A DNA stretch of 64,000 nt from Candidatus Multivoradales bacterium (GCA_965223855.1 CBDCXM010000009.1:32001-96000); one strand, 5' to 3'; shown: positions 1-64,000, counted from the stretch's first letter. The notes: generated by a model not told the origin, from the letters alone. Translations and numbers: made by a program.

Positions 1-831
1 GACCAGCGGCTGCAGCACCAGCGGCGGCACGAGCTCGTCGAGCAGCCCGCCATCGAGGTCGATGTCGAAGCGCAGCCGCTCGCCGAGCCGGATCGACTCG
101 ACCTCGAGATAGCCGCGCACGGCGTCGAGCTCGTCGCCGAGCCTCACCCAGCCGACCTCGGCCGAGTTGAGGGCATAGCGGAAAAGGTCCGCCAGCCGCT
201 CGAGCATCTGCTCGGCCGCTCGGGGATCGTCATCGATCAGCCCGGCGACCGTGTTGAGGCTGTTGAACAGGAAGTGCGGGTTGGTGCGCGCCTGGAGCGC
301 CTTGAGCTCGGCACGCAGCGCCTCCTTGCGGGCCTGTTCGGCGTGCATCTCGTCGCGCCGCGCCCTCTCTCGCAGCTTCTCGTAGCCGATGTCGATCGCC
401 AGGATCACCACCACCACCACGAGGCCGATGCGCAGGACGTCGGGACGTACGCTTTCCGCCCGCATCCCCTGGAGTCGTTCGACGATCCGCACCGCGATCT
501 CCACACCGACGGTCGTCGCCACGAGGCCGATGGCGACCTTGGCAGAGGTGACGAGAGCCGAGCCCTCGAAGCGCCTCCGCACGAGCGGCATGAGGAGTCG
601 CAGCGATTGCGACACGGTGAGCCCGATCGACAGCGAGATGATGGTGTTGAAGTACAGCGCCATCAGCCACTGCTCGAGGGTGCCGTCGATCCAGAAGGGC
701 GAAAGCAGCAGGGTCAGGATCACCGCCACCCCGACGCACCAGGCAAGCTCCGCCGGCAGCTCGCGAGTCAGGTATCGACGCAGGGTCGTCCTCCCCGACT
801 CCGAGCGCCCGGGGGCGGTGAACCGCCTCAT
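1..831 (-). CDS. LytS/YehU-family sensor histidine kinase, 3' end outside the window
   Basis: Not in the ORF track because it runs off the edge. Manual translation from ATG 831 (ATGA overlap with the upstream stop) gives N-terminal TM segments, then ELKALQARTNPHFLFNSLNTVAGLI...LADLFRYAL...VPPLVLQPLV, the LytS-type H-box. Confidence 0.9.
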   Translation of the reverse strand, partial: MRRFTAPGRSESGRTTLRRYLTRELPAELAWCVGVAVILTLLLSPFWIDGTLEQWLMALYFNTIISLSIGLTVSQSLRLLMPLVRRRFEGSALVTSAKVAIGLVATTVGVEIAVRIVERLQGMRAESVRPDVLRIGLVVVVVILAIDIGYEKLRERARRDEMHAEQARKEALRAELKALQARTNPHFLFNSLNTVAGLIDDDPRAAEQMLERLADLFRYALNSAEVGWVRLGDELDAVRGYLEVESIRLGERLRFDIDLDGGLLDELVPPLVLQPLV

Positions 832-1853
832 GGCCCTTCTTCGGGCGCCGACGCGGCGGCCTCGATCTGCTCGAAGAGGACGGCTGCGCTCACGGCGTCG
901 AACGCCGCGAGAGCCTCCGCGGTCTCGCGAGCTCTGTCGACCGATCCGCCGGCGATCGGCGGCGCGCTGAGGTAGTAGCCCACCAGCCAATGATAGGCCT
1001 CCACCAGAGTCGGGTCGGCGGCCAGCGACCGCTGGAGCGCGTCGAGCATCTCGAAGGCGTAGCGCGGGCCGTTGGACGGATCCTCGTTGATCGCCGCTCC
1101 GAGCTGCTCGGCCAGCGCAAGCCACGCCTCGCCGTTCCCGGGCTCCTCCCGGGTCCGCTCACGTGCCGCGGCGATCGGATCGCCGCTCGCGACCTCGGCC
1201 GGCCGCGCCGCAGCCTCTTCGAGCACCTCGCGGATCGAGACTCCCTCCTCGGGATCGAGCTGGGCCTGAGCCGCCATCTGCCGCCGCATCTGAGGCCAGC
1301 TCTCGGCGGGCTGGCGGGCGAGCCGGAAGCTCGCGTGCGGCGCTCCGCGCAGGGTGACCTCCATCACCATCTGCTCCTCCACCACGCCGAGCTCGACCGA
1401 GAGAAAGTCCGGCCGCTCCTCGAGGCTCCACCGGTAGAGCCCTTCTGCCGCTCCCGGGCCGGCGAAGGCCAGGGTGTGTTTCTGGACCCCCAGCCCTTCC
1501 ATGCCCCCCTCCTCGGTCAGCATCCAACGGCCGGCGTCATCGCGCCACAGCACGAAGTCGAGATAGGTCTCGCGGTTGAGGGCGGAGCGGCTGTGGAGAC
1601 TGCCGTCGGCGCGCTCGTCCCACAACATGGCGAACGGCATCGGGCCCATCGGCGTGTCGTTCTCCTCGCCCGCCCAACCTCCGATCAAGCGAGGGATCAT
1701 CGTCTCGACTCCGCCTGCCGGCGAAGCGCTCTCGGCAGGTGCGGCCGAAGCCACGCCGAAGAGGAGCAGAATCCAGGGCGTCAGAAGACCTGCGATCATC
1801 CGCTTCGAGGTCCGGGTGCCTGGCGTGTCGTTCAGAAGGCTCGCTTCGCGCAT
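828..1853 (-). CDS. Exported hypothetical protein with C-terminal TPR-like helices
   Basis: ATG 1853 has an AAGGAG RBS. Signal-like LLTPWILLLFGVASA. C-terminal EAWLALAEQLG/EAYHWLVGYYLSAPPIAGGS helices. Confidence 0.7.
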   Translation of the reverse strand: MREASLLNDTPGTRTSKRMIAGLLTPWILLLFGVASAAPAESASPAGGVETMIPRLIGGWAGEENDTPMGPMPFAMLWDERADGSLHSRSALNRETYLDFVLWRDDAGRWMLTEEGGMEGLGVQKHTLAFAGPGAAEGLYRWSLEERPDFLSVELGVVEEQMVMEVTLRGAPHASFRLARQPAESWPQMRRQMAAQAQLDPEEGVSIREVLEEAAARPAEVASGDPIAAARERTREEPGNGEAWLALAEQLGAAINEDPSNGPRYAFEMLDALQRSLAADPTLVEAYHWLVGYYLSAPPIAGGSVDRARETAEALAAFDAVSAAVLFEQIEAAASAPEEGP

Positions 1854-1936
1854 CGTTTCTCTCCTTGCTCGTTGCCACCGACGTGGTGGAACGAGAGCAA
1901 GGTACGGCGCCGCACGCCCCGGGTGGCGGGACAATC

Positions 1937-1966
1937 GACGAACGGCGCCGATCGCCCTCCCAACGG
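1937..1966 (-). promoter_or_regulatory. LytTR (AlgR-like) direct-repeat boxes
   Basis: Minus strand CCGTTGGGA and CCGTTCGTC, 21 bp apart, upstream of an operon containing a LytS kinase. Confidence 0.6.
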
Positions 1967-1998
1967 CCGCGACTCCGGGTTCCGCGACCGGTCGGCCG

Positions 1999-2403
1999 TC
2001 AGCCGGCGGCGGCGGCGAGCTCGCGGAAGCTGCCGCCGCGCACCCCGCCTTCGACCCGGATCGGCCGATTCGCCTCGTCGACGAAGACCGCCTTCGGTCT
2101 CCAGTCGCGGGCCTCGGCGTCGTCGAGCTCGACGTAGGACATGATGATCACCAGATCCCCCGGATCGACGAGCGCAGCCGCCGCGCCGTTGAGCTGAACG
2201 GTTCCGCTTCCGGGGTCGCCTGGAATCGCGTAGGTCTCGAGTCGCGCGCCGTTGGTGACATCGACCACCTGGACCTTCTCGTGATCGAGGATGTCGGCGA
2301 GCCGCATCAACTCCGGATCGAGCGTGATGCTGCCGACGTAGTCGAGGTCGGCGCCGGTGACCGTGGCGCGGTGGATCTTGCCGTTGAGAAGAGTTCTGCG
2401 CAT
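1999..2403 (-). CDS. panD: Aspartate 1-decarboxylase
   Basis: [21 protein letters not shown] (Gly-Ser pyruvoyl site), [13 protein letters not shown]. Confidence 0.97.
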
Positions 2404-3281
2404 CAGGATGCCTCACGAATCGGTATCCCGCTCGGCGTGGCACCGGACGAGAGGAGAGTGTTGTCGATCAGACGGACTTCGCCGACCCTGGCGGCGAGCG
2501 AGACGAGCGCCGCAGCGACCGGCGTGGACAGTTCCTCGAGCGACCCGGGATCGGCGACGCTCACATACTCGAGATCGACGGACGGCGCCTCTGCGAGGTG
2601 CCGCTCGACGAGGGCGCGCAGCACGGCCGGTTCGCGCTCCCCCAGCTCCCAGGCACGGGCGGCCGAGGCGAGCGCTTCGGGAATCACCAGCGCCGCAGCT
2701 CGCTGTTCGCGATCGAGCCGGCGGTTGCGGCTGCTCATCGCCAGCCCGTCGGCGTCGCGCCGGGTGGCGCAGCGGACGACCTCCACCGGCAGATCGAGAT
2801 CGCGGACCAACGTCTCGACGACCCGCAGCTGCTGGAAGTCCTTCTCCCCGAAGTAGGCGCGGTCCGGATCGACCTGATGGAGCAGCTTGAGGACGACGGT
2901 GGCGACACCGTCGAAATGACCCGGGCGCGAGGCGCCTTCGAGCGGCCCGGCGATCGCGCCGACCGAGACCGTGGTCTGGAAGCCGGGCGGGTACATCTCC
3001 CCGACCGTTGGCGCCCACAGCGCATGACAACCCTCGCTCTCGAGCAGCTCGGCGTCGCGCTCGAGAGCGCGGGGATAGGCGGCGAGGTCGCCGCGGCCGT
3101 CGAACTGCTTCGGGTTGACGAAGATGGAAGCGACCGCGACGTCATTCTCTGCCAGCGCCCTGGCCACGAGGGTCAGGTGAGCGTCGTGGAGCGCCCCCAT
3201 CGTCGGCACGAAGCCGACCGAGCGCGCTCCCTGTCGCCGGCGCCAGCGGCGGAGCTGCTCCCGAGTCGTGAGCACCTTCAT
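2403..3281 (-). CDS. panC: Pantoate--beta-alanine ligase
   Basis: [48 protein letters not shown]. Confidence 0.97.
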
Positions 3282-4225
3282 GCCGCGTCTCCCACCGCCG
3301 CCTGGCGGGTCGCCTCCCGCTCGGCGGCGAGAACCTGTCGCAACAACGATTCGTTGACCGGGGTCGCGACACCCCCCACGCGGCCGCGCCGCACGACCTC
3401 ACCGCAGAGGCAATCGATCTCGGTCGCCGCTCCCCGTTCGAGATCCTGCAACATCGACGAGCGGTTGCCGGCCGTGCGCCGCGCGACGTCGAGCGCGATC
3501 TCTCCGACGTCTCCCGGCAGATTCACTCCCTCGGCCGCGGCGACCGCAGCGACCTCGCGCGCCGCCGATCTCAGACCTGCCCGCAGCTCCTCGGACGCCA
3601 GCAACTCGCCGTTGGTGCATCGTGCGAGCGCCGAGGCCGGGTTGATCGCGCAGTTGACGGCGAGCTTGAGCCACAGACTCGGGGCGATGTCGTGTACCAC
3701 AGTGGTGGCGAAGCCGGCCTCCTCGAGCACTCGCGCCAGCGGCGCGGCGGCTCGCGGCAGCACCGTCTCGCCGGTCGCCACCGCCTGCACCCGCCCCGGG
3801 CCGAGCACCCTCGCCGCCGCGGTCGTCGCCCCGGCCACGACCGGAATGCCCGACCCGCCCGACAGGCACTCAGCATGGCCGAGGCCGTTCTGGAGCGTAG
3901 CCACGAGCGCGTCTCGCTGCGCGACTCTTCCGACGACCTCGGCTACAACCTCGGTCGCCGCGCCTTTCACCAGGACGAGAATCAGCGGCGCCGGCTCGAG
4001 CCTCCCGGCCTGGTCGAGCGCAAGCGCCTCGACACTCTCGCGCCAACTCCCCTCCGGCTCCTCGACCTCGATCCCGCGCGAGACGAGTCGCTCGAGACCC
4101 GCGGCCCAGCCTCCCAGGAGCGTGACCCTATGCCCGGCGCGCGCCAGGCGGGCCCCGAAGTGCATCGCCAGGGCGCCGGTTCCGAGGATCGAGATCGGTG
4201 GTCGCCGCCTCAGGCGCTCAGCCAT
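3278..4225 (-). CDS. panE: 2-dehydropantoate 2-reductase
   Basis: ILGTGALA, LQNGLG, WLKLAVNCAINP, SSMLQD, TEID. Start moved to ATG 4225, which overlaps the panB stop. Confidence 0.92.
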   Translation of the reverse strand: MAERLRRRPPISILGTGALAMHFGARLARAGHRVTLLGGWAAGLERLVSRGIEVEEPEGSWRESVEALALDQAGRLEPAPLILVLVKGAATEVVAEVVGRVAQRDALVATLQNGLGHAECLSGGSGIPVVAGATTAAARVLGPGRVQAVATGETVLPRAAAPLARVLEEAGFATTVVHDIAPSLWLKLAVNCAINPASALARCTNGELLASEELRAGLRSAAREVAAVAAAEGVNLPGDVGEIALDVARRTAGNRSSMLQDLERGAATEIDCLCGEVVRRGRVGGVATPVNESLLRQVLAAEREATRQAAVGDAA

Positions 4226-5156
4226 CGGAGGCGACGCTCCACGGTGCGGTGGGAATCGAAGAGCCACGGCCGTCGAACACCTCGAGAACCCGCGGCAGGA
4301 CCCCCTCGGGCATCGCGAAGGAATGCTCGGCGGCGGGGAAGGCCCGCTGCTCGACGTCGACACGGAAGGCCTCGAGTGCCTCCACCGCCTCAGCTCCGAG
4401 CTCGGCGTAGCGCCTGACGAAGCGCGGCGCCAGACGGTCGTAGATACCGAGGACGTCGTGGTAGACGAGCACCTGCCCGTCGGTGTCGACGCCGGCGCCG
4501 ATACCGATCGTCGGCACGCCGATCCGTTCAGTGACCGCCGCCGCCAGCGGCGCCGGGATTCCCTCGAGGACGAGGGCGAAGCAGCCGGCCTCCTCGAGCG
4601 CGCGCGCGTCCTCAAGCAGCCGCAGCGCTACCTCCTCCGTGCGCCCCTGCACCCGGAAACCGCCGAGGGCGTTGGCGCTCTGCGGCGTCAGTCCGAGATG
4701 CCCCATCACCGGGATGCCGGCGGCGACGATCGCCCGCACCTGCGGGGTGACCGCGGCACCGCCCTCCAGTTTGACGGCGTCCATCCCCGCCTCCTGGAGG
4801 AAGCGCCCGGCGTTGCGGACCGCGTCCTCGACCGACACCTGATAGCTCAGGAACGGCAGATCTCCCACCAGGAGCGGCGTCGACGCGCCGCGCCGCACCG
4901 CCTTCGCGTGGTGGACCATCTCGTCCATCGTCACCGCCAGCGTGTCGTCGTGACCGAGCACCACCATGGCGAGCGAGTCGCCGACGAGGAGGACATCGAA
5001 TCCCGCTTGCTCGGCCGCGCGTGCCGACGGGTAGTCGTAGGCGGTGACCATCGAGATCGGGACGCCCTCACGGCGCCTCTCGGCCAGGGTGAGGACCGTG
5101 ACCTTCGACGTCGCGGCGCTGCGGCTTGTGGGGTGGCTGCCGGGGTGGCTGCTCAT
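4218..5156 (-). CDS. panB: 3-methyl-2-oxobutanoate hydroxymethyltransferase
   Basis: MVTAYD, LLVGDSL, VKLEGG, GHLGLTPQS, GIGAG..DGQVLV. ATG 5156 has an AAGGAG RBS. Confidence 0.97.
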   Translation of the reverse strand: MSSHPGSHPTSRSAATSKVTVLTLAERRREGVPISMVTAYDYPSARAAEQAGFDVLLVGDSLAMVVLGHDDTLAVTMDEMVHHAKAVRRGASTPLLVGDLPFLSYQVSVEDAVRNAGRFLQEAGMDAVKLEGGAAVTPQVRAIVAAGIPVMGHLGLTPQSANALGGFRVQGRTEEVALRLLEDARALEEAGCFALVLEGIPAPLAAAVTERIGVPTIGIGAGVDTDGQVLVYHDVLGIYDRLAPRFVRRYAELGAEAVEALEAFRVDVEQRAFPAAEHSFAMPEGVLPRVLEVFDGRGSSIPTAPWSVASDG

Positions 5157-5300
5157 GTGGTCGCTCCTTGCTGAGTCGAGCGACCGGGACGAGAACGTCG
5201 TCATCGAGAGACGACGACCACGCGACCGTGGCTTGCCGAGTCCGCGCTGACGCGGTCTCCGTGTTCCGTCCCGGCCCGTTTCAGGGTCCAGGCGTTTGCT
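5157..5300 (-). ncRNA. Structured panB leader, candidate pan-motif or riboswitch-like cis regulator
   Basis: Several hairpins. GGTCGCTC/GAGCGACC stem (5159-5185) covers part of the RBS. Competing pairing of 5263-5275 with 5183-5196. Confidence 0.5.
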
Positions 5301-5428
5301 GCGAAAGACCTGCTTCGAGTTCCGGTGCTTCCCGTTCCACTCGCCGTCGGCAGCGCCGATCACCGGCGGAACCTCAGAAGTTCCGGTTCCCGATTCTACC
5401 GTATTGCCCTACGCGAGACCGTGGCCCG

Positions 5429-6241
5429 CTATTCCCGGTCGGGCGCCTCGGCAGGCCGGTTGAGCTCCCAGATCCGCCGCAGCCCGTGGAGGGTCAGGAA
5501 CGGATGCACCTGATCGAGGTGACGGCTCTCGCCCACCACCAGGTCGGCGCGACCACCGGTGGCGACGATCGCCTCGAGGCCGGGGAGCTCCTCCAGAAGA
5601 CGCTCCAGGATGCCGTCGACGAGGCCGACGAAGCCGTAGAAGAGGCCCGACTGCATCGCTGTGGCGGTCGTGCTGCCGATAACGTGCGGAGGCCGGCGCA
5701 GATCGACCCGGGAGAGCCGCGAGCCGCGGCTGAAGAGCGCCTCTGCGGCGATCTCCGGCCCGGGGGCGATGATGCCGCCGATGTAGGCGCCCTCGGCATC
5801 GACGATGTCGAAGGTCAGCGCGGTGCCGAAATCGACCACCACCGCCGGCGCGCCGAACAGCTCACGAGCGGCGAGGGCGTTGCAGATACGGTCGGCCCCG
5901 ACCTCGGCAGGGTTGTCGTAGCGGATCGGCAGGCCGGTCTTCACCCCGGGCTCCACCACCACCGGTCGATGGCCGAAGAGCCGGCGCGAGACCCGCTCGA
6001 AGACCGGGGTCAACGGCGGAACGACCGACGAGATCGCCACCCCCTCACAGTCGCTCGCGGCGACGCCGGCATCGGCCAGCAGCGGCATCAGGAGCGCCGC
6101 GTACTCGTCGGCGGTGCGGTCGCGCGCCGTAGACAGGCGGATCTGGCGCACCAGCTCCTCGCCGCGGTAGATGCCGAAGACGGTGTTGGTGTTGCCGGCG
6201 TCGATGACGAGGAGCACCGCTTCCCGATTCGCCTCGCTCAT
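5429..6241 (-). CDS. coaX: Type III pantothenate kinase
   Basis: IDAGNTNT, SSVVP, EVGADR, VDFGTALTFD, GGIIAPG, ATGG. Confidence 0.96.
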   Translation of the reverse strand: MSEANREAVLLVIDAGNTNTVFGIYRGEELVRQIRLSTARDRTADEYAALLMPLLADAGVAASDCEGVAISSVVPPLTPVFERVSRRLFGHRPVVVEPGVKTGLPIRYDNPAEVGADRICNALAARELFGAPAVVVDFGTALTFDIVDAEGAYIGGIIAPGPEIAAEALFSRGSRLSRVDLRRPPHVIGSTTATAMQSGLFYGFVGLVDGILERLLEELPGLEAIVATGGRADLVVGESRHLDQVHPFLTLHGLRRIWELNRPAEAPDRE

Positions 6242-6302
6242 GCCGGGATCCTAACCCGCACCGCCGCTCGAAGGCGGCGGCGCACTGCTACGCTCCTGGG
6301 CG

Positions 6303-6896
6303 ATGGAGACCGGCCCGACACCCCTCGACGGCAGGAAGGTGCTGCTCGGCATCAGCGGTGGAATCGCCGCCTACAAGACTCCCGAGCTGGTGCGCCAGCT
6401 CGTCGCCGCGGGAGCCGCGGTCCGGGTCGTGATGACTCCCGCCGCGCAGCAGTTCGTGGCACCGCTCGCCCTCCAGACGGTGAGTGGCGGGCACGAGGTG
6501 CTGACCGATCTCTTCGCCCGCGACGAAGGGGCGGCGGTGAGGCACGTCGAGTGGGCGCGCTGGGCCGATCGGGCGCTGATCGCTCCGGCGACCGCCAACA
6601 TCCTCGGACGCCTCGCTCACGGACTTGCCGACGATCCGGTGAGCACGCTGTTTCTCGCCGTCGCCGCCCCCACGCTGCTGGCGCCGGCGATGAACGATGC
6701 GATGTGGCAGCACCCCGCGGTCGCCGACTCGGTCGCGCGGCTCGCCGGCTGGGGGTATCGCTTCGTCGGCCCGGACGTCGGCTTCCTCGCCGAGGGGTAC
6801 GAGGCGGTCGGCCGGATGTCGGAGCCGGAGACGATCGCCGCCGCACTGGCGGCACTCGGCGACGACGACCGTCCGGCGCGGGCCGTCGCCACGTGA
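6303..6896 (+). CDS. coaC: Phosphopantothenoylcysteine decarboxylase (stand-alone CoaC)
   Basis: LLGISGGIAAYK, HVEWARWAD..LIAPATAN, APAMN..MW, GRMSEPE. Confidence 0.9.
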   Translation: METGPTPLDGRKVLLGISGGIAAYKTPELVRQLVAAGAAVRVVMTPAAQQFVAPLALQTVSGGHEVLTDLFARDEGAAVRHVEWARWADRALIAPATANILGRLAHGLADDPVSTLFLAVAAPTLLAPAMNDAMWQHPAVADSVARLAGWGYRFVGPDVGFLAEGYEAVGRMSEPETIAAALAALGDDDRPARAVAT

Positions 6897-7555
6897 CGCC
6901 TCGGGACCTCGACGGCTGGCCGGTGCTGGTGAATGCCGGCCCGACCCGCGAGCACCTCGACCCGGTTCGCTTCCTCTCCAATCCGTCGAGCGGCAGGATG
7001 GGCTACGCCGTGGCCGAAGCGGCCGCCGCCCGCGGGGCGCAGGTCGAACTGGTCAGCGGCCCCAGCGTGCTCGCCGATCCGGCCGGAGTCGTCGTCACCC
7101 GGGTCACCACCGCCGACGAGATGCTGGCCGCCTGCGGCGAGCGGTTCGAGGGTTGCCGGGCGTTCGTCGCCGTCGCCGCGGTGAGTGACTTCCGACCGCG
7201 CCGCCCCGCGCTCGAGAAGCGCCCCAAGGAAGAGGTCTCCCTGACGCTCGAACTCGAACGCACGCCCGACGTCCTCGCCACACTGGCGGCCGACAAGGGT
7301 GATCGCCTGGTCGTCGGGTTCGCCGCCCAGACCGGCGACCCGATCGCCGCGGCACGCCGCAAGCTCGAAGCGAAGGGGCTCGACCTGATCGTCGCCAACG
7401 ACGTCAGCGAGGAGGGGGCCGGCTTCGAGGTCGAGACCAACCGGGTGATCGTGCTCGGCGCCGACGGATTCGAGCGCCGGCTCGGCCCGGCGCGCAAGCT
7501 CGAGATCGCGCACGGGATCTGGGATGCGATCGTAGCCGCGAGGAACCGGGATTGA
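6893..7555 (+). CDS. coaB: Phosphopantothenate--cysteine ligase (stand-alone CoaB)
   Basis: GTG start in a GTGA overlap. NAGPTREHLDPVRFLSNPSSGRMG, AAVSDFRP, VGFAAQT, DLIVAND. Confidence 0.9.
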   Translation: MTPRDLDGWPVLVNAGPTREHLDPVRFLSNPSSGRMGYAVAEAAAARGAQVELVSGPSVLADPAGVVVTRVTTADEMLAACGERFEGCRAFVAVAAVSDFRPRRPALEKRPKEEVSLTLELERTPDVLATLAADKGDRLVVGFAAQTGDPIAAARRKLEAKGLDLIVANDVSEEGAGFEVETNRVIVLGADGFERRLGPARKLEIAHGIWDAIVAARNRD

Positions 7556-8142
7556 AGGGCACAGAGTCGAACCCGCTCTTCTTCGAGTCTCCCGCGCTCT
7601 TCCGGGCGTGGCTCGCCGAGCACCACGCGGGGGAGACCGAGCTGTGGGTCGGCTTCTACAAGAAGGGAACCGGGCGGCCGAGCCTCACGTGGCCCGAATC
7701 GGTCGACGAGGCGCTGTGCTTCGGCTGGATCGACGGCATCCGCAAGCGGCTCGACGACGAGGCGTACGTCATCCGCTTCACCCCCCGCAAGCCGAACAGC
7801 AAGTGGAGCGCCGTCAATCTCGCCAACATGAAGCGGCTCCTCGAAGAGGACCGGGTCGAGAAGGCGGGCCTCGAGGCGTGGGAGAGCCGCAACCGCAAGG
7901 AATCCGGCTATTCGTACGAGCAGCATCGCGCCGCCCGTCTGAGCACCGACTTCCAGCGGCGCTTCGAGGCGGAGACCGCCGCCTGGGACTACTTCCAGCG
8001 GCAGGCGCCGTGGTACCGGCGCGCGGCGATCCACTGGGTGACGAGCGCCAAGAAGGAGGAGACCCGCGAGCGACGGCTCGGCCTCCTGATCGAGCATTCC
8101 GGAGCCGGCGAGGCGATTCCGCCGCTGCGGCGTCCCAGCTGA
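7552..8142 (+). CDS. YdeI/OmpD-associated family protein
   Basis: FRAWLAEHH...ELWVGFYKK...EALCFGWIDG, RFTPRKPNSKWS, WVTSAKKEETRERRL. Confidence 0.88.
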   Translation: MKGTESNPLFFESPALFRAWLAEHHAGETELWVGFYKKGTGRPSLTWPESVDEALCFGWIDGIRKRLDDEAYVIRFTPRKPNSKWSAVNLANMKRLLEEDRVEKAGLEAWESRNRKESGYSYEQHRAARLSTDFQRRFEAETAAWDYFQRQAPWYRRAAIHWVTSAKKEETRERRLGLLIEHSGAGEAIPPLRRPS

Positions 8143-8152
8143 AGCCGGCGAA

Positions 8153-8220
8153 CACCGGGCTCGGACGGCCCGGGTCGTACGGCCCGGGTCGTACGGCCCG
8201 GCTCGAACAGCCCGGGCCGG
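8153..8220. repeat. 14-bp degenerate tandem repeat between convergent genes
   Basis: CGGCCCGGGTCGTA at 8166 and 8180, with degenerate copies at 8194, 8208 and about 8153. Confidence 0.7.
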
Positions 8221-9771
8221 CTACTCCGTCCGCAGCTCGGTCTTGAGAATCTTGCCGGTCGCCGTCATCGGCAGTGAGTCGCGGAACTCGACGAGGCGCG
8301 GGTACTTGTAGGCGGCGAGCCGCTCGCGCGTCCAGGCGACGAGCTCGTCCTCGGAAAGCTCTGCGCCTTCCGCGCGCACGACGAGCGCCTTGATCTCCTC
8401 GCCGTGCTCTTCGTCCGGCACTCCGATCACCGCGGCGAGCGACACCGCAGGGTGCTCCAGCAGCAGCTCTTCGATCTCGCGCGGATAGACGTTGAAGCCG
8501 CCGCGCAGGATCATGTCCTTGGTGCGATCGACGATGTAGAAATAGCCGTCGTCGTCCATCGTGCCGACGTCGCCGGTGTGGAACCAGCCGCCCCGCAGCG
8601 CCTCGGCGTTGGCCTCCGGGCGGCGATAGTAGCCCTTCATGACGTTGTGGCCGCGGATCACGATCTCGCCCCGGTCGCCCGGCGGCAGCGGTTGGTCGTC
8701 GCCGTCGACGATCCGCATCTCGACCCCCCAGATCGGGGTGCCGACCGAACCCGGCTTGCGCTCGCGGTCGAGGTGATTGAAGGAGGCGACCGGGGAGGTC
8801 TCGGAAAGGCCGTATCCCTCGAGGATCGGCACGTCGAAGCGCCGCTCGAACTCCTCGAGTACCGCCACCGGCAGCGCCGCGCCGCCGCTCACGGCGAGGC
8901 GGAGGTTGCGGGCGATCGCTTCGAGGTCGATGCCGTCGGTCTCCTGATGGTGGAGCAGCGCCCAGTACATCGTCGGTACGCCGGCGAAGAAGGTGATGCC
9001 GCGGCCGGCCAGCAGCTCGAGGCACGGCCCCGGCTCGAAGCGCGGCATCAGCACCGTCGTCACGCCGGTGTAGACCCCGGTCGCCATCAATACGACCTGG
9101 CCGAACGAGTGGAAAAGCGGCAGCACCAGGAGCGCCACGTCGTCGGGGGTGTAGGCCATCAGCTCGCGGTTGACGACGCAGTTCATGAACACGTTGGCGT
9201 GCGACAGCTCCGCCCCCTTGGGCTGACCGGTCGTCCCCGAGGTGTAGAGGATGACCGCGGTGTCGTCGGGACCGGTCTGCACGGTGTCGAAGGCGGCATC
9301 GCCGCTCGCCAGCAGAGCGCCGAGCGTCGTCGCCCCTTCGATCGGTGAGGCCGCCGCCGGGTCGGCGGTGATCGCGATCAGCTGCTCGCAACCGTCGGCC
9401 GCGGCAAAGCCGGCCGCTCCCTCCTCGCCCATCGGCAGCTCCGGCGTCCCCTCGAAGCAGAAGTATGCCTTCGCCTCCGAGTCGCCGAGGTGGTAGGCGA
9501 TCTCGCGCCGCTTGAAGAGCACGTTGAGCGGCACCACCACCGCACCCGCCTTGAGGATGCCGAAGTAGACCAGCGGGAAGTACGGGACGTTCGGGCAGGT
9601 GAGGGCGACCTTGTCGCCCGGCTCGACTCCCATCGCCGCCAGCCGGTCGGCGATCTTGCGGGCACCGCCGTCGAGCTGCGCATAGGAGATCTCGTTGTCG
9701 CCGAGAACGAAGGCGGGCTTGTCGGGGAAGCGCAGGGCGCTCTGCTCGAGCAGAGTGGCGAGATTCAGCAT
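8221..9771 (-). CDS. Long-chain fatty acid--CoA ligase
   Basis: YTSGTTGQPKG, EGYGLSETSP, WFHTGD, DRTKDMILRGG, TGKILK. Confidence 0.93.
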   Translation of the reverse strand: MLNLATLLEQSALRFPDKPAFVLGDNEISYAQLDGGARKIADRLAAMGVEPGDKVALTCPNVPYFPLVYFGILKAGAVVVPLNVLFKRREIAYHLGDSEAKAYFCFEGTPELPMGEEGAAGFAAADGCEQLIAITADPAAASPIEGATTLGALLASGDAAFDTVQTGPDDTAVILYTSGTTGQPKGAELSHANVFMNCVVNRELMAYTPDDVALLVLPLFHSFGQVVLMATGVYTGVTTVLMPRFEPGPCLELLAGRGITFFAGVPTMYWALLHHQETDGIDLEAIARNLRLAVSGGAALPVAVLEEFERRFDVPILEGYGLSETSPVASFNHLDRERKPGSVGTPIWGVEMRIVDGDDQPLPPGDRGEIVIRGHNVMKGYYRRPEANAEALRGGWFHTGDVGTMDDDGYFYIVDRTKDMILRGGFNVYPREIEELLLEHPAVSLAAVIGVPDEEHGEEIKALVVRAEGAELSEDELVAWTRERLAAYKYPRLVEFRDSLPMTATGKILKTELRTE

Positions 9772-9884
9772 CTTCGGGAACTCCTTGAGGTGGCGGGGAG
9801 TCTACCCTTCCGACCCACTCATGCTTGACGAACCGCCGGTCGACTCTTTCGACGATAGACCGCCGGAAACAGGGAGGAGACCCC

Positions 9885-10277
9885 ATGCGCTCATCGAAGA
9901 CTCGCTCGTTGCTCGCCGTTCTGGCGCTGCTCGTCGTCGCGTTTCCAGCGCTCGCCGGAGACGACACCATTTACGCCGTGGAGGGTGACGTCACCAAGCC
10001 GATCCGCACCGGCGGCCCGCTGCCCCACTACCCCGAGTTCGGCCACGACGAGAAAATCCAGGGCAAGGTCGTCGTCCGCGTCGTCATCGAGAAGGACGGC
10101 ACGATCGGCGACACCGAGGTCGTCGAGTCTCTGCGCGACGACTTCGACGCGTACACCTCCGAGACCGTGAGCGAGTGGACCTTCGAGCCGGCCACCCTCA
10201 ACGGAGCGCCGGTAAGGGTGCGCTACAACCTGACGGTCAACTACCGGCTCGACTCCGGCAACGAACCCGACGCTTAG
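9885..10277 (+). CDS. Exported stand-alone TonB C-terminal domain protein
   Basis: GGAGG RBS and signal peptide. PHYPE...IQGKVVVRVVIEKDG...WTFEPATLNGAPV. Confidence 0.85.
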   Translation: MRSSKTRSLLAVLALLVVAFPALAGDDTIYAVEGDVTKPIRTGGPLPHYPEFGHDEKIQGKVVVRVVIEKDGTIGDTEVVESLRDDFDAYTSETVSEWTFEPATLNGAPVRVRYNLTVNYRLDSGNEPDA

Positions 10278-10310
10278 AAAAGGGCGCGGTTCCCGAGGGC
10301 GGGGCGATCT

Positions 10311-10750
10311 TCAGAACAGCGTCGCTCCGGGCACTTCCGCCGCTCGCCGGATCCAGCCCGCGAGCCGCTCGTCCGGCTCGTCGTGCTCATAGATGTGGAA
10401 GTAGCGAACCTCCGGGTACTTCGATCTCTCAGGAGGCAGCGGGTCAAGTGAGCTGCCGTTGTGAAAGGTGAGCTTCAGTACCTTGTGAAGCAGTGGAAGG
10501 AGAGGAACCACCCCTGGCCTTCGATGCCGTAGAAAGGCGAGTTCCAGCGCACCGCCTTGCGCACTCCGGGCACCGTGGCAACGACGAGGTCGTCGATCGC
10601 ACGGCCCACACCGGCCTTCCAGCCCGGCATCGCAGTGAGGTACGCCTGCACCGGGCCGGGACCGTTCCCCTTCGGGATTTGCGGGTTGCCGCCTGAGAGG
10701 AGGACGGGCTGCGACGGATCTCGATCGTCCACGACCGCGATTGTAGACAC
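10311..10750 (-). pseudogene. DUF1801-family gene split by a 1-nt deletion near 10477 (pseudogene or read error)
   Basis: LLSGGNPQIPKG...AMPGWK...WNSPFYG...HCFTRY continues in another frame as LKLTFHNGSSLDPLPP. Confidence 0.75.
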
Positions 10751-10847
10751 CGGGACCCTCAGAGCCGAGGTCAGCGCGACCGTGAAGCCGTGCCCAACCC
10801 CGATCGCCTGCGAGGCCAGCTCACCCTCGGCACGACCGCCCCGCAGC

Positions 10848-10865
10848 TTGTGAAACTTTTCACAA
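10848..10865. promoter_or_regulatory. Rex operator
   Basis: TTGTGAA-ACTT-TTCACAA, an exact match to the Rex consensus, within the longer palindrome 10844-10869 about 100 bp upstream of actA. Confidence 0.8.
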
Positions 10866-10967
10866 GCTGTTAGAACACTCGCTCATACGCTCTTTCGCGG
10901 AGCCGTCGCCGCGCCGGGGCAGCTTCGAGCTCGTTCCGTATACTCGGCCACTCAGGACGCATCCCGA

Positions 10968-11612
10968 ATGCCGCAGATCTTCCACCGGTCGACCAACACG
11001 GTCGCGAAAGTCAGTCTCTTTGGCGCGGTGTTCTTCATCGCCGTCGCCGGGTGGGCACTGATGACGCTCGACCGGTCGGCCTATGTCACCGGCGAGGGAG
11101 TGACCCTCAACCAGCCGGTGCCGTTCTCGCACGATCACCACACGGCGGCGCTCGGGATCGACTGCCGCTACTGTCACACCAATGTCGAGGTCGGCGCCTC
11201 CGCCGGCATCCCGCCGACCGCCACCTGCATGAACTGCCACAAGCTGATCTGGAACGACTCCGAGATGCTGGCGCCGGTGCGGGCGAGCTTCGCCAGCGGC
11301 GAGCCGCTCGAGTGGAACCGCGTGCACGACCTGCCCGACTACGTCTACTTCGACCATTCGATCCACATCGCCAAGGGGGTCTCCTGCGTGAGCTGCCACG
11401 GCCGGGTGGACGAGATGCCGCTGATCTACCAGGCGTCGTCGCTCCACATGGAGTGGTGCCTCGACTGTCATATGGACCCCGAGCCGCATCTGCGGCCGCG
11501 GGAAGAGGTCTTCAACATGGCGTGGACGTCGGACGACCCCGAGCTCGGCGCACGTCTCGCCGCCGAGCACCACGTCGAACCGGGAATCGACTGCTCCACC
11601 TGTCACCGATGA
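10968..11612 (+). CDS. actA: Alternative complex III pentaheme cytochrome c
   Basis: Five CxxCH motifs (CRYCH, CMNCH, CVSCH, CLDCH, CSTCH), QPVPFSH, N-terminal TM. Confidence 0.93.
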   Translation: MPQIFHRSTNTVAKVSLFGAVFFIAVAGWALMTLDRSAYVTGEGVTLNQPVPFSHDHHTAALGIDCRYCHTNVEVGASAGIPPTATCMNCHKLIWNDSEMLAPVRASFASGEPLEWNRVHDLPDYVYFDHSIHIAKGVSCVSCHGRVDEMPLIYQASSLHMEWCLDCHMDPEPHLRPREEVFNMAWTSDDPELGARLAAEHHVEPGIDCSTCHR

Positions 11613-14600
11613 GCGTTCACGACCACCAGGACAGCTCCGAGACGCCGCCGGTGACTTCCGGCGCGCGCAAGGATCTCGATCTCGCCGAGGTGAGAGAGCG
11701 GCTTGCCGGCTCGAACGGCAAGCTCTACTGGCGAAGCCTCGAAGAGGTCGCCGAGACCCCCGAGTTCACCGAGATGATCCACCGCGAGTTCCCGCAGCTC
11801 GCGAGCGAGTGGGGCGAGGACGAAGGGGGCGTCAACCGCCGCCGTTTCCTTCAGCTGATGAGCGCCTCGGTCGCTTTCGGAGGGCTCACCGCCTGCACCC
11901 GCCAGCCGGACGAGAAGATCGTCCCCTGGGTGTCGCAGCCGGAGCAGCTGGTTCCGGGTCGGCCTCTCTACTTCGCGACGGCGATGGACTTCGACGGCTG
12001 GGCGGTGCCGCTGCTGGCGGAGAGCCACGACGGCCGGCCGACCAAGATCGAGGGCAACCCGGAGCATGCCGCCAGCCGCGGCGCGACCGACCTTTTCGCC
12101 CAGGCTTCGGTGCTCGATCTCTACGATCCCGACCGGCTGCAGACCGTCAGCGAGCTCGGCCGGATCCGCACCTGGAGCGCCTTCGCCGGGCGGATCGCCG
12201 AGAAGACCGCCGCGCTCGAGGGAACGCGCGGGCTCGGCCTCCGAATCCTCAGCGGACCGGTCACCTCCCCTACCGTTCGCCGGCTGATCGCCGACGTTCT
12301 CGACACCCACGGCTCGCGCGCCCGCTGGCACCAGTACTCCCCGCTGCGCTCAACCGCCGCCGTCGAGGCCGGACGCGCCGCCTGGGGCGGCGACTTCGTG
12401 CTTCGCCACAACTTCTCGAAGGCGGAGCGGGTGGTGTCGCTCGATGCCGACTTCCTCGGCTCCGGGCCGGCCGCCGTGGCCGACGCCCGCGCCTTCACGA
12501 GCCGGCGCAGGGCGCGCGCAGGCAGCACCGACCTCAACCGTCTCTACGTCTTCGAGTCGACTCCGACCCCGACCGGCAGCCTCGCCGATCACCGCGTGGC
12601 CATGTCGAGCGCCGAGCTCGCGCACTTCGCCGCCGAGCTCGCCGACGCGGTCGGCGGCGCGAGTGTCGCCGACGAGCGGGCGACGGCGGTGGCCGCGGAT
12701 CTCCGGGCTCACCGGGGCCGCTCGGTGGTGGTCGCCGGCGAGCACACGCCGGAAGCGGTGCAGCACCTCGCCCATGCGATGAACGCCGCGCTCGGCAACG
12801 TCGGCGAAACGGTGCTGCTGCGCGCCGCCGAAGAGGGCGAGCTGGTGGCCGGCGCCGACTCGCTCGCCGAACTGGTCGCCGACATCGACGCCGGCGACGT
12901 CGACCTGCTGCTGATCCTCGGCGGCAACCCCACCTACTCCGCGCCCGCCGACCTCGACCTGCCGGCGGCGCTCCAGAAGGTGCCGCAGTGCGTCTACCTC
13001 GGCTCGCACGACGACGAGACGGCGCAGTACTGCCACTGGAACCTGCCGGCCGCCCACTACCTCGAGAGCTGGGGCGACGGCCTCGCCGTCGATGGCACAC
13101 CGACCCTCACCCAGCCGCTCATCGAGCCGCTCTACGGGGGCCGCTCGGCGGCCGAGGTGCTGTCGATCTTCACCGCCGACGGCGAGCGCCCGGGCGACGA
13201 GCTGGTGCAGGACACCTGGCGCAGCCGCGTCTCCGGTGACTTCGACACCGCCTGGCGCAAGGCGCTCCACGACGGCTTCCTCAAGGTGGACGGCGCCGCT
13301 CCGGACGCCGTGCAGGCCGCGACGGGCGCCGCGGGCGCCGCCGCAGCGGCACGGTCGCTCGACACCGCGGCGCTCGAGATCGCCTTCCGGCCCGATCCGA
13401 CGGTGCTCGACGGCCGCTACGCCAACAACGGCTGGCTCCAGGAGTGCCCCAAGCCGTTCACCAAGCTGACCTGGGACAACGCCCTGCTCGTGGCGCCGTC
13501 GCGGGCCGAGGCGCTCGGCGTCGGGAGCGAGGACCTGGTGACGGTGACGGTCGAGGGTCGCACCCTCGAAGTGCCGGTCTGGGTTCACCCCGGACAGGCG
13601 GACCACACCGTGACCCTCCATCTCGGCTACGGGCGCTCGCGCACCGGCCGGGTCGGCACAGGCACCGGCTTCGACGCCGGGCGCCTGCGCACCGCCTCCG
13701 CCCTCTTCTCGGCACCGTGCGAGGTCGTGAAGAGCGGCGGCCAGTACGAGCTCGCCTCGACGCAACTCCACGACAACATCGCCCACGACCGCTTCCAGGG
13801 CGACAACCTCGAGGGGCGCACCGCCGAGAAGCGGCACCTGATCCGCGAAGCGACGGTCGACGAGTTCGAGGCGCATCCCGACTTCCCGCATCACCACGGT
13901 CACGGCATCGACGAGAGTCTGTCGATGATGCCGGGCTACGACTATTCCGATGGCCACGCGTGGGGGATGTCGGTCGACCTCGGCGCCTGCACGAGTTGCA
14001 ACGCCTGCGTCGTCGCCTGCCAGTCGGAGAACAACATCCCGGTCGTCGGCAAGGAAGAGGTGGCCAAAGGGCGGGAGATGCACTGGATCCGCATCGACCG
14101 CTACTACCAGGGCGAGCTGGAGGATCCGGCGCTTCATCACCAGCCGGTGATGTGCATGCACTGCGAGCAGGCGCCGTGCGAGGTCGTCTGCCCGGTGGCG
14201 GCGACGGTGCACAGCGACGAGGGGCTCAACGACATGGTGTACAACCGCTGTGTCGGCACCCGCTACTGCGCCAACAACTGCCCGTACAAGGTGCGGCGGT
14301 TCAACTTCTTCAAGTACAGCGACACCGAGACCGAGTCGCTCAAGCTGCAGCGCAACCCCGACGTCACGGTGCGCACGCGCGGCGTGATGGAGAAGTGCTC
14401 GTACTGCGTGCAGCGCATCTCGAAGGCGGGGATCGAAGCGCGCAAGGAAGACCGTCGCGTGCGCGACGGCGAGGTCGTCACCGCCTGCCAGCAGGCATGC
14501 CCGACCGAGGCGATCGTCTTCGGCGACCTCAACGATCCGGAGTCGCGGGTCGCCCGCCGCAAGGCGCAGCCGCACGACTACGGCATCCTGACCGAGCTGG

Positions 14601-14704
14601 GAACGCGGCCGCGCACCACCTACCTGGCCAAGGTGACGAACCCGAACCCGCAGTGGCCGGGTGCGGACTCCGCCCACGGCGCCTCGGAGAACGGCCATGG
14701 CTGA
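11609..14704 (+). CDS. actB: Alternative complex III subunit B (molybdopterin-oxidoreductase-like plus Fe-S)
   Basis: ATGA overlap. YWRSLEE...NRRRFLQLM Tat-variant leader. [35 protein letters not shown]. Confidence 0.93.
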
Positions 14705-16082
14705 TCTCAATCCCGAGAGCCGCATGGGCAAGCCGCCGGTGGTCGCCGAAGGGCACACACCGGCGTCGGTCACCGACCAGATCAGCTCGATCGTCCTCGA
14801 GAAGACGCCGCGCTGGTGGTGGCTCGCCTTCGGCGCCTCGTTCGCCGTCATGCAGCTGCTGCTGCTCGGCCTCGTGGTGCTGGTGTTCAAGGGAGTCGGC
14901 ATCTGGGGAGTCAACAACCCGGTCGGCTGGGGCTTCGCGATCATCAACTTCGTCTGGTGGATCGGCATCGGCCACGCCGGGACGCTGATCTCGGCGATCC
15001 TGCTGCTGCTGCGCCAGGAGTGGCGAACCTCGATCAACCGTTTCGCCGAAGCGATGACGCTCTTTGCGGTCGCCTGTGCCGGCGTCTTCCCGCTGGTGCA
15101 CGTCGGCCGCCCGTGGCTCGCCTACTGGCTGCTGCCCTACCCGAACACCATGGCCCTGTGGCCGAACTTCCGCTCGCCGCTGATCTGGGACGTGTTCGCG
15201 GTGACGACCTACGCCACCGTGTCGGCGCTCTTCTGGTACGTCGGCCTGATCCCCGATCTCGGGACGCTGAGGGATCGCTCCAAGCGCCGCTGGAAGAAGA
15301 TCGTCTACGGCTTCGCCTCGATGGGCTGGCGCGGACACGCCGAGCACTGGCACAACTACGAGGTCGCCTACCTGCTGCTGGCCGGTCTGGCGACCCCACT
15401 GGTGGTCTCGGTGCACACGGTGGTGTCGTTCGACTTCGCCGTCGGGCAGATCCCCGGCTGGCACGCGACGATCTTCCCGCCCTACTTCGTCGCCGGCGCG
15501 GTGTTCGCCGGCTTCGCCATGGTGCTGACCCTGGCGATCCCGTTGCGCGAGGTCTTCGGCCTCAAGGACTTCATCACCATGCGCCACATCCAGAACATGG
15601 CGAAGGTGATGCTCACGACCGGTCTGATCGTCGGCTACGGCTACCTGGTCGAGATCTTCATGGCCTTCTACAGCGGCAATCAGTACGAGGAGTTCATGAT
15701 CCTCAACCGCATCCAGGGGCCGTACAAGATCCACTGGTGGGCTCTGCTTTTGTGCAACGTGCTGGCGCCGCAGCTGATCTGGTTGCGCAAGGTGCGCAAC
15801 TCGCCGTGGCTGGTCTTCCTGGTGGCGATGTTCGTCAACGTCGGCATGTGGCTCGAGCGCTTCGTCATCGTCGTCACCAGCCTGTCGCGCGACTTCCTGC
15901 CGTCATCGTGGGGCACCTACTCCGGCACCCGCTGGGACTGGGCGATCTACGTCGGCACGATCGGCCTCTTCTTCTCGCTGCTGTTCCTCTTCGTCCGCTT
16001 CCTGCCGATGATCTCGATCTTCGAGATGCGAACGATCCTCCCTGAGGCGAAGGAAGTGCAGAAGAAGGGAGGGGGTCACTGA
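14697..16082 (+). CDS. actC: Alternative complex III NrfD-family quinol-binding subunit
   Basis: [33 protein letters not shown]. Confidence 0.93.
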
Positions 16083-16636
16083 TGGCACGCTTCCGGACCG
16101 CCGAGGGCGAGAACCTCTACGGGCTGATGGCCGAGTACGACTCGCCCGAGAAGCTGATCGACGCCTGCCACGCGGCGCGCAAGGCGGGCTTCAAGCGGCT
16201 CGGCGCCTACACCCCCTATCCGATCGAAGAGGTGTGGGAGGCGATCGGCCACCACAAGTCGAAGCTGCCGCTGATCGTTCTGATCGGGGGGCTTGTCGGG
16301 GCCATCGGCGGCTTCATGCTCCAGTACTGGACCTCGGTCGAGGCCTACCCGATGAACATCGGTGGCCGGCCGTTCAACTCATGGGTCGCCTTCATCATCC
16401 CGGCGTTCGAGACCACGATCCTGTGCGCCGCGTTCGCCGCGGTGCTCGGGATGTTCGCGCTCAACGGGCTGCCGCAGCCCTACCACCCCGCCTTCAACGT
16501 CGAGCGCTTTGCCGAGGCGTCGCGCGACCGCTACTTCCTGCTCATCACGACCAAGGATCCGGACTTCGACCCCGCGCGCGCGCGCGAGGTGCTCGAGGGG
16601 ACGGAGCCTACGGAGGTGAACGAAGTTGAGGAGTAG
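16082..16636 (+). CDS. actD: Alternative complex III subunit D (DUF3341)
   Basis: AYTPYPI, YPMNIGGRPFNSWVAFIIPAFE, NGLPQPYHP. Confidence 0.9.
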   Translation: MARFRTAEGENLYGLMAEYDSPEKLIDACHAARKAGFKRLGAYTPYPIEEVWEAIGHHKSKLPLIVLIGGLVGAIGGFMLQYWTSVEAYPMNIGGRPFNSWVAFIIPAFETTILCAAFAAVLGMFALNGLPQPYHPAFNVERFAEASRDRYFLLITTKDPDFDPARAREVLEGTEPTEVNEVEE

Positions 16637-17228
16637 GGAGTTCGGAGGCGGGAGGCTCAGGAGCGAGGCTGCGCTGGCGCTCGTGGCGCTTTTCGCCCTC
16701 GTCGGCTGCCGGCAGGACATGCACGACCAGCCGCGACTCGAGCCGTACGAGGTGAGCGACTTCTTCGCCGACGGTGTCGGTGCGCGGCTTCCCGTCGAGG
16801 GGACCGTCGCCCGCGGCTGGCTGCGCGAAGACGACCACCTCTACCGCGGCATCGGCGACGACGGCAGCTTCGCCACCGAGGCTCCGATGGCCGTCGATCG
16901 GGCACTCCTCGAACGCGGCCGCGAGCGCTACGACATCTTCTGCTCGCCGTGCCACGGTCGGGTCGGCGACGGCCGCGGCATGATCGTCCAGCGCGGCTTC
17001 AAACAGCCGAACTCGTTCCACGACGAAAGGCTCCGCTCGATGCCGATCGGCTACTTCTTCGACGTCCAGACGAACGGCTTCGGCGAGATGTCGAGTTACT
17101 CCGCCCAGGTACCGGTCGCCGACCGCTGGGCGATCGCCGCCTACGTCCACGCGCTGCAGCTGAGCCAGAACGTCGCCGCCGTCGATCTGTCGGCCGCCGA
17201 CCGCGAGGCGCTGGAGGAGTCGCGATGA
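16626..17228 (+). CDS. actE: Alternative complex III monoheme cytochrome c lipoprotein
   Basis: Lipobox LVGC followed by RQDMHDQP, heme motif CSPCH, DRWAIAAY. Confidence 0.9.
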   Translation: MRSREFGGGRLRSEAALALVALFALVGCRQDMHDQPRLEPYEVSDFFADGVGARLPVEGTVARGWLREDDHLYRGIGDDGSFATEAPMAVDRALLERGRERYDIFCSPCHGRVGDGRGMIVQRGFKQPNSFHDERLRSMPIGYFFDVQTNGFGEMSSYSAQVPVADRWAIAAYVHALQLSQNVAAVDLSAADREALEESR

Positions 17229-18406
17229 GTCACGAATTCGCGCCGCCTACCCGCGACCTCAAGGGCCTCGAGCGCAAGGCGTGGATCGTCGGCCTCGCCG
17301 CTTCGGCGGCGACGGTGCTGGGACTCTTTGTCGATCGCACCCAGTTCTTCCGCTCCTACCACGTCGCCTGGCTCTTCTGGCTCGGCCTGGCGCTCGGCTG
17401 CTTCGCCGTCGCCCTGCTCCACCAGCTGACCCGCGGCGCCTGGGGACTGATGATCCGCCGCGTCCTCGGCGCAGCGACCCGCACCCTCCCCTGGCTGCTG
17501 CTCGGCTTCGCGCCGATCATTTTCGGGATGGAGGAGATCTTCTCGTGGGCGCGGCCCGAGGCGGTCAACGACCCGCTGGTGCAGCACAAGGCCTGGTGGC
17601 TCAACGAACGCGGCTTCATCGTCCGCGGGGTGATCTACTTCGCCGTCTGGCTGCTGCCCGCCTGGGCGCTCAACCGGATGTCTCTCATCCAGGACGAGCG
17701 GCCGAGCGACAAACTGTTCGGGCGGATGCAGGCGATTGCGGCGCCGGCGCTCGTCGCCTACGTGCTGGTCGCCACGCTCGCCTCGGTCGACTGGCTGATG
17801 TCGCTCGACCCGCACTGGTACTCGAGTCTCTTCGGAGTCGCCTACGTCATCGGCCACGGGGTGGCGGCGTTCGCCTTCGCCATCCTGGTGGCGCTCTACC
17901 TCTCGAACCGGCCGCCGCTCTCCGGCAAGCTCGAACCGAAGCACTTCCACGACTACGGCAAGCTGCTGCTGGCGTTCGTGATGCTGTGGACCTACATGCA
18001 GCTCTCGCAGCTCATCATCATCTGGTCGGGCAACCTGCCGGAAGAGGTGACCTTCTACCTGAACCGCACCGAGGGAGGGTGGAAGTACCTCTCACTCTCC
18101 CTCGTCTTCCTGCACTTCGCGTTGCCGTTCGTACTGCTCCTGTCGCGGGACCTCAAACGCGACGCCCGGAAGCTCGCCCGTGTGGCGATCCTGCTGCTGG
18201 TGATGCGCTGGTTCGACCTCTACTGGCTGGCCGCACCCGCGTGGGGGCACGGTGCCGGGAGTCACGGGCTCCACTTCCACTGGCTCGACGTCACCGCGGT
18301 GGTCGGCCTCGGCGGCCTGTGGCTCGGCCTGTTCTTCCGCGAGCTGGGCAAGCGGCCGATGCTGCCGGCGTTCGAACCGTTCCTCAAGGAGGCGCTCGAT
18401 CGATGA
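17225..18406 (+). CDS. actF: Alternative complex III membrane subunit F
   Basis: ATG 17225. DWLMSLDPHWYSS, HDYGKLLLAFVMLWTY, IIWSGNLPEE. Confidence 0.9.
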   Translation: MSHEFAPPTRDLKGLERKAWIVGLAASAATVLGLFVDRTQFFRSYHVAWLFWLGLALGCFAVALLHQLTRGAWGLMIRRVLGAATRTLPWLLLGFAPIIFGMEEIFSWARPEAVNDPLVQHKAWWLNERGFIVRGVIYFAVWLLPAWALNRMSLIQDERPSDKLFGRMQAIAAPALVAYVLVATLASVDWLMSLDPHWYSSLFGVAYVIGHGVAAFAFAILVALYLSNRPPLSGKLEPKHFHDYGKLLLAFVMLWTYMQLSQLIIIWSGNLPEEVTFYLNRTEGGWKYLSLSLVFLHFALPFVLLLSRDLKRDARKLARVAILLLVMRWFDLYWLAAPAWGHGAGSHGLHFHWLDVTAVVGLGGLWLGLFFRELGKRPMLPAFEPFLKEALDR

Positions 18407-18795
18407 ACGAGCACCTCGACCGCGAACTCAATCTCAAGGCGATCGTCGGCTTCGCCGTCGGCCTCGTCGTGGTGACCGCCGTGAGTGCGGCGCTGATGTG
18501 GGGGCTCTCCGTCCTCCTGCGCGGCATGGAAGAGGCGAAGGACCCGCCGCCTCCAGCGCTCGCCGCGGCCGCGGAGGCATACCAGCCGCCGGAGCCGCGC
18601 CTCCAGACCGATCCGGAGCTCGAGCTCGTCGAGCTGCGCGCGCGCGAGCAGTCGGTGCTCGACGGCTACGGCTGGGTCGATCGCGACGGTGGCATCGCCC
18701 GAGTGCCGATCGACCGCGCGATCGAGATGATCACCGGTGAGCCGGCAGCGCCCGCCGACCCGAAGGCCGTCGAGGACGAGGGAGGGCACCACTGA
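18403..18795 (+). CDS. actG: Alternative complex III subunit G-like single-TM protein
   Basis: One TM, PPEPRLQ, GYGWVD...RVPIDRAI, positioned between actF and the SCO gene. Confidence 0.75.
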   Translation: MNEHLDRELNLKAIVGFAVGLVVVTAVSAALMWGLSVLLRGMEEAKDPPPPALAAAAEAYQPPEPRLQTDPELELVELRAREQSVLDGYGWVDRDGGIARVPIDRAIEMITGEPAAPADPKAVEDEGGHH

Positions 18796-19607
18796 TGCGC
18801 CGCAGCCTCGTCCTCGCCGTCCTGATCGCCGCGCTGCCGTGGACCGCGACCGCCCAGGTCCAGAACAACACCCTGCCGGCCGCGCTCGAAGGGGTCGCGT
18901 TCGAACAACGGCTCGGCGACGGTCTGCCGCTCGACGCAGAGTTCATCGACGCCTCCGGACGGACCGTGGCGCTGGGAGACTACTTCGGCGAGCGTCCGGT
19001 GGTCATCGCGCTCGTCTATTACGAGTGCCCGATGCTGTGCAATCTGGTGCTCAACGGCCTCGTCGCCTCGCTGCGAGCGGTCGACTTCGACCCGGGGAGC
19101 GAGTTCGACGTCATCGCGGTGTCGTTCGACCCGCGGGAGAAGGCGGCACTCGCCGCCTCGAAGAAGGCCAACTACGTCGAGAGCTACGGCCGCGAAGGCA
19201 CCGAAGACGGCTGGCACTTCCTCACCGGCGACGAGGTCTCGATCGCCCGGCTGACCGAAGCGGTCGGCTTCTCCTACCGCTTCGACGACGTGAGCGAGGA
19301 GTTCGCCCATTCCGCCGGCATCGTCGTCGCGACGCCCGACGGCAGGGTGGCGCGCTACTTCTACGGCGTCGAGTATCCGCCCCGCGATCTGAGGCTCGGC
19401 CTCGTCGAGGCTTCCGAGAACACCATCGGATCGTTCGCCGATCAGGTGCTCCTCTACTGCTTCCACTACGACGCGGTCGCCGGCCGCTACAGCTTCGCCA
19501 CCCTGACCGCGGTGCGGATCGGCGGCGTGCTCACCGTCCTCACCCTCCTGACCTTCCTCTTCACGCAGCTCCGCCGCGAGCGCGCAACCATGGCTCCGGG
19601 TCACTAG
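18795..19607 (+). CDS. SCO1/SenC-family copper chaperone
   Basis: YYECPMLC, WHFLTG, FAHSAG. Confidence 0.9.
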   Translation: MRRSLVLAVLIAALPWTATAQVQNNTLPAALEGVAFEQRLGDGLPLDAEFIDASGRTVALGDYFGERPVVIALVYYECPMLCNLVLNGLVASLRAVDFDPGSEFDVIAVSFDPREKAALAASKKANYVESYGREGTEDGWHFLTGDEVSIARLTEAVGFSYRFDDVSEEFAHSAGIVVATPDGRVARYFYGVEYPPRDLRLGLVEASENTIGSFADQVLLYCFHYDAVAGRYSFATLTAVRIGGVLTVLTLLTFLFTQLRRERATMAPGH

Positions 19608-19619
19608 CTTCGGTCTGAC

Positions 19620-20617
19620 ATGAAACTCGGCTTCCCCCTCTTCCCCGACAGCGCGTCGACCCTGGCACCCCAGGTCGATGCGATCTACTTCTTCGGGCTG
19701 ACGATCGCGGCGGTGTTCTCGCTGCTGATCGCCGCGGCGATCTTCTACCTCGCCCTGAAGTACCGCCGCTCGCCCGACAACCCTGTCGGCCAGCGCGAGC
19801 GCGCCGGCCTGCTGCTCGAGATCACCTGGTCGGTGATCCCGTTCGCCATCATGCTGGTGATGTTCGGTTGGGGCGCCAAGGTGTTCTTCACCGCGATCCG
19901 ACCGCCCGCCGACGCCACCGAGTACTACGTCACCGGCAAGCAGTGGATGTGGAAGTTCCAGCACCCCGAGGGGCGCCGCGAGATCAACACGCTGCACGTG
20001 CCGGTCGGTCAGCCGATCAAGCTGATCATGACTTCCGAAGACGTCATTCACTCCTTCTTCGTCCCGGCCTTCCGCTCCAAGATGGACGTACTGCCCGGCC
20101 GCTACACGAGCTTCTGGTTCGAGGCGACCGAGCCCGGCACCTACGACCTCTTCTGCGCCGAGTACTGCGGCGCCGAGCACTCCCTGATGGGCGGCTCGAT
20201 CGTCGTCATGGAGCCGGCCGAGTACGAGGCGTGGCTCGCCGACGACAGCGGTGACACACCGCGGCTCGCCTCCGGGGCGGATCTCTTCACCGCCAAGGCG
20301 TGCGGCACCTGCCATCGGCCGGACACCAACCTCCAGGGGCCGGATCTCACCGGCATCTTCGGCACCGAAGTCGCGCTCGCGAACGGCGACACCGTGGAGG
20401 TCGACGAGGACTACCTGCGCGAGTCGATCCTCGAGCCGGCGGAGAAGATCGTGCTGGGCTACCAGCCGCTGATGCCGACCTACAAGGGGCAGCTCAGCGA
20501 GGAAGAGCTGATGCAGCTCATCATCTACATCAAGTCCCTCGCGGACGAGCAGGAGGGTGACGCCCGGGCCGAAAGCGACGACGCCGGCGCCGAGGCGGTC
20601 ACCGACGAGGCGGCACC

Positions 20618-20621
<4 letters not shown>
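19620..20621 (+). CDS. coxB: Cytochrome c oxidase subunit II with fused cytochrome c (caa3)
   Basis: DVIHSF, CuA motif [13 protein letters not shown]-terminal CGTCH. Confidence 0.95.
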
Positions 20622-22263
<1,642 letters not shown>

Positions 22264-22267
<4 letters not shown>

Positions 22268-22947
22268 GCGTCGCGGCGCAAGGGAAGGCAGGCGGCAAGA
22301 AGAGCCGTGCGTGGGGGCTCGCCCACCACTTCGAGAGCTTCGCCCAGCAGCAGGAGGCGTCGTTCTTCGGCATGTGGCTGTTCCTGGTGCAGGAGATCCT
22401 CTTCTTCGGCGGCCTCTTCACCGCCTACATCGTCTACCGCACCTCGCACCCGGAGGCGTTCGCCCTCGGCAGCCACGAGCTCGACATCCAGCTCGGCGCG
22501 ATCAACACCGCGGTGCTGATCGGCTCGTCGCTCACGATGGCGCTCGCGGTGTGGGCGGCGCAGGTGGGGAAGAACAAGGCGATCGTCCTCTTCATCATCC
22601 TCACCATCCTGCTCGGCGGGGTGTTCCTCGGCATCAAGACCGTGGAGTACAGCCACAAGTGGCACGAGCACCACGTCCCCGGACCCAACTTCGAGTGGGA
22701 CGGCCCGGAAGCGCCTAACGTCCACATGTTCTTCAACCTCTACTTCGCGATGACGGGGCTCCACGCCCTCCACATGGTCGTCGGCATGGTGATTCTCGTC
22801 GTCATCGCGATCTGGGCGTGGCGCGGAGCGTTCACCCCCGAGAACCACAACCTGGTCGAGGGGATGGGGCTCTACTGGCACTTCGTCGACATCGTGTGGA
22901 TCTTCCTCTTCCCGCTGCTCTACCTGCTGGGAAGGAGCGGCGCATGA
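22264..22947 (+). CDS. coxC: Cytochrome c oxidase subunit III
   Basis: [25 protein letters not shown]. Confidence 0.94.
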
Positions 22948-23243
22948 GCGGCCACGGCGACCACCACGTCACCGGCATCGGCGCCTACGTCGGCGTCTTC
23001 CTCGCCCTGATGGTGCTGACCGCGGTCACCGTATGGGTCGCGTTCCTCGATCTCGGCCCGCTCAACGACCTCGTCGCCATGGCGATCGCCTTCACCAAGG
23101 CGACGCTGGTGGTGCTGATCTTCATGCACGTGCTGCATGCCAGCCGGGTGACCAAGATCACCGTCGTCGCCGGCTTCCTGTGGCTGGCGATCCTCTTCGG
23201 CATCACGCTGACCGACTACTTCAGCCGCGGCTTCCTGCAGTAG
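22944..23243 (+). CDS. coxD: Cytochrome c oxidase subunit IV
   Basis: ATGA overlap. Three TMs, LTAVTV, KATLVVLIFMH. Confidence 0.88.
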   Translation: MSGHGDHHVTGIGAYVGVFLALMVLTAVTVWVAFLDLGPLNDLVAMAIAFTKATLVVLIFMHVLHASRVTKITVVAGFLWLAILFGITLTDYFSRGFLQ

Positions 23244-23244
23244 C

Positions 23245-23314
23245 TGTCGTCCCTCGGGTTGCCGCGTCATCCGTGTCGTCCCTCGGGTTGCCCTCCGGCA
23301 ACCCGTCGGGGGAC
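23245..23314. repeat. 19-bp direct repeat plus hairpin at the end of the operon (possible terminator)
   Basis: TGTCGTCCCTCGGGTTGCC at 23245 and 23274. Inverted arm GGCAACCCG at 23297-23305. Confidence 0.6.
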
Positions 23315-23334
23315 TGAGCCGACGCCGAGCTTCC

Positions 23335-23745
23335 CTACTGTCGGAGCAGTTCGACCAGCTCGGCGAGTTCGTGAGTCCAGCCGTCGACGTTCGACTGCCG
23401 GTCCTGCGGCCGCTCGAAGCCCGATTCGCGCAACTCGAGCACTGTGCCGCCGCCCGGGCGCTCACTCAGCCTGAACTCGACGAGCGTCGACGGCCCGTCG
23501 CCGACCGGAGTGTCCGCCTCACGCGACCAGCGCCACGCGACGTAGCGAGGCGGCTCGAACGCCTCGACCCTCACGGCGTAGCGCCCGTGCTCGGCCCAAA
23601 CGAACTCCCCGCTCACCCCTTCCCCCATGTCGAACGCCGCCGTGTCCGGAAACCAGCTCGCCAGCTCCCTCCCATCCGTCAACGCCCTCCACACCCGCTC
23701 CACCGAAGCATCGAACTCCATCCGCCTCTCGATCGCCGGCGTCAT
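23335..23745 (-). CDS. SRPBCC/AHSA1-domain protein
   Basis: ASVERVWRALTD..LASWF, FEPPRYVAWRW, LRESGF, GW. Confidence 0.88.
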   Translation of the reverse strand: MTPAIERRMEFDASVERVWRALTDGRELASWFPDTAAFDMGEGVSGEFVWAEHGRYAVRVEAFEPPRYVAWRWSREADTPVGDGPSTLVEFRLSERPGGGTVLELRESGFERPQDRQSNVDGWTHELAELVELLRQ

Positions 23746-24056
23746 CCGTCCGTCTCCTCTCCGAGATGCCGCCTGAGCCTCTCCAGCCGTCGATCCCACG
23801 CCGCCGCATAAGGCTCGAGCCACTCCTCCACCACCTGCAGCGGCCGCGCCTCCAGCCGGTGCAGCTTCTCCCTTCCCCGCCACTCCACCGTCACCAGCCC
23901 GGCCGCCTCGAGCACCGAAAGATGCCGCGTCACCGCCTGGCGACTCATCGGAATCGGCTCGGCAAGCTCATGGAGTGTCAGCGGTTCCTCCTCTCGAAGG
24001 CGAGCCATGAGAGCTCTGCGAGTGGGTTCCGCCAAAGCCTGGAAGATCGCTTCCAC
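23742..24056 (-). CDS. ArsR/SmtB-family regulator
   Basis: IFQALAEPTRR...SRQAVTRHLSVLEAAGLV...GRE. GTG 24056 is the likely start. Confidence 0.9.
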   Translation of the reverse strand: MEAIFQALAEPTRRALMARLREEEPLTLHELAEPIPMSRQAVTRHLSVLEAAGLVTVEWRGREKLHRLEARPLQVVEEWLEPYAAAWDRRLERLRRHLGEETDG

Positions 24057-24064
24057 TGCAGGCG

Positions 24065-24094
24065 AGGATATGCAACCTATGTGTTGCATGTCAA
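24065..24094 (-). promoter_or_regulatory. Sigma70 promoter with an ArsR-type operator in the spacer
   Basis: TTGACA (24094-24089), 18 nt, TATCCT (24070-24065). Palindrome ATGCAAC-N6-GTTGCAT at 24070-24089. Confidence 0.8.
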
Positions 24095-24334
24095 TCCCAC
24101 CCTCGACCCGGCCCGCGCTCGAGGAGCCGATCAGGCCCGCAACGAGAGTCCCGCGGCGTCAGGTCCTTGTTGCCAGGGGGCTCGAGCCGAGGGCCGAAAG
24201 CCGCCCGCACCACCTCGGTGGCCGTCGCCCGACGGCGAGAGAGCGCGCGCTGAAGGTCGTCCCACCGAGTACGCGCGACGTCCCCCTGGCGTCAGCGATC
24301 TGACGGAGGGAGGCCGGGTCCTACCACCAACGAG

Positions 24335-24946
24335 TCAGGCGCGGTTGCGGTAGAGGTCCGGATCAACGATCGAGGCCATCGCCCGAACATCCAGATCCCG
24401 CCCGACGAACTCCGCCAGCTTCCTGGCGTGCCCCTCCGGATCCGCGATCACTTCGCGATACGGGAAGAAGAGCACCTCCATGTGCGGCGAGTGCTTCAGG
24501 TGGTAGTTCGCCTTCCACAGATCCGCCTCGAAGAACTCCTTCATCGAGGCGTCGTCGCTCCCCGACTCTTCGCCCCGCCGCTCCAGCATCTTCGCCTGCG
24601 ACGCCAACACCTCGTCGATCTCGCGCCGCATGAAGACCACCTTGTAGTTGTGGTTCGACGGGAGATGCCGCAGGAGATAGGAGATGATCTTGATCGCCTT
24701 GCCTCGCCCCTCGCGGAGCCACTCCTTGTCGACCTCCTTCGCGAGATCGAGCACCCGGTCGTCCTCGTAGTACCCCTTCGGATTGTCCTCGTCCGCGGTG
24801 CGATTGCCGTCGGTGACGGGGGTCATCCCACCCGCCTCGAGCATCTTCATCGCCATCGACGTGCCAGAGCGCGGCAGCCCGGAGACGACGACGATCGGCT
24901 CGCCGTAGAGACGGCGACGGAACCACTTTGCGAGCTTGCTCGGCAC
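24335..24946 (-). CDS. PAPS-dependent sulfotransferase-family protein
   Basis: 5'-PSB loop VVSGLPRSGTSMAM, NPKGYYE, 3'-PB-like FMRR...VLASQ. GTG 24946 is the likely start. Confidence 0.85.
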   Translation of the reverse strand: MPSKLAKWFRRRLYGEPIVVVSGLPRSGTSMAMKMLEAGGMTPVTDGNRTADEDNPKGYYEDDRVLDLAKEVDKEWLREGRGKAIKIISYLLRHLPSNHNYKVVFMRREIDEVLASQAKMLERRGEESGSDDASMKEFFEADLWKANYHLKHSPHMEVLFFPYREVIADPEGHARKLAEFVGRDLDVRAMASIVDPDLYRNRA

Positions 24947-25137
24947 GTTGGAGAACCTCTCGGTAGGGGATGTGCGGGGATGGACGCGCCCGATGATGGG
25001 GCGGCTTTGGACGCGGCGATAGGATAGTATGCAGCGCGTTCGGGAGCCAGTCCCACGCCGCGCCGGCATGGGGCCTCGCAGCCCGAAACCACTCCGGCAC
25101 TGCCCCTCACTACCCCAGCAGACAGCCAATCCTCTTC

Positions 25138-27357
25138 ATGGTCGGACAAGGAATCTCTGTGCAGCGACGCATCGCGCAAGCGGTCGCTCGGACGACGCTC
25201 GTGGCGGCGGCCCTGGCCTTCGCCGGGCCGGCAGCGGCCTACGTCGGGCCCGGCGCCGGGTTCGCGATGGCGACCTCGATCGGGGTCGTCTTCTTCACCG
25301 TCATCATCGCGGTGCTCGCGGTGCTCACCTGGCCGTTCCGCATGGTGTGGCGGCTCATCCGCCGACCGGCGAAGCCCAACGCACGAGTGCGACGCCTCAT
25401 TTTCCTCGGCCTCGACGGCCAGGACCCGAGGCTGACCGAGAAGTGGATGGCCGAGGGCAAGCTCCCCAACTTCTCGCGCCTCGCCGAACTCGGCTGCTAC
25501 CACCGCCTGCAGTCGACCTACCCGTCGATCTCGCCGGTCGCCTGGTCTTCGTTCGCCACCGGCGTGCAGCCGGCCAAGCACAATATCTTCGACTTCCTGA
25601 GCCGCGACCGCGGAAGCTACCTGCCGCTCCTCTCCTCGACGTCGATCGAGACGATCGAGCGCCGCGGAGCCGCGCTTCTCAGGAAGCTGCGCCTCGGCAA
25701 GTACCGCTTCCCGGTGGAGAAGGCGCAGATCCGGATGCTTCGCAAGGCGAAGCCCTACTGGACGATTCTCGGTGAGCACTACATCTGGTCGACCGTCCTC
25801 CGCGTGCCGATCACCTTCCCGCCCGATCGTTTCTACGGCGCCCAGCTCGGGGCGATGTCGATCCCCGACCTGCTGGGCACCCAGGGGACCTTCGTCCTCT
25901 TCACCAACCGCCCGGCGGAAGGTGAGTTCAAGGAGGGGGGCATCCGCGTCGCTCTCGAAGACTCGGGCAATCCGAACGGGGGAGATCGTTTCGAGGCGAA
26001 GCTGGAAGGCCCCGAGAACGCCTTCCTCGACGGCGAGCCGCCGCTCGAGCTGCCGGTGGCGATCACGCTCGATCGCTCCGCCGGCAAAGCGACGGTCGAG
26101 ATCGGCGACGAGGAGATGGTGCTCGGAGTCGGCGAGCTCTCCGACTGGGTGAGCCTCGAGTTCCCCGCCGCGCCGACCGTCAAGGTGTCGGCGCTGGCGC
26201 GCATCCAGATCACCGAAATGGACGAGTTCGTCTCGCTCTACGTCACGCCGCTCAACATCGCCCCCGAGAATCCGGCGATGCCGATCTCGCACCCCGACTA
26301 CTACGCAAACTACCTGGCGAAGAAGATCGGTCCCTACTCGACCCTCGGCCTCGCCGAGGACACCTGGGCGCTCAACGAGGACGTGACCGACGACGCGACC
26401 TTCCTCCAGCAGAGCTACGACATCGACAAGGAGCGCGAGGAGATGTTCTTCGCCGCGCTCGATCGACTCAACAAGGGCTCGCTCGTGTGCGTCTTCGACG
26501 GCACCGACCGGATCCAGCACATGTTCTGGCGCTACATGGAGGAGGGGCATCCAGCCGCCGAAGGGCGCGATCCGGGCGAGCATGCCGACGCGATCGAGGA
26601 CCTCTACCGACACAACGACGCCCTCCTTGGCCGGACGATGAAGAAGCTGCGCAAGGGCGACCTGCTGTTCGTGCTCTCCGACCACGGCTTCACTTCGTTC
26701 CGCCGCGGCGTCAACGTCAACGCCTGGCTGCTCGAGCACGGCTACCTGCATCTCAAGGAAGGCGCCGACGGCTCGAGCGAGTGGCTCGCCGACGTCGACT
26801 GGTCCCGCACCCGCGCCTACAGCCTGGGTCTCGCCGGGATGTATCTGAACATCGAAGGCCGCGAGGCGCATGGCATCGTCAAACCGGGAGCCGAGGCGCA
26901 GGCGCTCAAGGACGAGCTGGTCGAGAAGCTCAGTGGGCTCGAGGACTCGGAGAAAGCCGACGTCGGCATCACCGAGCTGTTCGATACCTCCAAGCTCTAC
27001 TCCGGCCCTTATCTCGGCAATGCTCCGGACCTCCTCTTCGGCTTCAACGGCGGCTACCGCACCTCCTGGGACTGCGCCACCGGCGTCGTCTCCGGGCCGG
27101 TGTTCGACGACAACACCAAGGCGTGGAGCGGCGATCACTGCGTCGACCCCCGCCAGGTGCCGGGCGTGATGTTCTGCAACTTCCCCATCGACGACGAAGA
27201 TCCCTACCTGATGGACATGGCGCCAACCGCGCTGTCGCTCTTCGGCATCGACCCGCCGGCCCACATGGACGGCAAGTCGCTGTTCTCGAAGGAGCGGGAG
27301 TTCGATCCCGCGCGCGGCGCGGAGACGAAGCCGGTTGCCGAAGGAGCCGCCTCGTGA
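25138..27357 (+). CDS. Alkaline-phosphatase-superfamily (NPP-like) enzyme with signal peptide plus TM anchor
   Basis: LGLDG, STYPSISPVAWSSFATG, DRIQH, SDHGF, WSGDH. N-terminal AAA/YVGPGAG followed by a TM. The start may be GTG 25159. Confidence 0.88.
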   Translation: MVGQGISVQRRIAQAVARTTLVAAALAFAGPAAAYVGPGAGFAMATSIGVVFFTVIIAVLAVLTWPFRMVWRLIRRPAKPNARVRRLIFLGLDGQDPRLTEKWMAEGKLPNFSRLAELGCYHRLQSTYPSISPVAWSSFATGVQPAKHNIFDFLSRDRGSYLPLLSSTSIETIERRGAALLRKLRLGKYRFPVEKAQIRMLRKAKPYWTILGEHYIWSTVLRVPITFPPDRFYGAQLGAMSIPDLLGTQGTFVLFTNRPAEGEFKEGGIRVALEDSGNPNGGDRFEAKLEGPENAFLDGEPPLELPVAITLDRSAGKATVEIGDEEMVLGVGELSDWVSLEFPAAPTVKVSALARIQITEMDEFVSLYVTPLNIAPENPAMPISHPDYYANYLAKKIGPYSTLGLAEDTWALNEDVTDDATFLQQSYDIDKEREEMFFAALDRLNKGSLVCVFDGTDRIQHMFWRYMEEGHPAAEGRDPGEHADAIEDLYRHNDALLGRTMKKLRKGDLLFVLSDHGFTSFRRGVNVNAWLLEHGYLHLKEGADGSSEWLADVDWSRTRAYSLGLAGMYLNIEGREAHGIVKPGAEAQALKDELVEKLSGLEDSEKADVGITELFDTSKLYSGPYLGNAPDLLFGFNGGYRTSWDCATGVVSGPVFDDNTKAWSGDHCVDPRQVPGVMFCNFPIDDEDPYLMDMAPTALSLFGIDPPAHMDGKSLFSKEREFDPARGAETKPVAEGAAS

Positions 27358-29306
27358 CCCGCCGCATCGGCATCGCGGCGCTCCTGCTGGCGGCCCTCGT
27401 CGGCCTCGGCGGCTGCAGCGACGGTCATCGGGTCACCGGCAAGCAGGTGGTCGTCATCGGCGTCGACGGCATGGACTGGAACTACACCCAGCAGATGATC
27501 GCCGACGGTCGGATGCCGACCTTCGCGCGCCTCGAGCGCGAGGGCTCGGCGGCGCCGCTCGGCACGTCGATCCCGCCGCTCTCGCCGATCGCCTGGTCGA
27601 ACTTCATGACCGGCACCGACTCCGGCCACCACGGCATCTTCGACTTCCTCCACCGCGACCCGGAGAGCTACTTCCCCACTTCTTCGCTTGCCAAGTCGGA
27701 GCAGGGCGAGCCAGGCCCGTGCCTCGGCAAGTACCGGCTGCCGGCCGACGGCACCTTCGAGATGCTCCGCCGCGGCGACCCGTTCTGGAAGCCGCTCGAG
27801 GAGACCGGCGTCGAGTCCTGGATCCTCAGAATGCCGGTCAACTTCCCGCCGTCGGGCTACGCCACCCGCGAGCTCTCCGGCATGGGCACACCCGACCTCA
27901 CCGGGTCGCTGGGCGAGTTCTCGTTCTTCACCTCGGCGCTCTTCTACGACGATGTCGGCTCGGGCGGCAAGGTCTACCCGCTCGACCTGTGGGAGGACCG
28001 CGCCGAGGGCGAGCTCGTCGGTCCGGAGAACATCTACCTGTGCGAGCCGGAGAAGACCCGGGTGCCGCTCGTCGTCTACTTCGACCCCGCCGAACCGGTC
28101 GCCAAGGTCGTCATCGGCGAGGAGGAGACGATCCTCAACGTCGGTGAATGGAGCGACTGGGTGCCGATCTCCTTCGAGCTGGCACCGACGCAGTCGCTCA
28201 ACGCCAAGGCGCGGCTCTACCTGCGCGCCGTCCGGCCCGAGGTCGAGCTCTACGTGACGCCGCTCCAGATCGACCCGATGGCGCCGATCATGCCGATCTC
28301 GACCCCGGCCGACTTCGCCGCCGAGCTCGCCGAGGCGACCGGCGGCTACTACACCCAGGGGATGCCGGAGGACACCAAGACCGCGACCGAGGAGCTGTTC
28401 TCGATCGACGAGTTCCTCGCCCAGGCGCGGATCGCCGGCATCGAGCTCGAAGAGCAGTTCGACTACCTGCTCGACGAGTTCGAGGACGGGTTGCTCTTCT
28501 ACTACTTCGGCAACCTCGACCAGGTGTCGCACATCATGTTCGGCATGACCGATCCGGAGCATCCGATCTACGACGAGGTCACCGCCGCCAAGTACGCGGG
28601 CGTCGTGCCGGAGCTCTACGAGCGCGCCGACCGCATGGTCGAGCTGGCGATGGAAAAGCTCCCCGAGGCGACGATCGTCGTGATGTCGGACCACGGCTTC
28701 TCGAGCTGGCGCCGGTCGATGAATCTCAACTCGTGGCTGCGCGACGAGGGGTACCTGGTCCTCAAGGACCCGTCGCTCACCAAGGACCCCGGCCTCTTCC
28801 GCAACGTCGACTGGGCGCGAACGCGCGCCTACGGAGTCGGCTTCAACGGCCTTTACATCAACGAGCGGGGGCGGGAGAGCCAGGGGATCGTCGACCCCGA
28901 AGACGCCGACGCGCTCCTGGCCGAGATCGGCGACAAGCTGCTGGCGACCCTCGACCCCAAGTCCGGCACCCCGGCCGTGACCCAGGTCTACCCGGCGGCC
29001 GAGACGTTCCAGGACGGCCCGGGCCTGCTCGTAGGCCCCGACATGATCGTCGGCTACGCGCTCGGGACCAAGGGCTCCTCCGACGGCGCTCTCGGCGAGA
29101 TCGAGCCGGAGGTCTTCAGCGACAACACGAGCGCCTGGACCGGCGACCACAGCATGGACCACGACGCGGTGCCGGGCATTCTCTTCACCAACAAACCGCT
29201 GTCGAAGCCGGCCCCGACCCTGATCGACCTCGCTGCCGCCGTGGTGGCTGAGTTCGGGCTCGAGCGGTTTCCGGTCGACGTCGACGGCGGCGCGGCACAG
29301 CAGTAG
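27354..29306 (+). CDS. Alkaline-phosphatase-superfamily (NPP-like) lipoprotein, paralog of the upstream gene
   Basis: GTGA overlap. Lipobox LGGC. IGVDG, TSIPPLSPIAWSNFMTG, DQVSH, SDHGF, WTGDH. Confidence 0.88.
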   Translation: MTRRIGIAALLLAALVGLGGCSDGHRVTGKQVVVIGVDGMDWNYTQQMIADGRMPTFARLEREGSAAPLGTSIPPLSPIAWSNFMTGTDSGHHGIFDFLHRDPESYFPTSSLAKSEQGEPGPCLGKYRLPADGTFEMLRRGDPFWKPLEETGVESWILRMPVNFPPSGYATRELSGMGTPDLTGSLGEFSFFTSALFYDDVGSGGKVYPLDLWEDRAEGELVGPENIYLCEPEKTRVPLVVYFDPAEPVAKVVIGEEETILNVGEWSDWVPISFELAPTQSLNAKARLYLRAVRPEVELYVTPLQIDPMAPIMPISTPADFAAELAEATGGYYTQGMPEDTKTATEELFSIDEFLAQARIAGIELEEQFDYLLDEFEDGLLFYYFGNLDQVSHIMFGMTDPEHPIYDEVTAAKYAGVVPELYERADRMVELAMEKLPEATIVVMSDHGFSSWRRSMNLNSWLRDEGYLVLKDPSLTKDPGLFRNVDWARTRAYGVGFNGLYINERGRESQGIVDPEDADALLAEIGDKLLATLDPKSGTPAVTQVYPAAETFQDGPGLLVGPDMIVGYALGTKGSSDGALGEIEPEVFSDNTSAWTGDHSMDHDAVPGILFTNKPLSKPAPTLIDLAAAVVAEFGLERFPVDVDGGAAQQ

Positions 29307-29315
29307 GAGGCAGTC

Positions 29316-29519
29316 ATGTTCGGAGGCGGCAAGATCAAACTCGACAAGGAGCTGATGGAGAAGGTGACGCGCATCGCCGCGATCGCCGGCTACTCCTCAC
29401 CGACCGAGTTCATCACTCACGCGCTCGAGAAGGAGCTGGCGAAGATCGAGGGTGAGGGCGAGGCTCTCTCCGAGGAAGAGATCAAGAAGCGGCTCCAGGG
29501 GCTCGGCTACATCTCGTAG
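29316..29519 (+). CDS. Small ribbon-helix-helix (CopG-like) protein with C-terminal LxxLGY
   Basis: AGGAGG RBS. KIKLDKELMEKV...GYSSPTEFITHALEKEL, ending EEEIKKRLQGLGYIS. Confidence 0.75.
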   Translation: MFGGGKIKLDKELMEKVTRIAAIAGYSSPTEFITHALEKELAKIEGEGEALSEEEIKKRLQGLGYIS

Positions 29520-29555
29520 GCGGTCGGCACCGGAACTCGGCGACACGACGACACC

Positions 29556-30374
29556 ATGGAAGCGATCAACGCACTGCTGCGCTCGGCCCTCGATGCCTTC
29601 TGGGGTCTGTTGGGCGGCCTGCCCGACTGGGTCGGGCTGACCGTGCTCGCCTTCCTGGTGACGCTGCTGATCCTGCCGGTCATCCGCTGGACCTTCAACT
29701 ACGACCTCGCGGAGCGCTTCAAGCGGGGTATCTACTCGGGCCTCTTCGAGATTCGCCTCTTCAACGACCGCCTCGGCGCGACCTTCCGCGGCCTGTTCGA
29801 TGTGCTCCGCAACACCGCCGCCTACATGGGGGCGTGGCTGCTGCCGCTCGTCGTCATGTCGATCCCGATGCTGCCGGTCTTCGCCCATCTGCACTTCCAC
29901 TACGGCTACGACGGGCTCGAGCCGGGCGCCTCGACGGTGCTGCGCGCCGAGTTCGCCGAAGACCGCGAGACGGGAAAGCCGGTCGCCTCGATCGACGTGC
30001 CGGAAGGGGTGTCGGTCGACACCCCCGCACTGTGGGTCGCGGCCCAGCGCGAGCTGAGCTGGCGGCTGTCGGCCGAGACCCCGGGCGAGTACGAGGTGCG
30101 GCTCTCGATCGACGGCGAGAGTTATACCAAGAGCGTCGTCGTCTCCGACCAGAGCACCCGGCGCTCGCCCCTGCGGCCACGCCAAAGCTTCTTCGACCAG
30201 CTGATCTACCCCGCCGAGCCGCCGCTGCCCGCCGGCAGCCCGCTCGAGCGCATCACCGTCGAGTACCCGGAGAAGTCGAGCGTCCTGATGGTGCCGACCT
30301 GGTGCTGGATCCTGATCCTGCTCTCGATCCCGTTCTTCCTGCTCCTCAAGGGCAGGTTCGGGGTCGAGGTCTGA
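29556..30374 (+). CDS. Three-TM membrane protein resembling DUF106/EMC3/TMCO1 (Oxa1 superfamily), with an inserted beta-rich domain
   Basis: Amphipathic N-helix, TM1, helical loop, TM2 LLPLVVMSIPMLPVF, beta-rich domain, TM3 WCWILILLS..FFLLLKGRFG. Confidence 0.55.
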   Translation: MEAINALLRSALDAFWGLLGGLPDWVGLTVLAFLVTLLILPVIRWTFNYDLAERFKRGIYSGLFEIRLFNDRLGATFRGLFDVLRNTAAYMGAWLLPLVVMSIPMLPVFAHLHFHYGYDGLEPGASTVLRAEFAEDRETGKPVASIDVPEGVSVDTPALWVAAQRELSWRLSAETPGEYEVRLSIDGESYTKSVVVSDQSTRRSPLRPRQSFFDQLIYPAEPPLPAGSPLERITVEYPEKSSVLMVPTWCWILILLSIPFFLLLKGRFGVEV

Positions 30375-30418
30375 TCGCGCCCGCTGACAGGCAGAACCTC
30401 GGACGGTAGCCTAGGGTC

Positions 30419-31960
30419 ATGCCGTTCGAGCCCGCGGAACGCTTCAACGTCGCCCACTACTTTCTCGACGCTCGCGTCGAGGAGGGGCACGGTGACCGAG
30501 CGGCCGTGACCCTCGGCGAGGAGACCCTGAGCTACGCTCAGGTGCAGTCGCTCGCCAACCGCTACGCCAACGCGCTGCGGCAGCTCGATGTCAGGCCGCG
30601 GGAGCGGGTGATGATCGCGCTCCCGGACGGCTTCGAGTGGGTCGGAGCGTTCTTCGGGGTCCTCAAGAGCGGGGCGGTCGTCGTGATGGTCAACCCGGGC
30701 CTCAAGGAGGACAACCTCACCCGGCTCTTCGACTACGTCAACCCACGCTGGGTGATTCTCGACGGCGAGGTCGCCGGGCGATTCACCGCCGCCGCCGGGG
30801 AGGCCCTCGACCCACCGACCCTCCTCGATGTCGGCCAGGGTGTGCTGGCGGAAGCTCTGGAGACCGCCCCGGAAGCGTTCGAGAACTACCCGACTCACCG
30901 GGACGACCCGGCGATCTGGCTCTTTTCGGGGGGCACCACCGGGCTGCCCAAGGGGGTCGTCCAGAGCCACACCTCGTTCGCCAACACGACCGAGCTCTAC
31001 GCCAAGGGAGCGGTCGGCTACGGGCCCGACGACGTCACGCTGTCCGTGCCGAAGCTCTACTTCGGCTACGCCACCGGGTCGAACCTGCTCTTCCCGTTCG
31101 CCGTCGGCGCTCGTGTGGTGCTCTTCCCCGAGCATCCGACCGCCGAGCGGCTGTTCGAGCTGATCGAGCGCCACCGCCCGACGATCCTCGTCAACGTGCC
31201 GACGATGGTGAACCAGATGGTCTCTCACGAAGCGGCCGATCACAGCGACCTGTCCTCGCTCCGGTTCGCCACATCGGCCGGTGAGGCGCTGCCGATCCCA
31301 CTCTACGAGGCGTGGAAGGAGCGCTTCGGGGTCGAACTGCTGGACGGTCTCGGCACCGCCGAGATGTGGCACATCTTCGTCACCAATCGCCCCGACGACG
31401 TGCGGCCGGGCACCCTGGGCCGGGCGGTCGAGGGGTTCGAGATCGACGTGCGCGACGACGACGGGCGCACGGTTCCGCCGGGCGAGCCGGGCAAGATGTG
31501 GGTGCGCGGCAACTCGCGCGCCATCGGCTACTGGCGCAACGCCCGGCGCAATCACGAGGCGTTCCACGGCGACTGGTTCGTCGGCGGCGACCTCGTGTCC
31601 CGCGACGCCGACGGCTACATCACCTACTGCGGGCGCGGCGACGACGTGCTCAAGGTCGGCGGCAAGTGGCTGGCGCCCCAGGAGGTCGAGAGCTGCCTGC
31701 TGCGCCATGAGGCGGTTCGCGAGTGTGCCGTCGTCGGTGTGGAGAACGCCGAGGGGCTCACCAAGCCGGTCGCCTTCGTCCGCTGCACAGCGTCGCGAGA
31801 CGATCTCCCGGACGAGCTCAAGCAGCACGTTCTCGACCGGCTCGACGCCTACAAGCACCCGCGGCAGGTGGTCGTGCTGGAGGAGTTCCCGCGCACCCAC
31901 CTGGGCAAGGTCGATCGCGGAGCGCTCAAGAGCATGGCCCGAGAGTCGCTCGGCGACTGA
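30419..31960 (+). CDS. Benzoate/aminobenzoate-CoA ligase family
   Basis: WLFSGGTTGLPKG, KLYFGYATG, DGLGTAEMWHIF, GRGDDVLKVGG. Confidence 0.88.
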   Translation: MPFEPAERFNVAHYFLDARVEEGHGDRAAVTLGEETLSYAQVQSLANRYANALRQLDVRPRERVMIALPDGFEWVGAFFGVLKSGAVVVMVNPGLKEDNLTRLFDYVNPRWVILDGEVAGRFTAAAGEALDPPTLLDVGQGVLAEALETAPEAFENYPTHRDDPAIWLFSGGTTGLPKGVVQSHTSFANTTELYAKGAVGYGPDDVTLSVPKLYFGYATGSNLLFPFAVGARVVLFPEHPTAERLFELIERHRPTILVNVPTMVNQMVSHEAADHSDLSSLRFATSAGEALPIPLYEAWKERFGVELLDGLGTAEMWHIFVTNRPDDVRPGTLGRAVEGFEIDVRDDDGRTVPPGEPGKMWVRGNSRAIGYWRNARRNHEAFHGDWFVGGDLVSRDADGYITYCGRGDDVLKVGGKWLAPQEVESCLLRHEAVRECAVVGVENAEGLTKPVAFVRCTASRDDLPDELKQHVLDRLDAYKHPRQVVVLEEFPRTHLGKVDRGALKSMARESLGD

Positions 31961-31997
31961 AGAACCGCCCGGGCCCCGAGCTCGTAAAGGAGACGAG

Positions 31998-32549
31998 ATG
32001 CGACGAATCCTCCCGCTGTCGATCCTCCTCGCCCTCTCCATCGGCACGCTCCTGGCGCCGGCGGTCGCCCTTGCCGACTCCGATGGGGTCCGATCCGAAG
32101 TGGCCGCCTCCGAAGTACTCGACTTCACTGCCACCGCCCTCGACGGCAGCGAGTTCGATCTCTCGACCCTCGCCGGCAGGGTGGTGCTTCTCGACTTCTG
32201 GGGCACGTGGTGCGCACCGTGCATCCACGCCTTCCCCAAGCTCAACCGCCTGCACGAGGAGTTCGGCGACCGGCTGACCGTGGTCGGCCTCGCCTTCTAC
32301 TCGGGGGAGATCGACACCCTCGCCGGCTTCGTCGCGGAGCACGACCTCGGCTACACCGTCCTCGCCGGCGCCGAGGAGAGCCTGGGACGCTTCGAGATCC
32401 TCGCCTTCCCGAGCTACGTGCTCGTCTCAGCGGAGGGTGAGGTCCTGTGGCGCCACGCCGGCCAGGCACCCGACCTCTACGAGCGGGTCGCCGCCCTCAT
32501 GAACGGCGCCGGAGCGGCTCAGGCGCCGGCCGTCGCCAGCGCCGACTGA
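31998..32549 (+). CDS. TlpA/ResA-like exported thiol-disulfide oxidoreductase
   Basis: AAGGAG RBS, signal peptide, LLDFWGTWCAPC. Confidence 0.88.
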   Translation: MRRILPLSILLALSIGTLLAPAVALADSDGVRSEVAASEVLDFTATALDGSEFDLSTLAGRVVLLDFWGTWCAPCIHAFPKLNRLHEEFGDRLTVVGLAFYSGEIDTLAGFVAEHDLGYTVLAGAEESLGRFEILAFPSYVLVSAEGEVLWRHAGQAPDLYERVAALMNGAGAAQAPAVASAD

Positions 32550-32998
32550 TACTCGACCAGTCGCTCCCGCAGCCAGTCGGGGATCACCGTCTTCTCGAAG
32601 CTGTCGAGATCGATGTTGACGGTCGCCACTCGGCCGGTGGCGTGGATCGCATCCGAGCCACGGGTGTAGACGGTGTAGTTCCAGATGACCGACGTCGTGC
32701 CGATCTTCTCGATCCGCACCTCGATCTCGACGTAGTCGCCGTAGCGCAGCGGCACCCTGAAGTCGACCTCGAGATGGACCGTCGGATGGCCGAGCCGGTG
32801 ATCGTTCATCACCTGCGGATAGTCGATCCCGACGACGTCGCGGAAGAACTGCTCCATCGCGACATGGAAGTAGTGGATGAAGCGCGGGTAGTAGACGATC
32901 CGCGCCTGGTCGATGTCGCCGAACTGGACCTCGAGATGGGCGCGATAGGGACGCGTGGCAGAGGAGACGTCGAAGGTCTCGGACTCGACTTCTGGCAT
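32519..32998 (-). CDS. 4-hydroxybenzoyl-CoA-type (hotdog) thioesterase
   Basis: VQFGDIDQARIVYYPRF, VDFRVPLRYGD. Confidence 0.88.
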   Translation of the reverse strand: MPEVESETFDVSSATRPYRAHLEVQFGDIDQARIVYYPRFIHYFHVAMEQFFRDVVGIDYPQVMNDHRLGHPTVHLEVDFRVPLRYGDYVEIEVRIEKIGTTSVIWNYTVYTRGSDAIHATGRVATVNIDLDSFEKTVIPDWLRERLVEYQSALATAGA

Positions 32999-33036
32999 CC
33001 GCGGATTCTAATGCCGCAGCGATCCGGACAGCGGAG

Positions 33037-33555
33037 CTAGACCGGCTCGATCGGCGGAGCCTTCCCCGAATCGGTGCTCCCCGACTCGTCGGACTCGAGA
33101 CCGGCCGCGCCACGGATGGCGGCACACAGGGGGTGCGGCTCGTCGGTGCCGATGCGGAACGCCTTGCCGCTCGCCAGCTCCACCTCGACGGCGTCGAGAC
33201 CGGAGACGTTCCACATCCAGCCGCGGGGAGTCAGCCGGATGCCGAACCCCCACCACCACGAGTTGCGCACCGGCGCCGCTACACGGATCTCCCCGGTCGG
33301 GATCTCCTTGCGCGGCCAGCCCGGGCCGAAGGCGAGACGAACCCGGGATGGATCGACCGACACCTCGAGCGAGCCGAAGACCCAGAGGACGAGAGTGATG
33401 AGAACCAGGAGCAACAGGAAGCTCCACACCATCGCCGCACGCGCTTCCGGTATCGCCAGAGCGAGCCCGAAGAAGACGAAGCTCTCGATGGCGATGATGA
33501 CGGCGAGGAACTTCCTCATCGCCCAACCGTGCTGCCGATGACGGTAGCGCTCCAT
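33037..33555 (-). CDS. Two-TM membrane protein with a PH-like C-terminal domain
   Basis: YRHRQ, two TMs, WWWGFGIR...WNVSGLDAVEV...RIGTDEP. Confidence 0.75.
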   Translation of the reverse strand: MERYRHRQHGWAMRKFLAVIIAIESFVFFGLALAIPEARAAMVWSFLLLLVLITLVLWVFGSLEVSVDPSRVRLAFGPGWPRKEIPTGEIRVAAPVRNSWWWGFGIRLTPRGWMWNVSGLDAVEVELASGKAFRIGTDEPHPLCAAIRGAAGLESDESGSTDSGKAPPIEPV

Positions 33556-33679
33556 GGTCCTGCCTACTCTACGTCCGGGCCGTACCGACTCTTCCGCGGA
33601 TCTCCTGGCCGCCCGATTCCATGCCCGATTCCAGTACCCGGTCCCACGGCTGCCCGATCTCCAATGGCACAATAGTTCC

Positions 33680-35032
33680 ATGTCGAAGCGAGGACGGAAC
33701 CCGGCGGCGCTCGCCCTTGTTGCGATCCTCCTTTCGGCGGCACCCGGTCAAGCCGAGGAAGTCTCCCTGCCCGCAGAGGACCTGGTGCGTCGCCTGCGAA
33801 GCGCCCGGATCGCCGGCATCGAAGGCGACCAGCAGCGACAACTCTCCATCCTCCGGAACGCAATCGAGGCCTATCCGGGAGAAATCCTGCCCCTCCACGC
33901 GCTGCTCGAAGTCCACCGCAGGGAGCCGCTGCCCGTCGGAGAGTTCGAACGCACCCGCAGCGAGCTCTCACGCCGTCTCGCCGATGCCGACACCCCCCTG
34001 CCCACAGGGGTCTTGACCCTGATGGCCACCGACCCGGAAGCCGACACCGAGCTGCAGCGGGAGGTTGCCGCCTATGTCGCCGGCAGACTCGAGCGCGACC
34101 CTCCTGACCGGATCGATCTCCTCGACCTCCAGGCGGCACTACAGATCGAGTTCGAGGATCTGGAAGGCGCCCGCGACACCCTGCGCGCCCGCGCCGATCT
34201 CGAGCCCGCCTTCGACGTCCTGCTCGATCTCTACGGTCTCCACTGGCAGCTGGAGGAGTGGGACGAGGCGATCGAGGTGTTCCACCGCCTGCCGCTGGAA
34301 GAGGACCTTCAGATCCCGCTCATCCAGGTGAGGCTGCTCGCCCGTGCCGGGCGATGGGACGAGATGACGGCGTTCCTGGAAGCCGAGCTGGCCGAGGAGG
34401 AGCTGACGTCGGCCTGGATCGACGCCTGGAGGCGAATCCTCAAGACGATCGCCTGGGACGCCTACGACGCCGACCGCATCGAACTCGCCCGGTCGCTCTT
34501 CACGAGAGCCGCGGCGATGGCCGAAGAGGGCGAAACCCTCGAGGAGACGATGGTGCACCTCTTCGGCTCGGCCGAGGAGAGAGTCGCCTACGCGGCGGGG
34601 GCCGCCGACCGCTACGCCTCCGAGGAAGATCCGCGGACTCTCTTCGACGGCGGCACCGACCTTCTTGCCGCCGGAGACCATCAGGGGGCCTTCGAGCTGC
34701 TCGCTCGCGCGGCACCCGACCTGCCGGACCTCGAGGCGGCCTGGTACAACCTCGGCATGGCCGCCTACCAGATCGAGGCGTGGCGCGAAGCGGCCGACGC
34801 CTTCGCCCGCGCCTCGGAGCTCAACCCGGGGCGCCCCGACTCCCACTTCTTCGCCGGCATGGCCGCCTACAGCCTCGACGAGCCCGGTGCCTGCGTCACG
34901 GGGCTCAGGACGGCCCTGGAGCTCGGCGACGAGCGACGGCTGCTTCACTACTATCTTGCCGCCTGCCTCACCCGCCTCGGCGACCTCGACGCCGCAGCCC
35001 ACCACAAGCGGCTCTACGAGGCGGGCCAGTAG
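33680..35032 (+). CDS. Exported TPR-repeat protein
   Basis: Signal peptide. AAWYNLGMAAY...AFARASELNP, SHFFAGMAAY repeats. Confidence 0.8.
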   Translation: MSKRGRNPAALALVAILLSAAPGQAEEVSLPAEDLVRRLRSARIAGIEGDQQRQLSILRNAIEAYPGEILPLHALLEVHRREPLPVGEFERTRSELSRRLADADTPLPTGVLTLMATDPEADTELQREVAAYVAGRLERDPPDRIDLLDLQAALQIEFEDLEGARDTLRARADLEPAFDVLLDLYGLHWQLEEWDEAIEVFHRLPLEEDLQIPLIQVRLLARAGRWDEMTAFLEAELAEEELTSAWIDAWRRILKTIAWDAYDADRIELARSLFTRAAAMAEEGETLEETMVHLFGSAEERVAYAAGAADRYASEEDPRTLFDGGTDLLAAGDHQGAFELLARAAPDLPDLEAAWYNLGMAAYQIEAWREAADAFARASELNPGRPDSHFFAGMAAYSLDEPGACVTGLRTALELGDERRLLHYYLAACLTRLGDLDAAAHHKRLYEAGQ

Positions 35033-35048
35033 GGCGAGCGCACGGGCG

Positions 35049-36407
35049 TCAGAACTTGCGCACGTACTCGATGAAGCCTTCCTCGAGCTCAGCGAGCGGG
35101 CGACGATGCGAGGCCGCGAGCGCCTCGACTCCCGGATAGCCCTCTGCGAGGTAGAGCACCAGCGTCGGGAAGTTCTCCTTCTCCCACGCCGGATCGCCGT
35201 GCCGCAGGTAGTGCACCAGCAGCCACGAGGTGCCGTAGTAGAGGCTGGCGCGATCGCCGTAGAAGGTCGAGGGGTCGGAAGAGACGACTTCCTCCAGAGT
35301 CAGTCCCTGCTGGGTGCGGATCGCCTTCTTGACGCCCTCGAGATCCCAGCCGGTCCCGGTGGTCCGGTTGACCACTTCGCCGTGAGCCATGACGAACTCT
35401 CTGCGGGTCGACTTGCCCGGGATGAGCTCGCCCTTGCGCACGGTCGAGTTGCCCATGTACTCGGCGAAGCCCTCCTCCATCCAGCGGGGAAAAGCGCGAC
35501 CCGGCCTGGCGAGCATGCGGTCGGAGTAGGCGTGCGTCGCCTCGTGAATCAGCATGCTCAGGAGCGTCTCCGACGGCATGTCGAGATGCGAGACGAGGAT
35601 GCCTGGAGCCAGGTAGGTGGCGTTCTGCCCCCCTTCGCCGATCAGCTGCTGCCGCATGGAGTAGTAGGCGCCACGGCTCGAGTACAGGTAGACCAGCACC
35701 TTCAGGTCGTTCGGGTACGGCTCGATCGCCGGCTCCAGAACCCTGCCGACGGCGTGGAGCGACGCCTCGAGGTTGCCGGCGACGATCTCGGCGAGTTTCG
35801 GCACCGTCGAGTCGGTGACGACCAGGAACCTCGGGCTCGACGCCTCGCTACGGGTGGCGGACGAGATGTAGGTCTCCGCGGTCTTCGAGTAGTTGACGAG
35901 GATCTTCTCCCGCGCCTCCCTGGGCAGAGCCAGCAGGCTCGCCTGCTGGGCGGCCAGCACCCGCATCCGCACGATCGACGGCGGCAGCGACGGCTGTTCG
36001 GGAGCGATACCGCCCACCGACTCCGCCCTTCGGGGCTGGAGCTGGACGATCCAGTCGAGCGTCGCCTCGACGGGCACACCCCCCTCGAGCGCAGGCGCGT
36101 AGCGCCACGACCGCAGTTCCGACTCGACCGACTCGCGAATCGCCGCGTCGTACTCGGTCGAAGGGGTGACCGACTCGACCTCGGCCACGGTCACCCGCCC
36201 CCTGGCGTCGATCGTCACTCTCACCTTGACCTCGGGAGCGAGGTCGCTGCCCGACGCCTCGAGGGGCGACAGCAGCAGCGAGTCCCGGAGCAGGATCGGC
36301 CCCAGGTCCTGGGCGGGCGCTACCGAAGTGGTGAAACCCGCCAGCAGCAGCGCCGACCGGAACAGGGCCGAGCGGAACTGGGCCGACGGTAGCGCACGAC
36401 GACTCAT
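35049..36407 (-). CDS. Exported TonB-C-like domain fused to an HExxH metallopeptidase-like (DUF1570/MA-like) domain
   Basis: VKVRVTIDARGRV...WRYAPALEGGVPV, then LIHEATH...PRWMEEGFAEY and YGTSWLLVHYL. Confidence 0.75.
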   Translation of the reverse strand: MSRRALPSAQFRSALFRSALLLAGFTTSVAPAQDLGPILLRDSLLLSPLEASGSDLAPEVKVRVTIDARGRVTVAEVESVTPSTEYDAAIRESVESELRSWRYAPALEGGVPVEATLDWIVQLQPRRAESVGGIAPEQPSLPPSIVRMRVLAAQQASLLALPREAREKILVNYSKTAETYISSATRSEASSPRFLVVTDSTVPKLAEIVAGNLEASLHAVGRVLEPAIEPYPNDLKVLVYLYSSRGAYYSMRQQLIGEGGQNATYLAPGILVSHLDMPSETLLSMLIHEATHAYSDRMLARPGRAFPRWMEEGFAEYMGNSTVRKGELIPGKSTRREFVMAHGEVVNRTTGTGWDLEGVKKAIRTQQGLTLEEVVSSDPSTFYGDRASLYYGTSWLLVHYLRHGDPAWEKENFPTLVLYLAEGYPGVEALAASHRRPLAELEEGFIEYVRKF

Positions 36408-36465
36408 CGTCGATCGAGCATAGCCGAAGCGGCGCCTGCCGCCGCCGCTGCTCCGGATCCGGTGC

Positions 36466-38778
36466 TCAGAGAATCCAGGCGTAGCCGAGCTTGACGAAGA
36501 ACGTGCGGTCGGTCTCCGTCAGGTCGATCCCCTGGAGCCCGAGCCGGTTGTTCGTATAGCCGGCGAAGAGCACCGTCTGGGCGTTGAGCTTGTAGGAGAA
36601 GAGCAGTTGCGAGAAGAGGCTCTCCGTCTGCGGCTCGACGTCGAAGTCGAAGAGCCCCGGATCTCGGTCGATCTGGCGGTGCTGGAGGATCGCCCGCACG
36701 AACGAGCGCACGTTGATGTTGTAGATCGCCCGCAGTTGGGACAGATCGGCGCGGAAGAGACGCCCTCCCTCGACGTCGAGCTCCTGGGTCGTGTGGTCGA
36801 TCTTCAGGTTCCAGTGGCGGCCGATCTTCGCCTCGACCGACGGCGAGAGCCGCAGCTGCTCGGCGCGCCGGTTGTTGGCGAAGTCGATCGTGTCGCCGGC
36901 GTTGACGAACATCTGGAACTTCGCCTTCCCGGTCGGCTGAATCTCGTAGTAGAGCTGCACGGAGTCGAGCTCGTCGTAGAGGATCCCCTGAAAGAACGTC
37001 TCGTTGCGATCCACCGAGATCTCGCCGAACGACTGCCGCGGTCCGCTGTAGTTGACCCACAGGTCGAACGACTCGTCGGTCAGACGACCGTCATCGTCCT
37101 CGGTACGCTGGAGGAAGAGACCGGCTTCCGAGCGGCTCCACCAGGTGTCGGTACCCTCCTGCGGGTACCAGCGCCGGATCACGACGCTGCGCGCCTCCCG
37201 CACGTCGACCCGCGACACGAAGCCGCTGTCGGCGCGAAAGTCCCGGTCATAGCTCTCGAGATCGACGAACCAGAGCCAGTTGCGGCCGAAGTGGTCGTAG
37301 CCGATCTCCCAGGCGGCTCCCGAGAACTCGCCGTCCGGCTGGCCGAAGGCGTCGGCAACCCCTCCCGGATAGTCGGTGTCGGAAGACAGGTACTGGAACG
37401 ACACCGTGTCCTGGTCGGAGAAGCGGAAAAAGCCGTCCAGCCCAGCCACCCGGTTGTGGTAGCCGTTCCCGTCGCGGGAGGTGAGGAGGGCCCCGAGGGT
37501 GGAGTTGTCGCCGACGTCGCGCCGGTAGCGAACGACCGCGGTGTCCGATCGCTCGTCGAGCAGCGCCTGCGCCGAGCCGCCGTTCGAGGGGAAGAGCAGA
37601 CTCGTCACCTCGTCGCGGGCGACGAACACCCCGAAGCCGTTGCGCCCCTCCTTGCCGGTCGCCTTGAGCCCCCATTCGGGATTGACCACGGTGCGCGTGA
37701 AGACGGCGTCGATCGGCGTCGAGAAGAAATCGATCCCTTCGAGGAAGAACGGCCGCTTCTCCGGGAAGAACAGCGCGAAGCGCTCGTTCACGGCCAGCTG
37801 AGCGACGTCGGCTTCGACCTGGGAGAAGTCCGGATTGACGGTGCCGACGAGCGACACGTTGGGGGTAATACCCCAACGCATCGTGAGGCCCGGCTCGGTA
37901 TCCGGATCGCCGGACTGGAGCGACCCTCCCGGGAAGGTGTCGATGGTGTCGGTCTGCGTCACGGTCAGTGTCGGGGAGAGTTCGAGGTTGCGCCCCGGCT
38001 CCACCCCCTCGAAACCGGTCACTTTGACGACCTGGCACAGGACGCAGCTCGCCCCGCGCTCGCGCGGATGCCCGGCGATACGGTGGCGCAGGCTGCGCGG
38101 ATAGGAGCGACCGACGTCGAACCCCCAGGTCTGCGCTTCGCCGGAACGCGGGAACCGAAGCTGGTTGAGGGGGATCCGAAGCTCGACGTTCCAGCCGCCG
38201 TCGTCGATCGAACCGGCGGAGTCCCAGATCATGTCGAACGAGAAGTCCTCGATGCCATCGACCTCGCTGAAGACCGCGTCCATCTGCACACCGAGTGGAT
38301 TGACCCGGAACTGAAAGCCGCGCCGCTCGTCGTTGAAGGTGTCGATGATGAGCACCACGTGGTCGTCCTGGACGAAAGTCGCCACCAGGTCGCGGTCCAT
38401 CAGGTGAGCGCGGATCGCCTCCGGCTCCGGGTCGTGGTTGCGGAAGGCGACGTAGAGCGCCTCGTCGTCGTAGGTGATGAACGCCTCGCTCGCCACCGGA
38501 GGGGCGACGTTGTCGCCGGGCGACCACTCGTAGAGGAGCGGGATCTCGAGAGCCTCGGCCCATGCAGGCTCGTCGAGCACGCCGTCGATCGTGATCGGAG
38601 ACGTGGCGCGCTCGACGCGGCCGGTCTTCATCACTTCGCCCGGAGCCCCTTGCGGCACGAGCGCCGCGACGGCCGCCGACACCAGCAGCCGTCGAAGCCA
38701 CCCTCCGTGATCTCCGCGGCGGCCCCTCAAGCGTGTCCCACAGCCAACTCTCCGCCCATCTGCCGAAGCCTCTCGCAT
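36466..38778 (-). CDS. CBM9-like plus DUF5916 outer-membrane protein
   Basis: ITIDGVLDEPAW, DTFNDERRGF, TVNPDFSQVEAD, EKRPFFLEG, C-terminal FFVKLGYAW. ATG 38778 has a GGAGG RBS. Confidence 0.82.
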   Translation of the reverse strand: MREASADGRRVGCGTRLRGRRGDHGGWLRRLLVSAAVAALVPQGAPGEVMKTGRVERATSPITIDGVLDEPAWAEALEIPLLYEWSPGDNVAPPVASEAFITYDDEALYVAFRNHDPEPEAIRAHLMDRDLVATFVQDDHVVLIIDTFNDERRGFQFRVNPLGVQMDAVFSEVDGIEDFSFDMIWDSAGSIDDGGWNVELRIPLNQLRFPRSGEAQTWGFDVGRSYPRSLRHRIAGHPRERGASCVLCQVVKVTGFEGVEPGRNLELSPTLTVTQTDTIDTFPGGSLQSGDPDTEPGLTMRWGITPNVSLVGTVNPDFSQVEADVAQLAVNERFALFFPEKRPFFLEGIDFFSTPIDAVFTRTVVNPEWGLKATGKEGRNGFGVFVARDEVTSLLFPSNGGSAQALLDERSDTAVVRYRRDVGDNSTLGALLTSRDGNGYHNRVAGLDGFFRFSDQDTVSFQYLSSDTDYPGGVADAFGQPDGEFSGAAWEIGYDHFGRNWLWFVDLESYDRDFRADSGFVSRVDVREARSVVIRRWYPQEGTDTWWSRSEAGLFLQRTEDDDGRLTDESFDLWVNYSGPRQSFGEISVDRNETFFQGILYDELDSVQLYYEIQPTGKAKFQMFVNAGDTIDFANNRRAEQLRLSPSVEAKIGRHWNLKIDHTTQELDVEGGRLFRADLSQLRAIYNINVRSFVRAILQHRQIDRDPGLFDFDVEPQTESLFSQLLFSYKLNAQTVLFAGYTNNRLGLQGIDLTETDRTFFVKLGYAWIL

Positions 38779-38857
38779 CTGTTCCCTCCGCGTACCGTTG
38801 CCGTGGGACAAGGTACGAAGAAGTTCGTCGAAGGTTTCCCGAACCGGCGGCCTTCGC

Positions 38858-41110
38858 TCAACGCTTCGGCCGCGGCTTCGCAGGTAGATACGGCTCAGGC
38901 CACGGATGGTCCCATTGCTCGTAACGCTCGGCGGCGTGGAGGGTCAGGTACGGGTCGTGAAGGTGCGGGCGCGCCATCACCGCCAGATCGGCGCGGCCGG
39001 CAGCCAGCACCGTGTTGGCGTGGTCGGCGCCGAGGAGCGCTCCGACGGCCGCCACCGGCACCCCGGCCTCGTAGCGGATGCGCTCGGCGAACGGCACCTG
39101 GTACATCCGCCCATAGACGATGTCCGACTCCGCGACGTTGCCTCCGGAGGAGACGTCGATGAGCGCGCACCCTTCGGCGGCGAGAGCACGGGCGATCTCC
39201 ACCGCCTCGTCGGCGGTCGTCCCGCTGCCGTCGTCCATCCAGTCGCTGGCGGAGATGCGCACGATCATCGGTCTGGCCGCGGGCCAGGCGTCGCGCATCG
39301 CGCGGAACACCTCCAGGGGATAGCGAAGCCGCGCCTCGAGCGAGCCGCCGTAGGCATCGGTGCGCCGGTTCGTGAGCGGCGACAGGAAGCTCGACAGCAG
39401 ATAGCCGTGCGCCATGTGCACCTCGACGAGATCGAATCCGGCCTCGTCGGCCCGCCGGGTGGAATCGACGAACGCCTCGCGCACCCGGTCCATGTCGTCG
39501 CGGTCCATCTCCTTCGGTATCGGCCAGTCGGGGCGAAACGGGATCGCCGACGGGGCGAGCGTCTGCCAACCGCGCCCTTGCGGCAGGGGAACGTCCTCCC
39601 CTTCCCACGGGTGAGAGACCGAGCCTTTCCGACCGGCATGCGCGAGTTGGATGCCGATCTTCGCGTTCGAGTGTTCGTGGACGAAGTCGACGATCCGGCG
39701 CCAGGCGGCGGTGTGATCCGAGCGGTAGAGGCCGGCGCAGCCGGGCGTGATCCTCCCGTCCGCCGAGACGTCGGTCATCTCGGTGATCACGAGACCGGCA
39801 CCGCCGACGGCGCGGCTGCCGAGATGCACGAGATGCCAGTCGCCGACCGTGCCGTCGGTCGCCGAGTACTGGCACATGGGACTCACGACGATGCGGTTGG
39901 CGAGCGGCAGGCCGCCGAGGTCGTACGGGGTGAAAATCGGCGGCCGGAAGCGGCCCTCGCCGTCCCGCTCACCACCCTCGCGAGCCGCGTACGCCCGGTC
40001 CACACTTTCGATCAGCGCCGGATCGCGGCGCCCGAGGTTGTCGTAGGTGATCTGCTTCGAGCGCGTCATCAGGTTGAAGGTGAAGGTCACCGGATCCTGG
40101 TCGAGGTAGCGAGCCGAGTTCTCGAACCACTCGAGACTGGTCTGCGCCGCCTTCTGGGTCTTGATCACGTCGACCCAGCGTGCCTCCCGGTAGGCGCCCA
40201 GCGCGGCGGCGACGTCGTCCGGCGTCGCCGCGAACGCCTCCGCCAGCGCCACGGCGTCCTCCATCGCCAGCTTCGTACCCGAGCCGATCGAGAAGTGCGC
40301 CGTGTGGGCCGCATCGCCGATCAGCACGACATTCTCGTGGACCCACTGTTCGCACTTCACCGTCGGGAAGGTGCGCCACAACGAGCGGTTCGTCAGCAGC
40401 CGATACCCGTCCAGCTCGTCGGCGAACAGCCGCTCGCAGAACTCCACCGTCTGCTGCTCGGTGGCGTCCTCGAGCCCCGCCTCCCGCCACACTTCTTCCC
40501 GGCACTCGACGATCCAGGTCGCCAGCTCGTCCGAGAACGGGTAGGCGTGGACCTGGAAGAGGCCCGCGTCGTGCTGCTTGAAGTGGAAGGTGAACGCGTC
40601 GAGCGGCTTGTCGGTACCGAGCCAGGTGAATTTGCAACGCCGCCAGTCGAGCGCCGGGCGGAAGTGCTCGGCGAGCTGCTCGCGCACCCACGAATTGACA
40701 CCGTCCGCACCGACCACCAGGTCGTATCCGGAGAAGGCGTCGAGACTCGTCAACTCGCACCCGAAGACGAGCTCCACCCCGACCTCGCGGCAGCGCCGCT
40801 GGAGGATCAGGAGCAGCTCCTTTCGCGACAACGCCGCGAATCCGTGCCCGGTCGAGACGACCCGCTCGCCGCCGACGAAGGTCTCGATGTCGCGCCAGTA
40901 GCGGAAGCGTGACGTGATCGCCGCGAAGCTCTCGCCATCGGCGCGCTCGAAGTTGTCGAGCGTCTCGTCGGAGAACACCACCCCCCAGCCGAAGGTGTCG
41001 TCCGGCTGGTTGCGTTCCACCACCCGCACCTCGGCTCGAGGCTGCTGCTTCCTGAGGAGCAGCGAGAAGTAGAGCCCGGCGGGGCCGCCGCCGACGACGA
41101 GGACCTTCAA
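38858..41110 (-). CDS. Bifunctional anthraniloyl/salicylyl-CoA monooxygenase-reductase (AbmA-like)
   Basis: GGGPAGLY, TFGWGVVFSD, GDAAHTAHFSIGSGTKLAMEDA fused to an OYE domain (SPMCQYSA, HMAHGYLLSSFLSP). TTG 41110 start. Confidence 0.92.
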   Translation of the reverse strand: MKVLVVGGGPAGLYFSLLLRKQQPRAEVRVVERNQPDDTFGWGVVFSDETLDNFERADGESFAAITSRFRYWRDIETFVGGERVVSTGHGFAALSRKELLLILQRRCREVGVELVFGCELTSLDAFSGYDLVVGADGVNSWVREQLAEHFRPALDWRRCKFTWLGTDKPLDAFTFHFKQHDAGLFQVHAYPFSDELATWIVECREEVWREAGLEDATEQQTVEFCERLFADELDGYRLLTNRSLWRTFPTVKCEQWVHENVVLIGDAAHTAHFSIGSGTKLAMEDAVALAEAFAATPDDVAAALGAYREARWVDVIKTQKAAQTSLEWFENSARYLDQDPVTFTFNLMTRSKQITYDNLGRRDPALIESVDRAYAAREGGERDGEGRFRPPIFTPYDLGGLPLANRIVVSPMCQYSATDGTVGDWHLVHLGSRAVGGAGLVITEMTDVSADGRITPGCAGLYRSDHTAAWRRIVDFVHEHSNAKIGIQLAHAGRKGSVSHPWEGEDVPLPQGRGWQTLAPSAIPFRPDWPIPKEMDRDDMDRVREAFVDSTRRADEAGFDLVEVHMAHGYLLSSFLSPLTNRRTDAYGGSLEARLRYPLEVFRAMRDAWPAARPMIVRISASDWMDDGSGTTADEAVEIARALAAEGCALIDVSSGGNVAESDIVYGRMYQVPFAERIRYEAGVPVAAVGALLGADHANTVLAAGRADLAVMARPHLHDPYLTLHAAERYEQWDHPWPEPYLPAKPRPKR

Positions 41111-41117
41111 GCCACCC

Positions 41118-41966
41118 TCACGCCAGACCGTCCTCACCCGGCTCGAGAATCAGCAGCCGCAGAGGCCGGTCCTTGGCCAGGATCCGCTGGAACGGCACGT
41201 AACGATGCGGCGTCGCTTCGAGCTCGGCGAACGGCTGGAAGGAGTGGTGGACGGTGAAGACCGCATGCCCGCCTGCTGCCACCAGCCCCCTGAGCTCCTC
41301 CCAGAAGTCCTCGAGCGACCAGTGAAATCCGACGCCGTAGAAGGAGTAGACGAGATCGTACGGCCCCGGCAGCCCGCCGAGACTGCCACCCGACTCGGCG
41401 GCGTCGAAGATCCGGTGCCCCGACAGACCGTTGAACCGCAGGACCTCGTCGAGCATCTCGAGGTCGCCGCAGAACGACTCCGCCGAGCGCGGCGCGTTGA
41501 GTGGGTACTTGCGCGCCGAGCCGTCGCCGTCGAAGAGGTGGAAGCGTTCGGCGGGCCAGCCGAGCCGCTGATGGAAGAACACCGCCGAGCGCCCCATCCC
41601 GGGGCCGATCTCGAGAACCTGACGCGGCTCCAGCCCTTCGAGCAGCGGCGCCAGCGCCTCGTACTCGGCCCAGCTCGAACCGTTCTGCGACAGCTCCCAG
41701 ACACGTCGGGATTCCTCGTCCTCGCGCAGCGAGAACTGCGGCGTGATCGCCTTGATCGCGCGAATCAGCCGCGGCGTGAGGACCGGTGCACGGAAATGCA
41801 GCTCCTTGCCGGCGAGCGACCGGCTCAGCTCCTCGACCCGATGCCCCGAGCCGAGCCGCTTCGCCAGCTCGGTCCGCAGCCGATGCCACAACTGCCTGGG
41901 GCCCAACACCGTCCCTCCCGTGCCGTCGGCTACCGCTCGAGAGGCGGCGGTTTCATCCCGATTCAC
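41118..41966 (-). CDS. Class I SAM-dependent methyltransferase
   Basis: VLEIGPGMGR, YDLVYSFYGVGFH. Confidence 0.75.
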   Translation of the reverse strand: MNRDETAASRAVADGTGGTVLGPRQLWHRLRTELAKRLGSGHRVEELSRSLAGKELHFRAPVLTPRLIRAIKAITPQFSLREDEESRRVWELSQNGSSWAEYEALAPLLEGLEPRQVLEIGPGMGRSAVFFHQRLGWPAERFHLFDGDGSARKYPLNAPRSAESFCGDLEMLDEVLRFNGLSGHRIFDAAESGGSLGGLPGPYDLVYSFYGVGFHWSLEDFWEELRGLVAAGGHAVFTVHHSFQPFAELEATPHRYVPFQRILAKDRPLRLLILEPGEDGLA

Positions 41967-42232
41967 GATGGCGGGAGTGTACAGCGGGATGACGAGGTCA
42001 AACCCGGCCGGTCATCTTCCAACCCGAAACGTCCCCGGAGCAGTCGAGATGCCCCAGACCGGTGCTCGGGCGAGCGGGGCGGGGAGAGCACTCGCCCTCC
42101 CCGCCAGACGGCGATGACTCATTGAAGCCGGTTTCGTCGCGTTGAGAGCAAGGGTCCGGCTTCTCCGGGGACCCGATTGAGAGCTCATCCGAGCCCGACG
42201 TCCGGCACAGAACTCAAGCAGAGGAATCGACC

Positions 42233-45200
42233 ATGCATCGGAAACTTCACCTAGCGGTTGTCACTTTGGTCCTGGGGATTTCACTTCCCCTGAGCGCCGG
42301 GGAGGAACCGATCGAAGAACGCGGTTTCTCGGCCGAGTCCGTCTACCAGATGGGTGAGATCGATTCGGTCAACCTCTACAACGGCAACCTGACGCTCTCG
42401 ATACCGCTGGGCCCGACCTACCCGGTCAACAACCTCTCGTACGGACTGCATCTGACGTACAACTCGAACGCCTGGGACGTGCACGACGTGCCGAACCCGT
42501 CGTTCAATCCGGCGGACTGCGAACGCGGCCGCTGCGCGGCAATGGAACTGACGTATCCGTTGCCCAACTCCCTGTCGAACGCCGGCCTCGGCTGGACGGT
42601 GACCTTGGGGCAGCTTCATCCCCCGACTGAGGAGAGCTCGATCCCACCACCGCCCCCGGGCGCGGCGAAGCTCGACCTCGTGGTGTTCGGCGACGACGGC
42701 GTGGTCTCGGTCGCGGGGCGCAGTGACTGCGTGAGCACCGGCACTTCGGGGATCCACTGCGAGTACTGGACGACCGAGAACGAGGACTTCCTGCGGCTTT
42801 CCATCTCGGGCGGCCTGGAGGAGTTCCGGTTCTGGGAAGAGCACTGCGCGGACGGCAGCCTGCTCGACAACGTCGTCTACGACGGCGCGACCCCGATCGC
42901 TTTCGACCTCGACATGACCGACGGGAGCGGCGGGCCCGCCGACCGTCTCTGCGGAGCCCGATTCACACCACCGGTCCCGGTGACCTTCACCTCGGTCGGG
43001 CCGGACTGGGGTTGGGTCGAAGAGACCGCGACCCCGCCCCGCATCAGCTGCGGCTACGGCGACCGCACCGACTGTTCGACATACGTGGAGCCCGGTGAGG
43101 AGATCACCTTCCGATGGTTGGCGGAGGACGGCTATCGACTCGTCAACTGGGGCGGAAGCTGCGAGCAGCCGATCGAGTACGGTGAGCCCACCGAGATCAC
43201 GATCCAGCCGTTCGAAGCGGCGCTGTGCACGGCTCAGTTCGCCCAATGCGGCGAGGACGAACCGCCGACCGATCCCGACCTGATCGACAAGCGGTGGGGG
43301 CCCAAGCCGCCATGCTCCGAAACCGTACAGCTGACAGCCGAAGTCGCCGGCTCGGGCGGCGGCTCGCTCGAGAGCCACCCTGACTACTTCACGGCCGCGA
43401 CCTGCAACAAGAGCGCCGGGGACCCTGGCCCGGTGCCGTGCGGTAGCGAGGACGTGACCTGGGGCTCCTGGGTGCGGATGACGGCGGATCCGGACGAGGG
43501 GTCGTTCTTCTCCCACTGGGCTCTACCCGTCAGCGGGAATCCGCTGAGCCCACCGATCCGCTGCGTCCCTCTCGACGCGTCCGAACCGCGAGAGGCGACG
43601 AGCATCCTGTGGAAAGAGTCCGCCTGCCAGGCGGTGTTCGAGCAGATTCCCGTGGATCACGGAGTCCTGCGAGTGCGGCGGACCGGCGACGGCCTGGGAC
43701 GGGTCGCGAGCATGCCGGCCGGCATCGACTGCGGCGAGCAATGCGAACACGCCTTCCCGGTCGCCGATCCGGTCCAGCTCGAGGCGATCGAGGTTCCCGG
43801 ACTGTCTCGCTTCGAGGGGTGGAGCGGCGACTGCAGCGGCATCGATCCGGTCTTCGAGATCGACCTGGCGATCGACGAGGTTCGCGACTGCACGGCGGAG
43901 TTCTCTCCGATCAACCAGAGCAGCCACGACCTGAGCGTCGCCGTGGACGGTCCTGGCTCGGTCCTGGGCTTGACGGAGGTCTGTGGCCAGGGCTCCGGCA
44001 CCTGCACCGACACCTTCCAGACCGGCAGCTACGTCGAACTGGTTGCGGAGCCCCTCTCTCCCGAGGATCACGGCTTCGTCGGCTGGAGCGGCGACTGCTC
44101 GACCTTCGGCCTCAACCCGAGGATCGAGGTCTTCATGGACGGCGACAAGAGCTGCACGGCGCACTTCAACGACTGCTCGATCGACTACTGCCCGGCCATC
44201 AAGCAGCTCAATGTCGCCTTCCGCGGTGACGGCGAAGGGGAGGTCGTGATCCAGAAGCCGGGCCAGCCGGACACGGTCTGCACCGACGACTGCAGCGTGA
44301 TCTTCGGCCCGACCGAAACCGAGGCGACGCTCGTCGCTCAAGGCGACGACTCCGATTTCGAGGAGTTCCTCGGAGTCGGCTGCACCGGCGACTCCCCGCT
44401 CGAGGTCGACATGAGCGATCACCGCTTCTGCAAGGCGTACTTCGGATCGACGGCCGAGCGGCGTGAGCTGCGACTCGAGATCACCCGCGAAGGCACCGCC
44501 AGGGCCGAGCTGTGGAGCAACCCTGAGGGAATCCACGTCCCGCTCGACTCGAACGCCACCGTCACGACCCACGATTTCCCGATCGGTACCGACGTCGACC
44601 TTCACTTCGAGGACGGCACGGCGCCGTCGTACGTCCTCTGGGGTGGCGACTGCTCGGCTTCGGGCGAGATCGACATGCTCCAGGACGCCGTGTGCACCGC
44701 CCACATCCGGCTGGTGCCGACTATCTCGGTGCAACCGAACGCACTGGGGTCGGTGGAAATCGATCCAGGCAACACGATCTGTCTGCCGAACCAGAGCTGT
44801 ACCGAGTACTTCGACGCCGGATCGACCGTCTTCCTCACCGTGCTGCCCGAGCCGGACGCCTTCTTCACCGGTTGGGGAGGCGATCCGGCCTGCAGCGACC
44901 TGACCGCGCCGGTCGCCACCGTGACGCTGTGGGAGGCGATGAGCTGTACGGCGACCTTCGGCAGTTGTCCCGGCGGATGCGGCGACCCGCAGCAGCTCAC
45001 GATCACCGACCCCGGCAATCAGGGGACAGTGATCAGCGTCAGTCAGCCCGGGATCGACTGCCCGGGCGACTGTTCAGAGATGTATCCCGACGGGCTGCCG
45101 CTCGTCCTGCGGGCCGAGGAGACGAACCCGAACTACTTCTTCCACGGCTGGACCGGCTGCCCGGTGCTCGATCCCGGCGACGCTCAGACGACGATCATCA

Positions 45201-48200
45201 TGAATCAGCCGCACCAGTGCACCGCGGTCTTTGCGGACGAAGAGCCTACCACCCACACCCTCACCGCCCAGATCGACGGCGGCGGCGGCTCGGTACTCAA
45301 CCTCCAGGGCGACATCGACTGCCCTGGGCTGTGCCAGGAGGTGCTCAACGAGGGCTCGACGGTGTCGCTGCTGCCGATACCCGAGCCCGGCAAGGAGTTC
45401 AGCCACTGGGTCGGAGGATGCCCGGGCAATGGACTGTTCCAGATCACCTCGAACACCACGTGCACGGCGAAGTTCGTGGCCGGCACGACCTTCCAACTGA
45501 CCATCGACGTGGGAGGGCAGGGCGCCGACGTGCTCGTCGCGCCCCGGCCTTCCGGGACTTCCGACTGCGCTGCCGACCCGAACGACGACTGCACCTACAC
45601 GTACAACGCCGTCAACCCGGCCACGGTGGTCGAGCTCGAGGCCCTCGATCTCGCGCCCACCGTTCCTTTCCTGTGGTGGTCGGGGGACGACTGCGACCCG
45701 ACCTCCGACCCGCGGGTGGTGACGGCGACGATGAACCAGAGCCGCTCCTGCATGCCGGTCTACGGAGCGGGATGCCCCGAGTGCATTCCACCGGGAGGGC
45801 TCGTGGCTGCGAAAAGCGGACCGAGCGGAACCGGGCAGGCCGGGAAAGCGACGGCAGACGACTGGCCGGAAGGCGACGCCCCGGACGTCCCTTACACGGA
45901 GCCCAACGTGGCGAACCGCACCGGCCTGTGGATGTACGTCAGCCCCGACGGCGCCAAGCACTACTTCTACCGCAACCTCCAGGAGCACCTACCGGACCAC
46001 GACGAGCTCGTCTACTACACCCGCGACAACTCGTTCCTGCGGTTGACGGTCGACCATGAGGATCTGGATCTCGCGACCGCGGCGAAGGTCGAGTTCCCGG
46101 ACGGCACCTTCCGCGAGTTCTCGCGCGAACAATCCTCCACGACCTGGCGTCTCGACAGACTCGCCGATCCGTTCGGCAACGAGGTGACGATCGACTATTC
46201 CGTTCCCGATGAGTGGAGGATCGAAGACTCGGAGGGCCGCAGTCACCGGATCCTCTTCTCGCAGCCCGTGACTCCCGTTGGCCCCGAGGCGGAACTCGGC
46301 CCGCAGATCGAGCGGATCGATCTGGCGGCCTTCGACGGAGCGGTCAACCAGATCGAGTTCGAGTACGACTCGCAGTTGGTCAATTTCTGCTACCGCAACC
46401 GGCTCCAGGAAGGCTTCCAGGACATGAGTCCCTTCCCGGCCGCGGATCAGTTCCCGATGCTCTCCGAAGTCCGGCTCGGAGCGGGCCAGACAGCGCCGAT
46501 GGTCTATCGCATGGAGAGCTACCGCAGCGGCACCGTCGGCTCGAACCCCGGCTACAGCCAATGCCCGGACGCCGGAGTCCTCGAATCCATCGAGCTTCCG
46601 ACCGGCGGCCGCATCGAGTGGGACTACGGGTCGTGGAAGAACGCCTCCTACTACCCGCCGTTCTTTCACCTCTCCTCCGGCGTCTCGAAGCGGACCTTCG
46701 TCGATCCGCACAGCGGCGACACCACGTCGTGGACCTATTCGAACCAGCTCTTCCCGCCGAGCAACGAGTGGCGTTTCCTCGACGGGGTGCCTCAGGTCTA
46801 CCCCACCGAGAGCCGCGTCGACGTGGCCGTCGAGTCGGTGGACGGAGCCGGGAATCCGGTGACGCACTGCACCCGGCACTACTTCAACGCCGACGAAACG
46901 GACTACGCCTTCAACGGACTTCCCTTCTCTCCGACCAACGACGCCGGAGACCTCTTCCTCTCGACGGAGGTCTTTGGCCAGTGGCAGGACCAGTCGGGAG
47001 ATCCGTTTCACGGCGATCAGAGGCTCTGTGCGGGAATGCGCAGGCGCACGACCCACACTCGATACGAGGTCGATGGGGGCTACTGCGTCCGATCGCCGGA
47101 CGACCTTCACGATCCTTGCAGCGATCGCAACCGCCGGGTCGTCGCCTCCGAGACCGTCTTCCACGGCGACGCCGACCGCTCTGTCCGCACCGACCATCTC
47201 GACTACAACCAGCTCGGGCGCTTCGAGACGACGGTGGTGAGCGGCTGGGGCGGGCTCGAGCGCACGACGAAGCAGGACTACACCGTCTCCGGCGCGATCG
47301 GCCCCGACCAGGACTGGTTCCTCGACCTCGTGACCCGGCACGAAGTGCTCGAGAACGGCGATCGCGCCGTAGAGAAGGCCGAATTCGACGACCTCGGCTT
47401 CAAGATCTGCCATCGCACCCTCACGTCCGGTACCGAAAACGCTTCCGACGACCTCGTCACCCGCTTCGAGCGCGGCGACTCCGGCAACGTGGCACGGATC
47501 GTCTACGACGGCGGTGATCTCAACTCCGTCTCGATGGACGTCTGTGGTGGCTCGGGAGGCGACTACGCGATCGACTACCAGTACGAGCACGGCGTCCTCC
47601 GCTCCTCGCAGTTCGAGGGAGCGAGCTTCCTCTCCTACGACGTCGACGTCGACCCCTCGACCGGCCTCGCCCACACCCGGCGCGACACGGGTGGACTGGC
47701 CACCACCTTCGCCTACGACGTCCTCGGCCGCCTGGTCGAGCAGACCCCACCGGGCGACGCCACCCAGTCGTTCGACTACTCCCTCCCCGCCGGCGGCCCC
47801 GCCTCCGTGCGCATGGAGTGGCGCGACGGCGCCACGCTGCTCAAGCACAGCGACTCGTCTTCGACGGCTTCGGCCGGGTAGCCGAGGAGATGGTCAGTCG
47901 CCCGAACCTGACGCCGCGGCGCTACACCCGCCACAACGGCCTCGGCTGGAAGATCTCGATGTCCGAGTGGGACAAGCCGAACTCGGTCACGATCTACCGG
48001 GATTTCGATCCCTTCGGACGCGCCAAAGAGGTCTCCCGACCCGACGGCTCGACGACGAGCTTCTACTTCCAGGGCGAGCGGCAGGTTCAACGCACCGAAT
48101 GGGTCAGCGGCGAAGAGTCCAGGACCTGGGAGAAGCGGGACGCCCTCGGCCGCCTTGTCGAGGTGCGCGAGCCCAACCACGGCGGCAACGACTTCAGCCT

Positions 48201-50420
48201 CATCGCCCGCTACACCTACGACATCGGCGAGCGCCTCACCGAAGTCGAGCTGAATGAGTCCGGCTCCAACAAGCAGTTCAGGACCTTCAAGTACGACAAC
48301 CGCGGGTTCCTGCTGTGGCAGGAGCTGCCGGAGCTGGAAGGCCGAGTGGAGTTCGGGGGCTACGATGCCCGAGGCAACGCTCACTTCAAGGACGACGTCG
48401 ATCGCCGGCTCGACTTCGAGTTCGACGAGGCCGGGAGGCCCACAAGGGTTTCGCACGGCGGCAGTCCGATCAAGGAGCTCACCTACTTCGCGGAAGGAGG
48501 CCCGGGCGACGGCCATCGAAACGGGCGGCTTCACAGCGCAACCCGATACACCCCATACGGCCAGGATCGGGTGCGGGTTACCGACTACTTTGACTACGAC
48601 GACACCTCCGGCAGGGTCGACTACAAGGCGACCCAGTCAAGGTCGCCAGCGCCGCCGCCCAGACCTTTCGTGCGGAGTACCAGTACGACGCTCTCGGGCT
48701 GTTGAAACGCGAGCGGTATCCCTACTGCGACGGCTGCTCCGAGCCGTGGACCGACTACGAGCACAAGGACGGCCACTTGTGGAAGGTCCGCCGAGGTAGC
48801 GAGGTCTTCGCCCGCACCATCAGTTACCACGCGAACGGTCTCTACAAGGTTCTCCGCCGGGATACGACCAACGGCGACCTGCTCGACGTGCAGGGCGTGG
48901 CCGCCGACGGCATGGCCCGTCCCTCCTCGCTTGCGCTCGGCAGGCGAGGGTCGACGCTCTACGACCTCGGGACGTACACCTACGACGGCGTCGGCAACAT
49001 CCTTGGAGTCGGCAACGATGAGTACGAGTACGACTTGCTGAGCCGACTGAAGTCGGCCGCACTCGAGGGGGAGCCGCAACGCAGCTATCAGTTCGACGCC
49101 TTCGGCAATCTCGTCGGCCTCGGCGGCCGGACCTTCCCGGTGGGGCCCGGCAACACCAATCGTCTCGCCGACTGGAGCTACGACGCCCGAGGCAACGTCA
49201 CTCTCGCTGCCGACGACTTCGGCGCCATCGACTACGACGACCTCAGCATGCCCAGGAAGCGCTCGCTGGGCGACCGTGCCGAGTGGTACGCCTACTCCGC
49301 CGACAACGAGCGTGTCTGGACCCGGACCGTCATCGTGGACGGCCCCGGCGGAGGCCTCGGCGGCGGCGACGGCGCCGAGACGCAGACCGTCACCCTGCGA
49401 GGTCTCGACCAGAAGGTCCGCCGGATCTACGACCGCGACGGCTCGAGCCTCACCTGGAAGAAGGACTACTTCTACCGCGACGGCAGTCTCCTGGCGTCAC
49501 TCACGCCCGAAGGCCGGCGGAATCTCCACGTCGATCATCTGGGAACGCTACGGCTGGTGACCGACGAAGCCGGCAACGAGGTCTCCCGCCACAAGTACTG
49601 GCCGTTCGGCGAAACGCTCCTCGACACCGGCACCGAGGAAGAGGTGATGCAGTTCACCGGGCACGAGCGGGACGAGTGGGAGGTCGATTCCGACGAACCC
49701 GCAAGGGACGACCTGGACTACATGCATGCCAGGTATTACTCGGGATGGGCTGGGAGGTTCCTGTCGGTGGACCCTGCGGGAGAGAGCGCCACTATGACGA
49801 GTCCCCAGTCATGGAACCGGTATAGCTACGCCTACAACGATCCCCTCGGCACCGTCGATCCAGATGGCGAGATCGGCTTCAAGCTGATCAAGTCCGCCGT
49901 CAAGCTCGCGATCAAGGGAGGAGACGCTGCAGCAACATTCGCCGGTGTCATCGAGGACGTCAACACTCTGCGCAGTGACGACTCGAGCATCGGAGAGAAG
50001 ACCCTCGCGACTGTCTCGTTGGTGACTGAGGCGATCTCGCCAGTCTCGATGAGAGACGCAAAGGCGCTTGGGAGGGGCGTGAAGAAGTTCTTCGGCGTTG
50101 CGGATGACACACGCGGACCGCCCGGAATGAAGCTCGATGGCAGCCGTGGAGGACCCGGCGCAGGAAAGGACTTCTCCAAATCGACCAAAGATGCAGCCGA
50201 AGTCGAAGCCAACGGACGCTGCGTCTTCTGCGGAAAAGAAACTATTCGAACTCAAGGCCCACACCCGGACAGACGCCACACAGATCACTCGGACCCCAAG
50301 TCGAGAGGTGGAAACAACACCCTTGAGAACGCACAGAACACCTGCCAGACTTGCAACCTAGAGAAACGCAACAGAACGACCCGAGAGTACCTTGAGGAGC
50401 GAAAGAAGCAGTCCCAGTAG
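42233..50420 (+). CDS. Sec-exported Rhs/YD-repeat toxin with 11 inserted Cys-rich InlB-B-like repeats and a C-terminal HNH nuclease; two frameshifts (~47854, ~48636)
   Basis: Signal peptide, VNLYNGNL, YD repeats, VDHLGT, FTGHERD, YMHARYY, RFLSVDP, YAYNDPLGTVDPDG. Tip CVFC...HTDH...GG.NTLEN...CQTCN. The three ORFs join if one base is added at each break. Confidence 0.85.
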
Positions 50421-50864
50421 TGACGGTCTCGCCAAGATCATCATTGAGCTCGATCGACCCTCGATTCACGATCGACTTCGGAGGGACTTTGGGGCGAGGC
50501 CAGAGGGAAGGCCACCTTCGCACTAAGGAACACACCCTTCTATGCGAAGGGCCTGAGTCACCTGGACACGATTCGAGCCAGCCCACTTAGTGCGGGGGTG
50601 TGGCAATACTCGGCCGTGGTGGCAAGGAGCGGCCATTCGACCTACCGCATCTTCTCCAATGTGCCATTGGAATCTCATGACTTCGCCGAAGCATGGCGCC
50701 CTCTCGAGGAGGCAGGCTGTTCCTTCGAGCAAGGCCTCGGTAGTTTGCTGGCAGTTGACGTCCCCGCAGCAGTGGATATCCACTTGGTCTATAGCTTGAT
50801 GACCGCTGGCGAAGATCGCGCAGTTTGGGACTTTGAAGAGGGACATTGCGGCCACCAAGTGTGA
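50392..50864 (+). CDS. DUF4265-like protein, candidate immunity protein; frameshift near 50469
   Basis: Manual translation: DGLAKIIIELD, a frame change, then EGLW...LRNTPFYAKGLSHLD...SGHSTYRI...GCSFE...LAVDVP...WDFEEG. Confidence 0.7.
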
Positions 50865-51173
50865 CTTGAGTTGCCGCGGCGAGAAGCTGCTAGACGAAAC
50901 GGCAAGGACTCCCGCGGGGGCTGCGGTGCCCACCGATCCTGCGAGCGCCGCCCCTGACCGTACTTCTCAAGAGGTAACCATAACGTCGTTCCGCCGACTC
51001 CGGGAACGCGCTGCGACGCAGTCACACTCCAACACACAGTTCCCCGTCGCTACGAAGAATCCCTTGTCTCGGGACGCGGGTCCACGTGCTATCTTTCAAG
51101 AGCACTCACACACGCTTCTATTTCCTGATGAGTTCGTCGGCGCCGGCCGACCGCGTGCTCAGAAAGGTAGCCC

Positions 51174-64000: not shown

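Follow-up and report, generated by a model that had tools for sequence, protein, structure and literature searches.

The window analysed here, a 64,000-nucleotide stretch of DNA from Candidatus Multivoradales bacterium (GCA_965223855.1 CBDCXM010000009.1:32001-96000), carries a small sulfotransferase gene (SULT) that is divergent from four closely spaced genes, two of which encode related AP-superfamily enzymes. This raises the question of whether the five genes belong together and what they could do with activated sulfate at a membrane. An earlier note on this DNA proposed a relay that moves sulfate or phospho groups across the membrane. All five genes that it described (SULT, E1, E2, RHH-LGY, and MEM) were found between positions 24,335 and 30,374, and below we consider their conservation, their probable locations in the cell, and the functions that would account for them.

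A conserved gene arrangement with a three-protein core

The four genes E1-E2-RHH-LGY-MEM form the tight unit that had been claimed, with a 4-nt overlap (GTGA) between E1 and E2 and short gaps thereafter (E2-RHH-LGY: 9 nt; RHH-LGY-MEM: 36 nt). The five-gene arrangement is far too recurrent to be a product of chance: it is seen again across the 80 loci compared (the best 80 of 187 relatives, with counts made over informative loci) and in 88 of the 301 genomes of the phylum, which are those that contain MEM. The co-occurrence of the families, which the earlier note suggested checking, holds to different degrees for the individual genes (RHH-LGY: 76/76 loci; E1: 62/62; SULT: 56/61; E2: 51/62). At the genome level, 82 of the 88 MEM-positive genomes contain an E1 orthologue (best E <= 1e-230), and an E1-grade match exists in just three MEM-negative genomes, all of which are 75–83% complete. 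SULT was found in 60/88 MEM-positive and 13/213 MEM-negative genomes, leaving 28 module-bearing genomes with no SULT homologue at E <= 1e-20, and in some genomes it is far from the module (e.g., 1.36 Mb away in G069). The constant core is composed of three proteins, E1, RHH-LGY, and MEM, which E2 usually joins, and some lineages do without SULT or without E2. That the five genes make up one functional unit is the best explanation of these patterns. We found no description of this conserved bacterial gene set in the literature searched.

Two paralogous enzymes predicted to face opposite sides of the membrane

E1 (25,138–27,357, + strand; the database gene call, P0121, starts seven codons later at GTG 25,159) is a membrane-tethered NPP-like enzyme of the AP superfamily that matches PF01663 with 96 bits (cut-off 23). 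It is the best-conserved enzyme of the module (ca. 65% identity across classes). Taken alone, E1 has no sequence-level match in the PDB, and Foldseek comparison of its AF2 model (pLDDT 87.8) returned Xanthomonas (Xac) NPP as the top match (E = 4e-11, target-normalised TM-score 0.60), with ENPP1, PhnA, and PafA next in rank. From the N-terminus, the protein comprises a signal-like segment, a PAAA/YVGPGAG turn, a TM helix, a basic tail, and the catalytic domain, which contains Ser132 as well as a beta-rich insertion spanning ca. 230 aa. All 62 E1 ORFs encode the Y[IV]GPGAG hairpin, with a small-x-small pattern ahead of its Tyr in 61 of them and a spacing of exactly 49 residues to the GxDG motif in every case. 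Within this spacing, the 28 residues that immediately precede the catalytic domain contain on average 8.5 K/R and 0.1 D/E (n = 62). Because of the signal-like segment, the invariant turn, the TM helix, and this strongly basic tail, the catalytic domain of E1 is predicted to be cytoplasmic. M13 procoat, a substrate of the YidC/leader peptidase pathway, consists of a signal-like helix, a short turn, and an anchor helix; judged by sequence features, the N-terminus of E1 resembles it in the signal-like helix, the short small-x-small turn, the anchor helix, and the basic cytoplasmic tail, but E1 carries a 650-aa cytoplasmic enzyme.

E2 (27,354–29,306, + strand) begins at a GTG that overlaps the stop codon of E1 and is preceded by GAAGGAG; it matches PF01663 with 113 bits (cut-off 23). 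The two enzymes are 37% identical over 631 residues, in agreement with their claimed paralogy. E2 is a predicted exported lipoprotein (lipobox LGGC): an N-terminal signal-like segment occurs in 59/59 E2 relatives, and a lipobox-like Cys follows the hydrophobic run in 54 of these (52 by pattern, and L021 and L073 by eye), the remaining five having a plain signal. Sequence features thus bear out the suggestion that the two enzymes face opposite sides, placing E1 inside (hairpin in 62/62) and E2 outside (signal in 59/59).

The metal ligands and the Ser at the nucleophile position had been described as retained in both enzymes; these residues are invariant across 34 E1 and E2 sequences (D93, S132, H461, D515, H516, D666, H667), and D457 is conserved in at least 90% of them. 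In an alignment with Xanthomonas NPP and PhnA, the nucleophile position is occupied by the Ser of PSISPVAW in E1 and by that of PPLSPIAW in E2. The PF01663 proteins NPP/ENPP (Xanthomonas NPP, ENPP1) and PhnA resemble the module enzymes in fold (Foldseek E = 4e-11 to 1e-8), in their metal-ligand motifs, and in the placement of a hydroxyl nucleophile. In contrast to NPP/ENPP, the module enzymes have Ser instead of Thr and contain the beta-rich insertion, and E1 is further set apart by its membrane hairpin and predicted cytoplasmic orientation. The HGIVHN stretch of Xac NPP appears to align with HNIFDF in the module enzymes, with F153 at the Asn position and D152 invariant. The conserved Asn of HGIxxN, which we take to be the residue that contacts the phosphoryl group, is absent from this aligned stretch, as judged by a sequence alignment from which three-dimensional equivalence could differ. 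At the nucleophile the enzymes have PS[IL]SP[VI]AW, without Arg, and lack the C/S-x-P-x-R motif of type I (formylglycine) sulfatases; no sulfuryl-transfer signature was found in the E1/E2 active site. With its Ser and two-metal ligands in an NPP fold, this active site corresponds to that of phosphoryl-transfer enzymes and not to that of known sulfuryl-transfer enzymes.

Transferases of the LtaS/EptA/OpgB type (AP superfamily, PF00884) are periplasmic and obtain an anionic head group from a donor bound to the membrane. The likeness of the module to these proteins is one of functional analogy, namely an outward-facing enzyme with a hydroxyl nucleophile; E1 and E2 differ from them in matching PF01663 rather than PF00884 and in having no multi-TM N-domain, and the module includes a cytoplasmic paralogue.

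The RHH-LGY and MEM proteins

RHH-LGY (29,316–29,519, + strand) is a 67-aa ribbon-helix-helix (RHH)-like protein whose C-terminal L..LGY tail is invariant. Its scores are below the Pfam cut-offs (RHH_1: 17.9 bits vs 20.5; PSK_trans_fac: 21.5 vs 28.3), and the closest clusters in the ESM Atlas carry the name CopG family (score 0.94). The pattern K-[IV]-K-L-D, AGYSS, then a helix, would fit the N-terminal strand, the G-x-S/T turn, and the two flanking helices of RHH proteins. Invariant positions in 28 sequences include K8 and G25 as well as L60, L63, G64, and Y65 of the tail. At E <= 1e-3 the family comprises 1159 representatives, mostly 60–70 aa long among the 150 matches listed. In one protein (P0380), an RHH-LGY domain is fused to the C-terminus of an E1-type enzyme, comparable to PutA and NikR, in which RHH domains are joined to an enzyme or sensor. 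Unlike in those proteins, RHH-LGY is usually a free 67-aa protein, and its most conserved part is the tail and not the N-terminal strand.

MEM (29,556–30,374, + strand) had been described as an Oxa1/DUF106-like membrane protein, and the MEM family profile matches archaeal MJ0480 (5c8j; E = 1.7e-8, positions 10–122). MEM from the window itself has no Pfam match, including none to PF01956 at E <= 1; weak PF01956 matches were found in 12/53 family members (best 7.8e-4), and some homologues are named 'DUF106 family' by JGI. No YidC structure was matched by the family profile at E <= 10. The AF2 model (pLDDT 94; helices at residues 24–46, 49–68, 73–93, 95–116, and 248–264) suggests the order TM1, cytoplasmic helical hairpin, TM2, an inserted Ig-like periplasmic domain (approximately residues 120–240), and TM3. 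Of 14 aligned sequences, 13 keep a K/R where TM1 ends on the cytoplasmic side, and the Ig-like domain has Foldseek matches at E ~1e-3. Chain 8 of 7tut was the only VIA match across all helices (132 residues, rmsd 5.4), with a Z of 7.0, too low to be meaningful for helical proteins. Based on the profile match, MEM is predicted to be a genuine bacterial representative of DUF106, the archaeal/eukaryotic branch within the Oxa1 superfamily. In its model, MEM would share the TM1-hairpin-TM2-TM3 architecture of this branch (MJ0480/Ylp1, with EMC3, TMCO1, and Get1), whereas it differs in being bacterial, in having the Ig-like domain between TM2 and TM3, and in being a single-copy protein encoded in an enzyme operon. 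DUF106 has been described as archaeal and eukaryotic (Anghel et al. 2017), and YidC has been called both an insertase and a lipid scramblase (PMC11997395), which is a precedent for the role of MEM considered below.

The sulfotransferase and the link to activated sulfate

SULT (24,335–24,946, - strand) encodes a small cytoplasmic protein of ca. 203 aa. The gene itself is as previously called; its earlier end at 25,129, taken from the longest TTG frame, does not stand, and the conserved protein starts at GTG 24,946, preceded by GAGAGG. SULT exceeds the Pfam cut-offs for Sulfotransfer_3 (PF13469: 43 bits vs 27) and Sulfotransfer_1 (PF00685: 29.3 bits vs 22). The GLPRSGTS loop, R108, and S116 are invariant (n = 26 sequences), and we take these to be the 5'-phosphosulfate-binding loop and the 3'-phosphate-binding Arg/Ser. 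The best solved relatives in a profile search were TPST2 and TPST1, with weak matches limited to the PAPS loop (E = 1.4e-3 to 5.6e-3), and SULT1A also matched weakly (E ~7e-3). From its Pfam membership and PAPS-binding motifs, which it shares with TPST and the cytosolic SULTs, SULT is a predicted PAPS-dependent sulfotransferase, an activity known in bacteria from Stf0, NodH, and RaxST. It differs from these enzymes in its minimal size and in being the conserved partner of a membrane module. The intergenic (promoter) region from which SULT and E1 diverge (24,947–25,137) gave no hit in a sigma-70 scan, and 57 such regions contain no conserved palindrome; their sole recurring element is an AT-rich -10-like word (8–9/57).

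The linkage to cysC/sat that the earlier note suggested checking exists. A fused PAPS synthase is encoded in 23/80 loci, upstream or downstream of the module and in either orientation, CysQ-like genes are found in 12/80, and other lineages carry sat-cysC or cysDN immediately upstream of E1. For example, cysQ-cysC-cysD-cysN is located directly upstream of E1 in L023. A third paralogue, E3, a soluble protein of ca. 430 aa without signal peptide, is encoded between or behind sat/cysDN and cysC: the layout is sat-cysC-E3-E1 in five loci (L012, with sat off the contig end, L031, L039, L062, and L093), cysD-cysN-E3-E1 in L088, and sat-E3-cysC-E3 followed by the module in L091. APS kinase is present in 82/88 MEM-positive and 103/213 MEM-negative genomes. 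Because SULT and APS kinase co-occur with MEM, and genes for Sat, CysDN, CysC, and CysQ adjoin the module, a link of the module to activated sulfate is supported. Some module loci, such as L083, have no sulfate gene within the stretch examined, and distant E-family paralogues in MEM-negative genomes have no sulfate context. The proposed linkage to glycosyltransferases was not seen: the neighbour families scanned include no conserved glycosyltransferase, acceptor, or lipid-carrier genes near the module.

Possible functions of the module

As an explanation of the whole, we tentatively favor, at somewhat less than even probability, a single sulfate-wired unit in which a head group is processed inside, moved out, and finished outside; that is, we infer a trans-membrane relay of a group. 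SULT would sulfate a membrane-associated or exported compound in the cytoplasm, using PAPS, and E1 would process or load the anionic head group of this compound (a phosphoester or phosphosulfate type) at the inner face. The MEM groove would then help the head group to reach the outer face, where E2 would trim or transfer it; in the variant without E2, a neighboring EamA transporter may move it instead. RHH-LGY would regulate the operon or E1 itself. In its favor are the co-occurrence of the genes, the neighboring sulfate-activation genes, the predicted topology of E1 and E2, their shared active-site residues, and the homology of MEM to MJ0480. Several observations count against this explanation: E2 is missing in 11/62 loci, SULT was not found in the 28 genomes noted above and is distant from the module in others, and in the window's own genome the APS kinase is about 1.9 Mb from the module. 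Further points against it are the loci such as L083 and the distant E-family paralogues that have no sulfate context, the active site of the phosphoryl-transfer kind, and the lack of conserved acceptor, lipid-carrier, or glycosyltransferase genes among the neighbors scanned.

The genomes without SULT, together with the NPP fold and ligands of E1/E2 and the position of soluble E3 among sat/cysDN and cysC genes, fit a different account, which we consider somewhat less likely: E3, E1, and E2 would be hydrolases, either phosphodiesterases or pyrophosphatases, that remove sulfonucleotides and by-products of sulfate activation (PAP, APS/PAPS, PPi) or control their levels within and outside the cell, and MEM would be a private insertase that only inserts or holds the procoat-like hairpin of E1, whose translocated turn is short, with no relay across the membrane. 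This account leaves unexplained the retention, in 51/62 loci, of an exported paralogue whose active site is identical, as well as the conserved, modeled periplasmic Ig-like domain of MEM; moreover, a role as PAP phosphatase would be redundant in several loci because CysQ-like genes are located beside E3. An improbable reading is nutrient scavenging, in which E2 and its partners free phosphate or sulfate from external esters and the sulfate-activation neighbors reflect ordinary sulfur assimilation. The predicted export of E2, PF00884 sulfatase-family proteins in 19/80 loci, and the thioredoxin-like genes that precede the module in L089 and L092 are consistent with it, but the best-conserved enzyme, E1, is predicted to face the cytoplasm, the loci scanned contain no conserved transporter for sulfate or phosphate, and a sulfotransferase uses up PAPS and does not assimilate sulfur. 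We give very little credence to protein sulfation, in which SULT, by virtue of its TPST-like PAPS loop, would sulfate a Tyr of a module protein such as that of the RHH-LGY tail. Although TPST2 and TPST1 are the best solved relatives and Y65 is invariant in the 28 RHH-LGY sequences, the match is confined to the nucleotide loop, the tail is basic and not acidic, and RHH-LGY is kept in genomes where no SULT was found.

Because the module repeatedly adjoins genes that make and use activated sulfate, this conserved bacterial gene set, which combines an archaeal-type YidC-like protein with related phosphodiesterase-like enzymes predicted to lie on either side of the inner membrane, may act on a sulfated compound that is exported or belongs to the envelope.

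Gene content and boundaries of the module

The window has a G+C content of about 67% and abounds in long spurious frames, from which real genes were told by codon-position G+C and family scans. The sulfotransferase gene (SULT; 24335-24946, minus strand; matches to Sulfotransfer_3 and Sulfotransfer_1, both above cut-off) lies divergent from a four-gene operon on the plus strand. This operon encodes two paralogous enzymes with PF01663 matches, E1 (25138-27357) and E2 (27354-29306), the ribbon-helix-helix-like protein RHH-LGY (RHH; 29316-29519), which scores slightly below the RHH_1 and PSK_trans_fac cut-offs, and the membrane protein MEM (29556-30374), which has no Pfam or NCBIfam match. The conserved SULT protein starts at GTG 24946, not at TTG 25129. 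Packing of the operon is tight: the TGA of E1 is overlapped by the GTG start of E2, with GAAGGAG upstream of the latter, and gaps of 9 nt and 36 nt separate E2 from RHH and RHH from MEM. Based on k-mer counts, 57 SULT-E1 intergenic regions held no palindrome as a candidate operator, the only recurring words being GC-rich ones and an AT-rich, -10-like word (8-9 regions), and a sigma-70 and terminator scan gave nothing useful.

The flanks comprise an alternative complex III and caa3 oxidase cluster, an SRPBCC gene, a benzoate-CoA-ligase-like gene and a thioesterase gene. The upstream respiratory genes are not part of the module, and the downstream ligase-like and thioesterase genes were left out because they recur only in the four closest relatives (L001-L004). 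The respiratory genes form a large co-directional cluster (10874-22947) that begins with molybdopterin/4Fe-4S protein (1276 aa), NrfD-like, ActD and cytochrome c genes (alternative complex III) and continues with SCO1/SenC, followed by caa3-type oxidase subunits II (with a cytochrome c domain), I and III. Elsewhere in the window, two very long frames encode 1911 aa (42146-47881; only divergent InlB B-repeat [Flg_new_2] matches) and 1497 aa (52821-57314; no Pfam match), and G+C dips to 0.61 at 50-52 kb. Old-yellow-enzyme-type (Oxidored_FMN) proteins are encoded at 38858-41149, there fused to a FAD_binding_3 monooxygenase-like domain, at 61973-63457 and, in a related locus, at L003:12791-15256; in close relatives, such proteins are again encoded close to the CoA ligase and thioesterase genes.

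Conservation across loci and genomes

The module is a conserved unit. Related loci were taken as the best 80 of 187 MEM relatives, a sample that leans to relatives of the query; their record titles name Acidobacteriota classes, Gemmatimonadota, Methylomirabilota, Eiseniibacteriota and two Gammaproteobacteria MAGs. Among loci with enough upstream DNA for each gene, RHH was present in 76/76, E1 in 62/62, SULT in 56/61 and E2 in 51/62. Eleven of the 80 loci have an EamA transporter gene after MEM; nine of them belong to the 11 loci counted without E2, L065 lacks E2 as well, and in L066 the upstream DNA is missing.

Across 301 genomes of the phylum, MEM was found in 88, as a single copy save for split or duplicated contigs in two genomes (G060 and G106). 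Module carriers include several closed genomes from the same order as the window (G186, G196 and G236). An E1-grade match (best E<=1e-230) occurs in 85 genomes, 82 of them MEM-positive; the three MEM-negative ones (G175, G205 and G215) are 75-83% complete, and the six MEM-positive genomes without such a match have partial matches or are incomplete. SULT (E<=1e-20) was detected in 60/88 MEM-positive compared to 13/213 MEM-negative genomes, and APS kinase in 82/88 compared to 103/213; four of the six MEM-positive genomes that lack APS kinase are 55-81% complete. These overlaps were tallied by hand from four tables and include the unpublished genome G049 (plus G024 and G152 in the E1 tally), none of which is the sole basis of a claim. 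The co-occurrence is reported without a test statistic, since shared ancestry makes the genomes non-independent. A variant layout exists in a closed genome (G112:C1:2347825-2351430), in which the enzyme beside MEM lacks the hairpin, its match to the E1 profile (E=8e-169) beginning at position 75, and SULT lies directly on the other side of MEM.

Two enzymes with one active site and opposite predicted sidedness

E1 and E2 share 37% identity over 631 residues. Seven residues (D93, S132, H461, D515, H516, D666 and H667) are invariant in 34 E1 and E2 sequences, and D457 is conserved in at least 90%. Profile alignments place S132 opposite the nucleophile of Xanthomonas NPP and of PhnA, and the deposited mutant chains carry Ala at the aligned position. 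At the sequence level, E1 alone had no match in the PDB; the best structural match of its model (pLDDT 87.8) was Xac NPP (E=4e-11), followed by ENPP1, PhnA, SPAP and PafA, all of which lack a beta-rich insertion of about 230 residues present in E1. The HGIVHN stretch of NPP appears as HNIFDF in E1 and E2. The active site is of the phosphoryl-transfer type, and a reading of E1 and E2 as formylglycine sulfatases was ruled out, the motif being absent. Soil and sediment metagenomes are rich in COG3379-type NPP-like enzymes (7593 matches among 8000 scored candidates). E3, a soluble PF01663 paralogue of about 430 aa with no signal peptide and a Ser at the same motif, replaces SULT upstream of E1 in six sampled genomes without a SULT match.

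The earlier note had E1 facing the cytoplasm and E2 facing out, and the N-terminal regions of both families bear out this opposite predicted sidedness. All 62 full E1 relatives carry Y[IV]GPGAG, preceded in 61 by a small-x-small pattern directly before the Tyr, and the spacing from this motif to GxDG is exactly 49 residues in 62/62. The last 28 of these residues contain on average 8.5 K/R versus 0.1 D/E (62 relatives). By the positive-inside rule, the enzyme domain of E1 probably lies in the cytoplasm, joined to an anchor helix that a very short turn in the periplasm connects to a signal-like helix. E2 has a hydrophobic N-terminal signal in 59/59 relatives, with a lipobox-like Cys in 54 (52 by pattern, L021 and L073 by eye; LGGC in the window) and a plain signal in the other five. 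The module thus holds two enzymes with the same active site on predicted opposite sides of the membrane.

MEM and RHH-LGY

MEM is a DUF106-type partner of the two enzymes. A MEM family search yielded 386 proteins at E<=1e-3, some named 'DUF106 family' by JGI, and 12 of 53 family members match PF01956 weakly. Against solved structures, the family profile matched MJ0480 (5c8j; E=1.7e-8) over TM1, the hairpin and TM2, and no YidC structure. The MEM model (pLDDT 94) has a TM1-hairpin-TM2 architecture, with a beta domain (residues 126-235) ahead of the last helix. This domain is weakly Ig-like by Foldseek (E about 1e-3), which returned only Ig-like matches for the model, and a wide fold search gave mostly helical hairpins (Z<8), with 7tut chain 8, probably TMCO1, as the one match to span all the helices; the Oxa1 assignment is therefore based on the sequence profile, not on fold searches. 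Of 14 aligned sequences, 13 keep a K/R where TM1 ends on the cytoplasmic side. No fused form of MEM turned up in a search of longer proteins, a result that carries little weight, and the apparent RHH-MEM fusion P0363 was treated as an artefact, its middle reading as frameshifted sequence.

RHH is about 70% identical across loci. Across 28 sequences, K8, G25, L60, L63, G64 and Y65 do not vary, which makes the tail the hallmark of the family. We found 1159 cluster representatives at E<=1e-3, and most of the 150 listed are 60-70 aa long. Two among these 150 are PF01663 enzymes with a C-terminal RHH-LGY domain, namely P0380, an E1-type enzyme with the hairpin (44% identity), and P0250; they provide a lead, not proof.

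Recurrent linkage to sulfate activation

The module is recurrently tied to APS/PAPS synthesis and use. Clustering of flank ORFs from the 80 loci identified a fused PAPS synthase (PUA_2, ATP-sulfurylase, APS_kinase) in 23, PF00884 sulfatase-family proteins in 19, a CysQ-like Inositol_P protein in 12, and GGDEF-EAL and EamA proteins in 11 each, the remaining neighbours being rare and heterogeneous. The expected linkage to sat/cysC was thus recovered, in several layouts; the glycosyltransferase linkage proposed alongside it was not, as none occurs among the neighbour families of these loci. Six E2-less loci (L022, L043, L046, L059, L061 and L067) have the PAPS synthase gene on the divergent strand, behind SULT; elsewhere the gene lies upstream on the same strand as the operon or, in other loci, downstream of MEM. 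Separate genes occur as cysQ-cysC-cysD-cysN immediately before E1 (L023), as cysD-cysN-E3-E1 (L088), and as sat-E3-cysC-E3 followed by the module (L091). A further layout, cysQ-sat-cysC-E3-E1, includes a second RHH-LGY copy (33-37% identical, same tail) immediately upstream of sat, at L039:2161-2430 and equivalent places in L031, L062 and L093. The two unrelated ATP sulfurylase types and the several arrangements argue for a functional tie rather than one inherited accident. In the window's own genome, an APS kinase gene lies about 1.9 Mb from the module.

The PF00884 proteins are mostly large (about 760-860 aa), often in tandem, and located after MEM (L051, L064, L073, L074, L015 and L023) or upstream of the module (L060 and L077). 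Their sulfatase domain is mid-protein and most have no C/S-x-P-x-R motif; alongside them, the cluster contains a small number of shorter members that resemble true sulfatases and have CSPSR or CAPTR. In one genome, a gene for a 735-aa protein lies between E1 and the sulfate-activation genes (L091:5175-7379); the protein joins a class-V aminotransferase (NifS-like) to AIRS/AIRS_C (SelD/ThiL-like) domains. In a MEM-negative genome (L100; G221:C11:73500-93000), a co-directional row of genes encodes an SxtJ-like protein, a carbamoyltransferase, two PF01663 enzymes, a 605-aa protein and a PF00884 protein.

Possible roles of the module

Because PAPS is cytoplasmic, it is, to our knowledge, not known how, or whether, bacteria sulfate molecules past the cytoplasmic membrane. 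We infer that both membrane faces handle a sulfated or phosphosulfate-type head group, whose crossing MEM would aid. At the inner face, SULT, the Ser-nucleophile enzyme E1 or both would load activated sulfate, made as APS or PAPS, onto a membrane-bound carrier, the anionic head group would cross via the groove of the archaeal-type YidC-like (DUF106) protein acting as a scramblase, and the exported E2 would hand it to envelope or secreted acceptors. That several bacterial phyla possess such a dedicated extracytoplasmic sulfation route, with SULT/E1 loading, DUF106 crossing and E2 transfer, we consider improbable as a complete scheme. The phosphoryl-transfer-type active site counts against head-group handling on both faces with crossing aided by MEM, as do the dispensability of SULT and E2 in some lineages, the failure to find acceptor genes in the loci, the absence of a sulfate neighbour from some module loci (L083), and the distant E-family paralogues of five MEM-negative genomes, which have no sulfate context.

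The main rival explanation, which we regard as a tentative possibility, is that the enzymes are hydrolases acting on sulfonucleotides or by-products and that MEM is a private insertase for the procoat-like hairpin of E1. According to Anghel et al. 2017 (PMC5868721), the family's translocon-independent substrates are simple proteins of which small regions are translocated, and DUF106 proteins are archaeal and eukaryotic. A complex prediction of MEM with E1 residues 1-90 scored 0.01 against a mark of 0.32 and counts neither for nor against. Literature searches found no description of the module.

The module combines the same active site on both (predicted) membrane faces with ties to sulfate activation in many lineages, and MEM is a bacterial protein from a branch of insertases for which PMC5868721 gives only archaeal and eukaryotic members. 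If the sulfation route is true, it would be the first pathway for sulfation outside the cytoplasm of bacteria, would assign a function to a bacterial DUF106 protein for the first time and would add a new class of reaction to the NPP-like enzymes. Even if the enzymes are hydrolases, a function for COG3379-type NPP-like enzymes would stand, as would the RHH-LGY family and the pairing of a bacterial DUF106 protein with a client or partner.
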